DNA of 60,866 bases from Candidatus Moraniibacteriota bacterium (GTDB lineage Bacteria; Patescibacteriota; Minisyncoccia; Moranbacterales; GCA-2747515), in the NCBI GenBank assembly GCA_027031495.1, contig JALVQA010000020.1, positions 1 to 60,866 of the forward strand, written 5' to 3'. The notes beneath the pieces are model-generated. The model was not told the origin of the DNA, did not search any database, and worked only from the letters and a program-made list of their open reading frames with translations. The translations under genes and the position numbers were made by a program. Positions 1 to 60,866 of this stretch are shown here, one piece after another. Position 1 is the first letter of the stretch, and each line of letters begins with the position of its first letter.

Positions 1-88
1 TCCATACTTTCATACAATACCGTTAAACAGTTTCCAGTATACCATAATGTCCTGTATAATAGAGGTGTTATTTCCTAAGAAAAAACCC

Positions 89-1096
89 ATGACACAACTC
101 ACAGATATTGCGCGGCAGATGGTTGCCTCCGGCAAGGGGATTCTGGCCGCCGACGAGAGTCCGGCAAGCGCCGGCAAGCGCCTGGCCGCCGTCGGGATGG
201 ACAATACGCCGGAGAACCGCCGTGCCTATCGCGACCTTTTCTTGAACGCAGACGGCATTGGGCAGTACCTCTCCGGTGTGATTCTACACGATGAGACGCT
301 GCGCCAGGACGCCCTGGACGGCACACCGTTTCTGACACTGCTTGCCGACAACGGCATCCTGCCGGGCATCAAGGTGGACGAGGGATTGACGCCCTTTCCC
401 GGCTTTGACGGCGAGGAGCTCACGCGCGGACTGGATACACTGCCCGAGCGCTGCGCAGACTATGCCGCGATGGGCGCACGGTTCACCAAGTGGCGCAATG
501 TTATTCACATCGGCGCGGATTTGCCGACGCCGGAGCTTGTGCACACCAATGCTATTACACTCGCACGCTACGCGCGCATCGTCCAAGATGCCGGCATGGT
601 GCCGATGCTGGAGCCGGAGGTGTTGCTCACTGGCGACCACTCACTGTCACGCGCCGAAGAGGTCACGCGCGATGTGCTTGCAACCGTTTTCTACCAGTGC
701 ACGCGCTATCGCGTGGATCTCTCGGCGGTTATTCTGAAAACCAGCATGGTCGTGCCGGGTGATGCGTCCGGCGAGGTGATGGATCACGATGCCGTGGCAC
801 TCTCCACACTACGCGTGCTGCGCGACACTGTGCCACCGGAGGTGCCGGGGGTCGTCTTCCTCTCCGGCGGACAGAGTGCCGAGGACGCCTGCCGCAACCT
901 TGCTGCCATCAACCGCGCGGCTCAAGCAGAAGGCGGCGCGCCGTGGCCGCTGACATTCTCCTTTGCCCGCGCACTGCAAGGACCGGCGCTTGCCGTCTGG
1001 CGCGGCGACGACGAAAAGGTCGCGGAGGGGCGCGAAACCTTCCTCACCACCCTCCGGCGCAACACCGCCGCACTCGCCGGTAAGGACTGCGCATAA
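89..1096 (+). CDS. fba: Fructose-bisphosphate aldolase, class I
   Basis: GILAADES, GIKVD, FTKWR, PMLEPEV, FLSGGQ and TFSFARALQ motifs of class I FBA. ATG at 89 preferred over the track start at 47. Confidence 0.95.
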   Translation: MTQLTDIARQMVASGKGILAADESPASAGKRLAAVGMDNTPENRRAYRDLFLNADGIGQYLSGVILHDETLRQDALDGTPFLTLLADNGILPGIKVDEGLTPFPGFDGEELTRGLDTLPERCADYAAMGARFTKWRNVIHIGADLPTPELVHTNAITLARYARIVQDAGMVPMLEPEVLLTGDHSLSRAEEVTRDVLATVFYQCTRYRVDLSAVILKTSMVVPGDASGEVMDHDAVALSTLRVLRDTVPPEVPGVVFLSGGQSAEDACRNLAAINRAAQAEGGAPWPLTFSFARALQGPALAVWRGDDEKVAEGRETFLTTLRRNTAALAGKDCA

Positions 1097-1122
1097 AGAG
1101 CTCCGCTACTCGTAAGCACAAG

Positions 1123-1155
1123 AAACCCGCTGTACACCTAGAGTACAGCGGGTTT
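1123..1155. terminator. Bidirectional intrinsic terminator between fba and the convergent gene
   Basis: Perfect 13-bp inverted repeat aaacccgctgtac/gtacagcgggttt with a 7-nt loop and A/T tails. Confidence 0.8.
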
Positions 1156-1200
1156 TGAATATGTATCCGTTATCCCTTCAGAAAGCACTTCACCTCTCTT

Positions 1201-2358
1201 CTAATTATCCCGCATGTCACGGTCACGCACCACGCGTGCAAAATCCTCAAAGTGTTCCACGGTGTGTTGCCGGCCCGTCAATGGGTCTGTGTAGTACATT
1301 TTTATGTGCGGCACACCGCTGTCAATAACAAGCTCATAGAACGACTCCGGAAATACGCGACTTTTCTTTGTGCCTGTAAGTGAGTAGTATCGCACACCGT
1401 TCTTCTCCTCATACCGCGCCACCTCCAGGTGTCCGTTGATAAATGCCTCTACATTGTATTGCTCCAGAATCGCGCGCAGCTCCGGCGCATTTGTGACAGA
1501 GCGTTTCGGGCGCGTGCGCGCATCTTCAAATTTCTTGATTTTTTTTCTCAAGGGCGGTGCGCTGTGCAGCACTCGTTGTACGGTCACGTTGTGCTTGCAA
1601 CTGCGCGATAATGCTCTCTACATCTGCCGATGCGCCCTGCGCAACAGCTTTGTCAAACGCTCCCTGGTGCATGATGACATAGGTGCGCTTGTCCGTATCA
1701 AGCACCGCTCGCAACCATGCGAGCGTATCAGGATGAACGTGCCCGGGAATATGTCGCTTGCCACCCGGCACAACCTCCCTCCCATCCGGGTAGTAGTTCG
1801 CATCCACAAACACGAGGCGGTAGTCACCGATGTCAATCACATAGTCAAGCGCCTCAAGGCCCAGCGCGTCTTTAAACTGCGCTTTGGTCACGCTGCGCAA
1901 TTCATGGTTACCAATCGCCCAATACACCGGCACGTTGTTTTTCTCCAGTTCTGCACGCACAAGGCGCAGCCCCCACATACCGACGTAGTCCTCGTCATTC
2001 GTTCCTTCAATCACGTCTCCAACATGGATGATGATTTCCGGCGAAATGCCCGCATGTTCTCATGAAACAACGCCAACGGGTGCGCGTCCTTGCTTGAACC
2101 CAGATAGCGCTCCGCTTCCGGGCGCTTGTCAGCACGCACGACGCGATTGGGGTGCACCTGCGTATCGGTGATAACCCCGATCTTCAGCACCTGCTGTGTT
2201 GACACCTTGCGCTCGTACAGTGGGATAAATGTTGTTGTTGGAAACCAATCCCATTTGTGTACATATGCAGGTGTATCGTATGTCACCCAGTATTTGTGCA
2301 CATAAAATATGCCGACACTACATAGAATAACGATGCAAATACTTATAAACTTTTTCAT
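1201..2358 (-). pseudogene. Calcineurin-like metallophosphoesterase with N-terminal membrane anchor, split by two frameshifts (or assembly errors); ~385 aa when joined
   Basis: Motifs ITDTQVH (2011-2358), VGDVIE/GNHE/MHQ (1526-2014) and NGHLE (1201-1587) fall in order across three track ORFs. Frames join by +1 at ~2044-2046 and -1 at the T8 run 1539-1546. Confidence 0.8.
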
Positions 2359-2412
2359 AAAAAATGCATGAGTAGATATAACTCTTTATTGCAGTAAACA
2401 ACATTTACGCTG

Positions 2413-4254
2413 CTACAAGAGTTCTTGAATACGTTTAATAATTTTCTTTTGACGCGCAGCATTTCCCGAAGACTCCGCTTCACTCAATGTAGCGATCAGG
2501 CGTGCACGCTCTTCTTTTGTCCACAATGCAATCATACGTGCACACATGTCTTCAACTTCTTTTGCAAGAGCCTCCGCATCAGATGTTATTATGATACCCG
2601 TTGTCGCCGCACGATGTGAACGAAGCACTTTTTCAAGCACGTGGCGCGTACTCTCATCATCCACCACAGAGAGAACTTGCGCAAAAGAGGTCGCACCATC
2701 CATATATGCCATAATAAGAGCATGGAGCGCCTTCTTTTGTTCTAAGAGCGGGAGAGGAAAACTGTATGACGCGAGCACTCTCAATGCGTCATCTGATTGC
2801 GCAGCAAGCGAGAGAAGATTGTCCAACAAAATGTCACTTTGAGCAACTTCCACGTTCTGATTAGTGCCACTCTCTTGTTGTATGGTTGCCTCACGCTGAA
2901 TATCGCCTCCATAATCACGTTCTGCCTGCAATCGTTCTAATTCTTCCGTAACTGTCGCGGGAGAAGTTTGTGTACGCTGCGCAAGTTGCTCCACCCAATA
3001 CTCCTTGTCAACGTGTGATGCATGTGCATTGATAAGCGGTGCTATTGTGCGAATAACAGCGTGCCTACCATCCGGCGTTGCCACATTGTGTGTAGCAAGA
3101 GCGCGGTCAAGAAAAAACGCCACAGCATCACGTGAATGCTTTATAAGTTCGGTAAGATGCGCCGGATTATTCAACGCAATATCAGCAGCATCTTTTGCCA
3201 TTTCCCCATCAGTCATAACAACTCTTACACGTAAGCCAACGGAAACGCAAAGTGCCGTACTTTTAAACGCCGCTTTGCGACCGGCATCATCATTATCAAA
3301 AAAGAGAATAACTTGTGGCGCATAGCGACGTATGATGCGCGCATGATTCTCTGTAAGAGCAGTACCGCTCACAGCAACTGTCTCACGAATGCCGGCTTGA
3401 TGCATTGCAATAACATCAAGGTTGCCCTCAACAACCACTGTGCGACCCGTATCTTTCATTGCCTGTTTTGCATGTGCAATACCGTAAAGAATAGCGCTCT
3501 TGTGATAAACAGGTGACTCTGTTGTATTGATGTACTTTGCCTGTTTTCTGCCATCTTTATCATTTTCATCGTCTGGCAAAATTCGCGCAGAAAATCCGAC
3601 AACACGTCCAAGAGGATCAGTAATCGGAAACATGATACGACCACGAAAACGGTCATAGTAATCGTTAATACTATCACCATGCGTACCGTCTTTTTGAATA
3701 ATAAGACCAGCTGCAGCAATGTCAGCAAGTGTGTATTTGCGTCCATGTAAAAAATCGCGAATATGGTGCCAACCGTGTGGCGCAAAGCCAAGGCGAAACT
3801 CAGCAATTGACATCTCACTGATGCCGCGATCCGTAAGATAGGGACGCGCTTTGTGTCTACCGATGCCGTCTACAAGTTGTTTCTGGTAAAACTTTGTCGC
3901 AAGCTCAAGGATATCGTAAAGAAGTTTTTTTTGATCTATTGATGTGTTAGCATTTGCATCAGTATGCTGGCGCGTAAGCTCTACGCCGGCACGCTCTGCA
4001 AGCGCAACAAGAGCATCACGAAATGTCATACCCTCTTGTTCCATGACAAAACTAAACACATCACCACCCTTACCGCACCCAAAACAATGCCACAGTTGTC
4101 GCTCCTCGGACACCGTAAACGACGGCGTGCGCTCCTTGTGAAACGGGCACAGCCCCTTCCACTGCCCCGCGCCGGCACGCTCAAGCCGGACGTAGTCCCC
4201 CACCACATCCACAAGATTGAGCCGCGATTTTACTTCTTCTACATCATTGTTCAT
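2413..4254 (-). CDS. dnaG: DNA primase
   Basis: CPFH..E.TPSF...CFGC zinc finger, DRFRGRIMFPI, KYINT, TOPRIM EG.LD and FDND.AG motifs. Confidence 0.97.
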   Translation of the reverse strand: MNNDVEEVKSRLNLVDVVGDYVRLERAGAGQWKGLCPFHKERTPSFTVSEERQLWHCFGCGKGGDVFSFVMEQEGMTFRDALVALAERAGVELTRQHTDANANTSIDQKKLLYDILELATKFYQKQLVDGIGRHKARPYLTDRGISEMSIAEFRLGFAPHGWHHIRDFLHGRKYTLADIAAAGLIIQKDGTHGDSINDYYDRFRGRIMFPITDPLGRVVGFSARILPDDENDKDGRKQAKYINTTESPVYHKSAILYGIAHAKQAMKDTGRTVVVEGNLDVIAMHQAGIRETVAVSGTALTENHARIIRRYAPQVILFFDNDDAGRKAAFKSTALCVSVGLRVRVVMTDGEMAKDAADIALNNPAHLTELIKHSRDAVAFFLDRALATHNVATPDGRHAVIRTIAPLINAHASHVDKEYWVEQLAQRTQTSPATVTEELERLQAERDYGGDIQREATIQQESGTNQNVEVAQSDILLDNLLSLAAQSDDALRVLASYSFPLPLLEQKKALHALIMAYMDGATSFAQVLSVVDDESTRHVLEKVLRSHRAATTGIIITSDAEALAKEVEDMCARMIALWTKEERARLIATLSEAESSGNAARQKKIIKRIQELL

Positions 4255-4297
4255 ACTTCCATACTAGCGCATGAAGGCACAAGCACGCAACAGAACA

Positions 4298-4322
4298 AAA
4301 ACCCTCCGGGGAAGAGGGTTTT
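4298..4322. terminator. Hairpin/intrinsic terminator at the left island boundary
   Basis: aaaaccctc-cggggaa-gagggtttt, perfect 9-bp stem. Confidence 0.65.
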
Positions 4323-4325
4323 ATG

Positions 4326-4430
4326 TCGCAATTACTGAACGTCGCTCGAACTTTCTTTGAGCAATAATCTGCGTCCTGGCGGGTGCAGAACCTGTCCAGT
4401 GGCAGCATCCGCCTTGCGGTGAGCAAAGCA
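4326..4430 (+). repeat. 105-bp repeat, copy A (inverted relative to 14079-14183)
   Basis: Hand alignment with the reverse complement of 14079-14183: 85/105 identical, no gaps. Confidence 0.9.
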
Positions 4431-4725
4431 TCCTGATACCCTCGTCATAGAGTACTAAATTACAAAGAGTGAAGCTACGATAACCATGTCATCGTAGCAA
4501 CTTTCACGAAATCGTCTAGCGATCTGACGAGCGTCATCAAAAGATCGAGATCCTGCTCCACAATATAGTGTCTTGGTCGGACACTTCCCGAAGCATTTTA
4601 ATTTGCCTTTGGTGCGATGCGCCGAGACATCCAGAGTATTTTCTTGTCATTAGAAAACCATCCTTTCAGTTAATTTGGTGTTGCATGACTCAGAGAGCAC
4701 GAAGAACTTTGCCTGAAATCTGTCA

Positions 4726-4749
4726 AAAAGTCAAACGTTTTTGACTTTT
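4726..4749 (-). terminator. Probable terminator of the island operon
   Basis: aaaagtcaaa-cgtt-tttgactttt, 10-bp stem 9 nt after the stop at 4758. Confidence 0.6.
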
Positions 4750-4757
4750 CATAACGC

Positions 4758-5231
4758 TTACGTCATTTTATTCTCAATTTTATACTTTGTTACCTTTGAT
4801 GCATTTGGATGCGACTTAACAGCGTTTAACACCTCCGGCTCACTCGTCAATTTTACTAAACGGTCTAATACATCGCTTGGAGTGTTCGGATTATGGGCAA
4901 TAATCATACGTATATAATCCGATGCTCCCTCCAATGCTCGACGCATTGAATTTTCGGGCACATTTGGATTACAAAATGCAAGCACTCTGACATTAAAATT
5001 TTCGTCCATTGAAAGAATATTGAGAATAAATGGATCATTGCCTTCTGCAGCTTCTTTGCGTCTTTTTTCAAGCGGCCATTTTGCCACTTCGCGCTTTTTT
5101 TCTTCGAGTCCCTGGTCAATTTCAGTGCACATAGAATCAATATCTGCAAATATATCTTCAACATCAGGCAAGTCCTCAACTTCAGCGACGAGATTGTCTA
5201 TGTTGTCAAATTGTAATTCCAGATTTTTCAT
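4758..5231 (-). CDS. Hypothetical protein with LRV/HEAT-like helical repeats
   Basis: Repeated motifs AFCNPNVP, AHNPNTPSDVLDRL and KSHPNAS resemble leucine-rich-variant repeats. Starts 5 nt after the VWA gene stop. Confidence 0.7.
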   Translation of the reverse strand: MKNLELQFDNIDNLVAEVEDLPDVEDIFADIDSMCTEIDQGLEEKKREVAKWPLEKRRKEAAEGNDPFILNILSMDENFNVRVLAFCNPNVPENSMRRALEGASDYIRMIIAHNPNTPSDVLDRLVKLTSEPEVLNAVKSHPNASKVTKYKIENKMT

Positions 5232-5236
5232 AGTAT

Positions 5237-8200
5237 TTAATCAAATGTTTGTTCTATTAAATCTTCCAACTTTTGTGTAAATTTTCTCGATAGCATTGTT
5301 GGATCTTGTACTTTAAGCGAATTTTTGCCAAACTCTTTTTCAATAGTCTTCGCAGCTTGCGCTAAACCAATTCCTATAATCACTGCGTCTCGCTTATACT
5401 TTTGTATAAGATCATGTAGTGAATCCGAGCTACGCGCCAAACCATCTGTAATAAAAAAGGTAAAATTATAGGAACGATTAAATTTATCAGCGAATTTCAT
5501 TTGACTTTTTTGCGTCGCCCGTAACAGCTTAGTATCTTGCTGGTTCCGAACGGTGGGCCTAAGTAAAACTATCTTTTGTAAATCATCACCATATGCATCC
5601 TGGTCGAATTGCTTCAAAAACATGCAACCGCCTTCGGCATAGATGACGATTTCCAACGGTATTTTCAATTTTTTAGCTGTCTCAATTAAAGCTACGGCCA
5701 ACTTTTTTTCTTCTTCAATCATTCCACCTACCGAACCAGTATTATCGATAATCAACGACCACACGAATTGTGGCTTTTCAGGCGGACGTTTTCGCTCAAA
5801 AGACTCGGGTCGAATGACAGGTTTACGACCTTTCATGCCAATTACATTTCTCTGCCATCCACGTTCCAGTCTCGCTCCGCGTCGTTGATGTTTTGCGTAT
5901 GCATAATCCTTATCAAGTTCAAATTTATCAACGAAAAAATTAACAAGGTCGCCAATCAATTCTTTCTCTTCCTCCATGTATTTAATGTATAAGCGAAGAG
6001 CTCTGCCATCCAATCCTGACATCTCTTTATACATTGTTTCCATTCTTTTCTGATGCTGTGTTTTCAACTGCTCAAGTAATTGCAATTCTTTCTGTTGCGC
6101 CCTCGTTTCTTGCTCTGACAATTCTTCTCTCACTCTTCGCTCTTCTTCGCTGGTCACCTGTTTCATGATAAGATTTCCATCTTCATCGTGATCCAGGAAT
6201 TTGCTTTCAATGGAGTTTTCAAAAACGCTTAATTCATCCAAAAGTTTTGAATCTGGACACTTAAACACAACATCTGCACCTTCAGTGGTGTTACCAGCTC
6301 CGCCTTGATGTTGAAAGTCAAAATACTCCGCCAATCCACTAACGCCATTTTTTTCAAAACCCTCTCCGTCGGCCCGTCCGCCAGACAATTTTTCATTTAA
6401 TCTTTCTTCCATGCCTTCTAACATCTCTGACAATTCTCCCATAATATTGGAAAGTTCTCCAGACATGTCTTGTGGATTCGTACTAAATCCCAGCGCTTCT
6501 TGCATTTGTTGCAGTTCACCAATCATCTGCCGCATCGCTTTTTGTTCATCCTGCCTACCACTTTGTTCCATTGCTTGCTCCAAGTTTTGCTGCATCTGAT
6601 TTAGAAACTCTTGCATCTCTTGTGCGGACGGTATACCCTCGCTACCGCCTTCCGCGCCAGCCTGTCTTGCACTCACCTCGCCTGGTTCTTCAAAGCCTTC
6701 AGCTCCTTCTGCTGTCACATCTTCTCCTACACCCCCGCCCTGATCTCCGCTTTCAGCGGAGTCACCGTTCTTCACATCAGGTTCTTGATTCCTCTCGTCT
6801 TCTTCAGTTTTCTCACGATATTCCTGCGTTGACACCGGAATCTCAAAATCCATCGCCTCCCACAAATAGTAATATTTTTTATAATCATGCTGACCAAATT
6901 CGTTGAGACGTTGTAGATAAAGACCATGCATTATGGCATGGTCAACTGCACTCCAAATGACCGGCATACTTCGACGATAAAACTCGCCCCACTCAATCTC
7001 GCCTTTTTTGACAGGAATCGATTTTCCGCCATTTCCCCCTCTATACCAAAACCTTCCAAATGGTTTAGGTAAATTAAAGTTCACCAAAAAATCGCCAGTA
7101 GAGAGTCTCTCAATATAATTCTTTATTTCTTTTTAAAAAATCCTCACCGGCTTGCTTGCCATAAATAGAAAAAACAGGCAAATCGTAACCCCTTTCCTTG
7201 ATTTTTGAAATGATCTTGTCGGTAAAATTGGGATTTTTCTGTTGATAAGCATGCGCATGACACTACGATATACTTTACTCGTTTCCTGCGCAAAATGGCG
7301 TATTTTTTCTAGAATCTCCTTTTGTTCTTCCGTAAGCTTAGACTCATCAATACCATACTCTTTGATATTGTATATTATCGGCTCTTCTTCAAGATCCACT
7401 TCTTTTTCTGGCTCAGAAATATATTCGGCAATATCTTTAATTTGCTCAGCCTGTTGCTGCAAGGTTTCAAGCTGTTCGCTCAATACTCGGTCCTCTTTTA
7501 CCGCCTCTTGCAGATCTTTTATTTGCTCACGAAGCTGCTCGGCTTGCTCTGCAAACCTTTCCATTGCCTGCAGCTTTGGCATTTGTGGAGCAGGTTCTTT
7601 TCCAGCCTGTTCCTGCACTTTTTGAAACTGCTCTTGTATGCTTTGTAAATTATCGGCAAGTACTTGCTTGAATAAATTTTGCGCTTGCTCATACTCCTTT
7701 TGTTCAGCCGGACTTAATTCTTGACTTGGTAATTTTGAACGCCACTCACCTGCCTGTTTTTTTCCTATCCCCTCTTTCTTCTCCACGCCGTTTATATGCT
7801 TCGCGTAACTTCTCTCTCATTTCTTCGACTTGCCGGTGCATATTTTCTATTGCAGACAAGCCAGCAAACTCAGCACTATTTAGCTGTTTTGACTGTTTCA
7901 CTTCAGCCTTTGCTTCAGAAATTCCAGCAGACATAGCAAGTTGCGAAAACTTTGGCCATAAATGTTCGCGAATAAGATGAATTTGTTTTTGCGGCGTCGC
8001 CATTTTTATGGCTTGGTCAATTACTGATTTTGTCCGCGCATCAAAAAGATCTCGCACTTCAGCGCGAGCATTTGCAAGACCTTGTTTAAAATGTTCTTCG
8101 GGTATTATTCCGATCTGTGAAAGTGAATAGAGGAGAGTGAGCGTAACAGCTTGCTTATAGGGCGAGGCGTCTTTTACTTGTTCTGCCATGGCCGCGGTAT

Positions 8201-8693
8201 CAATTTCTTCCTGATACAACGCCTTAAAATTTTCTTCCGGGTATGCAGAATAAGCGTTCCGCATTTCAAAATAGTTAGCAGAAGCTTCATGTATTGCTTG
8301 GACAAGTGATGTAACCAATGTTGGTGTAATACTGCGCTCTTTACACCACTCACGCAGATCGTTCAACTCTTCTTCAATAGGATAATTAAGATTGCCGATT
8401 TCATGACGCAAACGAGCATTGACCAACTTCTGATCTTTTACAAGATAGTCGCGAGGATAGATAATTACATCCAGTACATTCTTAGCAGGATTTTCAGGAC
8501 TTGTCGCCACACCCCAATCTGACCCTGCAATAGCACGAATACGCACTTTACCTGCAAGACCTTTTCGTTCCAATTTGCGCACTAAGCCATGCGCCAGCAT
8601 GGGAATGATTTCATTTAGCTCTTGCTCGCGTCTTTCTATATCTACCGGTAGCGTTTCAGTGGGTGGTGAAATGTATTCTTTTCCCTCTCGCAT
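5237..8693 (-). CDS. Large VWA-domain protein (CobT/MoxR-partner type), ~1151 aa when three frameshifts are repaired
   Basis: C-terminal MIDAS (IIDNTGS ... FFITDG), N-terminal HEIGN segment, Q/E-rich coiled coils and a G/E/D-rich linker. Track ORFs 7746-8693, 7133-7786 and 5237-7087 join at T runs 7757-7763, ~7234-7246 and 7130-7134. Confidence 0.8.
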
Positions 8694-8704
8694 AACATAA
8701 TAAA

Positions 8705-10619
8705 TTATCTAATGCCTTCCGCTAAAATCATCATTATAGCATCACGATCGCTTTTGCCACGGCGATAGGTTTCAGTATGTGGCATATAGGTAACAGCAAC
8801 TGCGTATTGTGCGGCATTCCATCCGGGTTGATAGTCCGGCATCTTGGAAAGGTTGGCTTCCCAAAGTTTATTTTCTGAGTAAAACCGTGCCGCCTCAATA
8901 GAGCCGCGAAGCGAAATGTCCCGCTCCATTCGCAAATCACCGGCGCGCGTTTTATACGCTTTTACCACTTGGCGCGTACGATCCGCAATTGCTATGATGT
9001 TTTTCAAGTCCTTGATGGCTTTTATTTGTTCTGGATCAAGTGAAATGTACGCACCACGGCCGTTCACTACATAATCCCACGCTTTTTGAAAGTCTTGATC
9101 TGACAAATTAACTAAAGGATGAATGTACTCTTTCAAGATCAGTGCCTCATCAATAGTAAATCGCTCTTGGTTAGTCTCTGGATCAATTTCTCTGAACGGC
9201 GGATAGTCCAAAGTCATGATATTAGAACGGTCATCAATGGTTTCTGGCAAATCTTCCACGCCGTCGTATTCTGCCGGATTCATTAACGCGACAAAAACTG
9301 TGCCAGGAGCTGCTTTAATCACTTGATCGTTGAGAAAAATCGTCCGATCGCCGTCAGAGAGAGCGTTGAAAAATTTCGCCACCTCTGGCCGCAAAAGATT
9401 AACTTCATCCAATTCCAACACAGCGTTCGGTGTAGTAACAGCAGAAAGAATTCGGGTTGGAATTCTCACGACTTCGCCATCCTGTAATTCCACATCATAG
9501 GTCAGGTCGCGTTCTTCTTTATCTGGCGAGCACGCATAGCGGTACAGCGGGCGGTTCGTTTCAGCACAATAAAAGTCCACTAGTTTATTTTTTCCAGCGC
9601 CACGAGGACCAACAATAACGGTCATACCCTTGGCTGAAAGATGTTCCCACTCCGGCGCCTGCTTATTTTTTACAAGTTCTTCCAAGTACGCATTATTGCC
9701 TAGACCAAGCTGGCGATTAACTAATTGGGCAAACCAGGCAAATTTTTTCTCAAAAAACGGCGTAAGTTTAAAACGTGAATCGTGAGGCGGGATAAATTCT
9801 GCGAGGTTATCATCAAGCGAACGCAAAAAATTCTGAGTGCGAAGAATGTCTGCGGCACGCTCGACAAAATCATCCATATCTTCCAATGCAAATCTTTCTA
9901 AACCAACAACTTCTTTTATCCCACTAGGATCTGTAAACTTGGCGATTCTGTCGGCAAGTTTTCTTGCTTTAGTGTCATAATTCGAATCATCAGGATTGAG
10001 CCCTTCGTATTCTTGTTCAAGTTCAGCTAATCGTTTGCGGATCTCATTAAATGCGCGCACCTCTTGACGTCCCTCTAAAACGGTATCAATAGACTCAAGT
10101 CGTGTCCCACGATATTTTTCAGAAAATGTTAGCAGCTCTCCTGGCTTTGCAACAAGCGTTAATCCATTGGCATCTTTGAGAAAACGCACATCAGCAAATT
10201 TTTTTCCGCCAGAAACAAATACTTTGCCGGGAACAGCATTCCATTTTCTTGTTTCTGTGGGAGTTTCGCACACTGGAATATGCGTGCCACCAACTGTGAT
10301 ATAGCACCCTTCTTGCATTGCTGATGTGGAATTTTTTTCTTTTTCTTGTTCTGGTGTCGGTTCTATTGTTTTTATCTCCCCTCGCACTGCTTCTTGCTCC
10401 AATCGGTCTAGTTCTTCTAGTGAATCCTCTAATGCAGCAATTATCTCGTCACGAGACTTACCCTCCCCACTTCTCCATGTATCAGGCAAAAGCCGCGCTT
10501 TTTCCAAGGCACTTAACACTTTTTTCTCGCTTTTTTTCTATTACCTCCTGCGATACCGGTTCTTCTTTAGAAGTAACCCGATCGCGTTCAGGCCTTGGTT
10601 CTGGCATTTGTTCCCTCAT
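8705..10619 (-). CDS. MoxR/CobS-type AAA+ ATPase with long N-terminal extension, ~637 aa
   Basis: Walker A GPRGAGKN, Walker B LELDE, sensor-1 ALMNP, arginine finger IDDR. Probable true start ATG 10619, joined to track ORF 8705-10519 by removing one base from the run at 10520-10525. Confidence 0.88.
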
Positions 10620-10629
10620 AGTTATAAAT

Positions 10630-10989
10630 TTAATTATCAACCTTCTCTATTGCACGCTTTAATTTAATAAGTAAGTCATGTACAATTTTTGGGGCTTGTT
10701 CAGGGTAGTAAATAGTAAGCGTGCTTTTCTCTGACACAATGCGTGTGTGCCCTTGAAAACCAGGCACACCAAAAAGCCAGCGACCGACTGTATTGACGGC
10801 TATTTTTTTACCTTTCGCATCAACTCCTTCGGCTTTACAACTTATTTCTTCATTATACTGTGATAAACCTCTAGCTTTTTCGCGAACAAATACGCGCGCT
10901 GTTACGCCAAGCGGTTTTGGTGCTTGAATCACAATCTTTGCATGAAGCGGGATAAGTCTTTCTGGAAAGCTTTGCTTTTTTGTAGTCAT
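10630..10989 (-). CDS. Hypothetical protein (119 aa) in the island operon
   Basis: Intact ORF with 23-nt and 10-nt gaps to co-oriented neighbours; no recognisable motif. Confidence 0.75.
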   Translation of the reverse strand: MTTKKQSFPERLIPLHAKIVIQAPKPLGVTARVFVREKARGLSQYNEEISCKAEGVDAKGKKIAVNTVGRWLFGVPGFQGHTRIVSEKSTLTIYYPEQAPKIVHDLLIKLKRAIEKVDN

Positions 10990-11012
10990 AGTATTTGAAT
11001 CAAATTTAAAAA

Positions 11013-13717
11013 TTACCTTTGCGCCACGAGATGTGAGACGAGGAATGGGTATCTAGTTATTTCTTCAATGGTGAAGCCCGCATCCAATGTTTTCAGTACT
11101 ATCTCAACATTATTACTGCGCTTGGCAATAGTCATGATCATTTCCAGTGTATCGAATTGATGCAAACCACGGCGATCTATCTCGTACTTTACATTGAGTG
11201 CATTTTGCAAGGGTATTTCTTTTTCGACTATGCGTAGCAGATTATTTATACCAAATTTTTTAGCGGCAATTTCGATAACTCTACCCGCAGTCCATCTTTG
11301 TGTAACTTTACTCCAACGCACAATATCGCTGACCGAATTTTCAAGATCAAGTTCCGTAAGTGCCTTGTGAATATCAAGAGCTTTTAAGATAGGAATATCT
11401 TCGTCATTTATTTGCTCAAGCTCTTCAGGAGAGAAAGTGTTAAGAGCGTCTGATAATTGATGCCATTCTTCATACCTAGCGAGCCTCTGCGTCCATGCAA
11501 GTGAGTTTGCAAATGAAGCATCTTGATTTTTGGCCACAAGGGCAGAGCGAACGACTTTGTAGTGTTCATATTGCTGGCCAGCATTATAAAGTTGTTCTAC
11601 TTGTTTAAACGGGAGACTATGGAGTGCAAAAATAAAATCATCCACATTCTCAACACCTTTGGCTATAGTTGCAATCTGATCAATCGACAACTTGTGACCA
11701 TGTGCTTTTGTGTTGTCTCGTATGGCAATTGCCATTGGCAAAGATACGTCGCGACTTAACAAGTTTCTTGTTTCTGCAAGACCAAAGGTACTAAGGGCAT
11801 CGTCCAGCCCTGCTATGTCGTGAGAGGCAATCTCGGCAATGACAGTATTGTCCAGATCATATCCTTGTTTTTTCGTAGCTTTTCTTGCTGCGGCCACGGA
11901 GCGTAAATATAAATCTTGGTCCATGAACCACTTAACATCGTCAAGCGAATATTCGCGCAACACGTCTGTCATTCCGCGGAAATCTTTCTCTGCCAACTCT
12001 TCAACCTCCTGCAAGGAAATTTCGTAGTTGGACAGGGAAACAATGTTGCCAACTTTCATCATTCTTTCCAGTTTCTCTTGCGCTTCCCAATCTTGATCCC
12101 GCGCTTCCTGCGCTAGTTTATGTACTACTCCGAGATCATCTCGCGTTGCTCCTCGCTTTCCAGCAATAATATCAGCAAGGGCATATTCAACAATTTGTTC
12201 ATCAGACATACCAAGTCGCATCATTTTATGCGACCTTTTGATTGTTCCGAACGGCGCATAGTTTATCCAATCAACAATTCCATCGAGTGGCTCACTGTCG
12301 TGATCTCCACCGCGATGATTGATTTGGAAATGCAAATCCAATGCTTTCTGCGCCAAGTTTTTGTGCTTTTCATATCGCTCCTTAACGACTTCTTGACGCT
12401 CTTTAAGATCGGAGAGTAGCTGTTCAACGGTTCTGTTCTGAAAATAATCTAACTTTTGCCGGTATTCTGCTTCCAGGTTAGCAATCTGCGTATCAAAACG
12501 TTGCTTGAGACTGGTAAGCCGGAACTCTCGCTCTTCGTCTGACAAATCTTTTTGTTCAATTTGTTTTTGCGCTTTTTCAAATTTCTGTTCAAGACGCTCT
12601 TTCTCGTGCGCAAACCAATTTACCTGCCACTTTTGCATAAAGTCATTCTCTCGCTCAAGTAAATCTTGTCTTTCATGTTCATCGCCTTCTGTTAATATTT
12701 TTAACATTCCATATAAGCGTCTTCTTTCTTTTTCGTATTTATTCGGTCCTGATTTTCCAATAAAACGTTCAATGTTTCGTAGGTTGACACCACTTATTTT
12801 CCGTCGCATTCCGCGGAGTTGATCTTTTATATGTTCGTCACCAAGACGCGCCCACGCAACAGCTTCTTCAATACCGGAAGCATACGGAGAATGAGGAGTG
12901 CGTCCGGGATCATTGTAATCCATTGCTTCTGTAAGCCACTCTGAAGCAAGCAAGACGGCCCTATGTTCAAGGTGTTCTTCTCCTGCCTGTTTTTCTTCTT
13001 TTGTTGCACGTTGTTCAATAAATTTCCGCGCTTCACCGTATAATTTACGCAAAAATGGATATCCGTATCCAATACTTCCATTAGGTCCGGGTTCGATGCC
13101 AGAATGGTACCCTTTCAAGAGCACCATATGCTCGGTGCTTAAATCTTCATCCTTGCATTTTCTTTTTGCGATTTTATACACACCCATTTCCGGTGTTCCG
13201 ATCATGGACGCAAAAAGTATATCTCGAAATAAGCCGCTACGAATTGTTTCTGGTGTCACATTACTTGCGTCAATCGGCTTCTCTTTTGTTACTTCCACAT
13301 ATTCGCCCCTTTGTTGGCTCCATTCTTCTGTTGTATATCGGCGGACAGCTTTACCCTGAATCAGTTTTTGATAAAAATTGAGCCGATCAACTAGATACTT
13401 TTTGCACCTTCGGTGTGAGCAGCTTCATTGAGAGCCTGTATGGCCTCCACTACATTCATCCGGCGCAAAAGCTCCAAGCGCTCAATGTCGTCTTTAGTAT
13501 TTTTGAAATTCTCTATCTTTTCCTTATCAATGCTGATTTTTTCACATCCAAGGTAGGAAACTAGCCTCTCAAAACGAGTAGCTCCCAGCCACTCCACATG
13601 ACCTTCAACTTCGATAGCTTTGCACCGCTCGCTTGAAGATTTATTACCCTCATCATTGCATTCCTGCATAATATGCTCTCGTGAGTTCATTGATTGTTCA
13701 AATCTTCTTTTGCTCAT
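11013..13717 (-). CDS. Large hypothetical protein (~901 aa) with coiled-coil centre and C-terminal ~55-aa helical repeats
   Basis: Track ORFs 13391-13717 and 11013-13298 become one open frame (…GAKKYLVDRLNFYQKLIQGK…EYVEVTKE…) if one base is added to the run at 13399-13403. Confidence 0.75.
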
Positions 13718-13747
13718 ATGCTCATAATGTTCATTATTTTCTTATCC

Positions 13748-13965
13748 TTATTTTAGCGAAAAGAGAGTAAAAGGCAACTCTTTGTTCTTTGTTTTATTAA
13801 ATCATCAACGCCAACATTCAACGTATTTGCGATTTTTCGCAAAGTATCAATGATTGGGTTGTCATGTGTGCCAGTTTCAATATTAAAAATGGTATTATTT
13901 GAAACATCCACCAACCAAGCCAGCTTTTTTGCAAACGTTTTACAGTTTTCGCCAGCGCTTCTTTA
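13748..13965 (-). pseudogene. Decayed XRE-family (HTH_3) transcriptional regulator
   Basis: Minus-strand translation gives EALAKTVKRL, then a frame change, then KLAWLVDVSNNTIFNIETGTHDNPIIDTLRKIANTLNVGVDDLIK. This is a typical Cro/C1 HTH lacking the usual GLSQ segment and a start codon. Confidence 0.7.
13750..13777 (-). promoter_or_regulatory. Candidate sigma70 promoter of the island operon
   Basis: TTGCCT-16 nt-TAAAAT ending ~32 nt upstream of ATG 13717. Confidence 0.45.
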
Positions 13966-14078
13966 AAAAACAATGAAATTCCACCGAAAAATCGGTCGAA
14001 GCCAGAAAGTAAACAGGCAAAAAGAAAGAAAAATTAAAAAAGAAAGAGATGTGCCAAAAAAATGAATGGAAAATTTTC

Positions 14079-14183
14079 TGCTTTGCTCGCCGTAAGGCGG
14101 ACGTCGTCGCTGGATGGGTTTTGCACCTGTCAGGGCGCGGATTGTCGCTCAAAGAGAATTCGAGCAGCGTTCAGTAATTGCGA
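14079..14183 (-). repeat. 105-bp repeat, copy B (inverted relative to 4326-4430)
   Basis: Hand alignment as for copy A; lies ~105 nt from the 3' end of tRNA-Pro. Confidence 0.9.
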
Positions 14184-14288
14184 TTATACGATACTTTCAG
14201 AGTTTTTGGGCGAGTCTGTTTACTCATTCGCCGCGCCATCGATGCGGAGCGAGCATCCTTCTCATCTCAAAAATCAAAAAATCCATTA

Positions 14289-14364
14289 TGGTCGGAGCAT
14301 CGGGATTCGAACCCGATCTAAATGGTCCCAAACCATTCGTGCTAGCCGTTGACACTATGCTCCG
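14289..14364 (-). tRNA. tRNA-Pro(TGG)
   Basis: CGGAGCA/TGCTCCG acceptor stem, anticodon loop ttTGGga, GGTTCGAATCC T-arm, encoded CCA. Confidence 0.95.
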
Positions 14365-14438
14365 TAACAAAATCCCGCAAAGCAGGATTTTGTTGCTATC
14401 TTTTTGTTTTTAACAGATAGGATAGACTACCTGCACTC

Positions 14439-14720
14439 TTATTTTACAGCATCTTTAAGAGCTTTACCAGCCGTAAACTTCGGCACGGTCATTGCAGGAA
14501 TGTTGATCTTCTCACCCGTCTTAGGATTTACACCCTGACGTGCTGCACGTGCAGATGTCTTAAATGCACCAAAGCCAGTGATTGTCACTTTATTGCCGCT
14601 TTGAAGTTGTGTTGTTACAACATCAACAAATGCATCAACTGCTGCCTCAGCGTCTTTTTTGGAAAGACCTGTTTTTTCTGCAATTGCTGCAACAAGGTCC
14701 GCTTTTGTTACATTTTTCAT
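14439..14720 (-). CDS. hup: DNA-binding protein HU
   Basis: TKADLV…ITGFGAF…ARQGVNPKTGEKINIPA.TVPKFTAGKALKDAV. Start trimmed to MKNVTK. Confidence 0.95.
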   Translation of the reverse strand: MKNVTKADLVAAIAEKTGLSKKDAEAAVDAFVDVVTTQLQSGNKVTITGFGAFKTSARAARQGVNPKTGEKINIPAMTVPKFTAGKALKDAVK

Positions 14721-14876
14721 AATGTCACAATCCTCTCTAGTTATTATTTTATTTATATCCCCTACAGAGTATAGTCTATACGTTTTTTGCTTTATATGCA
14801 AGTGTTTATGTACTTATATCAGTATATTTTCTATCATACACACAAAAAGCACTGCACACCACAACTCAAAGCTCAT

Positions 14877-16397
14877 TTATTTTGCATATTCTACACTGCG
14901 CTTTTCACGCACGACATTTACTTTAATTTCACCAGGATACGTCAAATCAGACTCAATCTGTCGCGCAACATCATGCGCTAACTTCATCGCACCAAGGTCA
15001 TCAACCTCATCCGGACGTACAAAGATACGCACTTCACGCCCCGCCTGGATTGCAAAACATTTATCAACATTCTCAAAAGAATTCACCAACTCTTCCAACT
15101 CTTCCATGCGCTTGATGTAATTTTCAACCGTATCTTTACGCGCACCTGGTCGCGCTGCACTGATTGCGTCCGCCGCTGTCACAAGATATGCTTCTGCTGA
15201 TGCATATGGATACTCTTCGTGGTGCGATTTCATAGCATCAATGACCTTTTCGTTTATGCCAAATTTTGTAAGAATTTTAATGCCAATATTCACATGTGTG
15301 CCCTGCACTTCATGAGAGAGCGCCTTGCCAATATCATGTAGGAGTCCCGCCATGCGCGCCACTTTCACATCAAGACCCATCTCTTGTGCAAGTGCGCCGG
15401 CAATATATGACACCTCCAAGGAGTGCAAGAGTACATTCTGCTTGTAACTTGTGCGATAACGTAATCGTCCAAGAATGTAAAGAAGCTTCGGATCAAGCCC
15501 ATGAACACCAGCCTCATAAGCAGCTGCCTCACCCGCTTCACGAATACGACTATCAATCTCCTCCTCAGCTTCAGCAAAAACTTCTTCAATCTTCGCAGGA
15601 TGAATACGTCCATCCTCAATCAATCGCTCAAGACATACGCGCGCCGTCTCCCGCCGAATGGGATCAAAAGCACTTAAAACAACACTGTTCGGTGTATCAT
15701 CAATAACCACTTCCACACCGGTTAACTGCTCAAAAACGCGAATGTTGCGCCCTTCTTTGCCAATAATTTTCCCCTTAATCTCTTCTGACGGTATTGTAAC
15801 CGTCGACGTTAACGCCTCAGCAGCATGTGAGCGCGAGTATTTTTGGATCACTTGTGCCATGAGCGCATTTGCTTTCTCACGCAAAACATCTTCCTCTTCC
15901 CTTATGACTTTTGCGATGCGCTCGGCATACTCATCACGGTATTGCTCTTCCGTTAACTGCATCAATACCGTCTTTGCCTGCTCCTGCGAAAGACCGGCAA
16001 TCTTTTCCAGGCGTGCCGTCGCTTCTTTGCGCGCTGCTTCTACTTTTTCTTTCGCTGTACGCACTTTATCAGCCGCTTGTTTGACAGCTTCACGCTCACG
16101 ATCAACTTCCTCCATACGCCGATCAAGAATACTCTCGCGCTTTTCTAAACGCTTCTGCATATCGCGCAACTGTGCCTCCTCATCACGCACTTCCTTCTGT
16201 GCTTCTTCGATAATTTTTAGCGCTTTATCTTTTGCGGCAATCTCACTTTCTTTTGCCTTTTTGCGCGCATTGTCAAGAATTTTTTGCGCCTTTGCCTCGG
16301 CTGTATTTACTGCATTTCTTGCAGTCATATAGCGCACACCATACCCAACACCAACGCCAATAACAAGCGCTACTGCTGTTATAATTTCCTGTCCCAT
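14877..16397 (-). CDS. rny: Ribonuclease Y
   Basis: N-terminal TM and coiled coil, KH domain (KGKIIGKEGRNIR), HD domain (LLHDIGK). Confidence 0.96.
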   Translation of the reverse strand: MGQEIITAVALVIGVGVGYGVRYMTARNAVNTAEAKAQKILDNARKKAKESEIAAKDKALKIIEEAQKEVRDEEAQLRDMQKRLEKRESILDRRMEEVDREREAVKQAADKVRTAKEKVEAARKEATARLEKIAGLSQEQAKTVLMQLTEEQYRDEYAERIAKVIREEEDVLREKANALMAQVIQKYSRSHAAEALTSTVTIPSEEIKGKIIGKEGRNIRVFEQLTGVEVVIDDTPNSVVLSAFDPIRRETARVCLERLIEDGRIHPAKIEEVFAEAEEEIDSRIREAGEAAAYEAGVHGLDPKLLYILGRLRYRTSYKQNVLLHSLEVSYIAGALAQEMGLDVKVARMAGLLHDIGKALSHEVQGTHVNIGIKILTKFGINEKVIDAMKSHHEEYPYASAEAYLVTAADAISAARPGARKDTVENYIKRMEELEELVNSFENVDKCFAIQAGREVRIFVRPDEVDDLGAMKLAHDVARQIESDLTYPGEIKVNVVREKRSVEYAK

Positions 16398-16408
16398 AGT
16401 TTTAAATA

Positions 16409-16556
16409 AACTGCCTCTGGCTGCTCAGACGCACACACACCGCTTTTTACGGCGTGAAGCATAACGATAGGATAGTGTTATATACCATAATCATAGAAAA
16501 AATACATGTATCTCGTACCAGCATCCAAACAGACATAGACAGAAATCAGCAACTTA
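16409..16556 (-). ncRNA. ssrS: Probable 6S RNA
   Basis: Rod-like fold: ctgtttggatgc pairs with gcgtctgagcag (12 bp with GU), plus an outer stem, central bubble and terminal loop. Own promoter and position directly upstream of rny. Confidence 0.55.
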
Positions 16557-16565
16557 CTCTCCTCT

Positions 16566-16594
16566 AGAGTACTATGTACGCATTCTTTTGTCAA
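16566..16594 (-). promoter_or_regulatory. sigma70 promoter for 6S/rny
   Basis: TTGACA-17 nt-TACTCT. Confidence 0.6.
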
Positions 16595-16660
16595 AGACAC
16601 TGAATCTCCACAAGCAAGCCGTAAAACTTTGATGCGACATCAGCATTTTGCTACAAGAAG

Positions 16661-17347
16661 CTATTTTTCGGGGGAATGATCTTTAGCGGCATCACGCGAA
16701 AGACGTGCGCGAATTGATTCGTAAAGTGCCTCTTTATCACGTGGCAGTTGCGCTTTCTTACCGTTGACAAATAATGTCGGCGTACCGGAAAGACCAAGCA
16801 TGCGAGCATCATCACTATCACGATCTACACGCTCTTTTACCGCCGCACTTTTGTAGTCGACAAGAAACTGCTCCCTGTTCATTCCAAGACTCTCGGCATA
16901 GTCAGCAAAGAGCGTTTCCACATCGACACGCTCATGCCATTCATCCTGTTTTTCAAAGAGAAGATTGTGCATTTCCTCAAAATGTCCCTGCTTAGCAGCT
17001 GCCTCTGCCGCACGTGCCGCCGACACTGCATTGCGATGAATAAGCGCCAACGGAAAATGACGGTAAATAAAGACGACGCCTTCCGGAAATTCTTTCTCAA
17101 TGTCTTTAAAGTACTCATAAGCACGCGCACACGCCGGGCACTGGAAGTCACTGTACTCAATAAGAACCACTTTTGCATTGTTGGGATCACCTTTTATATG
17201 ATCATCATTGTGGATTGTAAAAACATCCGCCATACGTTGTTGCATCTGTGCGGCACTCTTCTTTCGGTCTACATAAACGAGGCCAACAATAATGGCAATA
17301 ATTGTAACAGCAGCAAGTATCCACAAGAGAGATTGACGCATATTCAT
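16661..17347 (-). CDS. DsbA-family thioredoxin-fold protein, membrane anchored
   Basis: EYSDFQCPAC, YRHFPL, GTPTLFVNG and an N-terminal TM. Start uncertain. Confidence 0.9.
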   Translation of the reverse strand: MNMRQSLLWILAAVTIIAIIVGLVYVDRKKSAAQMQQRMADVFTIHNDDHIKGDPNNAKVVLIEYSDFQCPACARAYEYFKDIEKEFPEGVVFIYRHFPLALIHRNAVSAARAAEAAAKQGHFEEMHNLLFEKQDEWHERVDVETLFADYAESLGMNREQFLVDYKSAAVKERVDRDSDDARMLGLSGTPTLFVNGKKAQLPRDKEALYESIRARLSRDAAKDHSPEK

Positions 17348-17460
17348 AGAAACATGTTTTAATTGTAACTTCATTTTATTTAGTATAGAGGCATAATGCC
17401 CTTTGCACAAGATATCTATATTTTCACAAAACAGCACGTGAACTATCTTGCTTAGAATTC

Positions 17461-18912
17461 TCACAACTTCCCCAAATCCAGCTCATCGTCAATGCGGATG
17501 CGTGCAACAAAGTCGTCAACGTGGGAGACGAGAATCATCGCGCCTTCGTAAACGTCAAGTGCTTGTGCAATGAGTGGGATGTGACGGAAGTTGATGTGAT
17601 TGGTCGGTTCGTCCAGCATGAGCACGCCCGGCTCCATGAGCACAAGCTGCGCAAACGCCACAAGACCTTTCTGCCCCTCACTCAGAACGCCGACCTTTTG
17701 TGGCATAAGTTTGCCGCCAATGAGGAAGCCGGCCGCCACAGAGCGCATGCGCTCCTCATCACGTTCTTGCATCACCTCAATCAGTGTGTCAAACACTGTC
17801 GCATCAAAATCCAGCGTGGAGAAGTCCTGGCGATAGTACCCCAGGCGCACACCGGGTGCAATTGTCTCCCCTGCCGCGTGTCCGGACGCCAGCGACTCCA
17901 GCAGCGTTGTCTTGCCAATGCCGTTGGGCCCAATGAGTCGCAGGTGTTGTTTTTTGCGCAGCGCAATGTCTACATCTTTTGCAACCGGCATACCATCCCT
18001 CATAATATGCACTTTTTTGATCGTAATAAGATCACCATTGATATCCGGTTGTGCGGGAATTGTAAAAGGACGGATTGCAACATCTTCTTTGCGCACGTCT
18101 ACTTTTGACGCTTCCATCTGTGCTACCTCGTCACGCAACTTCTTGGCAAGGAGACGCATCTTACCACCCTTATTAGCAAAATAATTGATTTTTTCCTTAT
18201 TTTCTCTAATTTTTTTCTCAAATTGTGCGTTTTTGCGCCGCTCTTTCTCAATGCGCGCCTTAATCTCTTTAACAACACTATAATAATCACCAACATACTG
18301 TTCAATCGTATGCGTATACACATCCAAGTACAACACACCATCCGTAAAAGTATTGAGAAAATCAGCATCGTGAGAGATAACAATAACAGTTTTCTCGTAC
18401 ATCATAAGAAACGTCATGAGATGCCTGATACCCTCAGCATCAAGATTATTAGTCGGCTCATCGAGCAAAAGGATGTCAGGCTCTTGTATAAGTGCACTTG
18501 CTAAAAGAAGACGCGCTTGCTGTCCACCGGAAAGTGATTTTACGACCTTGTCCGTTGGAATGGAAAGATTAACAATACGCAAGTATTGCGCAATCTTACG
18601 GTCGCGTTCATACGTTTCGCCATGAAAAAACTGCGCAAGAAAATCATGTACACTCAATGAGAGATACTCTCGTGGCACAACTTGCTGCGCACGCGCAATT
18701 GTTAAGCCATCACCAATGATAACACGACCCATTTGCGGTTTTAATGTACCATCAATAATAGCAAAGAGCGTGCTCTTACCTGCACCATTTTGTCCCATAA
18801 GAGCAACTTTCGCACCTTGACGCACAGCAAAAGACGCACCATCCAATATGATCTTTCCGTTATCATACTGAAAACTAACATCTTTGAAGCGAACCGCAAG
18901 ATCACTAGCCAT
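17461..18912 (-). CDS. ABC-F family ATPase
   Basis: Two ABC cassettes (GQNGAGKS/LSGGQ/LLDEPTN and GPNGIGKT/LSEGQ/MLDEPTN), charged linker, no TM. Confidence 0.92.
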   Translation of the reverse strand: MASDLAVRFKDVSFQYDNGKIILDGASFAVRQGAKVALMGQNGAGKSTLFAIIDGTLKPQMGRVIIGDGLTIARAQQVVPREYLSLSVHDFLAQFFHGETYERDRKIAQYLRIVNLSIPTDKVVKSLSGGQQARLLLASALIQEPDILLLDEPTNNLDAEGIRHLMTFLMMYEKTVIVISHDADFLNTFTDGVLYLDVYTHTIEQYVGDYYSVVKEIKARIEKERRKNAQFEKKIRENKEKINYFANKGGKMRLLAKKLRDEVAQMEASKVDVRKEDVAIRPFTIPAQPDINGDLITIKKVHIMRDGMPVAKDVDIALRKKQHLRLIGPNGIGKTTLLESLASGHAAGETIAPGVRLGYYRQDFSTLDFDATVFDTLIEVMQERDEERMRSVAAGFLIGGKLMPQKVGVLSEGQKGLVAFAQLVLMEPGVLMLDEPTNHINFRHIPLIAQALDVYEGAMILVSHVDDFVARIRIDDELDLGKL

Positions 18913-18994
18913 ATTTTCACAAGAAACAAATTTTAACACCAAGCAATAGCAGGTAATATACAGATATTATCACACCTGTATAAACGATACAATA

Positions 18995-20446
18995 CTACGG
19001 GTTGACAAATATTGCATCATTTTGCTTCTCCTCAAGATTTGCAAAATCATCTTCGCCAATATGCAATTGATCGAGAACCCAAATATGACGTGCATTTGTA
19101 GGATCATATTTGCCGACCATAAAGCGGCGCACTTCCGGATCATTGCGCTTTACAAGGTACCATATACCAATGTTATTGTCCCTGTAAAAGAGATCTTTTG
19201 TAAAACACGCGCCAGGCGTTGCGCCTGTTGTACCACGAAATGTACGCATACACATATTCCATGCTCTATTCTGGGCGGTGGCATAATCTTCACCTTCCAT
19301 GAGAAAATAGTCTGTCATTATTGTAAATACATAACGAAAATCGCGCTTTTTACCATCCATGCCTAAGGCAAGTGAAATTGCAAGGTACGTATTAAAACCA
19401 GCAAAGTCGTGCATACCCTGCACTTTTTGTTGCTCATACATTGCAATACCTTCATCATCTTTGTAGCGATCCAGACCAATTGAAAGTATTTTAAGTACAC
19501 TGTGCGCGCCATTTTCTTTACGGCGCACATGCACACCAATCTCATGCGCTATAAGTCCTTGCAGTGTACGCAATGACTCTTTCCGCCGACCTTTTGGCAC
19601 GAGAACCTTACCATCGCTAATACTAATTGCAGTGCGCGTATCGTCAATAACAACGTCCCACCCCTCAATACCGTACGTTTTTAATGCTTCCGTAAACGTC
19701 GCAACAATTTCTTGATCTGTATATTCGCGATCATCATTGTATACTTCCATCTCACTCACTGATGGAATTTGGAATTTTTCATCTTTGTGCCGTAGCAAAA
19801 ACACGTTTGCTTCCACTGGACCTACACGCTTCCTTTTCTGTGGAAGAAGAGTAATATCATCCGCCAGCGAAAGATAATCTTTAAATTCATCACGCAATCT
19901 CCTCGCAGCTTCTTGTGCGATAATATTGTCATCATTGCGCATTGCTCTCTCAGTATCTACCAAGAGCTTTGCCAGCGTATAGTTAAATGTTTCCCGCTCC
20001 GGTCGTCCGTACACAAATGTGGAGTAGCGCACAAATTTCTTATCATCACCATTTTTAGCCGCTTGCAGCATTCTATTCTCTGCAATTTTCTCATTTACTT
20101 TCCATAAATACACTTTCCTAAGAACATCATTTTTTTCTTTTTTAATTTTTTCCTTAAGAGCAAGATACTGTTTTTCCACCGCTTGCGCATCAAAATCCTT
20201 CAGCCGTGGGTACGTCAGTTCTGGATTACGTACTACACCGGAAAGAAATGCATGCTTTGCCTTCTCACGCACACCTGCCTTCAAGAGCTTACCCTCTTGA
20301 AGAGTATCTTCGTCAAGACGATACTCACGCGTACCTACAAAGTAATTATATGCACTCAGTTGTTTTATTGACGAAAGATCACCGAACAATTCTTCATCAA
20401 GTGGCTTTTTTTGTTCATGTTGTAAACATCCTTCAAATTGATTCAT
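18995..20446 (-). CDS. DUF1704/MATCAP-family zinc peptidase (Tyr/Phe carboxypeptidase-like)
   Basis: AHEIGVH (HExxH) followed ~25 aa later by DEGIA, and C-terminal FTKDLFY..RFMVGK. Confidence 0.8.
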   Translation of the reverse strand: MNQFEGCLQHEQKKPLDEELFGDLSSIKQLSAYNYFVGTREYRLDEDTLQEGKLLKAGVREKAKHAFLSGVVRNPELTYPRLKDFDAQAVEKQYLALKEKIKKEKNDVLRKVYLWKVNEKIAENRMLQAAKNGDDKKFVRYSTFVYGRPERETFNYTLAKLLVDTERAMRNDDNIIAQEAARRLRDEFKDYLSLADDITLLPQKRKRVGPVEANVFLLRHKDEKFQIPSVSEMEVYNDDREYTDQEIVATFTEALKTYGIEGWDVVIDDTRTAISISDGKVLVPKGRRKESLRTLQGLIAHEIGVHVRRKENGAHSVLKILSIGLDRYKDDEGIAMYEQQKVQGMHDFAGFNTYLAISLALGMDGKKRDFRYVFTIMTDYFLMEGEDYATAQNRAWNMCMRTFRGTTGATPGACFTKDLFYRDNNIGIWYLVKRNDPEVRRFMVGKYDPTNARHIWVLDQLHIGEDDFANLEEKQNDAIFVNP

Positions 20447-21369
20447 AATTTACTCCTTACCAAATTTACGATCTCTTGCGCAACATCAATACGCGCCTCC
20501 TCCAGGCAGTGTGCATACAAACCGGGGCGTCCATTCTCATCAACAATCTTATACCCATCTTCCGTGTAAATGAAATCAAAGCCAATAATGTCTTTGCCGA
20601 TAGCTTTTTGCGCTGCAACAGCACTCGCGCGCACCTCGTCGGGAATAGCAACGCACATTGACAATCGTCCTCTGCCGTCTATTCTGTCGGGATCATAAAT
20701 TTTCCAATCAGCCTCACCAATAAGCGGTTTTTGATAAGCAAAAAGCGCCTTTCCGCCAAAAACAACAACAGAAATCCACTTTGATAAATCATTTTTGTGA
20801 AAACGTTCCACTAAAAGCGAGTGATGTTTCCTCTCTGCAAAACTCAACATATACTCAACCGTACTCAGCAACACATCCACCGACTGCGCGCGCACGATGC
20901 CAATACCCCAACCACCGAAACGTGGCTTGAGCAACACATCCTGTTCATACTGCATAAAAACAGACTTTAGAGCATCTCTGTCGTCAGCGCGCACCAAAGC
21001 AAAATCGCCAACAGGGAGCCCTGCCTTTTTCAACGTCATGTGCGAGAGAAATTTATCATTCACAATTCTTGTGCTTTCTGCCGTATTTATAACAGCAACA
21101 TCGCTTTCCATCGCTTTTAAAACATGAAGAAAGTGATTATCAGCATGCCACTGTGATGGATGCACTGTATCGTGCCAAAAGTACACATCAAGATCATTTA
21201 GACATATATCGCCAACAAAGGCCTTGTCATTGAGCACATATCCCTCGCGAAAATCAACATCAATCACGTCACAGTCCACCTGCGCACGCAAAGTATCCTT
21301 TATGTGACGAATGTATGCTTGTGTAAAAATGCCTTGCTCTTTTTTACAAAACCCTATCTTTTTTTTCAT
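20443..21369 (-). CDS. RimK-like ATP-grasp ligase (divergent)
   Basis: NDKF..H..L…GLPV, LKPRFGGWGIGI, GFDF and VDENGRPG motifs. Confidence 0.85.
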   Translation of the reverse strand: MKKKIGFCKKEQGIFTQAYIRHIKDTLRAQVDCDVIDVDFREGYVLNDKAFVGDICLNDLDVYFWHDTVHPSQWHADNHFLHVLKAMESDVAVINTAESTRIVNDKFLSHMTLKKAGLPVGDFALVRADDRDALKSVFMQYEQDVLLKPRFGGWGIGIVRAQSVDVLLSTVEYMLSFAERKHHSLLVERFHKNDLSKWISVVVFGGKALFAYQKPLIGEADWKIYDPDRIDGRGRLSMCVAIPDEVRASAVAAQKAIGKDIIGFDFIYTEDGYKIVDENGRPGLYAHCLEEARIDVAQEIVNLVRSKL

Positions 21370-22207
21370 GGCAATGAAGTGCGTAATTAATAATGTCCTC
21401 TGCCGGGTTTATGCCAGTTGCTTCTTTGAAAGCGCTCCACTGCGGCGTATGGTTGACTTCAAGAATAAACGGCTTACTATTTTCATCAAAAATAATATCA
21501 ACACCGGCAATGTCATAGCCGACTGCGTCCTTGGCTTTCAGCGCCATTTCCGCAATTGCGCTGGAGAGAACGTATTTTTCTACTTTAGCACCCAAAGAAG
21601 CATTTGAGCGAAAGTCATCACCAACAGTAAAACGCTTGATCGCGCCAAGCACTGTTGTGCCAACAATAAACACACGTACATCACCGTCAGAGCGAATAAA
21701 TGTTTGCGCAAGAAAACCACGTTCATTCTCCTCAAAAAAACGCATCGCTTCTGCAAAAGTATCGTACTTGCGAACATCCTGCCCCTTTTGCCCATCAAGT
21801 GGCTTTACCACAATCGGAAACGTAGCGTCCGCTAGCAATACTCGCCACTGCGCCACCCTCAGCGCATAAAACGTTCGTGGACACGGCAAATTGTTCTGTT
21901 CAAGCAGCGCGATTTCTTGTATCTTATCACGAACATGTGATGCTGTCAGAATACTGTCTATCACAACCTTGCCACGCCTGTGTAGCATGAGCGCAAGCGT
22001 ATGCGCGAATCCTACCGATTTATTGTGCCCGCGAAACAAATATAGATCGTGTTGAAAGAATGGATGCGTTTCTATAGCGGAAAAATCAATGCCAATTTCC
22101 CCTATTGAGTAGAGTGTGCATGTATGTCCCTGTTGTACTGCAGCCGCACATAAATCTTGTGTATTAGGCGATGTCGGCGGACCAATAAGTGCAAAAGAAA
22201 GCGTCAT
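21344..22207 (-). CDS. RimK/LysX-family ATP-grasp ligase
   Basis: DKIQ…LPCPRT, VKPLDGQKGQDV, DVRVF, DFRSNASLG, AGVD and LEVNHTP motifs. Confidence 0.9.
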   Translation of the reverse strand: MTLSFALIGPPTSPNTQDLCAAAVQQGHTCTLYSIGEIGIDFSAIETHPFFQHDLYLFRGHNKSVGFAHTLALMLHRRGKVVIDSILTASHVRDKIQEIALLEQNNLPCPRTFYALRVAQWRVLLADATFPIVVKPLDGQKGQDVRKYDTFAEAMRFFEENERGFLAQTFIRSDGDVRVFIVGTTVLGAIKRFTVGDDFRSNASLGAKVEKYVLSSAIAEMALKAKDAVGYDIAGVDIIFDENSKPFILEVNHTPQWSAFKEATGINPAEDIINYALHCHEKKDRVL

Positions 22208-22281
22208 AGCGTAAAAAAAGTATTAAAACTATATATTTGTATAGTGTATCATAATAATAATAATATCGTCATACCGCACCA

Positions 22282-22965
22282 TCACACATCTACCAAAAGA
22301 CCGTCCTTGAGATAGACTACACGATCAACATACCTCTTGTCTTCCGATTCATGAGTTATCATGACGATTGCTTGACCATACGTGTCAACAAGCTCTCGCA
22401 TAATCTCAAGAACTGTACGAGCCGCAGCAGAATCGAGACTCGCCGTTGGTTCATCCGCAAAAAGAATTGCCGGCTTATTAACAATAGCACGCGCAATGGA
22501 AACACGCTGTTTTTCACCACCTGAAAGTTCCGCCGGCAAACTCTTTTCTTTTCCCTCAAGACCAACGCGCTTGATAAGTTCGCGCACATCAGCATCATAG
22601 CGACGACGTGTACGGCCAAGTGCCATTAGTGGTAGCGCAATATTTTCATATGCTGTTAGCTCCGGTATAAGCGCATGATCTTGAAAGATATACCCGAGTA
22701 CGTCCAGGCGAAAACGGGCGCGTGCACGCTCACTCAATACCAAGACATCAACGCCTTTAATTTCCAGAGAGCCGGATGTCGGTATATCAAGAAGTGCTAA
22801 TTGATGAAGAAATGTTGACTTTCCAGAGCCGCTGCGCCCCATCATCGCCACAAACTCGCCTTTACGCAATGTAAGTGATACACCACGCAGAGCATGCACA
22901 GGATGTGTACTGTGTTCTCTATATGTTCTAACAATGTTTTGCGCTTTCAAAATATACTCTTGCAT
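22282..22965 (-). CDS. ABC transporter ATP-binding protein (MacB/LolD type)
   Basis: GRSGSGKS, LSGGEKQRV, FADEPT. Confidence 0.93.
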   Translation of the reverse strand: MQEYILKAQNIVRTYREHSTHPVHALRGVSLTLRKGEFVAMMGRSGSGKSTFLHQLALLDIPTSGSLEIKGVDVLVLSERARARFRLDVLGYIFQDHALIPELTAYENIALPLMALGRTRRRYDADVRELIKRVGLEGKEKSLPAELSGGEKQRVSIARAIVNKPAILFADEPTASLDSAAARTVLEIMRELVDTYGQAIVMITHESEDKRYVDRVVYLKDGLLVDV

Positions 22966-22974
22966 AAAAAATAT

Positions 22975-24183
22975 TTATCGCATCAATACTAAAATCTTTT
23001 TGTGTACCTCTTTCATTGCCGGGAAAAGTGAGCCAATAAATCCGGCGCTCACAAAGAGAGTAATGCTTGCAATAAGCGCGTCTCTTTCAACAACAGGCAC
23101 CATCCATCCCATCGGAAAATCAATCGGATGTGCAGTAAAATATTGTATAACACCATATGTCATAAGAAGATAGCCAAGCACAACACCAAGGATCGTGTAA
23201 AACATGCCGCGCAAGACATATGAGAAGATGATAACGTGCTCCGGGATGCCAATTGCCTTGAGGATGCCGATTTGACGTCGTCTATTAACAACATCAATAA
23301 AAATAATAATGAAAATGACAAGCCCAGCAACCAAAGAACCGATGACGCGCAAAATCGTGCCGACTTTGTCAAAAGATTTATTGATTGTACGCCCAAATGC
23401 AATTTTCTCGTTCCAGTCAGCAATCTCGTAGTCACCCAATCCAAGTGCATGCACAGCGACTATCATGCGAGATGAAAGTGTGCGATCTGTAAGACGTACA
23501 ACAATTTCGCTTGCCTCATTCGTTGTGCCAAAAACAGCATTAAAATCATCGCGCACCATGAGCATGCGCGCATCCATCTCAAAATTTTTCGTCCGATAAA
23601 TACCAATGACGTCATAATCCATTGTCACACCATTGTCAAAAGTTACCGTTATAGCATCGCCGCTACGCACATCTTCAAGGTCTTTCGCAAAAACTGAGCC
23701 ACCATAGCCGCCTGCCGCGTCTGCACCAAGAATAACCTTGCCACGATCACCCGCCTCAAAGTAACGTCCATCAATAATGTGCGATTTAATATCTGCGACA
23801 GTATTGTTTGCAATAGGATCAATGCCGTTTACAACCGTGCGTAAATATTTTACATCGCGACCATCACCACCCTTATCGAACGCAAGAAGTGCGCCGGTTG
23901 CAGTGCGTGCTGCAATACCTTTGACATACTCAAAATCCTTCAACGCATCAATTATTGCACGTGTCTGCTTGATATATTTTTCTCCTTCTTGCGGTTCAAT
24001 AATCACTTCACCGTACTGATAGTCAATCTTAATATTATTCATTGTCACCGTAATGCCATCAAAAACAGCATCAACAAAGAGAAGGTTTACAAATACAACT
24101 AACATGATAAGGGTTGTCAGTATAAGCGACCCCTTATCACCACGCATAATTGTTTTCAGAGCAAGAAAAAATGCCATTTTCAT
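22975..24183 (-). CDS. ABC permease, FtsX/MacB type
   Basis: One TM, large external domain, three TMs; RRRQIGILKAIG signature. Confidence 0.9.
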   Translation of the reverse strand: MKMAFFLALKTIMRGDKGSLILTTLIMLVVFVNLLFVDAVFDGITVTMNNIKIDYQYGEVIIEPQEGEKYIKQTRAIIDALKDFEYVKGIAARTATGALLAFDKGGDGRDVKYLRTVVNGIDPIANNTVADIKSHIIDGRYFEAGDRGKVILGADAAGGYGGSVFAKDLEDVRSGDAITVTFDNGVTMDYDVIGIYRTKNFEMDARMLMVRDDFNAVFGTTNEASEIVVRLTDRTLSSRMIVAVHALGLGDYEIADWNEKIAFGRTINKSFDKVGTILRVIGSLVAGLVIFIIIFIDVVNRRRQIGILKAIGIPEHVIIFSYVLRGMFYTILGVVLGYLLMTYGVIQYFTAHPIDFPMGWMVPVVERDALIASITLFVSAGFIGSLFPAMKEVHKKILVLMR

Positions 24184-24194
24184 ACGATGCGTCG

Positions 24195-25202
24195 CTATAT
24201 TCCTTTTTTGTGCGGCTTCACAATTTCTTGACCGCGCGTAAGACCTTGCACGACCTCAACATATGCATCACCGATCAATCCTTCGTGAAAATACTTTTTC
24301 GCAAGGACAATGTCACTATCATTACTATTCAGAACATAAACAAAGTATCCATGCTCGTCCTTAAAGGCAAAATCACGTGGCACAACAGTAACACCATCGC
24401 GTCGCGCATACTCAATATCAATATCAGCACTCATGCCGTCGCGCAAAACAATGTCATCATCATTATCGTCACGTACGATAACCGCCTTGTAGTATGTATT
24501 ATTTTGCAGATGCGTGCTACCAACATCAACAGTCTGCACATATCCTTTCAGCGTTACACCGGGATACGCATCAAATTTGATCGTTGCACGTGCATCAGAA
24601 CGCACTTTTGCAATATCAACTTCCGGCACAAGTGCTTCTATTTGCAGTGTTGCCGGATCAATAATGCGCATGAGCACACCCTGCGCAATATTACCAACGT
24701 GCGCATTTTGCGCAACGATAACACCATTAATCGGTGACGTGATTACCGTCTTGCGCGCATGTGCAAGGAGCTCTCTTAATTTCTGACGCGCCTGCTCCGA
24801 TGCCTTTTTGAGACTAAGAATTTCACGTGAACTAAGGCCACTTGACTTGTGTCGCCCTTGATTTTCAGCTAATTCAGCACGTTCAACTGCAAGTTGCGCG
24901 TGGCGTATTTTCGCGTCAATATCGCCTCTCTCCAAGCGCACCAAGACCTGTCCCTTTGTAACATGATCATTAACGTCCGCGCCAACCCATACAATTCGTG
25001 GCGATAATTCTGCTGCGACATCACTGTATACACGAGGACGTACTGTCGCATCAACATCAATTACTGCATGCACATTGCCAACTTCAACAATGTGGCGCTC
25101 GTATACCTCTTGCGTATTACCGCTACCACTCCTATGTACAAACCACCATAAACCAGCTACCGCAACAATCACCATGCCACCATAAATAAGTTTTTTCTTC
25201 AT
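24195..25202 (-). CDS. Membrane-fusion/periplasmic adaptor subunit (HlyD/MacA type)
   Basis: N-terminal TM, lipoyl halves (V.KGQVLVRL; ITSPINGVI), PEVDIAKV and V..GL..G. Start trimmed to MKKKLI. Confidence 0.88.
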   Translation of the reverse strand: MKKKLIYGGMVIVAVAGLWWFVHRSGSGNTQEVYERHIVEVGNVHAVIDVDATVRPRVYSDVAAELSPRIVWVGADVNDHVTKGQVLVRLERGDIDAKIRHAQLAVERAELAENQGRHKSSGLSSREILSLKKASEQARQKLRELLAHARKTVITSPINGVIVAQNAHVGNIAQGVLMRIIDPATLQIEALVPEVDIAKVRSDARATIKFDAYPGVTLKGYVQTVDVGSTHLQNNTYYKAVIVRDDNDDDIVLRDGMSADIDIEYARRDGVTVVPRDFAFKDEHGYFVYVLNSNDSDIVLAKKYFHEGLIGDAYVEVVQGLTRGQEIVKPHKKGI

Positions 25203-25257
25203 TGCATTGTTATTAAACATACCACTCTGTTTAGTATACACCACATGTATGCACACT

Positions 25258-25283
25258 AAAAACACCCACATGACGTGGATGTT
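25258..25283 (-). terminator. Terminator after tRNA-Asn
   Basis: Minus strand aacatccac-gtcat-gtgggtgtt followed by T run. Confidence 0.55.
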
Positions 25284-25290
25284 CTTCTTG

Positions 25291-25362
25291 CTCCGCGGAT
25301 AGGATTCGAACCTATGACCAATTGGTTAACAGCCAACTGCTCTACCACTGAGCTACCGCGGA
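25291..25362 (-). tRNA. tRNA-Asn(GTT)
   Basis: TCCGCGG acceptor stem, anticodon loop ctGTTaa, GGTTCGAATCC; CCA not encoded. Confidence 0.95.
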
Positions 25363-25522
25363 ATACTTCTACATATTGTGAAACAAAAAGTACGAAACTG
25401 TATCGCGCTGACACCATTTTACAGTACAGCCAAAAAAAATGCAAGTACCATATGCAGAAAAAAGTGAAAAGACCGTCGCATATGACGATCTTTTCCGGAA
25501 AACTTTGCGTACATGCAAAAGA

Positions 25523-26545
25523 CTATACTTCTTCGCTCTGCGCAGCACGTACTGCCTTCATGATATCTTTTTGTATCGCCGCAAGTACTTTTTTATTTTC
25601 TTTCAGATACGCACGCACCTTTTCACGCCCAACACCAAGTTTCTCGTCTTTGTAAGTATAACTATTGCCGGATTTCTTAATAACACCAAATTTTACACCC
25701 ATATCAAGTGCATCGCCGGTAATGGAGATCCCTTCATTATACATAATGTCAAACTCTGCCATACGAAACGGTGCCGCCACTTTATTTTTTACAATCTTTG
25801 CCTTTACGCGATTGCCAACAACGGCATCACCTTTTTTGATCTGTGCGGCGCGACGAATCTCAATACGCACCGATGAGTAAAACTTTAACGCCTGTCCACC
25901 GGTTGTTGTTTCAGGATTACCAAAAACAACGCCAATTTTCATACGAATCTGGTTGATAAAAATAACAACCGTATTTGACTGTGCTACAAGTGGTGTTAAC
26001 TTACGCATCGCCTGTGACATCAGACGTGCCTGACGACCCATGTGCTGATCCCCCATCTCACCTTCAATTTCTGCTTGTGGCACAAGCGCTGCAACAGAGT
26101 CAACAATAATCACATCAATCGCTTTTGATTTGACAAGCGTCTCAACAATATCAAGCGCCTGTTCACCAGAGTCTGGCTGCGAAATGAGCAACTCATCAAC
26201 GTTTACACCAATCCTCTTTGCATACTGCGGATCAAGTGCATGTTCCGCATCAACAAACGCTGCCGTGCCGCCCATCTTTTGCGCATTCGCTACGACGTGA
26301 AGTGCAAGCGTCGTCTTTCCTGACGACTCAGGACCATAAATTTCAATAATCCTGCCACGTGGCACACCGCCGATACCAAGCGCTAAATCAAGTGACACTG
26401 CACCTGTGGGAATTGCGTCAACATCAACATTGTTAACATCTCCCAATTTCATGATGATACCATCGCCGAATTTACTCTTGATTTCATCAACAACGGAGCT
26501 GATATCCTTCTTGTCTGCCATCGCTTCTTTCTTTGCTTTTGCCAT
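25523..26545 (-). CDS. recA: Recombinase A
   Basis: [41 protein letters not shown]. Confidence 0.99.
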
Positions 26546-26583
26546 AACAATTTATCTTTTGGAATTACATTCCCCCATGTCAC

Positions 26584-27753
26584 CTATTCTACCACATCTT
26601 TATTTGATGTCTCCTTGTTGGTCTCTTTTTTCTCCTGCATTACATCTTCAGCATCTGTCACAGATTTATCATCGCCAGATTTTTCGTCAACATCAACAGT
26701 TGAAAACTGTGCCTCCTGTGCGTTATTACTATCATTAACTGTAAAACGCACATCCTTCACAAGTCCCGTTATCTTGGCAAGTGGCGCGAAATGTTCTCCG
26801 TCACGTGACACCATAGTTCGCGCACCATCACTGGATGTTACACTAATTTCTTTACCCTCAAAAACATCATTAAAGCCACTCTCAACAGTCTTTGCCAGAA
26901 TTTCTTTGCCGTCAACGATAATTTTTAACCATGTGCGCGCACCTTCCACACGTACAAAAAGTTTTACGGTATCGGGAAGATGTGTCTGCGTTGGTGATGG
27001 CTGCGGCGGCTCAGGATTTGCATAGCGCACAGATATACTTTTTTCTGTCACTTTATCAAAGCGATTTTTTGCACGTACAACAACATCATTCACACCCTCT
27101 TGTAAAAAAACACGCGTTTCAAAATGCCCATCCTGACCAACAATAACATCCTCACCGCTGATAGAAAGCGTAGCTGACGGATCAGTCGTGCCGGAAACAA
27201 CAATCTCCGGCTCATTTACAACAGCACCATTTGCCGGTGTAGCCACGACAACAAGTGGCGCACCAATAAATGAACGTAAAACGGTAAAAAGATAGAGCGC
27301 GCCACCGAGAGCGAAAAGTACACTGACAATGGAAATAATTTGTCGTTTTGTGAAAAGCGCACGATAAAGATGTACTCTCTTCACAACGTAGGGACGTGCA
27401 CTATCATTGTCATGCACACTTTTTGCTTTGCCAACATTTTTCTTGATACCAAGCTCACGAGTGTACAGTGTCACGAGATGCTTTGGATGCACTCCAAGCA
27501 CAGGCGCTATTGTACGCAAAAAACCACGCACATACACAGGTGCTGGCAAATCATCAAAGCGCCCTTCTTCAAGTGCTTTAATGTGTTTGAGATGCACACA
27601 CGTTTTATCGGCAACATCTTCCTGCGTAAGCGCACATTCCTTTCGCAACGCCTTCAGACGTGCAGCAAGCGTGCATTTATCAATTTTTTTATGTTCAAAA
27701 AGCGCGCTTGCACACTTTTCATCTTTTTTGCACTCTCTTTGTCTTGCATACAT
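26584..27753 (-). CDS. RodZ-like HTH membrane protein with Ig-like and DUF4115-like external domains
   Basis: HTH ALEEG.FDDLPAPVYVRGFL, single TM, then TDPSATL.I.G Ig-like and TWLKI.VDG segments; between ftsK and recA. Confidence 0.8.
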   Translation of the reverse strand: MYARQRECKKDEKCASALFEHKKIDKCTLAARLKALRKECALTQEDVADKTCVHLKHIKALEEGRFDDLPAPVYVRGFLRTIAPVLGVHPKHLVTLYTRELGIKKNVGKAKSVHDNDSARPYVVKRVHLYRALFTKRQIISIVSVLFALGGALYLFTVLRSFIGAPLVVVATPANGAVVNEPEIVVSGTTDPSATLSISGEDVIVGQDGHFETRVFLQEGVNDVVVRAKNRFDKVTEKSISVRYANPEPPQPSPTQTHLPDTVKLFVRVEGARTWLKIIVDGKEILAKTVESGFNDVFEGKEISVTSSDGARTMVSRDGEHFAPLAKITGLVKDVRFTVNDSNNAQEAQFSTVDVDEKSGDDKSVTDAEDVMQEKKETNKETSNKDVVE

Positions 27754-27794
27754 ACATCAGTCAAAATACATTGCTTACACACTTGCAAATACCA

Positions 27795-30143
27795 TTACGT
27801 TGGTATTTGACTTTCATCAATATCGGCACCATCCTCGCTTTCATCAACGAGTACTTTGCGTGGCTTTGCGCCATCTGCTGGCGAAATAATACCATTGTCT
27901 TCAAGTTCATCAATAAGGCGCGCCGCACGTGAATAGCCAATGCGAAAACGTCGTTGTAAATACGATGTTGAAGCTTTTCGTGTTTTGATAACAAGCGCCT
28001 TCGCTTCAGCGTAGAGCGGATCACTACTCTCTTCACTGCCCGCTTCTTCATCCGGCGCAAAATCCATCATATGCGCTGTACCACTCGTCTGTGCTGATTC
28101 TATCACTTCTTCCAGACCATCCTCTGCATCATCAGCCCACTCTTGTTTACGCAAGAAGTCAACAATATTCTTAACCTCTTCTTCTGTAATATAGATACTC
28201 TGGATACGCTTTGATTGTGGATGCTCCGGTGAAAGATAAAGCATATCACCACGTCCGATAAGCGTTTCGGCACCGGGACGATCAATAATCGTGCGCGAAT
28301 CTATTTGCGTTGCAACGCGCAGTGCAATACGCGTCGGTATATTCGCTTTGATCAAGCCAGTCAATACCTCCACGCTTGGACGCTGCGTTGAGAGAATAAG
28401 ATGAATACCAACAGCACGTGCCATCTGAGCAATGCGCACAATTACGCCCTCTATCTCTTTACCATGCGATGCCATCAAATCAGCCATTTCATCGATCACA
28501 ATAACAATTGCAGGAAGCTTTGTGTGTTCCTCGGGATTAAGCGTGCCAGATGCAACTTTTTTGTTGTACCCCTCCAAGTCACGAACGCCGGCCACTTGCA
28601 ATAGTATATATCGACGCTCCATTTCCTGCACAGCCCACTTAAGCGCATTGAGCACTTTACTGTTATCAACAATAACTTCGGAAAGAAGATGCGGAATACC
28701 GTTGTAAAGCGACAACTCAACACGCTTTGGATCTATGAGAATAAAACGCAAATCATCAGGCGTGTTCTGGTAAAGTAATGATACAATCATTGCATTAATC
28801 GTAACAGACTTACCAGAACCTGTTGATCCGGCAACAAGAACATGTGGCATCTTTGCAAGATCCGCAATAACATATTTACCGTTAACATCCTTTCCAAGCG
28901 CCATCTTAAGACCCGGTTTACGATAAGGAAACGCAGAAGACCGCAACACATCGCGCATACGCACGCTTGCAATTTTTGTATTTGGCACTTCAATACCAAT
29001 CAATGATTTGCCGGGAATCGGTGCTTCAATGCGCACAGAGTGCGCGGCAAGCGTAAGAGCAAGATCATCCGCAAGTGCCGTAATACGCGATAGCTTCACG
29101 CCTGCAGGTGGACGGAACGAGTATTGTGTAACTGTTGGACCAACAACGATTTCCGCAGGGACAAGATCAATGCCAAAATTAGAGAATTTCTCTTGAATCA
29201 TTTTTTGCACACGACGTGTGTTTCCGGCAACCGCTTTATCATCGCCTGACGACTGCACAAGGGTAACAGGTGGAATTTCCCACACATTTTCCTTTTTTAC
29301 AGCACTCTTCTGAGGCTTAGCTTCAAATGCATCCTCATTAAGCTCATCATTCTCATTGTCGTCATATTCGTCATTTTCATGAGTACTACTATCTTTCTTG
29401 CCAGTTTTGCTATCATTGGCGACATTACTACGTCCAGCATCATCAAAGCGCATATTTTTAATATTCACATCGATTTCGTCATTTTCATCATCTTCTTCAC
29501 CGTCATCGTACTCTTCTTCATCATCGTAATCGCCATCTACTTCATCCTCGTCATCATCATATTCTTCGTCGTATTCCTCATCATACTCTTCGTCTCGTCG
29601 TCCAAGTGCACGCACACGATCCTTTGCAGATGACACACGCTCTGAAAGAGAACGCATTATCGGCAAAATAGAAAGATTAAATGAAACAAGAACGCTAGAC
29701 AAAAGCATGGCGATAAGAATGGCAACGCCGGCAATAACACCTGTAAATTTTCGTAAACCAACAGCAAGTACATAACCACTATATCCGCCGCCGTGACCAC
29801 TCTGCGCAACATCTTTCATTTGTTCCGGATCAATAAATATGTGCAAAAGACCGAGAATACTTAAGAACGCCAAAACAAAACCAATAATATTGCCGACATA
29901 AAAAACTGTACGCTCTTGCCGTTTTAGAAGAATAATTCCGACAAGAATCATCAAAAGTGGCATGATCCATTTGCCGTAGCCAAAAAGTGCCCCAAAGACA
30001 CTATTAAACCATTCGCCAACAATCGCCGCCGACGAGAAAAAACCGAGAAAACTGATAAGTGCACAGAGAAAGAGAAAAATTGCAACAATACTGCGCTTCA
30101 CATCACCGCTTAGACCAGTATGGTGTTTCTTTTTTTGTGCCAT
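27795..30143 (-). CDS. ftsK: DNA translocase FtsK/SpoIIIE
   Basis: Four N-terminal TMs, acidic linker, AGSTGSGKSV, ARAVGIHLILSTQRPS, gamma domain LQRRFRIGYSRAARLID. Confidence 0.97.
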   Translation of the reverse strand: MAQKKKHHTGLSGDVKRSIVAIFLFLCALISFLGFFSSAAIVGEWFNSVFGALFGYGKWIMPLLMILVGIILLKRQERTVFYVGNIIGFVLAFLSILGLLHIFIDPEQMKDVAQSGHGGGYSGYVLAVGLRKFTGVIAGVAILIAMLLSSVLVSFNLSILPIMRSLSERVSSAKDRVRALGRRDEEYDEEYDEEYDDDEDEVDGDYDDEEEYDDGEEDDENDEIDVNIKNMRFDDAGRSNVANDSKTGKKDSSTHENDEYDDNENDELNEDAFEAKPQKSAVKKENVWEIPPVTLVQSSGDDKAVAGNTRRVQKMIQEKFSNFGIDLVPAEIVVGPTVTQYSFRPPAGVKLSRITALADDLALTLAAHSVRIEAPIPGKSLIGIEVPNTKIASVRMRDVLRSSAFPYRKPGLKMALGKDVNGKYVIADLAKMPHVLVAGSTGSGKSVTINAMIVSLLYQNTPDDLRFILIDPKRVELSLYNGIPHLLSEVIVDNSKVLNALKWAVQEMERRYILLQVAGVRDLEGYNKKVASGTLNPEEHTKLPAIVIVIDEMADLMASHGKEIEGVIVRIAQMARAVGIHLILSTQRPSVEVLTGLIKANIPTRIALRVATQIDSRTIIDRPGAETLIGRGDMLYLSPEHPQSKRIQSIYITEEEVKNIVDFLRKQEWADDAEDGLEEVIESAQTSGTAHMMDFAPDEEAGSEESSDPLYAEAKALVIKTRKASTSYLQRRFRIGYSRAARLIDELEDNGIISPADGAKPRKVLVDESEDGADIDESQIPT

Positions 30144-30244
30144 AAATCTATATATACTTACAATCAAACAGAATGTGGTACACTCCTTTACAATAACACA
30201 TCCTAAACACTTTCAAAATCTCTATAAAATGTTTCTCCGCGACA

Positions 30245-31051
30245 TTATGAGAATGTATACTCTATACCAACAGGACAGTGATCAGATCCGTAGATATCGT
30301 TATCAATAAAAGCATCTGTAACATTCTCCATAAATGATGTGTGGAGAAAAAAATAGTCGAGACGCCATCCAACATTGCGCTCACGTGCGCGCGTTACCAT
30401 GTTCCACCACGAGTATTTCTTTTCATTAGGATGCAGCGCGCGCCACACATCAACCCATCCATCTGCAATAAAACGGTCTATACGCGCACGTTCTTCCGGA
30501 TGAAAGCAAATTTTTCCATCATTCTCTTTCGAATGCGCGAGATCAATTGGCTTGTGTGCCACATTCATGTCGCCACCAACAACGACAACACGCCCGCGTG
30601 CATGCAGTGTATTCATGTACGCGCGGATATCATCGTAAAAGGTGAGTTTATCGTGCCATGCCTGTTCACTCTTACCACCATTGGGAAAGTATACGGAGAG
30701 GATGCTATAGGAAGTTTTAGCATATGAAAAGTGCAGACACAACACACGCCCTTCGTTCGCATTAACAAGATGTGGTACGTGCGTATCAAAGGCAATATTT
30801 TGCAAATGCTCTAAAAATGTTCGCTTAATCCATATACCAGTACCGGCATAACCCGCCTTTTGTGCGCTGTGATAGTGCTGTGCATACGCTTCATTTTGCG
30901 TAAGATAGGGAGAAAATTGTTCTACAGAACCCTTGATTTCTTGGAGAAGAAAGAGATCAGGTGCATGCACATCCAAAAAAGTCTGTAGCGCACCTTTGCG
31001 CTCCACAGCACGCAAGCCATTTACATTCCATGAAATAATTTTTCCTATCAT
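30245..31051 (-). CDS. xth: Exodeoxyribonuclease III / AP endonuclease
   Basis: SWNVNGLR, LQEIK, YFPNG, GDMNVAH, GWRLDY, GSDHCPV. Confidence 0.95.
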   Translation of the reverse strand: MIGKIISWNVNGLRAVERKGALQTFLDVHAPDLFLLQEIKGSVEQFSPYLTQNEAYAQHYHSAQKAGYAGTGIWIKRTFLEHLQNIAFDTHVPHLVNANEGRVLCLHFSYAKTSYSILSVYFPNGGKSEQAWHDKLTFYDDIRAYMNTLHARGRVVVVGGDMNVAHKPIDLAHSKENDGKICFHPEERARIDRFIADGWVDVWRALHPNEKKYSWWNMVTRARERNVGWRLDYFFLHTSFMENVTDAFIDNDIYGSDHCPVGIEYTFS

Positions 31052-31095
31052 TTCTTTCTCGTTTTTCACAATACCTACACACTACCAATTATTTA

Positions 31096-32676
31096 TCATG
31101 CATGCGCACGACGTATGATTTCGCCACTTCTTTCTATACCAACACCATCGCGCAGAATAAACGTACCATTTACCATAACAGCATCAATACCTTCTGCGTA
31201 ACGATATGGTTGCTGTAAATCTGCACGGTCATTGATAGTTCGCGGGTCAAAGACTGTAATGTCGGCATGCATATTTTCCGCGATCGCGCCACGTTGCATA
31301 ATACCAAATTGTTGTGCAGGTAGCGATGTAATTTTCTGAATCGCTTTTTCCCATGATATAAGTGCATGATCACGCACATAGTGACCTAAGAATCGCGCAA
31401 ACGCACCAAAACTACGCGGATGAATTACCTCACCGGTCTGCCAATCTTCTTCCGCATAGCCACCGCCATTCGATGCCACCATAATACCGTCCTCTGCAAG
31501 AGCATCGCGTACACCATCTTCACTCAATGCCTCGATAAGAACAACTGCATGCCCATTGCTTGCCAGTAAAATATCAACAACTACCTCCTCTACCGACTTT
31601 TCTTGTGCACGTGCAATATCGCCAAGACGACGATGCATTACTTGTTTTACGAGTGGTGATACAGATAAGACGGCATTCTCAAGATTTATACGTAGGTTTT
31701 GCTGCATTTGCTCTATAACGTCGGCACGTATTTTCGGGTCCCTGAGACGCGCCAACATCATTGTACGCCCACCATCCGTCGCCCAATCAGGCAAGAGTGT
31801 GTACAAAACGGCGCTCATCACCGTATATGGATAAGCGTCACTTGTAATAGTTAGGCCATTACTGCGCGCCTCACGAATTGTACGAAGAACATCTTGCATG
31901 AGTGGCCAATTCCTCTCACCGACCGTTTTAAGATGTGCGATGTGAAGACGTGCGCCAGCTTCACGCGCAATGGCAATAACATCTTCCAGCGCTTTTACAA
32001 CACCGTCCATCTCATCAGAAAGATATGCAACATAGACACCGTCATGGCGCGCAACAACTTTTGCCAGACGCACGAGCTCATCTCGCGTTGCACTTCGCGC
32101 ATGTGCATACAAAAGAGCTGTCGAAAGACCAAGCGCCCCATCACGTAGAGCATTATCAAGCATGGCAACAACCTGACCAAGTTCATCGTCGGTAAGCTCC
32201 CGCTGTTCATCATGAAGAAGACCACGCCGCAGTGTTGCATGACCAACAAGTGTGCCAAAATTTAACGACAACTTACGATGTTCAATAACATCAAAAAGCT
32301 CATCTACCGTTCGCCAATTAATATTAACACTCGAAACGTCTGTCCACTTCTGTATACTTTTGATCATATCCGGTGACAAAAGTGGGGCAAGCGACGAACC
32401 GGAATTACCACCAACAATCGTCGTTACACCTTGATATACAAGTGAGTCAAGTGTTGGATTTGTAAAAATTTTCCAAAACGCATCAGAGTGATTATTAATA
32501 TCAATGAAGCCAGGTGTAACGTACCGATCCGTCGCATCGTAGACATCATGCGCTCTCTCATGGGAGAGATCGCCCACAGCAACAATCTTACCATCCTGAA
32601 TGGCGACATCTTTTTTTGTCATCGGCGCACCGGTACCATCAATAATCGTACCGTTTTTTATAATAACATCGTACAT
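31096..32676 (-). CDS. N-acyl-D-amino-acid deacylase family amidohydrolase (metal ligands degenerate)
   Basis: IKNGTIIDGTG, VTPGFID, QGVTT, HPRSFGAF.R.LG, G.IAE.M.ADITVFD. Confidence 0.88.
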   Translation of the reverse strand: MYDVIIKNGTIIDGTGAPMTKKDVAIQDGKIVAVGDLSHERAHDVYDATDRYVTPGFIDINNHSDAFWKIFTNPTLDSLVYQGVTTIVGGNSGSSLAPLLSPDMIKSIQKWTDVSSVNINWRTVDELFDVIEHRKLSLNFGTLVGHATLRRGLLHDEQRELTDDELGQVVAMLDNALRDGALGLSTALLYAHARSATRDELVRLAKVVARHDGVYVAYLSDEMDGVVKALEDVIAIAREAGARLHIAHLKTVGERNWPLMQDVLRTIREARSNGLTITSDAYPYTVMSAVLYTLLPDWATDGGRTMMLARLRDPKIRADVIEQMQQNLRINLENAVLSVSPLVKQVMHRRLGDIARAQEKSVEEVVVDILLASNGHAVVLIEALSEDGVRDALAEDGIMVASNGGGYAEEDWQTGEVIHPRSFGAFARFLGHYVRDHALISWEKAIQKITSLPAQQFGIMQRGAIAENMHADITVFDPRTINDRADLQQPYRYAEGIDAVMVNGTFILRDGVGIERSGEIIRRAHA

Positions 32677-32827
32677 ATTTTTATATCTTTACAAAGTGCA
32701 CAATCTTTACACTTATACTATTTCTTTTTTCTAGTATACCACGAAGTATACACTGTTATGAAAAAATAAAACACGCGCCTCTACATATTATAGAGAGAGC
32801 GTGTTCTGCAAGATTCTTTTTCAACCT

Positions 32828-33841
32828 TTATTGTTGCTGTACCATGGAACCGACCATGTGCGCCATATCTACCAAGCGATGTGCATAACCTTGTTCATTG
32901 TCATACCATGCTACAACCTTGACCATATTACCATCAACTACTTTTGTCATACTAAGATCAACAACACTTGAATGCGGCACGCCAATAAAATCCGATGAGA
33001 CAAGTGGTTCATCCGTCACAGCTAATACACTATTATACCGCGCGCTCTGTGCAGCCGCTGTCAAAGCATCGTTGATCTCATCAACACTTACATTGCGTGC
33101 AAGCACAAACGTGAAATCAGCAAGCGATACAACGATTGTTGGTACGCGCACACTGATGCCATCAAACTTGTTTGCTAACGATGGAATTACTTTTGTTGTC
33201 GCAATTGCCGCACCTGTTGTTGTCGGCACAATATTTTGTGCTGCAGCACGCGCCCTACGTAAATCACGGTGTGGTGCATCTTGCAAACGCTGGTCAGCCG
33301 TATACGAATGAATTGTGGTCATCATCGCTTTTTGCACACCGAACGTACTGTGCATTATTTCCGCAACCGGCGCAATACAGTTTGTTGTACATGATGCATT
33401 TGATACAACATCTTCCGTGCCGGTAAGCGCATCATGGTTAACGCCTACAAGGAATGTCGGTACATCACCCTCCCCTTTTGCCGGCGCACTCAAAACAACA
33501 CGCTTCGCACCAGCTGTAATGTGTGCACGCGCAGCACCATCCTTTACAAAGCGTCCAGTACACTCCAAAACGACATCAACATTGTACTCGGCCCATGGCA
33601 ATGCGGCAGGATCCGGCTCAGCGAGAACAGGATATTCCACACCATCAACAACAATTATATGATCATGCGCTGTTACCTCAGCATTATATGGTCCATATGC
33701 CGTATCGTAGGAAAGAAGATGTGCTAACGTCGCAGCATCTGTGAGGTCGTTAATCGCAACAACATCCATGTCATCACGTTCACGAATAATTTTAAAGGCC
33801 GCACGGCCAATACGACCGAAACCATTGATTGCTATACGCAT
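32828..33841 (-). CDS. gap: Glyceraldehyde-3-phosphate dehydrogenase type I
   Basis: INGFGRIGR, SNASCTTNC, AWYDNE.GY. Confidence 0.98.
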   Translation of the reverse strand: MRIAINGFGRIGRAAFKIIRERDDMDVVAINDLTDAATLAHLLSYDTAYGPYNAEVTAHDHIIVVDGVEYPVLAEPDPAALPWAEYNVDVVLECTGRFVKDGAARAHITAGAKRVVLSAPAKGEGDVPTFLVGVNHDALTGTEDVVSNASCTTNCIAPVAEIMHSTFGVQKAMMTTIHSYTADQRLQDAPHRDLRRARAAAQNIVPTTTGAAIATTKVIPSLANKFDGISVRVPTIVVSLADFTFVLARNVSVDEINDALTAAAQSARYNSVLAVTDEPLVSSDFIGVPHSSVVDLSMTKVVDGNMVKVVAWYDNEQGYAHRLVDMAHMVGSMVQQQ

Positions 33842-33845
33842 AATT

Positions 33846-34640
33846 TTAGTTTTCTTTATTTAAATTATGATTTAATGTTGCAGCAATTTGCAAAAATGAA
33901 CGAACATTTCTTCCGGAACGCCCCAGAACAACGCCACGTATACCGATATCTTGTGTAAACATTATAGCATTCTCTGGTGTAACAGAACCACCGTAAAGAA
34001 ACGGAATAGCACGTACACGGTGCGCACCATATGTATCGGTCAAAATTTTTTGCATAAGTATGCGCGCACTCATGATCTCCTCCGCCGTCGGCGTTACTGT
34101 ACCACCAATTGCCCATACAGGCTCATATACAAAAGCGCAACGCGTAATATCTTCCGGACGCACCGTGCGAGTAATTGTGTTTATATGAAATGTTAATGCA
34201 TCTTTCATGTGCCCGCGTTCCCGTTCCTCTTCTGTTTCACCGATAAAGATAACAGGCGTGATACCGACATTCAAAAGAGCTGCGATTTTTTTACTAATTT
34301 CACTATCGGTAACATGCCCAAATCGTCGCTGTTCACTATGTCCAACAAGCGCATATGACACTTCACTGTCTTCCAGCGTTACCGGCGAGATCTGGCCTGT
34401 GTAGGATCCGTGTCGCTCCCAGAAAACATCTTGCGCACCAACTGCAATACGTGGCTCTATATGCATTGCACGTTGTACCGGTTCGTAATGTGGTGCCGAC
34501 GGACACACGACCAGTTGCACACCTTTTTTGAGCTCCGACATATGTGCAAGACCCTTGCGCAACTGGTCACAGTACGCCACAACATCACGACGTCGCACCA
34601 TTGTCATCTTAAGGTTTGCAATAATAAGTAAATCTTTCAT
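33846..34640 (-). CDS. tpiA: Triosephosphate isomerase
   Basis: ANLKM, VGHSEQR, YEPVWAIG, LYGGSV. Confidence 0.93.
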   Translation of the reverse strand: MKDLLIIANLKMTMVRRRDVVAYCDQLRKGLAHMSELKKGVQLVVCPSAPHYEPVQRAMHIEPRIAVGAQDVFWERHGSYTGQISPVTLEDSEVSYALVGHSEQRRFGHVTDSEISKKIAALLNVGITPVIFIGETEEERERGHMKDALTFHINTITRTVRPEDITRCAFVYEPVWAIGGTVTPTAEEIMSARILMQKILTDTYGAHRVRAIPFLYGGSVTPENAIMFTQDIGIRGVVLGRSGRNVRSFLQIAATLNHNLNKEN

Positions 34641-34673
34641 ATATTTAACTATACCACTTCTTTCAAGATGGTC

Positions 34674-35165
34674 CTACACGGTCGCATCAAAAACAAGTGT
34701 AATAATCGTCACAAGAATTGATGCAATAAAACTACCAATGCACAAAAGCGGCAATGCTTTCTTGAGTGGAATTTGAAAAATTGTCGATGCAACGGCGCCT
34801 GTAAAAATGCCGGTCATCGGCAAAGGAATTGCCACGAAAAGGATAAGAGCAATGGCACCCCATTTTTCAAAAGCTGCGCGATTTTTTGTTTCGATACGAT
34901 GAATATATCGCTCCCACACTTTTCGCGCACCATGCCACCGCTCAATAATGAATCGCACCAACGGCATTGCTGTTACAATAATCAAAAAACCTGCCACAGT
35001 ATTCCCCAGAAACGACCACATGACCGCCATAAACGGTGACAATTCATAAGATACTATTGCAAGAGGAATGGAGCCACGCACCTCGATAATTGGCACCATC
35101 GCCAAGAGAAATACCGCAAGTTCCGCCGGCAGATCACTCACTGTACCAATAATCATATCTTTCAT
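34674..35165 (-). CDS. Small multidrug export-family membrane protein (COG2426-like)
   Basis: MVPIIEVRGSIP and FVAIPLPMTGIFTGA motifs; four TMs. Confidence 0.85.
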   Translation of the reverse strand: MKDMIIGTVSDLPAELAVFLLAMVPIIEVRGSIPLAIVSYELSPFMAVMWSFLGNTVAGFLIIVTAMPLVRFIIERWHGARKVWERYIHRIETKNRAAFEKWGAIALILFVAIPLPMTGIFTGAVASTIFQIPLKKALPLLCIGSFIASILVTIITLVFDATV

Positions 35166-35182
35166 AAAAACTTCTCTTCACC

Positions 35183-36190
35183 TTATAATTGCTTACGTAA
35201 GAAAAGTGTGGCATCTTCCGGCGTTACTGTCACAATTTCCATGCTCGTCGCAAGTTCAAAACCGGCAATTTTTGCTGTGCGTGGCACGATATCAATGTAC
35301 CACGTATAGTGTTCATAATCCCATCCCGTACATGGTGCTGTATGAATAAAAAAATTGTAGTCAGGATTGTTGAGTCCACGATCCAGCGCCATAAGTGCAG
35401 CTTGCAAAACCTCTGCCAACGCCATTTTTTTTGCATCCGTGATACGCTCAAAGTACGGCTGCAACTCCTTCGGCATGATATACATCTCCATCGCAGCACG
35501 TGGCGCAAAAGGACACAATACAACAAAATCGTCATTTTCCGCAACAAGTCGCGAGCGGACAGAAAGCTCATAGTCTAACATAATCTGAAAAGGACTTACC
35601 CTATTCTTGCGGTAAAAACGCGTCACTGCTTCAAGCTCCGCCTGAACAACAATGGGCACAACCGGCAGTGCTAAAATTTGTGAGTGTGGATGACTGATTG
35701 AAGCGCCAGCTTTCGGGCCATGATTGTGGAAAATACTTACATAACGTATATTGCGTAAGCGCATATGTGTTAAGTACCTATCCTGATATGCATCAATCAC
35801 CTCTGCAATGGCGGGAATATCAAGACGTGCAAGGTGTTTGTGTGGATCGCGCGTCACAACCAACTCATGAATACCATAGCCACCAACCCCAACATGTGGC
35901 CCATCTTCAATAATATCAACGCAGTCCGTTGGCGCAAGTGCCGGATATTTATTGGGAAAAACACGTGTTGTCCATTCACCATCTTGATCACGATAAATGA
36001 GAACATCTTCCTCCTGCCCCGATGCAAGAGGATCGCTAAACGGATCCGGTGCGTTATCACCAAGAGAATGGTCTTCCTCAATAAAATCATCCGGTCGCTT
36101 GCCACGACCCGTTGCGATAATAACCCACTCACCGGTAATCATATTTTGTCGCAACTCAGATGTTGTTGTGTATTCTTCTGTATTTTCCAT
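35183..36190 (-). CDS. galT: Galactose-1-phosphate uridylyltransferase (HIT family)
   Basis: RVFPNKYPAL, FHNHG..AGASISHPHSQI. Confidence 0.92.
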   Translation of the reverse strand: MENTEEYTTTSELRQNMITGEWVIIATGRGKRPDDFIEEDHSLGDNAPDPFSDPLASGQEEDVLIYRDQDGEWTTRVFPNKYPALAPTDCVDIIEDGPHVGVGGYGIHELVVTRDPHKHLARLDIPAIAEVIDAYQDRYLTHMRLRNIRYVSIFHNHGPKAGASISHPHSQILALPVVPIVVQAELEAVTRFYRKNRVSPFQIMLDYELSVRSRLVAENDDFVVLCPFAPRAAMEMYIMPKELQPYFERITDAKKMALAEVLQAALMALDRGLNNPDYNFFIHTAPCTGWDYEHYTWYIDIVPRTAKIAGFELATSMEIVTVTPEDATLFLRKQL

Positions 36191-36229
36191 GGCTCTGTGT
36201 TTTGTATTTTCTAAAATGCGAAAGTTTTT

Positions 36230-37036
36230 CTACGCAGCAGTTTTCTTTTTCGCAGCTTTTTTTCGTTTTTTTACATATGCACGAATATTGTATGCACCTG
36301 TCATCAGCCGCCAGCGCGTTTTAAATAAATCAATAATCACTTGTACAAAACCATTCGGACCAAACAAACTTACCGTTGATCCCTCTTCATTAAGCCAACG
36401 TACCGGCAGCTGTTTCACGCAAAACCCAAGACGCTCCGCCAATGTAATCAGTTCAAAATCAAAGCCAAACCGATCCACCACCATACGTGACGCTATGGCC
36501 TCCGCCGCCTCAGCGCGCAATATCTTAAAGCCACATTGCGTATCAGGATATCTCCACAATCCAAGCACGATCCGAATAAGCCAATTACCCATATCGCCCA
36601 TGATTTCGCGATAACGCGGCTGATGCACTTGGATAAACGCACCGTTAATATCTCGCGAACCAATTACAACATCGCAACCTTTCTCCAACTCCGGCAAGAA
36701 TGCATCAAGATGCGTAATAGATGTGGAACCATCAGCATCCATAAAAAGACGATACCTTCCACGTGCCGTCAAGAGACCTTGTCGCACAACATAACCCTTG
36801 CCGTGGTTTTCCTTATTATCAATCACACGCAATTGCGGTATGCGATCTGCATAATTTCTCGCAACTTCTGCTGTATTATCCGGCGAACCATCAACTATTA
36901 CCAAAATCTCATAACTATACTTGTTATGATGCGCAAAGTAGTCTTGAATTTCTAGAAGTGTACGTCCAAGACGTTCTCCCTCCTTATATGCCGGAATGAT
37001 AATTGAAATATCCGATGTATGTGAATCATGAGTCAT
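36230..37036 (-). CDS. GT2 glycosyltransferase (polyprenol-phosphate glucosyltransferase-like)
   Basis: IIIPAYKE, VDGS.D.T, GKG..VR.G, FMDADGS, DTQCGFK, FDFE. Confidence 0.92.
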   Translation of the reverse strand: MTHDSHTSDISIIIPAYKEGERLGRTLLEIQDYFAHHNKYSYEILVIVDGSPDNTAEVARNYADRIPQLRVIDNKENHGKGYVVRQGLLTARGRYRLFMDADGSTSITHLDAFLPELEKGCDVVIGSRDINGAFIQVHQPRYREIMGDMGNWLIRIVLGLWRYPDTQCGFKILRAEAAEAIASRMVVDRFGFDFELITLAERLGFCVKQLPVRWLNEEGSTVSLFGPNGFVQVIIDLFKTRWRLMTGAYNIRAYVKKRKKAAKKKTAA

Positions 37037-37200
37037 AATTGAAATACGTTCTACTCCTTACTAAACAGCTTATACCAAAAATTATTGATACTGAGTTCGT
37101 ATTCATTATACCACACTTTACAATTTGAATTTTTTATACAAAGAATGTACACTACAGTAATATAAGACGGAAATCTTTTATAGTTAACAACTACGTTTTT

Positions 37201-38949
37201 ATGACTACAAAATCACATGATACTCTCTTTGCACAGCGCCACAGCGCCGCACACTTGTTGGCGCTTGCAACAATGGAACTCTTTCCCGGCACGCAACTGG
37301 GCACCGGTCCGGTCACGGACACCGGCTTCTATTATGACATGAAGACACCGCAGCCGCTGTCCGACGCCGACCTAAGAAACATTGAGAAACTGATGAAGAA
37401 GCGCGCGGCGCAAAACCTTGAGTTCGTGCGCGAGGAGCTCTCGCTGGACGACGCGCGTGCGCTGTTTCGCGATTTACATCAACCCTACAAACTGGAACTC
37501 ATTGACAAAATTGCCGCAACAGGCGCCACCACCGTGTCTATCTACCGCACCGGCGAGCACTTCGTAGACCTCTGCGAAGGTCCGCATGTGGCGAACACCA
37601 AAGAAATTCCACGTGACGCGCTCAAACTCACCAAGCTCGGTGGCGCCTATTGGCAGGCGGACGAGAACAACGACCAAATGACGCGCGTGAGCGGCGTGCT
37701 GTTTAGCACCAAAGAGGAGCTGGACGCTTACGAAGCAATGCTGCGCGAAGCCGCCAAGCGCGACCACCGCAAGCTGGGCAAGGAGTTGGACCTCTTTACC
37801 TTCTCGGAACTTGTGGGGCCGGGATTGCCACTGTGGACACCAAAAGGCACACTGGTGCGACAACTCATCGATGAGTACGTCTGGGAACTGCGCCGTGCAC
37901 GCGGCTACCAGCGTGTGACAATTCCGCACATCACCAAGAAAGAACTCTACGAAACGTCCGGCCACTGGCAGAAGTTTGCGGACGAGCTGTTTCACGTGCG
38001 CGGACACGAGGACAAGGAGTACGCACTCAAACCGATGAATTGCCCACACCACACGCAAATCTTTGCCCGCACACCGATGTCCTACCGCGACATGCCCCAG
38101 CGCTATGCGGAAACCACCATGGTTTACCGCGATGAGCAAAGCGGCGAGCTTGGTGGCCTAACCCGCGTGCTGTCCATCACACAAGACGATGCGCACGTGT
38201 TCTGTCGTCCCTCACAGTTGCGTGAGGAGTTCTTTGTTGTCTGGGATATGATTGACACTTTCTACACAACATTCGGCTTCGCATTCAAAACGATTCGCCT
38301 CTCCTTCCATGACCCGGCACAGATGGACAAATATCTCGGCACACCGGAACTTTGGCGTACGGCGGAAGATACGCTGCGCGCCATCGCCCGTGAGCGCGGT
38401 GTAGAGGCCGAAGAAGCGCCCGGTGAGGCGGCGCTCTATGGACCCAAAGTGGACTTCATCGCCACAGACTCGCTCGGGCGCACGCACCAAGTAGCAACTA
38501 TCCAATTGGATATGAATATGCCGGAGCGCTTTGACCTGACGTGTATTGACGAAAACGGTGAGAAAGAGCGTGTGATCATGATCCACTGCGCCATCGCCGG
38601 CAGTCTGGATCGCTTCATTGGCGTCCTTCTGGAGCACACCGCCGGCAAGCTACCACTGCGCTTCGCACCGGTGCAAATCGCCGTGCTACCGATTTCTGAG
38701 AAGTTTGCGGATTATGCTGCTGACGTTATGCGCACACTGCGCGAGGGTGGCTACCGTGTGGAGCTGCGCGATGAATCTGAAACACTCGGCAAGCGCATCC
38801 GCACCGCGCAAAAAGAAAAAATTCCGTACATGCTCATTGTCGGCGAAAAAGAACAAGCGGAAGGGACGGTGGCCGTCCGCTCCCGCGATGAGGGTGACAT
38901 GGGCGTCCTTGCCCTGTCGGAGTTTCTTGCGCAACTGCAAAATGCCTAG
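37201..38949 (+). CDS. thrS: Threonine--tRNA ligase (no TGS domain)
   Basis: RHSAAHLLA, DHRKLG, KPMNCPHH, GLTRV, QDDAH, IQLD. Confidence 0.98.
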   Translation: MTTKSHDTLFAQRHSAAHLLALATMELFPGTQLGTGPVTDTGFYYDMKTPQPLSDADLRNIEKLMKKRAAQNLEFVREELSLDDARALFRDLHQPYKLELIDKIAATGATTVSIYRTGEHFVDLCEGPHVANTKEIPRDALKLTKLGGAYWQADENNDQMTRVSGVLFSTKEELDAYEAMLREAAKRDHRKLGKELDLFTFSELVGPGLPLWTPKGTLVRQLIDEYVWELRRARGYQRVTIPHITKKELYETSGHWQKFADELFHVRGHEDKEYALKPMNCPHHTQIFARTPMSYRDMPQRYAETTMVYRDEQSGELGGLTRVLSITQDDAHVFCRPSQLREEFFVVWDMIDTFYTTFGFAFKTIRLSFHDPAQMDKYLGTPELWRTAEDTLRAIARERGVEAEEAPGEAALYGPKVDFIATDSLGRTHQVATIQLDMNMPERFDLTCIDENGEKERVIMIHCAIAGSLDRFIGVLLEHTAGKLPLRFAPVQIAVLPISEKFADYAADVMRTLREGGYRVELRDESETLGKRIRTAQKEKIPYMLIVGEKEQAEGTVAVRSRDEGDMGVLALSEFLAQLQNA

Positions 38950-40015
38950 AAAAACACTTGCCATCATCGGCCCGACGGCATCCGGCAAGAGTGATGCAGC
39001 GATTGCTGTCGCACATATGTGTGGTGGTGCTGTTATTGGTGCAGACAGCCGACAGGTCTACCGTCACATGGATCTCGGCAGCGGCAAGGAACCGGGAGCA
39101 GTCGTTGACTTGATGCGCATTATCTCTCGCAATCATCCACGCACATCTCCGAAACAAGCAGATAAAAGCAATAAGCCAGAACTGTCTCCAGCATACTCTA
39201 TCAAAACGCTCCAGACATTCGCGCAAACAGAACTCCTCGCACGTCCCTACATTTCCGGTGGCATCATACACTACATGATTGACGTTGCTGACCCCACAGA
39301 AGACTACAGCGCCGGACGGTTTGTCCACGAGGCCCGTGCCGTACTGGATGCACTGTACTCACGTGCCATCATCCCCATTGTTTGCGGTGGGACGCACTTC
39401 TGGGTACAAGCCCTTTTGGAAGGCATGCCATTTCCTACCGTGCCACCAAACGATGCGCTGCGCACGGAGCTTGCCACACTCTCGTACGATGCACTTCTTG
39501 CACGCTTGGAAGCGTGTGATGCGCGCCGGGCTGCAGACATTCGGCGCAAAAACGAACAGCACAACCGTCACCGCCTTATGCGTGCCATTGAAATCTGCAC
39601 AGCACTGGGATATGTCCCGTCTGCACAGACCACGCCGCCAGACCCGCGCACAACACTGATTGTTGCAATTATTCCACCGATGACACAGATTGAACGCAAT
39701 ATCACCGCACGCCTCCAACCGCGTCTAGACGCCGGTATGCTGGAGGAAGTACGCGCACTGCACGACACACACGGTGTGAGTTATGAACGTCTGGAACGCT
39801 TTGGACTGGAGTATAAATGGTGTGCGCTGTTGTTGCAAAAAAAGTGTACTTACCGGGAGATGTGTGACGGCATCATTCGTGAAAGTCGTCAGTTTGCCAA
39901 GCGACAAATTACGTGGATTCGCCGCTGGCAGAAACACGGTGCGCACATCCACATCGTCACAACACCGGACGCCACACAAAAGATTGTAAGACATTTTCTC
40001 CACCGGGAAGCATGA
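38942..40015 (+). CDS. miaA: tRNA dimethylallyltransferase
   Basis: GPTASGKS, DSRQVY, GGTHFW, FAKRQITW. ATG 38942 overlaps the thrS stop. Confidence 0.93.
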   Translation: MPRKTLAIIGPTASGKSDAAIAVAHMCGGAVIGADSRQVYRHMDLGSGKEPGAVVDLMRIISRNHPRTSPKQADKSNKPELSPAYSIKTLQTFAQTELLARPYISGGIIHYMIDVADPTEDYSAGRFVHEARAVLDALYSRAIIPIVCGGTHFWVQALLEGMPFPTVPPNDALRTELATLSYDALLARLEACDARRAADIRRKNEQHNRHRLMRAIEICTALGYVPSAQTTPPDPRTTLIVAIIPPMTQIERNITARLQPRLDAGMLEEVRALHDTHGVSYERLERFGLEYKWCALLLQKKCTYREMCDGIIRESRQFAKRQITWIRRWQKHGAHIHIVTTPDATQKIVRHFLHREA

Positions 40016-40620
40016 TAGTAACACTATTGCAAATATTTACACATAAAAAGATGTTATCATTCTTCAAAAAATTATTCTTCATTGGTGCGGTTCTTGTTGC
40101 AGTGCCTGCTGTGTGGATTGCGGCGCACTATGGTGCTCGCGCGGATGCACCGGCAGACTGTATCGTCGTGTTTGGTGCCGCTGTATGGCCCGGAAATCGC
40201 CCCAGTCACGCACTTTCTGACCGCATGCTGGAAGCAATAGACCTCTACAAAAATAATTACAGCAATCATTGCCTTATTCTCTCCGGCGGACCAAGCGCAC
40301 CGCCACTACACCACGAAGTAGATGTAATGCAGTCCATAGCGCGTGCCAATAGCATTCCGACAGATGCTATTATTTCAGACTATGCCGGTGTGCGCACACG
40401 TGAGACACTTACGCACCTTGATCCTCACCGCTCATACATCCTCGTTTCCAATGACTTTCACCTCGGCCGCATTCACCTCCTCGCGCGCCGCTACAACCTC
40501 CGTGCAACAATGCATGCAAGCACATACCGCCACGGCCGCTATATCAAAGAATCGTTTTTTGTTGTACGCGAAATAGTCGCCTTTTACTACTACCTTCTCC
40601 ACCTTGACGCACTGCGATAA
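40012..40620 (+). CDS. YdcF/SanA/ElyC (DUF218) family protein
   Basis: IVVFGAAV..G..PS..L.DR, ILSGG, EV.VM, VSNDFHLGR, REIVA. ATGA overlap with miaA. Confidence 0.88.
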   Translation: MIVTLLQIFTHKKMLSFFKKLFFIGAVLVAVPAVWIAAHYGARADAPADCIVVFGAAVWPGNRPSHALSDRMLEAIDLYKNNYSNHCLILSGGPSAPPLHHEVDVMQSIARANSIPTDAIISDYAGVRTRETLTHLDPHRSYILVSNDFHLGRIHLLARRYNLRATMHASTYRHGRYIKESFFVVREIVAFYYYLLHLDALR

Positions 40621-40710
40621 CGAGCAAAACAACAAACATAATGCAATTCACATTAGTAAGTGTTCTTTTGTAAAAAAGTTAGAACAGAAAAAAGGATAAG
40701 TAAGACGCTC

Positions 40711-40738
40711 TTGCATATTTCACAGTCTGTGCTATAAC
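40711..40738 (+). promoter_or_regulatory. sigma70 promoter (extended -10) for the 47-aa gene
   Basis: TTGCAT-16 nt-TATAAC with TGn extension. Confidence 0.55.
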
Positions 40739-40768
40739 TAGAGTGTCATTAACAGAAAGAGGGGAAAA

Positions 40769-40912
40769 ATGCTGTCACTTATCGCTATTGCAGTCATTGC
40801 CATTGCGCTTATCTGCGCAATGGCTTTCGCAGTTACTGACAGCAAGGACGCTGTCGCAACAAACAATCAAGGCCAGGGACATCATGGTGAGGAGGGAAAA
40901 AGTATGAATTAG
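40769..40912 (+). CDS. Small 47-aa single-TM protein (absent from the ORF track)
   Basis: MLSLIAIAVIAIALICAMAFAVTDSKDAVATNNQGQGHHGEEGKSMN, with upstream promoter, AGAGGGG ribosome site and downstream terminator. Confidence 0.7.
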   Translation: MLSLIAIAVIAIALICAMAFAVTDSKDAVATNNQGQGHHGEEGKSMN

Positions 40913-40932
40913 AAGAGGAGAAAAAACCACCA

Positions 40933-40958
40933 ACGCCGAGGAAAACATTCCTCGGCGT
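40933..40958. terminator. Intrinsic terminator between the small gene and gatB
   Basis: acgccgaggaa-aaca-ttcctcggcgt, 11-bp stem. Confidence 0.8.
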
Positions 40959-40982
40959 CTTTATTTGCACAACAAATTTTCA

Positions 40983-42464
40983 CTATGAGAGAAGCTCTTT
41001 GAGCATTTGTGTTGCTTTTTGTGGGTTCGCCTTACCTTTAGTTTCTTTCATCACCTGTCCCATAAGGTATTTCAGAGCATTGTCCTTGCCTGCTTTGTAG
41101 TCAGCGACAGACTGCGGATTTGCGTCCACAACAGCGCGCACCACTTTCTCCAGCACATCATCGTCATCCATCTGCGCAAGACCGTGCTCATCAATGATGC
41201 GACTTGGATCATCTTCCGGCCCTTCATACATGAGCGTGAGTACTTTTTGTGCAGCGCTAGAATTGATTTTGCCGTCAGCAATAAAACCAATCAGTTCTGC
41301 AAAGTTCTCCGGCGTAATCCTGATATCGGCAATCGTTTTTTGATCTCGCACCATATACGCCTGCAATTCATTGACAAGGTAGTTTGCCGCAAGTTTCACC
41401 AAACGCTCTTTCTGTGCATGAACTTCTTCCGAGGCGCACTTTTCGTACAACTCACTCACAACGTGCTCAAAGTAATCGGCAAAATCTTTATCAGAAATAA
41501 TAACGTCAAGATTTTCCTCACTGATGCCATATTCCTCTCGAAAGCGTGCACGCTTAGCAGATGGCAACTCCGGTAACGTACGTCGCAGCTCTTCAATATA
41601 CGCATCGTCAAACACCATTGGCGGAATGTCCGGCTCTGGAAAATAGCGATAATCGTGTGCCGATTCTTTTGCGCGCTGACTAAAGGTCAATTGCTTCACA
41701 TCATCCCAGCCGCGTGTTTCCTGTACAACTGCCTCGCCACTTTCCAAAACTTCCGTCTGTCGCTTAATCTCATATGCCACCGCACGCTCAACAGTACGAA
41801 ACGAGTTCAGGTTCTTAATTTCCACCTTTGTGCCGGAGAGCTTTTCTTCACCTTCTTTGTGCAGTGAAATGTTGACCTCACAGCGCATCTGCCCCTTCTC
41901 CATATCCGCATCAGAGATGCCGAGATAGCGAATAATGCGCTGGAGATTTTGGCAAAATTCTCGTGCCTCGGCACCGCTCTCAATATCCGGCTCGGTCACC
42001 AACTCCATCAGTGGCACACCGGCGCGATTGAGGTCCACCAGTGTATAATCAGCGCCCTTGGGGTGACGCGACTTCCCCGTGTCCTCCTCCATGTGAATAC
42101 GCGTAATGCCAATTGTCCGCTCACCAACCTTCAACTTTCCATTCTGACACAATGGCTGGTCATACTGTGAGATTTGATACCCCTTTGGCAAATCAGGGTA
42201 AAAGTAGTTTTTGCGATCAAATTTTGTCTCGCGCAAAATCTCACACTCCAGCGCCAGTCCCGCACGTTGCACGGCGCGAATGGCAGCCTCATTCGGCACC
42301 GGTAGCGTGCCGGGTTGCGCCGTCGTAACAGGATCAATGTGCTCGTTTGGCGTCTCTTCCATGCCGAGTCCGTTCGTCTCAGAGCAAAACATCTTTGATG
42401 CCGTCTTCATTTCACAGTGTATCTCCATGCCAATTACAGGAATATATTTAGTCATATGTGTCAT
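40983..42464 (-). CDS. gatB: Asp-tRNA(Asn)/Glu-tRNA(Gln) amidotransferase subunit B
   Basis: VIGMEIH, RKNYFYPDLPKGYQISQ, EEDTGK, DLNRAGVPLMELV, YRYFPEPD. Confidence 0.98.
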   Translation of the reverse strand: MTHMTKYIPVIGMEIHCEMKTASKMFCSETNGLGMEETPNEHIDPVTTAQPGTLPVPNEAAIRAVQRAGLALECEILRETKFDRKNYFYPDLPKGYQISQYDQPLCQNGKLKVGERTIGITRIHMEEDTGKSRHPKGADYTLVDLNRAGVPLMELVTEPDIESGAEAREFCQNLQRIIRYLGISDADMEKGQMRCEVNISLHKEGEEKLSGTKVEIKNLNSFRTVERAVAYEIKRQTEVLESGEAVVQETRGWDDVKQLTFSQRAKESAHDYRYFPEPDIPPMVFDDAYIEELRRTLPELPSAKRARFREEYGISEENLDVIISDKDFADYFEHVVSELYEKCASEEVHAQKERLVKLAANYLVNELQAYMVRDQKTIADIRITPENFAELIGFIADGKINSSAAQKVLTLMYEGPEDDPSRIIDEHGLAQMDDDDVLEKVVRAVVDANPQSVADYKAGKDNALKYLMGQVMKETKGKANPQKATQMLKELLS

Positions 42465-42544
42465 TCTACAGTTTGTTTATCTAATACGTCATATTCATAA
42501 TACTCTCAAAGAAAAGTGTACGCAAGTTTACATTTTTGCAAAAC

Positions 42545-42574
42545 AAAAAACAGCGCACATGCGCCGTTTTTTTT
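42545..42574 (-). terminator. Terminator downstream of the FKBP gene
   Basis: Minus strand aaacggcgc-atgt-gcgctgtttttt. Confidence 0.6.
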
Positions 42575-42582
42575 ACTATTGA

Positions 42583-43629
42583 CTATGACTCACTGCTGTT
42601 TTTTTCGCTATCACTTGTGGTAGTATCACTATCTTCAGCATTCTCTTCTTCGTCACTATCATTTTGCTTATTATCAACAGCATCTTTACCGATGCCAACG
42701 ACTTCAACTTCAAAGATTAATGCTTCATTTGGACCGATGCCTGCCGGCGGCATACCAGCCTCACCATATGCCTGATCCGCAGGAATAACAATCTCCCACT
42801 TATCGCCAACACGCATATTCTTTAGTGCTTCAGCAAAGCCGGGAATGACCATTTTTGAATTAAGTGTAACGGGCTTATCTGAACCATTTGCACGTGAGCT
42901 ATCAAACTCTTCACCGGTAATATGTGTACCACGATAGTGGATTTGCACATCAGAATCACCAACACGCGCACCATCACCTTCCTCCTTTACAGTATAAAGC
43001 GTGCCATTGTCTAACTTATGTACGTCATCCTTCTTTGCGTACTCTTCTACAAACTTTTCACTCTTCTTGAGATTTTCTTGTGCCTCTGCTGCTGCTTTTT
43101 CTCGCTCCATTTGTAGACGTTGCTCAAGCAGTTTTTGCACTTGTTCTTCTGAAAGTAATGGTTGCGCATCTTCCTTTATAGCATCACTAAGACCCTTCAT
43201 AAACATATCCATATCCATCTCATCATGACCAGGCGCTTGTGCAAGCATTTGCGCAACCTGCTTTCCAAGTACTGTACCAACTGCATATCCCCATTGTTGT
43301 GCATTTTTTGCATCAACATCCTCAACCGTCTTTGGCATGCCAGAAAAGAGACCGCGAAATGATGATGAAGTACCTTTTGACTTGAAGTATACTCCGCTGC
43401 CAATAAGCACAACAATAATGATAATCACCGTCCACCCACGAGCACTAATACCTTTCATGGGACAGCGAGATGTTTTTCTCTTGCGACGTCGCGCTGACGA
43501 TACTTGTGCACGCTCACCTCTTTCAAACTTACGTGCATACTCTTCCTGTGCACTGCGTGCCTCCTCATTTGTATAAGCGTCAGTGCCTACCGTAGACACA
43601 CTCTCTTGATTTTCTTTTTCTTTTTTCAT
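42583..43629 (-). CDS. FKBP-type peptidyl-prolyl isomerase (Mip/FkpA-like), membrane anchored
   Basis: YAVG dimerisation helix, HYRGT..TGEEFDSS, VIPGF.EAL..M..GDKW.IVIP...AYG, LIFEVEV. Confidence 0.93.
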   Translation of the reverse strand: MKKEKENQESVSTVGTDAYTNEEARSAQEEYARKFERGERAQVSSARRRKRKTSRCPMKGISARGWTVIIIIVVLIGSGVYFKSKGTSSSFRGLFSGMPKTVEDVDAKNAQQWGYAVGTVLGKQVAQMLAQAPGHDEMDMDMFMKGLSDAIKEDAQPLLSEEQVQKLLEQRLQMEREKAAAEAQENLKKSEKFVEEYAKKDDVHKLDNGTLYTVKEEGDGARVGDSDVQIHYRGTHITGEEFDSSRANGSDKPVTLNSKMVIPGFAEALKNMRVGDKWEIVIPADQAYGEAGMPPAGIGPNEALIFEVEVVGIGKDAVDNKQNDSDEEENAEDSDTTTSDSEKNSSES

Positions 43630-43833
43630 AGTAGTAGATAACTTATTTAATTTACGCAAACACAACACGGATTATTGTCAAAAATCCATATATCTATATA
43701 AGCGTACATATACACTGTATAGTATATCACATTTTGTATAATTACAAAAAATCCCTTCATAAAAATGAAAAATGACCGATACTATATTATGCGCGCATCC
43801 TTCACAAAAAATGCTCTATTTCTTCTTTAATAT

Positions 43834-44643
43834 TTAATAGCCCGCCGCCTTTATTTGATTTGTAAGAATTTGCCACTTCTGCACACTGAGATCTTGCGGA
43901 CGCACATTACTTGCAAGACCGCAGCGCGTAATAAGCCCTCTTATCTCTTCCTTGTCACAGTGAAAACTGCTTGCTAAATTATTTACCAACATCTTACGGC
44001 GCGCACTGAAGCCGGCGCGCACAACGCGAAAAAATACCTTGTCTTCCTCCCGTGTCGTCTGTATACCACGGTGAACAATCTTGATGACTGCACTATCAAC
44101 GTTTGGCACCGGCACAAACGCCGTACGTGGCACCTCACACACCAACGATACATCGCCATAGTATTGCACTGCTACAGAGAGGATGCTCATCGCACCGGGT
44201 GATGCCATAATTCGCTCAGCCATTTCCTTTTGAACCATCAGCACCAGGTGTGTCGGCGGCACATCTTTGTTTTCCATAAACAGTCGCACGATGGATGATG
44301 TGATGTAGTATGGCAAATTTGCCACAACGCAGTATGTTGTGATATCGTGACGCGCGAGCAGTTCTTTCAGGTGCACACGTCGGATATCGGCATGTTCTAT
44401 GAAGACGTTTTTTTTCTGTGCAAAACGCTCTCTCAGAAGAGGAACAAGATCATTATCAACTTCAATTGCAATTACCTTGCCAGCATGATCTGCAAGTGGT
44501 TGCGTAAGAATGCCTTCACCGGGACCAACTTCTACAACAGTAGATGTGTGATCAATATCGGCGACAGCGATGATCTGGTCTATTACATTCTTATCACGCA
44601 AAAAGTTTTGTCCTAGTGATTTTTTAGGTTTATGCTGTACCAT
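43834..44643 (-). CDS. rsmA: 16S rRNA m62A dimethyltransferase
   Basis: KSLGQNFL, EVGPG.G.LT, VANLPYYITS, F.P.PNVDS. Confidence 0.97.
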   Translation of the reverse strand: MVQHKPKKSLGQNFLRDKNVIDQIIAVADIDHTSTVVEVGPGEGILTQPLADHAGKVIAIEVDNDLVPLLRERFAQKKNVFIEHADIRRVHLKELLARHDITTYCVVANLPYYITSSIVRLFMENKDVPPTHLVLMVQKEMAERIMASPGAMSILSVAVQYYGDVSLVCEVPRTAFVPVPNVDSAVIKIVHRGIQTTREEDKVFFRVVRAGFSARRKMLVNNLASSFHCDKEEIRGLITRCGLASNVRPQDLSVQKWQILTNQIKAAGY

Positions 44644-45004
44644 AGCGTTTTTCATGTTTACCCTTCAAATGCACCTTCTGACGCTTTTTTACAGTTTCCC
44701 AACACTCGTTAGAGCCACTTAAAAGTGCGTCAAAACGTTCTGCATATTTTTGAGCACCATGACGTAAAACAGCATCAGCACTATCAATGAGACCCTCTTT
44801 CTCACACTGCACTAAAAGATTGCAATAATCCCACAAAATATCGCTCAGCTCATCTGTGAGATAGATGTTATTATTGCGCTTTAGTTCATTATATACTTCG
44901 TCTATTTCATCACGTAAACCGTCAAGATATTCCCGCGCACTACGCGCAGCACCATTGCATCGTGTATTATCACGCGCGTATTTAAATACTGTATCAAAAG
45001 ACAT
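44630..45004 (-). CDS. MazG-like NTP pyrophosphatase
   Basis: DEIDEV…DELSDILW acidic motif, KY.ERF. Confidence 0.8.
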   Translation of the reverse strand: MSFDTVFKYARDNTRCNGAARSAREYLDGLRDEIDEVYNELKRNNNIYLTDELSDILWDYCNLLVQCEKEGLIDSADAVLRHGAQKYAERFDALLSGSNECWETVKKRQKVHLKGKHEKRYGTA

Positions 45005-45015
45005 AGAAACGTATC

Positions 45016-45954
45016 TTACTGTTTTACTTCTTCCATAATAACATCAATCACGCCGGCGCCGGGAGAAGCAATCTTCTTAAAGGCAACTTTGTCCAGATCA
45101 ATAATACGGCCCGGCACAAACGGTCCGCGGTCATTGATGCGCACGACCACACTTTTGCCATTTGCTTTATTTGTCACTTTAACATAACTCCCCTTCGGCA
45201 ACCACGGATTGGCGGCGCAGTCGCATCCTTTGTATGCATACCAACTTGCCTGCCCCGTGTGCTTTTTGCCAAGTTTCAGTTTTGTGCCTTTGGCAATAAT
45301 CTCATCTTGTGGTTTTTCTATAACGATGCGCCGCACTTCCTTGCGCTGCACTTCTTTGCCGCCTTTGTATGTAACGCGCTCAATAACGCGGACACGCCCT
45401 TTCTTTCCCTTCTGTACAGTGCGTGTTGTGCCAAAGGGAAGTGATTTATCCGCGCGTGTTATCGTCTTAAATGGCATACTCATGTTTCGCTCTTCTTCGC
45501 GTGTCTCAACATGCGCAACACTAATCGTCATACCGTTTATAATGGGCGTTCTTAGCGGCGGCGTAATATCATCAATACCAGCAGTGTATGCAATGCCGCA
45601 TATGCGCAGCAACATCCCTACATCGGACGCATATCCTTTACACGTGCGTTCCGTGCCATCAACATCTACTGTTACAGCGTGTTCACGTATAACCTCAATG
45701 ACCATGCCAGATGTAACGCGTGTTGTACGTGGCGGAATAGTGCGATCGCCATGATCAAGTGACCATCCTGCTTGTGCAAGAAAATCATCAACCGTATTTC
45801 CCGTCGCACGAGCAACTACGGTGACACCATCCTCTATAACACGGAGCGTTTTTTCTGCCTGCGTATCTTCCCGTAGAGCATCCTTAGCATGAAAATGTAT
45901 ACCATAAGCAAATACGCTCATACCGATAATACTGACAACAAAAATACGCTTCAT
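45016..45954 (-). CDS. DUF348-G5-RlpA(DPBB) cell-wall lytic protein
   Basis: Two DUF348-like repeats, G5 (Q.G.KG…P.DEII..GT), RlpA GQASWY…AAN..LP.GS.VKVTN..NGKSVVVRINDRGPF…RIIDL. Confidence 0.88.
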   Translation of the reverse strand: MKRIFVVSIIGMSVFAYGIHFHAKDALREDTQAEKTLRVIEDGVTVVARATGNTVDDFLAQAGWSLDHGDRTIPPRTTRVTSGMVIEVIREHAVTVDVDGTERTCKGYASDVGMLLRICGIAYTAGIDDITPPLRTPIINGMTISVAHVETREEERNMSMPFKTITRADKSLPFGTTRTVQKGKKGRVRVIERVTYKGGKEVQRKEVRRIVIEKPQDEIIAKGTKLKLGKKHTGQASWYAYKGCDCAANPWLPKGSYVKVTNKANGKSVVVRINDRGPFVPGRIIDLDKVAFKKIASPGAGVIDVIMEEVKQ

Positions 45955-45956
45955 AG

Positions 45957-47492
45957 CTAGTATCCCATTGTATCATCCGTAAAACGATATTGTATTGCTT
46001 CAGCAACATGGGGTGATTGAATGCGCTCACTCTGCGCCAAATCTGCGATTGTACGTGCAATTTTAATGAGGCGATGGTATGCACGCGCTGAAAGATTAAG
46101 TGATGAAATGGCACGACGCAAAAGATCTTTGCTTTCCTGGTCAAGAACACAATATTTTTCTATATCAGCAACACTCATCGTACTATTTGTGCGTTGCTGT
46201 CCAAAGCGCTGCGCTTGAAGCATTCGTGCACGCGTTACACGCTCGCGAATAGTCGCGCTTGTCTCACCCGTACGCGCACTCTCAAGGTGACTGATCTTTA
46301 CACGCGGTACCGCGACGTGCAGATCTATGCGATCCATAATAGGACCGGAGATTTTCTGTTGATAACGTGCACGCTGTATCTGTGAGCACTTGCAGACGCG
46401 CTCTGGATCTGTTGCGTAGCCACACGGACATGGGTTCATTGCGGCGACAAGAATAAAGTTTGCGGGAAATGTTGCATGTCCACGTGCGCGCGTCACTGTA
46501 ACGACAGCATCTTCAAGTGGTTGACGCAAGTTTTCAAGAACGGTGCGTGGAAACTCAGCAAACTCATCAAGAAAGAGTACACCATGGTGCGCCAATGAAA
46601 TCTCACCAGGTTTCGGCACAGCTCCACCACCGATAAGTGAAACAGCTGACGCGCTGTGGTGTGGCGTACGAAAGGGACGTGTTGTAATAAGTGCAACACC
46701 CTTTTGCAAATGCCCAGCAATAGAGTAAATCTTTGTCACTTCCAAACTCTCTTCCAAAGTAAGATCCGGCAGGATACTCGGAAGCGCCTTTGCCATGAGC
46801 GTCTTACCACTACCTGGCGTCCCGCTCATTAAGACATTGTGCCCGCCGGCAGCGGCAATTTCCAGTGCGCGCTTTGCCTGCTCTTGACCACGTACATCCG
46901 CCATATCAACACTGTACATTTGTCCATTACGTTCAACGTCATCAAATGTTGTATGTGGCGTTGGCATAATACGTGACGCGCCACTAAGATGCGCAACTAC
47001 CTGTGTCAGATTTTTTACACCATAAACCGTTACGCCTTCAACCACACTCGCCTCAGATGCATTCGCAGCGGGAACATAAACTTCGCTAATCCCCCGCTCT
47101 TTTGCTAAAAGCGCCATTGGCAAAACACCAACAACACTACGTACACTGCCATCAAGGGCGAGCTCTCCCAAAAACATCTTGCCGGCCATATTCGCGTCTA
47201 TCTGCCGTGTCGCACTTAAAATACCAAGTGCAATCGGAAGATCATAGATCGGTCCCGCTTTTGGTAAATCGGCAGGCGCAAGATTAACCGTAATGCGCCC
47301 ACACTGGTGCACGGGCTTCATGCCGGTATTCTTGATCGCCGCACCAACACGGTCGCGTGATTCTTTTATGGCTGTATCAGGCAGACCAACAATTGTAAAA
47401 TTGTGCAACCCGCCCGTAAGAACATCAACCTCCACCTCGATAGTTTCCCCATCTAGACCAACTGTTGCAGCTGAAAAAATTTTCGCAGGCAT
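45957..47492 (-). CDS. comM: YifB/ComM Mg-chelatase-like AAA+ ATPase
   Basis: VGLPDTAIKESRDRV, GHNVLMSG.PGSGKT, PGEISLAH.GVLFLDE, NPCPCG, LSARAY. Confidence 0.93.
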   Translation of the reverse strand: MPAKIFSAATVGLDGETIEVEVDVLTGGLHNFTIVGLPDTAIKESRDRVGAAIKNTGMKPVHQCGRITVNLAPADLPKAGPIYDLPIALGILSATRQIDANMAGKMFLGELALDGSVRSVVGVLPMALLAKERGISEVYVPAANASEASVVEGVTVYGVKNLTQVVAHLSGASRIMPTPHTTFDDVERNGQMYSVDMADVRGQEQAKRALEIAAAGGHNVLMSGTPGSGKTLMAKALPSILPDLTLEESLEVTKIYSIAGHLQKGVALITTRPFRTPHHSASAVSLIGGGAVPKPGEISLAHHGVLFLDEFAEFPRTVLENLRQPLEDAVVTVTRARGHATFPANFILVAAMNPCPCGYATDPERVCKCSQIQRARYQQKISGPIMDRIDLHVAVPRVKISHLESARTGETSATIRERVTRARMLQAQRFGQQRTNSTMSVADIEKYCVLDQESKDLLRRAISSLNLSARAYHRLIKIARTIADLAQSERIQSPHVAEAIQYRFTDDTMGY

Positions 47493-47520
47493 AAACTTCT
47501 CTTACTTACATGCTTTCATT

Positions 47521-47997
47521 TTAGTCTATCACATTGGTAGTAGTGCGCGTATGACAACCATCTCCTTGCGCAGGCACAACGACAATCATGTGCCACAAAA
47601 GAAGTGCAACACCAGCTGCGATAAGTGCATCGGCAATATTAAAATGCCACAGACCGAAAAACGCTACAAAATCAGTAACGCATCCATAGTAAACCCTATC
47701 AATCAAATTGCCGCTACCACCAGCAATAAGAAGTGCTAAACCAACACGTTCTACAAGAGCATGACCACGGTGACGCATAAACCATGCACATAAAAGGATG
47801 ATAATAATAACCGTCACGATTACTGTTACGCTACGCGGTGCCGCCACACCAAGCGCAATACCGTCATTACACAGAAGAACACCTTCACCCAGGTTCTTGC
47901 GTGCCCAAAGTTTTGTTATTTGGTCAATAAACACAAAAAACAGCATCCCTCCAACAAGGAACACTGTTTGTTGCATATTGTTCACCATCTTACGCAT
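47521..47997 (-). CDS. lspA: Lipoprotein signal peptidase II
   Basis: DQITK, N.GIALG, GNLIDR, V.DF, FNIAD. Start uncertain. Confidence 0.9.
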   Translation of the reverse strand: MRKMVNNMQQTVFLVGGMLFFVFIDQITKLWARKNLGEGVLLCNDGIALGVAAPRSVTVIVTVIIIILLCAWFMRHRGHALVERVGLALLIAGGSGNLIDRVYYGCVTDFVAFFGLWHFNIADALIAAGVALLLWHMIVVVPAQGDGCHTRTTTNVID

Positions 47998-48340
47998 CAA
48001 CAACCGTTCGCGCTGCAGGATATGCCTCAAGGCGCTCTAGTGGGATTTCTCGTCCCGTTTTCTCACAGATGCCATACGTCCCGTTCTCCATCTTTGCAAG
48101 TGCATCATTTACATCCTTTAACTGTGCTTCAAGCGCCTTCTCCACCGCAAGCATATCTGCAAACTCCTCCACTTCTGTCGCATTCTCATCGTTGCGATCA
48201 CCAATATCATCCGGAAACTTAACTTCAAATTTACCGTCCTCTTTTTTACGTGCAATAGCACTTAGTTCCCTCTCTAGTCGTTCCTTCTCTTTCTGAAGTT
48301 TTACACGAAGCTCTTCGAGTTTTGCTTGATCTAATGCCAT
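47990..48340 (-). CDS. DksA/TraR-family protein
   Basis: Coiled coil with DRNDENA tip, V.DAL.K.E.GTYGICE..G..IP.ERLEA.P.AR. Confidence 0.88.
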   Translation of the reverse strand: MALDQAKLEELRVKLQKEKERLERELSAIARKKEDGKFEVKFPDDIGDRNDENATEVEEFADMLAVEKALEAQLKDVNDALAKMENGTYGICEKTGREIPLERLEAYPAARTVVDA

Positions 48341-48625
48341 AGTAACCACTGTTTAATGCTATTAGTAGTGTAAGCCATTATATCATCACATCATTACTCG
48401 TGCAACAACATACTACATGCGTACGATACACTTTTTCTAAAAGTACACAACTTTAATATACCCTCATAGACCGCATAAGTACTTATGTAAGAACACTTAC
48501 AAAGTGTGGCAGTAAAGATCGTCCATCACAGCAGCGCATATATTTGCAGCAAAATCTATTCTGTAGTTTACTGTAGATAAAATAAGCACAAAAAACACAT
48601 ATAATTTCTAAGTTATAAAAAATCA

Positions 48626-49498
48626 ATGGAAACTATAGAAGGTGTCGTGCGGCGAGAACAACGAATAGAAAACTCTGCTGAACAGAATAAGCAGAAAAGT
48701 GAGATGGTGATTGTTTTGGGTGCATCTCTTAATGAGACACGACATGGGCAATATGAGAATTTTCCACTGCACGTGAAAGGTAATCCAAAGGCAAACTTGG
48801 AAAAAGATGGTGAACCAGTAGAGGTTGTCGGCGGTGATGCGCGTCAACGTGCTGTCGTCCAGTATGTTAAAAAATTTAAGAAGGATAATCCTGATAAAAA
48901 TATCAATATTTTTACGGTTGGCGGTGTAGAACAGAGCGGAAAATCTCGTGCTAAGGAAATGAGGAAAAAGCTTATTGTTAAGCATAAGCTCGATAGAGAT
49001 ATGGTACATGCACTGCCATCAACGGGCTCTACATTTGGTAATGCTCGCGCTTTGGCTGAATGGGCAAAGAATCATCCTGATAAAGTTGGCAAGCTAAAAA
49101 AAATCAAAATTCTAACAAATGGCTTTCATGCAATGCGTGCATGGGCAATGTTTACACATGCTTTGCACGAAGAATATCTTGGAAAGGATCTTGCCAATGA
49201 AATGTCCGATGATGACAAGAAAAAAATTGAAAAGATTCTCACAGATACGCTGGAAGATCAGATAAAAGGTGATATGAAAGCTCTACGTAAGATTCAGCAA
49301 GTGTATGCGAAATATCTAGAAAACGATCCTATCAAAGTTGACGTTATTATTGCAGAAAACATGATTGCATTGTCCGGTGAACCTGCTCATCAAAAGTATG
49401 CAAAGCTTTTGCGCACTGACAGTCTCGTTCAGCAGGCACGCATAAATGAACGCAAAGGTCTTAATGATTTACTTGCCGGCAAGTACCGTGTGCGCTAA
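48626..49498 (+). CDS. Divergent YdcF/DUF218-like protein
   Basis: IVLGA, TVGG, STFGNA and LTNGFHAMRA motifs; no N-terminal TM. Confidence 0.7.
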   Translation: METIEGVVRREQRIENSAEQNKQKSEMVIVLGASLNETRHGQYENFPLHVKGNPKANLEKDGEPVEVVGGDARQRAVVQYVKKFKKDNPDKNINIFTVGGVEQSGKSRAKEMRKKLIVKHKLDRDMVHALPSTGSTFGNARALAEWAKNHPDKVGKLKKIKILTNGFHAMRAWAMFTHALHEEYLGKDLANEMSDDDKKKIEKILTDTLEDQIKGDMKALRKIQQVYAKYLENDPIKVDVIIAENMIALSGEPAHQKYAKLLRTDSLVQQARINERKGLNDLLAGKYRVR

Positions 49499-49578
49499 AC
49501 AGCGCGCGCACTATGCACATTGTGTGATGCACCCTATAATGCGTCGTACATTTTTTATTACTAAAAAGTGATAGAGCT

Positions 49579-50487
49579 ATGGACTGGACCTTTCTAGCAA
49601 TCATTTCAGCGGCGCTGCAGGCAGTGAGCCTTGCCATCAAAAAACACACATTACGAGTCGGTGGCATAAATGACATCGTTGCATTTTTCGTGTTTGCTGC
49701 AGCCAGTGTAACGCTTGGTGCAATATACTGGATGCTACACAAAACACTAGTGCACGATGCAATGACCTTGCGGCTCTGGTGGGACATCGCTATTGCAACG
49801 TTTTTCACCATACTTGGCGTAGTGTTCTCTTACAGGGCACTGGATATGGCAGATTTGTCATATTTGTCAGCATACTCTGTATGCGGCGTTTTCATAACAG
49901 CACTCATTGCGTTTTTTGTAGTTGGAGAAGTGCCAACAGCACGGCAATTTATTGGGGTGAGCATTATTGCACTCGGCTCTGTCGTTATGGAATATCGTGC
50001 ACACAAACACCTTTCTCATGCCGATAGACAAAAGGTGGCGCGTAACCGCACAGCACTCATATTCTTCTTCGCTGCAATTTTTTTCTACAGCATCCCACCG
50101 GCGTGGCAAAAAGACGCTGTCATCATTACACATGATGCACTCTTTGTTGCATATGTAACACACGTTGCTATTGCAATCGCCTTCGTGAGTATCGTATTTG
50201 TGCGCGGCGGCTTTCAACGAATGCGCAGCATCACGCAGACAATGCCGATATGGCAATTTGTGCTGTGGACAGTTGCTGCTGGCATAGTAGCAGCCGGTGC
50301 GAACGGAAGTGCGTATATAGCGTTCGCCAGTGGTCCGGTTGCGCCAATTGTCGCACTAAAGCGCCTTGCACCAATGTTCACCTTTTTCATTGGGTTATAC
50401 GCTTTTAGAGAAACGCTACACGCGCGCCGAAAACTTGTAGCAACAATTCTCATGATATGCGGCGCAATACTCGTTGCATTAGGATAA
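49579..50487 (+). CDS. EamA/DMT-family transporter
   Basis: Ten TMs in two repeats; GEVPT…IG..II..G and ET…RKLVA..L…G. Confidence 0.85.
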   Translation: MDWTFLAIISAALQAVSLAIKKHTLRVGGINDIVAFFVFAAASVTLGAIYWMLHKTLVHDAMTLRLWWDIAIATFFTILGVVFSYRALDMADLSYLSAYSVCGVFITALIAFFVVGEVPTARQFIGVSIIALGSVVMEYRAHKHLSHADRQKVARNRTALIFFFAAIFFYSIPPAWQKDAVIITHDALFVAYVTHVAIAIAFVSIVFVRGGFQRMRSITQTMPIWQFVLWTVAAGIVAAGANGSAYIAFASGPVAPIVALKRLAPMFTFFIGLYAFRETLHARRKLVATILMICGAILVALG

Positions 50488-50550
50488 GAAAGCAAAAACA
50501 CGAACGTCTCGTAACAATCCCACTGCTGTGGTATAACACACTAAAATAAA

Positions 50551-50571
50551 AGTCGCAGACAAGCTGCGACT
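50551..50571. terminator. Terminator between convergent eamA-like and csp genes
   Basis: agtcgcag-acaag-ctgcgact. Confidence 0.7.
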
Positions 50572-50594
50572 CTCTCATATGATTAATTCAACAC

Positions 50595-50795
50595 TTATAC
50601 GCGCTTTATGTTGACTGCGTGCGTGCCTTTTGGTCCGTCACTTACTTCAAATTCCACTTTCTCACCCTCCTTTAAGTCATTGAAATTTACATCTTGTAGT
50701 TCACTTGCGTGGAAGAAAATATCCTTTTCTTCACCATCGCGAGCAATGAAACCAAAACCTTTGTCCGTCAGACGAACGATTGTTCCTGTTGCCAT
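50595..50795 (-). CDS. cspA: Cold-shock protein
   Basis: KGFGFI (RNP1), DIFFHAS (RNP2), GPKG..AVNI. Confidence 0.95.
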   Translation of the reverse strand: MATGTIVRLTDKGFGFIARDGEEKDIFFHASELQDVNFNDLKEGEKVEFEVSDGPKGTHAVNIKRV

Positions 50796-50886
50796 GATGT
50801 CATTATAATCACGAATTACTCATACACATGGCATGAACATCAAAGATCATAATGATATTTTCTGTCACAACCTTGTATATAGAGCA

Positions 50887-50915
50887 AGTATAAAGAAGAA
50901 AGCATATCCTGTCAA
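50887..50915 (-). promoter_or_regulatory. sigma70 promoter of csp, giving an ~85-nt 5' UTR
   Basis: TTGACA-17 nt-TATACT. Confidence 0.7.
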
Positions 50916-50969
50916 TTATCGGATATGTCACTGAATGCAGAGCATGAGCAGCATTCTTTGCACATTTGT

Positions 50970-53645
50970 CTATGCACGCACAAAAAGACGTTTTGCAATC
51001 TCAAGAGTGACAATTTCAACAATAAGCACGCTTACAACAATCATCCATTGCGATAAGGAGAGTGTGGCTACTGAAAGAATATTTCGCACAAAAGGCACAG
51101 AGAGACCAACAAGCAAAATTATTAGTGAAAGAATAACAGCACCGTTAAGGTATGTATTAGTAAAAGCATGTCGTGACAAAAGTGGCGTATCAAATGTGTG
51201 CATTATATATGCAAAGAGAAGTGAATCCATACTCATCAATATAAACAACATCGTACGTACTTCTTCGATAGGTATACCATACGCAAGTGCGCCAAAAAAG
51301 ATGCCGAGTGCAGAGACACTACTCACAACAAAAACAATTAATGCAAATAGCACCAATGAACGCGAAAAGAATGCTTCACTCAGACGACGCGGCGCGTGTC
51401 GCATAAGGTGTGCGCCGCCACGTGATGCTGTAAGCGCCATACCGGGCAAACCATCTTCAATAAGATTAATCCACAGAATTTGCGCTGGCAAAAGCGGCAA
51501 TGGTACGCCGGCAAAAAGTGCCGCAAAAAAGAGTATTAGTTCCGTAAAATCATCAATGAGCAAAAAGAATATGACGCGCTTTATGTTGAGAAAGACTAAA
51601 CGTCCCTGTCTAATGGCACGTACTATTGTATTAAAACTATCATCAAGGAGAACAATATCAGCGACAGTCTTTGCTAAATCTGTACCGCTACCAATTGCGA
51701 TACCAACATCAGCCGCTTTAAGTGCCGGTGCATCGTTAACGCCGTCACCCACCATTGCGACAACATCGCCGCGCCTCATAAGTGCGCGCACGATGCGAAT
51801 CTTGTGTGCTGGAGAGACGCGCGCAAAGAGTTGTGCATCCTTCACAATGGATAACAATTCGTTATCGGATAACTTGTCAACATCACTCCCGTTATAAACA
51901 TGTTCACGTTCAACGTCCATGCCAACATCGGCAAGAATTGCTATTGCTGTGTTGCGATGATCGCCTGTAATAACAAGAGGACGCACACCTGCGCGTTGTG
52001 CGGTTATCAATGCTTCTTGCACATCAGTGCGCACAGGATCTCTCAGTGCCAAAAAACCGGCAAAAACCATCTCTTGTGCACACGCTTTTTTATTTATCTG
52101 TTCATCATTGCGCCAAGCGCACGCCAAAAGGCGATATCCATTCTTTGTCGTTGATTCTCCGTAAGCACGTACCTTCTCACGCATAGACGGCGTCATTTCT
52201 CTAACGCCATCTAACAACGCCATGTGCGTACATGCAGAAAGAACATGCTCAAGTGCGCCAAGCATGTATGTCTCTTGCGTACCGGTGTCAGTAGCATATA
52301 CACGCAAGGCATACTTTCGCGCAGAACTAAAAAGTACTTGATCTACCAACGTACGATGAGAAAGAAGTGTTGCATGGCGCAGTCCTGCATGTAACCCGGC
52401 AAGAACAAGAGCACGGTCAGTTGGACGTCCATGCACAACCCATGCACCCGCCTCGTCATCAGGATTTTCAACAGTAGCATCATTGACCAAAAAACCTATC
52501 ATTAGTGCATTTTTATGGAGACTAGTACATGACGCATTCTGCACATCACTGCATGGGCAAGTGGTGTATGCACCGTCATCGCGCACAATATCATCTGGTG
52601 TGACAATACAGCGTAAACGCATCTCGCCAGTCGTTAGTGTACCGGTTTTATCCATGCAGATCACACTTACAGCACCCATTGTTTCCACTGCACGTAACCG
52701 TCGTACGAGCGCCTTTTCTTTTGCAAGGCGACGCATACCGAGAACAAGAACAACTGTTACTGCCGGCAGAAGACCTTCCGGGATAGTACCAACAACGAGT
52801 GCAATCGCCGCTAGTACAATAGCACCCAACTCCTGTCCTCGCATAAGACCAAAAAAAATAAAAAGACCAACAGAAACAAGTACAAAAACCGTTATCCAGC
52901 GTGCTAGACGCGCAAGAACAACTTGGAGCGGCGAAAGACGCTCCGTCTGCTGATCAATTAAGGTTGCAATTTTTCCCATTTCTGTGTCGGCACCAATTGC
53001 TGTCACAACGTACATTGCGCTGCCATCTTCTACCGTCGTACCAGCATAAAGCATATTGACACGATCAGTTACGATGGTAGCCACATCAATTGGCTCACTT
53101 TTTTTTGCAATTGGTTGCGATTCACCAGAAAGCGCTGCCTCAGAGACAAGAAGATTGTGTGCGTACACAATGCGCCCATCAGCCGGTATGCGACTGCCGG
53201 GACCAACAACAACGATATCGCCAACAACGATATCACGACTGTCAATTTCATGATGCGCACCATCACGTACCACCGTTGCCCGAAACGTGAGCGCATTCCT
53301 CAACACATCAAGCGCACGCTCAGCTTTCGTCTCCTGCAGTGCACTTAAAAGCGCGTTAAGCAAAACAACAACACTGATAAAAACACCGTCTACAACATGA
53401 CCAATCAAAAAAGACGCAATAGCGGCGACGACAATCACGAGCATTAAAACACCCGTAAATTGTTGTAAAAAGATGTGCAAGAATGTTCGTGGTGGTACGT
53501 GTGGTAGTTCGTTTGCGCCACCAATTTCATGACGATGCTTCGCCTCAGATAATGATAATCCTCGCTCCTCGTCTGTATTAAGAACAGCGCACACATGATC
53601 TGCGCGCATAGCATGAAAATGGCGATGTGCATGTTCTTGTTTCAT
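50970..53645 (-). CDS. Cation-transporting P-type ATPase (type II, Ca2+-like)
   Basis: SGES, IPEGL, DKTGTLT, MVGDGVNDAPAL, QILWINLI.DG. Confidence 0.96.
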   Translation of the reverse strand: MKQEHAHRHFHAMRADHVCAVLNTDEERGLSLSEAKHRHEIGGANELPHVPPRTFLHIFLQQFTGVLMLVIVVAAIASFLIGHVVDGVFISVVVLLNALLSALQETKAERALDVLRNALTFRATVVRDGAHHEIDSRDIVVGDIVVVGPGSRIPADGRIVYAHNLLVSEAALSGESQPIAKKSEPIDVATIVTDRVNMLYAGTTVEDGSAMYVVTAIGADTEMGKIATLIDQQTERLSPLQVVLARLARWITVFVLVSVGLFIFFGLMRGQELGAIVLAAIALVVGTIPEGLLPAVTVVLVLGMRRLAKEKALVRRLRAVETMGAVSVICMDKTGTLTTGEMRLRCIVTPDDIVRDDGAYTTCPCSDVQNASCTSLHKNALMIGFLVNDATVENPDDEAGAWVVHGRPTDRALVLAGLHAGLRHATLLSHRTLVDQVLFSSARKYALRVYATDTGTQETYMLGALEHVLSACTHMALLDGVREMTPSMREKVRAYGESTTKNGYRLLACAWRNDEQINKKACAQEMVFAGFLALRDPVRTDVQEALITAQRAGVRPLVITGDHRNTAIAILADVGMDVEREHVYNGSDVDKLSDNELLSIVKDAQLFARVSPAHKIRIVRALMRRGDVVAMVGDGVNDAPALKAADVGIAIGSGTDLAKTVADIVLLDDSFNTIVRAIRQGRLVFLNIKRVIFFLLIDDFTELILFFAALFAGVPLPLLPAQILWINLIEDGLPGMALTASRGGAHLMRHAPRRLSEAFFSRSLVLFALIVFVVSSVSALGIFFGALAYGIPIEEVRTMLFILMSMDSLLFAYIMHTFDTPLLSRHAFTNTYLNGAVILSLIILLVGLSVPFVRNILSVATLSLSQWMIVVSVLIVEIVTLEIAKRLFVRA

Positions 53646-53700
53646 ACAACCATTGTATCATGGTCAAAATAAGCAACCAAGATTTTGACCACCTTTGCCG

Positions 53701-54774
53701 TTAGAGAATAACACCACCGCCAAGACATTCATCATCACGATAAAAAACGGCAAATTGCCCTGGTGTAATGCCCTGATCTTTTGCTTCAAGCTTTACAGAC
53801 CACGAAACGTCACTTGCATTATCACCGCTATCATTTTTTTTGATTGTACACATATAAAACGATACACCATGACGAAGTTTTACCGCTAAGCGCTCACCAT
53901 TTTGTGGCGGTGCCACAATCCAGTTACACCCACCAATATCAAATGTATCTCGCCACTGATCATGTTGCGCAAAACCGTGCGCAACATACACGATATTTTT
54001 TTGCGGGTCTTTGTCACAGACATACCACGGACCACCATTAAGATTAAGACCCTTACGTTGTCCAATTGTATAAAAATAAAAGCCATCATGTCGTCCCAAT
54101 ACCGCGCCAGTTGCACTGTCAACAAAGTTGCCGGGATGCACTCCGCAGTAGTGACGTATAAAATCGCGAAAAGAGATTTTACCAAGAAAACAAATACCCT
54201 GTGAATCTTTGCGCTGCGCTGTTGGAAGACCGTACGTCTCTGCAAGTGCACGCACATCTTTCTTCTGCAAATGCCCAATTGGAAAAAGTGCATGTGCAAG
54301 CTGTTCTTGTCGCACCATTGCCAAAAAATACGTTTGATCTTTAATGGGATCGGGTGCGCGCAGAAGGTGTGTAATGCCACGTGCATCGGTATGCACACGC
54401 GCATAATGCCCTGTTGCAACTTTTTCAAAATCTGCACCGTAACGTTCTACAAACGCACCAAATTTTACCTCACGATTACATAATACATCAGGATTGGGCG
54501 TACGGCCGGCACGTACCTCATTGAGTGTATATGATACGACACGCTTGTAATAATCTTTCTGAAATGGCACAACAGACAACGGCACATCTAGTTGCTTGCA
54601 CACCGCACGCGCATACGACAAATCCTCCTCCCATGGACAGTGACCAAGAAAGGATGTCTCATCTTCAAGCCAAATTTTCAGATAAAATGCCGTGATATCG
54701 TGACCCTGCTCCTTGAGGAGCGCAAGCGCTACCGACGAGTCAACACCACCAGACAAAAGCATTGCTATTTTCAT
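53701..54774 (-). CDS. mnmA: tRNA 2-thiouridylase
   Basis: SGGVDS, TPNPDVLCN, ATGHYA, KDQTYFL, DSQGICF, PGQFAV. Confidence 0.97.
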   Translation of the reverse strand: MKIAMLLSGGVDSSVALALLKEQGHDITAFYLKIWLEDETSFLGHCPWEEDLSYARAVCKQLDVPLSVVPFQKDYYKRVVSYTLNEVRAGRTPNPDVLCNREVKFGAFVERYGADFEKVATGHYARVHTDARGITHLLRAPDPIKDQTYFLAMVRQEQLAHALFPIGHLQKKDVRALAETYGLPTAQRKDSQGICFLGKISFRDFIRHYCGVHPGNFVDSATGAVLGRHDGFYFYTIGQRKGLNLNGGPWYVCDKDPQKNIVYVAHGFAQHDQWRDTFDIGGCNWIVAPPQNGERLAVKLRHGVSFYMCTIKKNDSGDNASDVSWSVKLEAKDQGITPGQFAVFYRDDECLGGGVIL

Positions 54775-54848
54775 ACTTTTATCCTACCATTCACATCTCT
54801 TCTGCGCAATACAAAAACCGCCAACAGCACGTCAGCGGTTCATGAATT

Positions 54849-55934
54849 TTAAAGCCCCTCTTCTCGCAGTTTCTCAAGAAGCTTCTTCTGGGCACGTGTC
54901 ACTTTCTTTGGCACATTGATAACAACTTTTACGAGATGATCACCGCGACCAAAGCCTCTCAAGTGCGGAACGCCTTTGCCACGAATGCGGAAAACTTCTC
55001 CCGATTGCGTACCGGCCGGTATCTTCATCTTTACAGAACCATCAACTGTTTCCACAGCAATTTTATCACCAAGCACTGCCTGTGAGAATGTAATTGTTTG
55101 AGTTGTGACAATATTATCATCATCACGTGTCCAACGCGGATCAGGTGTAACATGCACCGTTACAAGAAGGTCGCCAGCCGGCGCACCGTAAGTACCGGCA
55201 TCACCTTGTCCTGCTAGCGCGATCGTTTGCCCATCGTTAATGCCAGCGGGAATATCAACAGAAGTCGTCTTTTCCTCTACTACAATACCCTCACCTTTAC
55301 ACGTTTCACATTTTTCGCTGTACACAGTACCGCGGCCATTACACGCATCACAGGTTACTGTTTGCATGATTGGTCCAAGCATGCTCTGTACCGTACGTTG
55401 TATGCGTCCTTTGCCCCCACATTTTGTACATGTCTCCTCCTTTGCGCCTGGTTTTCCACCGGTACCGCCGCATGTCTGACACGTAGCACGACGCCGTATA
55501 AACACATCTTTCTTTGTTCCCTTTATCACATCACCAAAGTCAATCGTCACTTCCGTCTGAATATCACGACCACGCCGTGCACGACGGCCACCCATGTCCT
55601 GACCGCCAAACATGCTACCAAACAGATCACTCAAGTCGCCAAAATCCGTCTCAAAATGTACGCCACCGGCACCGCCAAATTGACTAAAGTCAAAACCGCC
55701 GGCACCGCCAAAACCACCGGCTTGCGCGCCGGCACTGCCAAACTGATCATACTGCGCACGCTTCTTTGCATCGGAAAGTACAGCATACGCCTCATTTACC
55801 TCTTTGAATTTCTCTTCATCACCGCCATCCTTGTCCGGATGATACTTGTGTGCAAGTTTTCGATATGCTTTCTTTATTTCCGCCTCCGATGCATCACGCG
55901 ATACACCCAAAATCTCATAATAATCTTTTGCCAT
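54849..55934 (-). CDS. dnaJ: Chaperone DnaJ
   Basis: J domain HPD, G/F region, four CxxCxGxG repeats. Confidence 0.98.
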
Positions 55935-56031
55935 ATTTTATGTTTTCATAACAAAATAACAGAATTTCTTTCACCTTATAGTGTACATAAAAAAGGAGAA
56001 ATTAGCAATCTTATAGTGAGAGTGCTAATTG

Positions 56032-57084
56032 CTATGCAATATATTCTTTTTGAACGGTTGTATATGCTATACGAATAATACCACTCTTGCGCAAGAGTAC
56101 AAAAAGACCATGTGCAAGCCATATCCATGCTACTTTCACAAACGATCCGATCCATGTGACCGTTATAAAAAGAAAGAATGCTATAACACCAGCAAGCGCT
56201 TTTGAGAATTTATATCCATGAGGAAGAATTTTATGTTCTGCAAAAGATTGAACGTAACGCTCCAATAAAAGCGCAAAAACTTGTGTTGCCGGCTCTGAAC
56301 CATCAAGTGACATACCAAGTTCTTGCGCTAGTGCCGATCGCATGTGTGCTATTACACTTTGTTGCACTTCCGAATGATATGTGTTCGCAATCTTTTCTGT
56401 ATTGTTGCGTTCTAGATTTAGACCCTTGAAACGCGCGCTTATTGCAGACGCATAATCTTCGAGAAAACGAAGCGATGGACTCCCTTCATCCTGCGTAGAG
56501 GAATTACGCACAACATATGCAATAAAGTCATCAACCGTCACCTCTCCCTTTGCACCAGACCCCTCTTCAAGTGGTGCTGGTAGCACGACGCTGGCAATCG
56601 GTCCGGCGAGAGTTGATTGTAAGCTACGAGAAAATATAATTTGTGCCGCATCATGCCGCACAATCGTCGCATAAAAAACGACACTTATCATTAATGCAAT
56701 CGCACTTACGAGATAGGTACTACCGGCTTTCATATGTGTCGGTAGGTGAATATGTATATGGCGCTGCATGCTACGATGAACAGCACGTGTCATAAGAGTT
56801 ATCAGACCAACAGCAATAAGAAGCACAACAAAAACACTGATACTCGGCGCAAAAAAGAAAGCGCTTAAAAACACAATAAATGCTGCAATGCTAATATGCC
56901 ACAATCGCTGCGTCACGAATGCACTCAAAATGAGTGCTACAGCCATAATACTCAGAGTAATAGCAATATTTAACCAACTATACGCATTAACGTGAAGGAT
57001 GTTATATACAATCTTGTACCATGAAAGAGAAGCGCTCACAACAGCAACGAGTATGCTTACATAAAAAACAATGTACTTGTACAT
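56032..57084 (-). CDS. Hypothetical multi-pass membrane protein
   Basis: Long ORF with five N-terminal hydrophobic segments, an external domain and a C-terminal TM; no family recognised. Confidence 0.75.
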   Translation of the reverse strand: MYKYIVFYVSILVAVVSASLSWYKIVYNILHVNAYSWLNIAITLSIMAVALILSAFVTQRLWHISIAAFIVFLSAFFFAPSISVFVVLLIAVGLITLMTRAVHRSMQRHIHIHLPTHMKAGSTYLVSAIALMISVVFYATIVRHDAAQIIFSRSLQSTLAGPIASVVLPAPLEEGSGAKGEVTVDDFIAYVVRNSSTQDEGSPSLRFLEDYASAISARFKGLNLERNNTEKIANTYHSEVQQSVIAHMRSALAQELGMSLDGSEPATQVFALLLERYVQSFAEHKILPHGYKFSKALAGVIAFFLFITVTWIGSFVKVAWIWLAHGLFVLLRKSGIIRIAYTTVQKEYIA

Positions 57085-57105
57085 ATTTTTTTATTTTTCA
57101 TAACA

Positions 57106-57470
57106 GTGATGTGGCGCACCGATAAGCCGGATTCTGTTTTGTCTTACGACAACGACAACCATTTCCCTTGGCATACTGTTACCAGTATGCTCATGCGACT
57201 CTCCCTATGCATCGTATAGGGCACGGTCTTGCACTCGTGTAAGGATTTAGCCGTTTCACCCCTCTTGTTGCCAAGAGGACTAATCCTCAAAAGAGGATTG
57301 CGCACTGTCACCAGTGCCACCGTCTCTGTTCGCACCTCGTGCCTTACGACAGACGGGCGTTACCCGCTACACAGCTCTGTGTCTGAACGTACAGACACAG
57401 GAGTGTCCGGACTTTCCTCCATGACGTTACAAAGTAACGTACACAGCGGTTGTCTGGTGCACCACATCAC
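57106..57470 (-). ncRNA. rnpB: RNase P RNA
   Basis: Minus strand GAGGAAAGTCCGG near the 5' end, CAGAATCCGGCTTA near the 3' end, and a 15-bp P1 stem (57106-57120 with 57456-57470). Confidence 0.95.
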
Positions 57471-57516
57471 CATAATGAACCACTCTAAGAGTACGTCATA
57501 TACAGTAAAAAAGCAA

Positions 57517-58533
57517 CTATTTCACACCGATCCGCTCTACCTTTGCTACAAAAACATCAGCGCGCTTGCGCATCTCCTGCAGAGAAAGAAGACCAGTATT
57601 GCTTCCATAAAAACGTATAACATTCGCCGCATTTACAGCACCCCATGCGCACGCCGTCTCTGGCGATTCTTCACGCACAAATGCAGCAAGCACACCACTT
57701 GTAAATGCATCACCTGCACCCGTTGTATCAAGTGGTTTCTCGCCGGAAGATGGTGCAAAGTAAAGAGCGTTTTCACGCATTAACCATGCGCCATCAAGAC
57801 CAGCCGTAATAATAATCGTTTTGGCACCTAGTGCGCGCAATTGCGCAAAAAGATATTGCACATCATCCAAGCGGTGTGTGTCATAACCATCACATGATGC
57901 AACAATCTGCATCGCCTCGTCCTTGTTCACAAAAAAATATGATGAGCGCGCAATCATCTCTTTTACAGCACCCATATCCTCGTCAAGATTACTTTGACCG
58001 GGATTATACGCAAGCGCACACCCACACTCATCAATGGAACGTTGCACAATTTCATAATTTTCACGCCACCGCCCCGAAAGCGCACTTACAAAAATCATAG
58101 AATCTTTGCCCATAGCAGACGCATCAACAATCAATGTTTCTTGAAGGTCACGATTAACAAAGATAACACGCTCACCCGAACGACGATTGACAAGTATAAC
58201 GGAAAGGTCTGTCTGCGCTTCCGATACTTGACGCAAAAGAGAAGTATCAACCTTATTTTTCATGAGAGTATCGCGTATCCACATGCCAATGCCATCACCA
58301 CCAATAAGACTATATGGCGCTGATGGCGCACCAAGACGCGCAAGACCAATTGAAACATTAAGCGCACAACCACCGAGTGCAGTGTAGCGATTTTCAATAC
58401 GATACTTTGCGCCTAATTCAAACGTGATCTTACGTTTTGCCAGAATATCATCAGGTGTATCGGTAACAATGCCATCACTTGTTGGCAAGAAAACATCGCC
58501 AAGCGCGCTCCCGATGCATATAACTTTTTTCAT
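57517..58533 (-). CDS. PfkB-family carbohydrate kinase
   Basis: GG.ALNVSIGLARLG, YNPG, VNKDEA, DTTGAGDAF. Confidence 0.93.
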   Translation of the reverse strand: MKKVICIGSALGDVFLPTSDGIVTDTPDDILAKRKITFELGAKYRIENRYTALGGCALNVSIGLARLGAPSAPYSLIGGDGIGMWIRDTLMKNKVDTSLLRQVSEAQTDLSVILVNRRSGERVIFVNRDLQETLIVDASAMGKDSMIFVSALSGRWRENYEIVQRSIDECGCALAYNPGQSNLDEDMGAVKEMIARSSYFFVNKDEAMQIVASCDGYDTHRLDDVQYLFAQLRALGAKTIIITAGLDGAWLMRENALYFAPSSGEKPLDTTGAGDAFTSGVLAAFVREESPETACAWGAVNAANVIRFYGSNTGLLSLQEMRKRADVFVAKVERIGVK

Positions 58534-58567
58534 AGGTATGACTCCTTATGGATTTTATCTAAGCGTT

Positions 58568-59830
58568 CTATACGCTAATTTGCTTTTCAATCAATAGAAG
58601 TCTATTATACTTTGCTGTTCGCTCTGACCGACTCGGTGCACCACTCTTAATAAACTCAGCACCAGCACCCACAGCTAAATCAGCAATAAAATCATCGCAC
58701 GTATCACCACTGCGATGAGAAACAATGCGATTCATGCCATGTTTAGCACCAAGCGCCATTGTCTTGAGTGTTTCTGTTACCGTTCCAATCTGGTTTGGCT
58801 TAATGAGTACCGCTGTACATGCACGCACGTCAATCGCACGTTGTAATCGCTCTGCATTAGTAACAATAAGATCATCACCAATAAGCATCACCGAATCACC
58901 AAGTTGTTCTCGCATTGCACGCCACCCTTCCCAATCGTTTTCATCCAAGCCATCCTCTATGCTTATAAGTGCATGTTTCTCAATCCATTCACGGTATAGT
59001 GCAATTAGTGCCTGCGGTTGTGCGCTTACACCTTCCGGTTGCAGATCATAAACACCGGCATTAGCATCGTAGAAAGAATTTGCCGCAGCATCAATTGCAA
59101 GAAACACTTCTTTACCCGGTTTATAACCGGCATCACGTGCCGCATCTTCAATTGCCTGTAGAGCAGCGCTATTACTCTCAAGTTGTGGCGCAAAGCCACC
59201 TTCATTGCCAACGCCCGTACGATACCCTTCTGCCTCAAGGCGTCGCTGCAATGCATGAAAAATCTCCGCACCAGCGCGCACTTGTTCTGCAAAACTCTCC
59301 ACACCACGTGGCACAAGCTTAAACTCTTGGATTGCCAGTCCGCTGTCTGCGTGTTTTCCACCATTGATTACGTTAAACATTGGCACCGGCAAAGAGAGCG
59401 CTTGCTCGTCGCGCCCTGCCAAATGTGCAATATGTTTATACAATTTTACACCACGCGCTTGCGCGCCGACACGACATACTGCTAAAGAAACACCCAAAAT
59501 AGCATTTGCACCAAGACGCGATTTATTTGGCGTACCGTCACATGCAATCATTGCCTCATCAATGGCACGCTGATCGGTAGCATCCATACCAACAGCCACT
59601 TGTGCTAGTTCTGTTTCAACATTCTTTACCGCAGTAAGTACACCTTTACCGTCATAGCGTGCTTTATCACCATCACGCAATTCATGCGCCTCATGCTCGC
59701 CTGTTGATGCGCCACTTGGCACACTTGCCCATGCGCGCAAACCACCTTCCGCTTCTACGGTTACTTCAACTGTCGGGTTACCACGCGAATCAAGAATCTC
59801 TCGTGCAGATACGTGTGTTATTTTTGTCAT
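58568..59830 (-). CDS. eno: Enolase
   Basis: REILDSRGNPTVEV, PSGASTG, NGGKHA, GDDL, SHRSG, KYNRLL. Start trimmed to MTKIT. Confidence 0.98.
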   Translation of the reverse strand: MTKITHVSAREILDSRGNPTVEVTVEAEGGLRAWASVPSGASTGEHEAHELRDGDKARYDGKGVLTAVKNVETELAQVAVGMDATDQRAIDEAMIACDGTPNKSRLGANAILGVSLAVCRVGAQARGVKLYKHIAHLAGRDEQALSLPVPMFNVINGGKHADSGLAIQEFKLVPRGVESFAEQVRAGAEIFHALQRRLEAEGYRTGVGNEGGFAPQLESNSAALQAIEDAARDAGYKPGKEVFLAIDAAANSFYDANAGVYDLQPEGVSAQPQALIALYREWIEKHALISIEDGLDENDWEGWRAMREQLGDSVMLIGDDLIVTNAERLQRAIDVRACTAVLIKPNQIGTVTETLKTMALGAKHGMNRIVSHRSGDTCDDFIADLAVGAGAEFIKSGAPSRSERTAKYNRLLLIEKQISV

Positions 59831-59979
59831 ATTTCCTAATAAATATTTAATCATTCCTCTCAACGCCCATATACCAGCGTATCGATATCTCCATTGTAAC
59901 ATCAAACACACCGCGCCACAAACAGCGTTATACAGCATCTGGCATGCAGATCTGTTTATTGCGCGTGAAAAAATATCAA

Positions 59980-60232
59980 TTATATGGATAGATGCTTGTA
60001 AACTAGCGCGCCAACAAACTGTCCTATAAAAAATGAGAAAAAACTTGAAAGAATTGCAGTAAGTGAAAAAGGAAACGTGTAAAAGAGACGACCAACGATA
60101 ATAAAAACAACCGGAACATGAATTGCAAGCATTACGCCGCCAAAACGCTTTTTTCTTTTTTCATGTGCGCGCCAGTAACCAAAGGGTATGTTAAAGAAAA
60201 AAAATGAGAATGAGAAAAGGTGAATATGTCAT
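59980..60232 (-). CDS. Small membrane protein (~83 aa), one frameshift near the 5' end; absent from the ORF track
   Basis: Removing one base from the A8 run at 60197-60204 gives MTYSPFLILIFFFNIPFGYWRAHEKRKKRFGGVMLAIHVPVVFIIVGR…FFIGQFVGALVYKHLSI. Confidence 0.6.
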
Positions 60233-60265
60233 GCTTACCATACAGACAAACCGTACAGACAAACG

Positions 60266-60427
60266 CTACCTAATTACACAAATCGGATAGTTACCGGGAT
60301 CGGTACCACCACCCATATCAAGGCATGCATCATAATAAAAAAATGCATGCGCAATCCATCCAACAAGAATGCCACACACAAAAAACATCGCTCCACAGAA
60401 TATCACAAGTGCCCTGCCGTTTTTCAT
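60266..60427 (-). CDS. Small 53-aa single-TM protein with a C-terminal Cys pair; absent from the ORF track
   Basis: MKNGRALVIFCGAMFFVCGILVGWIAHAFFYYDACLDMGGGTDPGNYPICVIR; TG-n-TATAAT upstream. Confidence 0.6.
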   Translation of the reverse strand: MKNGRALVIFCGAMFFVCGILVGWIAHAFFYYDACLDMGGGTDPGNYPICVIR

Positions 60428-60584
60428 ACACTATACATATGCAACACACCCACAAAATTATAGCACATGCAAAGATATCAATACCATTAACGCGCTACAA
60501 TTCATGGGAAAATTTTGATAGCCATAATGTTTTGGAAACCTGGTGAATGGTCAAAGCGTAATGATCCTTGTTTTAGGTTAATTG

Positions 60585-60656
60585 TAGCCCGTAGGGGAAT
60601 CGAACCCCTGTTACCAGGATGAAAACCTGGCGTCCTAACCACTAGACGAACGGGCC
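60585..60656 (-). tRNA. tRNA-Glu(TTC)
   Basis: GGCCCGT/ACGGGCT acceptor stem, loop ttTTCat, GGTTCGATTCC; CCA not encoded. Confidence 0.95.
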
Positions 60657-60826
60657 ATACGCAATGTGTCCATTATACAAAAAAACCACAAAACTGCAAG
60701 TCTTAATTAAAAAAGTAGGCACAAGGGTAGCTAACCATGCTAAAATGGTTAAAAACCACTTGTATGACCAAGTAAAAACGCATTGTAAAGCGCGCGAAAA
60801 TTTCAGAGTATAAATTCAGAGAAATT

Positions 60827-60866
60827 GTGAAGTATTTTGCCCTTGATCTGGGAGCCAAGAAGACAG
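60827..60866 (+). CDS. 5' fragment of a probable YqgF/RuvX resolvase-like protein (runs off the window)
   Basis: GTG start then KYFALDLGAKKT, matching the YqgF N-terminal hhxhDhG.k..G pattern; only 13 codons visible. Confidence 0.5.
   Translation, partial: MKYFALDLGAKKT

Follow-up and report, generated by a model that had tools for sequence, protein, structure and literature searches.

Inverted repeat arms differing only by transitions at a tRNA-Pro gene of a Moraniibacteriota genome: probable remnants of a decayed serine-recombinase island

The serine integrases studied to date act on half-sites of about 25 bp. In islands targeted to tRNA or tmRNA genes, among them the ssrA islands of Dehalococcoides, whose serine integrase is DsiB, the 3' end of the small-RNA gene is the target. 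The stretch of DNA analysed here (the window, 60,866 nucleotides from Candidatus Moraniibacteriota bacterium, GCA_027031495.1) carries, next to a tRNA-Pro gene, an 8-gene cassette between two inverted repeat arms, and relatives of this island resemble the elements and prophages of large serine recombinases (LSR; phiC31, Bxb1, A118, SPbeta SprA) in encoding a Resolvase + Recombinase + Zn_ribbon_recom protein beside the site, in being inserted at one specific chromosomal site and in having junctions that share only a short core (CGAC/CGACCA), with no long direct repeats. Unlike those elements, the tRNA-Pro family appears to keep a second complete inverted attP inside the island, with the cargo between inverted P arms; its arms are 100-330 nt long with conserved hairpins, against minimal sites of ~50 bp, and the copy in the window is without any recombinase. 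As in tRNA and tmRNA islands, the island supplies a new 3' end, with CCA encoded in this case, and the cargo is accessory or defence-like, whereas classical tRNA islands show direct repeats of the tRNA 3' end and the conspicuous repeat here is inverted and not tRNA-derived. Literature searches gave no description of the tRNA-Pro element family.

With REP/BIME, REPIN and MITE repeats the arms have in common GC-rich hairpin modules, mosaic combinations, an intergenic position and the breaking of assemblies, but only two copies per genome are present here, tied to one tRNA gene and a serine recombinase, with neither a RAYT/transposase partner nor a target-site duplication. Integron attC sites are also structured recombination sites bounding gene cassettes, often with defence genes; here, however, the two ends (TGCTTTGCTC and CGTTCAGTAATTGCGA) lack the R''/R' core sites (RYYYAAC / GTTRRRY), GTTCAGT carrying a C at an R position of the core, and show no mutual complementarity, and there is neither an IntI tyrosine recombinase nor a cassette array, so that an attC nature was rejected.

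We consider it likely that both arms are leftover attachment-site arms of a decayed serine-recombinase island at tRNA-Pro, and that their transition-only differences reflect neutral decay without mismatch repair. The island and its surroundings comprise:

2413-4254, minus strand: dnaG (primase), host gene on the far (B') side of the insertion, with Pfam Zn_ribbon_DnaG, DNAG_N, Toprim and DnaB_bind
4298-4322, minus strand: intrinsic terminator, a 10-bp stem (AAAACCCTCTTCCCCGGAGGGTTTT) followed by a T-rich tail
4326-4430, plus strand: arm A, the head TCGCAATTACTGAACG and hairpins H1-H3, truncated at 105 nt
4431-4645, no strand: conserved non-coding sequence at the tail of the cargo cassette, directly next to arm A's inner end
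4758-13717, minus strand: cargo, an 8-gene operon (157, 616, 217, 315, 604 [AAA_5 ATPase], 119, 761 and 108 aa)
14027-14078, minus strand: arm B extension, family homology past the inverted repeat, aligning with locus L077 past GCAAAGCA (GAAAATTTTCCATTCATTTTTTTGGC..TTAATTTTTC)
14079-14183, minus strand: arm B, head and hairpins H1-H3
14184-14288, minus strand: spacer of 105 nt between arm B and tRNA-Pro
14289-14364, minus strand: tRNA-Pro (UGG), by ARAGORN and Rfam, the putative integration target
14439-14801, minus strand: gene of an HU-type DNA-binding protein (Pfam Bac_DNA_binding), a host flank gene helping to identify the empty site

The arms (4326-4430 and 14079-14183, 105 nt, 81% complementary, 9648 nt apart) were returned by the repeat search as the longest inverted repeat within 3-16 kb. 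Our recount agreed with the initial annotation: arm A and the reverse complement of arm B align without gaps at 85/105 positions, all 20 differences are transitions (20:0 against transversions), and both ends are identical, the first 16 nt (outer end) and the last 10 nt (inner end) being also the longest identical runs between the arms. The repeat edges are sharp, the flanks of either side not aligning, and BLAST of the repeat within its own genome retrieved the second copy (E=8e-23) and only these two copies in 1.0 Mb. Family homology runs ~50 nt beyond the 105-nt repeat in arm B, to ~14027, and arm A ends at 4430. Arm B lies downstream of tRNA-Pro and is co-oriented with it. The predicted folding of both arms reaches -26 to -35 kcal/mol. 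A GNRA loop (GCAA/GUAA on one strand), annotated in both copies, is not kept in the family, where most relatives have TGAC/GTCA or other loops at that place. The 14-codon reading MSQLLNVARTFFEQ with its stop, also annotated, turned out to be fortuitous, since in most family members TGG and not ATG stands before the head, and the 16-mer does not vary at any of the three codon positions. Coding arms were in fact discarded altogether, as the difference positions modulo 3 are without periodicity (hand count) and the 14-codon ORF is not conserved, and so was a tRNA-derived element, the head not folding as a tRNA 3' half and having only CGACCA in common with the tRNA-Pro end. Rfam 15 at gathering threshold over the whole window gave nothing over either arm, and a sensitive Rfam E-value scan of 4200-4800 only (arm A) gave best matches at E>=0.34, which were terminator look-alikes. 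The terminator hairpin reported directly outside arm A is indeed a minus-strand intrinsic terminator (from 4322 to 4298), which ends, ahead of dnaG, the minus-strand transcription that leaves the island.

The repeat was correctly described as bracketing an inserted island that adjoins tRNA-Pro. Both arms and the 9.5-kb 8-gene cargo sit between tRNA-Pro and dnaG, which are ~10 kb apart, while in the same-genus genome G003 tRNA-Pro is followed by 107 nt and then dnaG, with no element, this being the empty site. Upstream of these genes, two ORFs of G003 (503 aa, 107 aa) correspond in size and order to those of the window; in G002, tRNA-Pro is followed by one gene and then dnaG. The nearest genome with an empty site is a distant one, with a DnaG 49% identical to that encoded here. 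tRNA-Pro ends in CTCCGACCA in the window, with CCA encoded, and in CTCCGACAG in the empty-site relatives (G003, G002). Arm A runs against the host flank with its outer edge at AATTGCGAC/AT (slashes mark the junction), and its upstream flank is not P'-like. The junction ends read CCGAC/CA at the tRNA, GCGAC/AT at arm A, CCGAC/AG at the empty site (of the distant genome) and GCGAC/CAATC at the family attP, attL being apparently deleted in the window; a crossover in or next to the shared CGAC is what we infer from them.

Further copies of the element, looked for by the pattern TCGYAATTACTGAACGNNGNNCGAA, were found in more than 118 contigs, mostly of Patescibacteria (CPR), frequently with a contig end no more than 30-75 nt away. 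The family signature is the invariant head TCGCAATTACTGAACG followed by GC-rich hairpins, with arms of at least 105 nt and up to ~200-330 nt in relatives, and the eight genomes checked carry no more than two copies each. The suggested position at tRNA gene edges held for tRNA-Pro in ~37/118 loci; tRNA-Pro lies 37-74 nt upstream of the head and co-oriented with it in 10 other loci, the gap being 105 nt here, and among relatives a head downstream of tRNA-Pro occurs in either orientation. An LSR (Resolvase + Recombinase + Zn_ribbon_recom) is encoded in 13 family loci. In three of them (L054, L148, L130) the LSR gene occupies the interval from tRNA-Pro to the head and has on its two sides an inverted repeat, beginning at the tRNA end (CGACCA followed by ATCTAAAC, mirrored by GTTTAGAT followed by TGGTCG), and in L163 two inverted-repeat pairs abut each other, one of 193 nt at 99% around the LSR and one of 47+112 nt around the cargo. 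Heads fall into two classes by their flanks, 31/121 being preceded by a conserved P'-like flank (chance rate 0.15%) and 90/121 by diverse host DNA; in L074, L127 and L145 the head nearer to the tRNA or LSR belongs to the P'-like class and the farther one to the host-flank class. The window has the head 16-mer with a hairpin arm, an inverted pair with heads outward and one copy beside tRNA-Pro with a P'-like flank. Indeed, the 105-nt spacer (14184-14288) aligns with the ~110 nt upstream of the L054 head at a local score of 59, against 17.5 +/- 3.4 in 500 shuffles (~12 sd), and the arm A flank does not align with the P'-like flank. A spacer made of a collapsed palindrome was rejected, its self-complementarity (24) equalling that of shuffles (24 +/- 6) and its alignment being instead with one arm of the relatives' repeat.

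These comparisons fit the annotated notion of a recombination-related, now non-autonomous mobile-element end, the family having an LSR and the window none. The arms would be duplicated P arms of the attP of an LSR-driven, tRNA-Pro-targeting island family, with the 16-mer head as the putative LSR half-site. The intact island would read tRNA-Pro, P' arm, LSR gene on the opposite strand, mirrored P' arm and core, then head to tail (P arm of the internal inverted attP), cargo, tail to head (P arm of attR) and host flank, a layout in which the cargo is always bracketed by outward-pointing inverted heads. Arm B is assigned to the P arm of the internal inverted attP because a decayed remnant of the other attP half lies upstream of it, and arm A to that of attR because it abuts host DNA; both assignments are putative, being drawn by comparison with relatives that are not close. 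The LSR module would have been deleted here, the 105-nt spacer at 14184-14288 being what remains of the mirrored P' arm, and arm A would be an attR-type junction in front of dnaG. Three family LSRs used as tblastn queries matched the genome, which is 98% complete, over ~20 aa only, and since no LSR was thus found anywhere in it the island appears stranded. Several of these ~20-aa matches fall at short repeats matching a tRNA gene. The repeat is a landmark of a very widespread serine-recombinase island family at tRNA-Pro in ultra-small CPR bacteria, of which the window would show the common end state, with the recombinase lost and a defence-like cassette still between inverted arms.

Some observations count against a plain att reading: the arms are far longer than the half-sites of studied integrases, and in L038 they are identical, including 48 nt outside the head, which a simple attP/attR scheme does not predict. 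The arms probably do something besides binding a recombinase, because they carry hairpins with compensatory changes. One could go further and take the hairpin arms and the internal inverted attP as working parts of an undescribed serine-integrase mode, the cassette being dormant and exchangeable and not a fossil, a reading we regard as unlikely. If true, the conserved hairpins (RNA or cruciform DNA) would be accessory sites, and the arrangement would afford either directionality control without a separate factor or recombinase-less cassettes between attP-type and attR-type sites that a sister island, on arriving, could mobilise anew or exchange in trans.

Under the preferred reading of stranded attachment-site arms, the differences between the arms would record a mutation spectrum. 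Transitions and transversions number 20:0 between arms A and B, 14:0 between arm A and L077, and 16:0 between arm B and L077. When polarised, the changes amount to 10 per arm, with 15 GC>AT against 5 AT>GC. Domain searches of the genome, in which controls were found, detected no MutS_V, no MutL domain and no NucS, and MutS is absent in 59/61 genomes of the order. In mismatch-repair-defective E. coli, transition rates are 75- to 200-fold above all other substitution rates (10.1101/346874). This lineage-wide lack of mismatch repair plausibly explains the 20/20 transitions here, and we infer that it makes the spectrum one of near-pure transitions. Mismatch-repair-defective E. coli is biased towards AT>GC, which, set against the 15/20 GC>AT changes of the arms, counts against this explanation.

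The genomic background, whose measurement had been proposed from the outset, points both ways. Other non-coding repeats of the genome diverge at 20:1, 13:1 and 9:1 (transitions to transversions), as a transition bias predicts, whereas pooled intragenomic repeats show only 0.63-0.72 transitions, at which 20/20 would have P = 1e-3 to 1e-4, and the heads of the family as a whole stand at 110:83. Given such low shares, a mutational explanation requires backgrounds inflated by selection, saturation and variant exchange. Strand-biased deamination was not established, C>T changes on the window's plus strand numbering 11 and G>A changes 4 (p=0.12).

The initial annotation had offered two explanations for the transitions, selection on a fold tolerant of G-U pairs and an extreme mutation bias, and the second accounts for them better. 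The first would make the arms structured RNA genes or cis-elements, or folded ssDNA, in which only changes keeping G-C, A-U or G-U pairs are allowed. Hairpins H1-H3 are indeed predicted, both arms fold at the energies given above, and the covariation sought was found at family level in one hairpin, H2, with compensatory changes at 4/9 pairs and 94.7% of cells paired versus 28-53% in slid controls; in H1 a G-U pair is conserved in 16/18 sequences, favouring one transcribed orientation. Within the window, however, wobble tolerance has no bearing on 13 of the 20 transitions, which fall outside predicted stems, and the seven stem changes fit neither strand consistently, being wobble-compatible with one element orientation three times and with the other four times. 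Comparison of the two arms reveals no compensatory change at any pair, and H2 of arm B has 3/9 pairs broken in the orientation favoured by the family's conserved G-U pair. Moreover, transversions are common in the same region across family heads (110 transitions to 83 transversions) and in other arm pairs (2:2, 6:3 and 4:4), and no Rfam family matches the arms. We therefore hold selection on a fold to be quite unlikely as the cause of the pattern; the family hairpins are conserved and the copies here are eroding.

According to the reading as decaying att arms, the two arms would originally have been ~60% GC and nearly identical and would have gained ~10 substitutions each, these representing the raw transition-dominated spectrum of a lineage without MutS, MutL and NucS, with no structural protection of transitions. 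The arms may be seen as a small natural mutation-accumulation experiment which, together with the missing repair genes here and the near-general lack of MutS in the order, suggests that neutral DNA of these bacteria changes almost only by transitions. This bears on dating, on codon and GC evolution, and on the interpretation of "transitions only" as RNA structure in CPR genomes, and the 20/20 signal would resolve into two ordinary, informative causes.

It is very unlikely that a non-autonomous DNA transposon, MITE-like or composite, has the arms as its terminal inverted repeats, with its transposase encoded elsewhere and the 8-gene cassette captured by chance. Heads do face outward in every pair seen (the window, L038, L074, L127, L145), the cargo between pairs is variable and contigs often break at the element; yet flanks inspected by eye show no convincing target-site duplication beside the arms, no transposase recurs among neighbour genes, where the LSR is the only recurrent recombinase, copies are limited to two per genome, and in nearly all cases one arm goes with tRNA-Pro and has a second, conserved half-site next to it. 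An active invertible switch, the 9.6-kb segment being flipped by a site-specific recombinase or by RecA on the inverted arms, is scarcely credible: inverted repeats do flank the segment and the head downstream of tRNA-Pro varies in orientation among relatives, but arms 81% identical with such short identical runs (16 and 10 nt) are a poor substrate for homologous recombination, neither island nor genome has a recombinase, and the eight genes all point the same way, the position of the terminator being suited to the orientation as it stands.

The 8-gene cassette is captured cargo and not a hallmark of the family. All eight genes, which run in the same direction, are syntenic in 20 metagenome contigs, none of which has a head within 2 mismatches, and a cassette belonging to the mobile family was accordingly rejected. 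Pfam, PADLOC and NCBIfam searches of the eight island proteins identified AAA_5 alone and no recombinase domain, PDB sequence searches found no relatives of the 761-aa and 616-aa proteins, and neither PADLOC and NCBIfam nor the PDB sequences offered a usable hint of what the cargo does; we refer to the cassette as defence-like. Window positions 4421-4645 share ~70% identity, over 229 nt, with the sequence lying downstream of the homologue of the 157-aa protein in L166, L168 and L178. The cargo between arm pairs differs at every locus, which also led us to reject a transposon with its own transposase, and includes for example AdoMet synthetase, GluRS and peptidases.

The arms at 4326–4430 (arm A, plus strand, beside dnaG) and 14079–14183 (arm B, minus strand, beside tRNA-Pro 14289–14364), 105 nt each and 81% complementary, were retrieved by a repeat search as the longest inverted repeat of the region. 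Direct comparison aligned them at 85 of 105 positions with no gaps, and all 20 differences are transitions, as the initial annotation had claimed; the ends, reported there as perfectly conserved, are indeed identical, over 16 bases at the start and 10 at the close, with an abrupt end of similarity on either side. The genome of origin (G000; 1.0 Mb, 98% complete) carries exactly two copies, the second found with E=8e-23. No Rfam match to the arms was obtained, either at gathering threshold over the whole window or in a sensitive scan of the arm A region.

All genes from 4758 to 13717 lie on the minus strand. In G003, a genome of the same genus, the element is absent and a 503-aa ORF, a 107-aa ORF, tRNA-Pro and dnaG are found, with 107 nt only from tRNA-Pro to dnaG; in G002 one additional gene stands between the two. 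The segment 4255–14288, including both arms, has therefore been inserted at the 3' end of tRNA-Pro, which confirms that the inverted repeat brackets an island at this gene. An intrinsic terminator (4322–4298, minus strand) insulates dnaG. The junctions, marked by a slash, are as follows.
Empty site (G003, G002): ..CCGAC/AG
tRNA-Pro of this window: ..CCGAC/CA, CCA being now encoded
Outer edge of arm A: ..GCGAC/AT
Family attP: ..GCGAC/CAATC
Judged from these sequences, they would be compatible with a crossover within CGAC or next to it.

The first ~45 nt of the repeat were also found in other families of the same order, adjoining RmuC, GmrSD and AAA_15 genes, and copies outside G000, which the initial annotation had proposed to look for, proved numerous: an exact-pattern scan for TCGYAATTACTGAACGNNGNNCGAA, with one genome per species, matched at least 118 contigs. 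Every copy opens with an invariant head, TCGCAATTACTGAACG, followed by the H1 hairpin and then by variable GC-rich hairpin modules, with at most two heads per genome in the eight genomes checked. Patescibacteria account for most of the matches listed, together with a few MAGs assigned to other phyla and a single one to Pacearchaeota. Full heads with matching modules occur in the latter (locus L104), as well as in MAGs labelled Gammaproteobacteria, WOR-3, Planctomycetota, Elusimicrobia and Ignavibacteria, which could reflect either a horizontal spread of the element or errors in the binning or labelling of contigs. Head matches often lie 30–75 nt from a contig end, as expected of a repeat that breaks short-read assemblies. 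A literature search did not retrieve any description of a tRNA-Pro head island family.

Among the matches listed, tRNA-Pro, with any anticodon, is the commonest tRNA in head loci, and in 10 loci a co-oriented tRNA-Pro lies 37–74 nt upstream of the head; the same upstream, co-oriented relation holds for arm B, with a gap of 105 nt. In locus L072 the head (1951, minus strand) lies ~100 nt downstream of a tRNA-Leu(taa) (2053–2142, minus strand) and not of tRNA-Pro, indicating that the target of the family is not strictly tRNA-Pro. All ORFs neighbouring the heads were clustered, and the sole recurrent recombinase was a large serine recombinase (LSR; Resolvase, Recombinase and Zn_ribbon_recom), present at 13 of the loci listed. 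In loci L054, L148 and L130 its gene occupies the opposite strand between tRNA-Pro and head, and the ORF spans the tRNA gene, so that the ORF 3' end falls inside the attachment-site repeat, as in L054:
376–2052, plus strand, LSR ORF overlapping tRNA-Pro 1897–1972 (minus strand)
In these three loci the LSR is bracketed by an inverted repeat starting at the tRNA end (..CGACCA/ATCTAAACATTGCGAAT..), the mirror of which (..ATTCGCAATGTTTAGAT/TGGTCG) stands immediately before the head, while locus L163 shows two abutting inverted-repeat pairs, one around the LSR (193 nt, 99%) and one around the cargo (47+112 nt).

The arrangement in these four loci indicates an island layout with a mirrored P' arm and inverted heads, which runs from tRNA-Pro through P', LSR, mirrored P', core, a head-to-tail arm, cargo and an inverted tail-to-head arm to the host sequence. 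The internal site would be a complete attP, inverted, and the distal head the P arm (head plus hairpins) of attR. Such a layout would account for cargo always lying between outward-pointing heads, as seen in this window and in L038, L074, L127 and L145, and for cargo genes being different and unrelated from locus to locus. Among the matches listed, 121 heads had sufficient upstream sequence, 31 of which are preceded by a conserved P'-like flank (chance rate 0.15%) and 90 by diverse DNA; in the L074, L127 and L145 pairs the head proximal to the tRNA or LSR belongs to the P'-like class and the distal one to the diverse class. In L038, the arm at 204–462 and its mirrored counterpart, which ends at 2595, show 100% identity along 211 nt, including 48 nt of terminator-like hairpin outside the head, an identity not predicted by a simple attP/attR scheme.

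In this window, tRNA-Pro and arm B are separated by a 105-nt spacer. This spacer is not a palindrome; it aligns full length with the ~110 nt preceding the L054 head (score 59, against 17.5 ± 3.4 for shuffles). From this alignment the spacer may be read as a remnant of the mirrored P' arm, in which case arm B would be the internal attP and arm A attR. Arm B remains homologous to the family for ~50 nt beyond the repeat; arm A is cut at 4430, right at the start of the conserved non-coding tail that belongs to the cargo cassette. The LSR module that would be expected next to tRNA-Pro is gone, and no LSR homologue was found in the island proteins or anywhere in G000 (98% complete). Such a loss seems common in the family, since 10 other loci have very little sequence between tRNA and head; the junction in L145 resembles a microhomology deletion. 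The arms thus belong to a decaying island that has no recombinase, one of a widespread family of serine-recombinase islands at tRNA-Pro, in agreement with the initial view of a recombination-related, non-autonomous mobile-element end.

The transition-only divergence of the arms is most likely mutational. Compared with L077, the nearest member of the family, arm A has 14 differences and arm B 16, all of them transitions, and each arm is nearer to L077 than to the other, L077 therefore approximating their ancestor. When polarised with five outgroups, the 20 differences gave 10 changes per arm, 15 GC>AT against 5 AT>GC, from an ancestor with 60% GC; the arms are thus GC-rich foreign DNA decaying in a clock-like manner in a genome with 44.5% GC. 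MutS_V, the MutL mismatch-repair domain (DNA_mis_repair) and NucS were not found in G000 (98% complete), control genomes being matched; UDG is present. Of 61 genomes of the order, each at least 90% complete, 59 lack MutS. In mismatch-repair-defective E. coli, transitions occur 75- to 200-fold above all other substitution rates (10.1101/346874), although the GC>AT direction of the arms differs from the bias seen there. Several non-coding repeat pairs of G000 are as extreme as the arms (transitions to transversions 20:1, 13:1 and 9:1), including two with no long ORF over both copies:
C3:10482–10704 and C14:10072–10295, 20 transitions, 1 transversion
C10:25634–25841 and C10:22985–23192, 13 transitions, 1 transversion
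A mutation bias, one of the two causes initially put forward, is thus supported by these pairs and by the missing repair genes, but not by the pooled intragenomic repeats (78–97% identity), with just 63–72% transitions in a set that includes coding paralogues and old or exchanged copies. When polarised on the plus strand of the window, C>T changes exceed G>A in both arms, 11 to 4 overall (p=0.12), so that each arm folds better as plus-strand nucleic acid, whatever the element orientation; this non-significant excess may be a strand-biased mutation effect.

Mutation is also a simpler cause than the other one proposed, selection on a folded structure tolerant of G-U pairs, which fails to account for the pattern: of the 20 changes, 13 fall outside predicted stems, the seven in stems are wobble-compatible with one orientation three times and with the other four times, no compensatory pair separates the arms, three of nine H2 pairs of arm B are broken in the family-favoured orientation, and the family tolerates transversions (110 transitions to 83 transversions in heads; 2:2, 6:3 and 4:4 in other arm pairs). 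At family level, the covariation called for in the initial annotation was detected in H2, where pairing is kept by changes on both sides at four pairs and 94.7% of cells pair, against 28–53% with partners slid; these compensatory changes are essentially one switch between two subfamilies. In length the arms far exceed a serine-integrase half-site, making likely an additional role, for which accessory binding, termination or RNA are candidates; this extra role of the long hairpin arms is the residual novelty of the case.

The eight-gene cassette is captured cargo:
4758–13717, minus strand, cargo cassette encoding proteins of 108, 761, 119, 604 (AAA_5), 315, 217, 616 and 157 aa
The AAA_5 ATPase is the sole domain recognisable in the eight proteins, no PADLOC or NCBIfam family matched the cassette, and no PDB relative of the 761-aa and 616-aa proteins was found by sequence. 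Gene order is conserved in 20 metagenome contigs (42–70% amino-acid identity), none of which has a head nearby. The cassette, possibly with a role in defence, is a candidate for a novel type of ATPase-based system. Downstream of the 157-aa gene, the segment 4421–4645 matches the corresponding position in L166, L168 and L178 at ~70% identity along 229 nt, and could represent either a small RNA or a short unannotated ORF of the cassette. Elsewhere, the window carries ordinary features:
25290–25362, tRNA-Asn
57107–57465, minus strand, RNase P RNA class A (122.8 bits)
60584–60656, tRNA-Glu

Follow-up and report, generated by a model that had tools for sequence, protein, structure and literature searches.

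Introduction

To our knowledge, few AAA+ machines are as widespread and as poorly understood as MoxR-VWA pairs, hardly any of which have a known client. In the Rubisco activase CbbQ-CbbO, the adaptor carries a C-terminal VWA domain whose MIDAS holds the client. Rea1/Mdn1 (midasin) is a eukaryotic protein in which six AAA modules are joined in one chain of ~5,000 aa; its MIDAS grips a client module, the UBL domain of Rsa4/Ytm1, at a conserved acidic residue.

In the NorQD complex, which matures nitric oxide reductase, NorD inserts a finger of its VWA domain into the pore of NorQ and also touches NorQ with its C-terminus, and its linker undergoes remodelling (PMC13036017). In conflict systems of the VMAP type, a vWA domain close to the N-terminus precedes variable effector domains at the C-terminal end, and the MoxR protein carries the N-terminal motifs WxhapG and then PsWRxa (PMC7159879). 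Viral MoxR-vWA pairs comprise p618/p892 of Acidianus two-tailed virus, MoxR with a metallopeptidase-vWA protein in jumbo phages, and haloviral AAA/vWA proteins (PMC7824862, PMC7911831).

The locus described here is a so far undescribed cassette of the MoxR-VWA kind, located in a 60,866-nt stretch of DNA from a Candidatus Moraniibacteriota bacterium, the whole of which is referred to below as the window. It is probably a rare, mobile MoxR-VWA cassette acting on tagged clients, carried on an acquired island and present here as a recently inactivated remnant. Few other accessory modules of this size pass from one CPR lineage to another and into further phyla, and the role of the cassette bears on how minimal, host-dependent CPR bacteria handle conflict or hosts.

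Gene organization and insertion site

The cassette consists of five genes, g1 to g5, all on the minus strand between positions 4758 and 13717 (Table 1). Their common orientation, sizes, and short intergenic gaps are as claimed in the initial annotation, which had also described an adjacent tRNA-Pro gene, an inverted repeat around the block, and an XRE remnant upstream; all three are present. The promoter and terminator that it had proposed both exist as sites, but consensus sites of these types are no commoner in the window than in shuffled sequence.

Positions 4260-14290 of the window form a horizontally acquired island of ~10 kb with one copy of the cassette. The spacing between dnaG and tRNA-Pro is 10,031 bp here, compared with ~100 bp from the dnaG start to the tRNA gene in a genome of the same genus (G003), which has the empty site. 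The earlier designation of the block as a tRNA-linked island is thus borne out by an insertion beside a tRNA gene that is missing from a close relative. The tRNA-Pro gene forms the right border of the insertion and lies outside the cassette. The 105-nt arms of the inverted repeat are 81% complementary, with 20 differences, all of them transitions, and these two arms are the only copies of the repeat genome-wide. No recombinase ORF was found in 4260-14290. A search for direct att repeats between the island ends gave a longest direct repeat of only 10 nt and no duplicated tRNA 3' end.

Table 1. Coordinates of the features of the cassette and its island in the window.
Feature	Position	Strand	Remark
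g1, helical repeat protein, ~900 aa, putative client	11013..13717	-	gap to g2 23 nt
g2, conserved protein, 119 aa, intact	10630..10989	-	gap to g3 10 nt
g3, AAA_5 (MoxR-class) ATPase, ~637 aa	8705..10619	-	gap to g4 11 nt
g4, VWA adaptor, ~1151 aa	5237..8693	-	gap to g5 5 nt
g5, LRV-type repeat protein, 157 aa, intact	4758..5231	-	weak LRV/LRV_2 match here
g1 frameshift	13409-13415	-	A5 run
g3 frameshift	10497-10519	-	A7/A6 runs
g4 frameshift 1	7758-7765	-	A7 run
g4 frameshift 2	~7250	-	A5 run
g4 frameshift 3	~7115	-	outside any homopolymer
g3 Walker A GPRGAGKN	9587-9610	-	motif
g3 Walker B LELDE	9398-9421	-	motif
g3 sensor-1 N	9266-9286	-	motif
g3 DDR	9221-9238	-	motif
g4 MIDAS motif DNTGS	5732-5746	-	predicted
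g4 TDG	within 5441-5458	-	predicted MIDAS part
XRE-type HTH gene remnant, upstream of g1	13753..13960	-	frameshift and internal deletion
Sixth gene (g6) remnant	4431..4645	-	tblastn 41% identity over 63 aa
tRNA-Pro (UGG)	14289..14364	-	ARAGORN and Rfam
Inverted repeat, right arm, 105 nt	14079..14183	.	complementary to 4326-4430
Inverted repeat, left arm, 105 nt	4326..4430	.	complementary to 14079-14183
Promoter-like site TTGCCT-16-TAAAAT before g1	13750..13777	-	consensus match only
Terminator-like hairpin, left island end, just upstream of dnaG	4298..4322	-	10-bp stem, then T-run

Distribution and mobility of the cassette

More than 30 public contigs, drawn from many CPR classes, carry the order g1-g2-g3-g4-g5 in intact form, with typical sizes of ~950 aa for g1, 118 aa for g2, ~650 aa for g3, ~1,140 aa for g4, and 157 aa for g5. 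Because this order recurs in so many independent contigs, it is not due to chance, and the cassette is a conserved, syntenic unit. Besides CPR bacteria, its hosts include Peptococcaceae and Synergistaceae, in which the g3-g4-g5 trio is found together with a tail-bearing protein (see below), adjoining rpoC and fusA in Peptococcaceae.

The ATPase was found in none of 60 relatives and in none of 400 other genomes of the phylum. The cassette is therefore rare, accessory, and mobile, and it is not core in relatives. One copy resides within a conjugative element (VirB4, TrbL, relaxase, coupling protein, serine recombinase), and another is flanked by phage integrase and tail genes; resolvases account for three of the 150 neighbour families scanned. 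The 150 non-redundant neighbour proteins are mostly of housekeeping type, with sporadic defence-type matches. In one Saccharibacteria clade, the cassette is stable at a single chromosomal site in many genomes. On the Synergistaceae contig, the trio adjoins molybdenum hydroxylase genes of the xanthine-dehydrogenase/CO-dehydrogenase type, which are transcribed divergently from it. These neighbours aside, no NOR, Rubisco, CODH, or chelatase substrate gene was found in related loci or among the window genes examined, as had been stated for the window.

A search of 2.9 million IMG/VR contigs gave no match to the ATPase, and its sole match in 50,697 GenBank phage records was a weak one (25%) to a cobalt-chelatase gene. 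PADLOC-DB 2.0 gave no system model for the components (best E 1e-3 or weaker, on coiled-coil stretches). No described system matching the cassette was found in the literature searched or in this defence catalogue, and the earlier view that it matches no named system holds.

Core proteins

The conserved core comprises a NorQ/CbbQ-like AAA_5 ATPase (g3), a NorD-like VWA adaptor (g4), and a small LRV protein (g5), and it is usually accompanied by g2 (118 aa in relatives). Membership of g3 in AAA_5 was set by the Pfam threshold (cut-off 22 bits); the window copy scored 51.8 bits (E=1e-13) and the L001 homologue 57.7 bits. Three motifs are invariant across the family, namely Walker B (LELDE), the sensor-1 Asn (LMNP), and DDR. 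Walker A reads GPRGxGKN, with an invariant Asn where Ser/Thr is usual; given this replacement, ATPase activity is an assumption. The family consensus contains LLPxxWxS, followed later by WEAVPGK. When the g3 profile was searched against the PDB, only NorQ (4.8e-12, 2.2e-7) and CbbQ (1e-5, 1.3e-4) were returned, and by this comparison they are the closest characterised relatives.

The adaptor g4 begins with a helical domain, which an acidic/coiled-coil linker and a middle domain separate from the VWA domain at the C-terminus (~5240-5850). Its AF2 model contains a Rossmann-like domain at residues 940-1140, and the top four Foldseek matches of the model were NorD VWA chains in NorQD complexes (8e-6 to 8e-5); MIDAS domains of Rea1/MDN1 were also matched by the VWA model. 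As modelled, the VWA domain is closest to that of NorD. The VWA assignment made initially is upheld by this fold match and by Pfam VWA matches in 14 of 25 homologues, though the window copy itself has none. The predicted MIDAS residues D974, S978, T1073, and D1074 are invariant in the family. The extreme C-terminus (...QTFD) is strictly conserved, with the terminal F-D invariant or nearly so. HExxH is absent from the N-terminal domain, where only H94 is invariant (motif RHEIGN), and no peptidase family was matched by the 25 homologues.

For g2, 15 residues are invariant across 20 sequences, and no match was found in Pfam, PHROG, NCBIfam, or PDB. The g5 protein combines an acidic N-terminal helix with LRV-type repeats; its LRV_2 match is better in the L001 homologue (1.3e-4) than in the window copy, which agrees with the LRV-like character first ascribed to it. 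Apart from LRV, no Pfam matches were obtained for g1, g2, and g5.

The shared C-terminal tail

At its C-terminus, g1 carries the tail LDAGFTIEEITRYPFLVSHLVAQR, encoded at 11016-11087. A near-invariant tail of ~22 residues, with the consensus AGF[ST]xEEIxxFPFLxSxL and an invariant acidic pair, is borne by at least one protein in every system. Each cassette has one or two tail-bearing proteins, which are variable and have only the tail in common. Proteins unrelated to g1 match it in the last 25-35 residues only; such carriers were seen in L005 (517 aa), L007 (189 aa), L020 (168 aa), L050 (639 aa), and L047 (634 aa). The tail is conserved far above the remainder of g1; relative to the L001 proteins, the median identity of g1 is 29% and that of the ATPase 59%. 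When the entire 1.0-Mb genome was translated in six frames, the motif occurred once, in g1.

The AF2 model of the L001 homologue of g1 (pLDDT 79.8) is all-alpha apart from one hairpin and comprises five ~55-aa units; it gave no fold match in the PDB or in BFVD, a viral structure library. No recognisable domains or fold matches were detected in g1, g2, or the other tail-bearing proteins, and none of the components or clients showed an effector domain, whether nuclease, protease, TIR, pore-forming, or of another kind.

The tail is likely to be an address label for the clients of the machine. Since g1 carries the tail common to every system, it looks like a client, and the initial proposal that one of the unknown genes encodes the client points to g1 as the putative one in the window. 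We know of no MoxR-VWA system in which clients are addressed by a tail. The genome itself apparently names the clients through a near-invariant tail confined to these operons, which would make client recognition directly testable.

Decay of the window copy

Frame changes were mapped by tblastn with intact homologues as queries. The operon contains exactly five, distributed over three genes (one in g1, one in g3, and three in g4). Decay affects the whole island, because the upstream XRE gene is broken and g6 is truncated. The XRE gene, intact in L021 (69 aa, upstream of g1), has lost both sequence and its start in the window; a 53-aa fragment (13753-13914) gives an HTH_3 match at 2.9e-6. The g6 gene, intact in L001, L025, L026, and L054 (117 aa), is frameshifted, and its 3' end has been removed by the left repeat arm. 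The decay is recent, since g4 of the window retains 79 of 80 invariant residues. The window cassette is a decayed, pseudogenised remnant, and its operon has most likely lost its function here.

Proposed mode of action

By analogy with NorQ-NorD, g3 would form a hexamer, onto which the VWA domain and the conserved C-terminus of g4 would dock. The client tail would be held by the remainder of g4 together with g5 and g2, and ATP hydrolysis, relayed via the acidic/coiled-coil linker of g4, would alter the conformation or assembly state of the client. The families, the synteny, the mobility, and the exclusivity of the tail are observed, and the tail-binding component and the action of the remodelled client are inferred; by likeness to midasin, the MIDAS might bind the tail through its acidic pair. 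A conflict-type function tied to mobile elements is the most likely class of role.

As a tentative extension, somewhat short of probable, the 22-residue tail may be a portable address label that turns any carrier into a substrate of the MoxR-VWA-LRV machine, and the cassette may be a mobile conflict system that tags and remodels swappable clients. Fast-evolving clients would then be kept inactive or be activated via ATP-driven remodelling, in ultra-small bacteria and in some Bacillota and Synergistota.

Alternative explanations

An anti-phage or other defence role is possible, in which a tail-tagged, fast-evolving protein would sense an invader or act as effector and the MoxR-VWA pair would switch it on; as the specific explanation we consider it somewhat unlikely. 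The same switching role has been proposed for the pair in MoxR-vWA ternary conflict systems, for which a conserved core with variable, interchangeable partners is one criterion (PMC7159879), and in Actinobacteria a part in sensing threats has been demonstrated for MoxR-vWA modules of the Esr pathway (PMC13622651). The rare, patchy, and horizontally mobile occurrence, the insertion adjoining a tRNA gene, repeated inactivation in MAGs, as for costly accessory systems, and occasional neighbours (Csx3, methyltransferase, dCTPase, Ntox44, DUF4143) point the same way. Defence is nevertheless unsupported, because no component has a PADLOC model, the neighbours are mostly housekeeping genes with no consistent defence-island context, and no recognisable effector domain was found; the stable single site in Saccharibacteria also argues against it. 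The anti-phage or host-interaction role envisaged initially is not sustained by these neighbours and domains. Quite unlikely is a service to mobile elements, either as a chaperone that helps to assemble a large helical structure (like p618/p892, which build Acidianus two-tailed virus tails) or as a module with which conjugative elements and prophages establish themselves or counter defences. It would fit the copy between the mating-pore genes and the relaxase/coupling-protein genes of an integrative conjugative element, the copy between prophage integrase and tail genes, the MoxR-vWA pairs known in archaeal viruses and jumbo phages (PMC7824862; PMC7911831), and the long, all-helical repeats of g1, as expected for a scaffold or filament subunit. 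However, the surroundings of most copies are housekeeping genes, and transfer or virion genes are absent for 10 kb around them, the IMG/VR and GenBank phage searches yielded only the one weak match, and g1 has no counterpart in the viral structure library. The relationship to NorQ/CbbQ and NorD and the molybdenum hydroxylase genes beside the Synergistaceae trio would suit a dedicated chaperone for metal-cofactor insertion or maturation of a metabolic enzyme, like NorQ-NorD, CoxD-CoxE, or CbbQ-CbbO. This is highly improbable: the hydroxylase genes are transcribed divergently from the trio, the other loci have no substrate gene of the types sought, and the constant companions of the pair are tail-bearing proteins that resemble no enzyme.

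The preferred reading of a mobile cassette inactivated in this genome also has to be weighed against the explanation that the frameshifts are sequencing or assembly slips at homopolymers and that the living organism has an intact, working operon. A5-A7 runs hold four of the five frame changes, none of the five genes contains a nonsense substitution, and the well-preserved g4 residues would be expected as well. This explanation is unlikely, as the lesions of the XRE gene and g6 are not simple homopolymer slips and the frame change at ~7115 lies outside homopolymers. Moreover, A/T runs of at least six number 126 outside the island versus 34 inside, yet only one broken gene, for a metallophosphoesterase, was seen outside it in the window. 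The initial annotation had treated the frameshifts as mere slips to be repaired, whereas the broken XRE gene and truncated g6 show island-wide decay. In practice, the window copy should be annotated as pseudogenes.

Comparison with known systems

The comparison with NorQ-NorD was based on PDB entries 9qh4 and 9qhd (PMC13036017, PMC9976466). Both systems have an AAA_5/MoxR ATPase, NorQ being the best solved relative of g3, and a partner with a C-terminal VWA/MIDAS domain after a long linker, for which the NorD VWA domain is the best fold match of g4. The extreme C-terminus of the partner is conserved in g4, and that of NorD contacts NorQ. In contrast to NorQ-NorD, g3 has an extra ~300-aa N-terminal region and a GKN Walker A, and g4 has roughly double the length of NorD and contains acidic low-complexity and coiled-coil stretches. 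The cassette has no NOR client, adds three conserved genes (g1, g2, and g5) and the client tail-tag, and is mobile and rare, outside metabolic operons. As for CbbQ-CbbO (PDB 5c3c, 6l1q), g3 is included in the CbbQ/NorQ group of MoxR ATPases; however, Rubisco and carboxysome genes are missing from the cassette, and its putative clients are co-encoded.

With the MoxR-vWA ternary conflict systems (VMAP, iSTAND, FtsH, and beta-propeller types; PMC7159879) and Esr (PMC13622651), the cassette shares a MoxR-vWA pair with conserved and variable partners, of which the variable one diversifies fast. Its hosts, however, are ultra-small CPR bacteria rather than multicellular lineages, and it has no kinase or FHA genes. 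Assignment to the VMAP type was rejected. The VWA is the last domain of g4, as in NorD, with no effector domain after it; WxhapG and PsWRxa are unmatched in the g3 family, whose consensus motifs stand in the opposite order and have residues of other classes; and there is no alpha+beta VMAP-C third component, the modelled g1 being essentially all-alpha.

The viral MoxR-vWA pairs resemble the cassette in being carried by mobile elements, with the presumed task of remodelling or assembling a large helical protein, but no cassette relative was detectable in IMG/VR or GenBank phages beyond the weak match noted above. Unlike the jumbo-phage pair (PMC7824862), the N-terminal domain of g4 has no zincin HExxH. 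Rea1/Mdn1 likewise combines AAA_5 modules, an acidic linker, and a C-terminal MIDAS, in keeping with the match of the g4 VWA model to the Rea1/MDN1 MIDAS. In contrast to midasin, the motor and the adaptor of the cassette are separate proteins, and its likely client label is a short C-terminal peptide instead of a UBL domain.

Gene organization and partner families

The cassette was shown to combine a NorQ/CbbQ-type motor and a NorD-type adaptor with co-inherited proteins bearing one C-terminal tail. Its five genes lie on the minus strand and encode a helical repeat protein (g1), a small protein (g2), an AAA_5/MoxR ATPase (g3), a VWA adaptor (g4) and an LRV protein (g5). The five co-oriented genes of the initial annotation were recovered on re-analysis with the same sizes and intergenic gaps (23, 10, 11 and 5 nt from g1 to g5). 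Exactly five frame changes, confined to g1, g3 and g4, were located by tblastn with intact homologues. Positions of these features and of the flanking genes are listed in the table. Upstream of g1, the remnant described there was recovered as an XRE-type HTH gene fragment. As for the single promoter and single terminator that had been proposed, promoter-like and terminator-like sites were present, but they were no commoner than in shuffled sequence.

Positions of the cassette genes, their frame changes and the flanking features in the window
Feature	Position (nt)	Strand	Size	Remark
g1	13717..11013	-	~900 aa	
g2	10989..10630	-	119 aa	
g3	10619..8705	-	~637 aa	
g4	8693..5237	-	~1151 aa	
g5	5231..4758	-	157 aa	
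g1 frame change	13409-13415	-		A5 run
g3 frame change	10497-10519	-		A7/A6 runs
g4 frame change 1	7758-7765	-		A7 run
g4 frame change 2	~7250	-		A5 run
g4 frame change 3	~7115	-		outside any homopolymer
dnaG	2413-4254			housekeeping flank of island
tRNA-Pro	14289-14364			island border side
HU gene	14439-14801			housekeeping flank of island
RNase Y gene	14877-16397			housekeeping flank of island
Inverted repeat	arms 4326-4430 and 14079-14183		105 nt	brackets gene block

An AAA_5 domain was recognized in g3 by Pfam, together with a porphyrin-biosynthesis PHROG match, and when the g3 family profile was compared with solved structures, only NorQ (4.8e-12) and CbbQ were matched. The Walker B motif, the sensor-1 asparagine and the arginine of the DDR motif were invariant across the family. 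The Walker A motif reads GPRGxGKN, with an invariant asparagine at the expected Ser/Thr position. A ~300-aa extension at the N-terminus is conserved and gave no match.

No match to g4 was returned at first by Pfam, PHROGs or NCBIfam. The VWA domain was missed by Pfam in the window copy and found by it in 14 of 25 g4 homologues. The AF2 model of the homologue from cassette locus L001 (mean pLDDT 66.6) showed confident domains, with an alpha/beta domain at the C-terminus. The best four Foldseek matches of this C-terminal domain were the VWA domains of NorD in NorQ-NorD complexes (8e-6 to 8e-5), followed by other VWA domains and the MIDAS domains of Rea1/MDN1. The MIDAS residues (DxS/TxS, T, D) and the terminal ...QTFD were invariant or near-invariant, and an HExxH motif was absent. 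No part of the remainder of g4 gave a match; it comprises a helical domain at the N-terminus, long stretches of acidic and coiled-coil sequence and a middle domain.

Searches with the other three proteins were less informative: g1 and g2 had no match in Pfam, PHROGs or NCBIfam, and g5 had none there apart from a weak one to LRV_2. Sequence profile searches of the PDB with g1, g2, g4 and g5 returned only noise. The g1 model (pLDDT 79.8, pTM 0.60) was all-helical and comprised five ~55-residue units and a long helical hairpin; fold searches against the PDB and BFVD, a viral structure library, gave no match better than E=0.07. When 1.84 billion representative proteins were scanned in full with HMMER, only 125 relatives of g1 were found. 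A core corresponding to residues ~250-560 of g1 was also observed in proteins of 1,300-2,300 aa (P0231, P0250, P0254, P0266, P0278, P0293, P0303 and others). The tail is missing from these, and two other motifs, ...LISLE.I and ...NFNGYD..., recur at their C-termini; no Pfam domain was found in the five largest.

The conserved 118-aa family of g2 had no relatives beyond the cassette. In g5, an acidic N-terminal helix is followed by LRV-type repeats. This helix (window ~5100-5231; 15317-15961 in locus L007) weakly matched Pup, a protein that binds an AAA+ ATPase at its coiled coil, with E=0.035 in Pfam and E=0.15-0.4 in PDB profiles. A Pup-like region at the g5 N-terminus was rejected, as this similarity is non-significant.

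A shared C-terminal tail

Homologues of g1 end in AGF[ST]xEE[IL]xx[FY]P[FY]L[IV]SxL, and the tail of the window copy is LDAGFTIEEITRYPFLVSHLVAQR. Five further proteins resembled g1 in their last 25-35 residues only: the product of an extra gene in locus L005 (517 aa), that of a gene in L007 (189 aa), a protein beside the g3-g4-g5 trio of Synergistaceae (168 aa) and two proteins downstream of the trios of Peptococcaceae (634 and 639 aa). In locus L019, two different proteins shared identical last 24 residues. No Pfam domain was found in any tail-bearing protein, and at least one tail-bearing gene was present in each complete system examined.

The tail was near-invariant, whereas g1 as a whole was the fastest-evolving component; median identities to the L001 proteins were 29% for g1, 41% for g2, 59% for g3, 40% for g4 and 35% for g5. 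Translation of the complete genome (1.0 Mb) in six frames gave a single occurrence of the tail motif, in g1.

Distribution and genomic context

Homologous loci came from two sources: 12 contigs were obtained by exact protein, and named genomes supplied 34 loci. In the contig search of named genomes, loci were retrieved with the family alignment as query; a single ATPase sequence retrieved none. A comparison of gene order in other Patescibacteria had been proposed, and the same g1-g5 synteny was recovered in many lineages, with the order g1-g2-g3-g4-g5 kept across the collected CPR loci. More than 110 cluster-level homologues of the ATPase were found (50-81% identity, nearly all of ~650 aa), and the homologue sets of g4 and g1 were similar. 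The CPR hosts included Zambryskibacteria, Magasanikbacteria, Paceibacteria, Parcubacteria, Peribacteria, Gracilibacteria, Falkowbacteria and many Saccharibacteria. Hosts outside the CPR were Peptococcaceae, where the cassette adjoins rpoC and fusA, and Synergistaceae; systems without g1 exist outside the CPR.

In the Synergistaceae contig (L020/L048, 9124-15486), a reduced system was observed, comprising the ATPase, a VWA protein of 792 aa, an LRV protein of 192 aa and the convergent gene of the 168-aa tail-bearing protein. It is divergent from adjoining molybdenum hydroxylase genes of the xanthine-dehydrogenase/CO-dehydrogenase type. Distant AAA_5 ATPases (21-29% identity) were also found on haloarchaeal chromosomes and plasmids (L055-L089) through the unusual Walker A pattern VGPRG[TSA]GKN, in several cases followed by an ORF of 865-930 aa. 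Homologues of g1, g2, g4 and g5 and the tail were missing from these loci, and they were therefore rejected as the same system.

The commonest context of the cassette was plain housekeeping genes on both sides. One cassette was located inside a conjugative element (VirB4, TrbL, TrbC, relaxase, coupling protein and serine recombinase), one was flanked by a phage-type integrase and tail genes, and one was surrounded by small accessory genes of a variable region. A phage origin was dropped, as IMG/VR contained no relatives of the cassette and GenBank phages gave only a weak cobalt-chelatase match. Among 150 non-redundant neighbouring proteins, most belonged to housekeeping families and three were resolvases.

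The island and its insertion site

The distance from the dnaG start to tRNA-Pro is ~100 bp in G003, a genome of the same genus with an empty insertion site, versus 10,031 bp in the window. The ATPase is present as a single copy in the whole genome, and it was not detected in any of 60 relatives or of 400 further genomes drawn from across the phylum. Judging from the genomes compared, the island is accessory and horizontally acquired. No integrase was found among the island ORFs, and inspection of the island ends revealed neither att-type direct repeats nor duplication of the tRNA end.

The inverted repeat reported around the block was located, as was the adjoining tRNA-Pro. Its arms are 81% complementary, sharp-ended and present in two copies only within the genome, and all 20 differences between them are transitions. 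The left arm removes the 3' end of g6, a sixth gene downstream of g5. Neither the empty site in G003 nor any other cassette locus contains the repeat, and it was therefore rejected as the general ends of a mobile element. A structured RNA gene or the termini of a small, separate element are possible identities.

Two features of the surroundings were also recorded. A class-I fructose-bisphosphate aldolase gene (window 47-1096) forms a stretch of 58% G+C compared to ~44% elsewhere; in Saccharibacteria loci (L017), too, a gene of this class is separated from the cassette by a few genes, probably by coincidence. RimK-type ATP-grasp genes occur a few kb from the cassette, both in the window (two genes, 18995-22207) and in the Magasanikbacteria contig L005 (11047-11958), and no connection with the cassette emerged.

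Decay of the window copy

The damage was not limited to the frame changes. Both the start and an internal segment are missing from the XRE gene; an intact 69-aa counterpart precedes g1 in locus L021. The g6 gene follows g5 in L001, L025, L026 and L054 and is represented in the window only by a frameshifted fragment (4431-4645). These lesions show that the island is decaying beyond the five frameshifts. After joining of its frames, g4 retained 79 of 80 invariant residues, which argues for recent inactivation.

Sequencing errors in homopolymers were considered as another source of the breaks. Four of the five frame changes lie at A runs; however, 126 A/T runs of at least six were counted outside the island versus 34 inside, so the clustering of breaks is unexplained by random homopolymer errors. 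Window ORFs outside the island tile without visible breaks, and those checked were intact, distinct genes with one exception. This was a calcineurin-like metallophosphoesterase gene (1231-2346, minus strand), the sole broken gene seen in the window apart from the island; its orthologue in G003 is intact (381 aa), and two frame changes were identified by comparison with it. In other MAG copies, one split gene each was observed: g1 in L017 and L037, g4 in L039 and g3 in L043. The lesion was a 1-nt indel in L017, L037 and L043; in L017 and L043 it falls within a T5/T6 run. These split genes could reflect either recurrent inactivation or assembly errors.

Proposed mechanism and relation to known systems

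In NorQD, the VWA domain inserts a finger into the ATPase pore, and NorD contacts NorQ through its C-terminus and undergoes remodelling of its linker (PMC13036017). By analogy with NorQ-NorD, g3 would form a hexamer on which g4 would dock through its VWA domain and its conserved C-terminus. The other g4 domains, with g5 and g2, may grip the client via its tail, and the client would then be remodelled by ATP hydrolysis. The invariant acidic pair of the tail is a plausible MIDAS ligand, comparable to Rea1-UBL.

With its conserved core, swappable and diversifying partners, mobility and patchiness, the cassette fits the criteria for conflict systems set by Kaur et al. (PMC7159879). A MoxR-vWA module has also recently been linked to threat sensing in Actinobacteria (PMC13622651). 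On the other side, no effector domain was recognized in the cassette proteins, and PADLOC, which had been suggested as a check, gave no match to the cassette. Defence-type neighbours were only sporadic (Csx3, a methyltransferase, a dCTPase and PDC-S01), and no consistent defence neighbourhood was found among the 150 neighbouring proteins. A defence role of the cassette is a possibility.

The view of the cassette as an undescribed system was supported, as no account of it or of the tail was found in the literature searched. VMAP-type systems differ from it in the position of the VWA domain, the N-terminal motifs of the MoxR protein and the third component, and assignment to them was rejected on these three grounds. 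The cassette is of the MoxR-VWA kind, set apart by its putative tail-tagged clients and its LRV and 118-aa partners.
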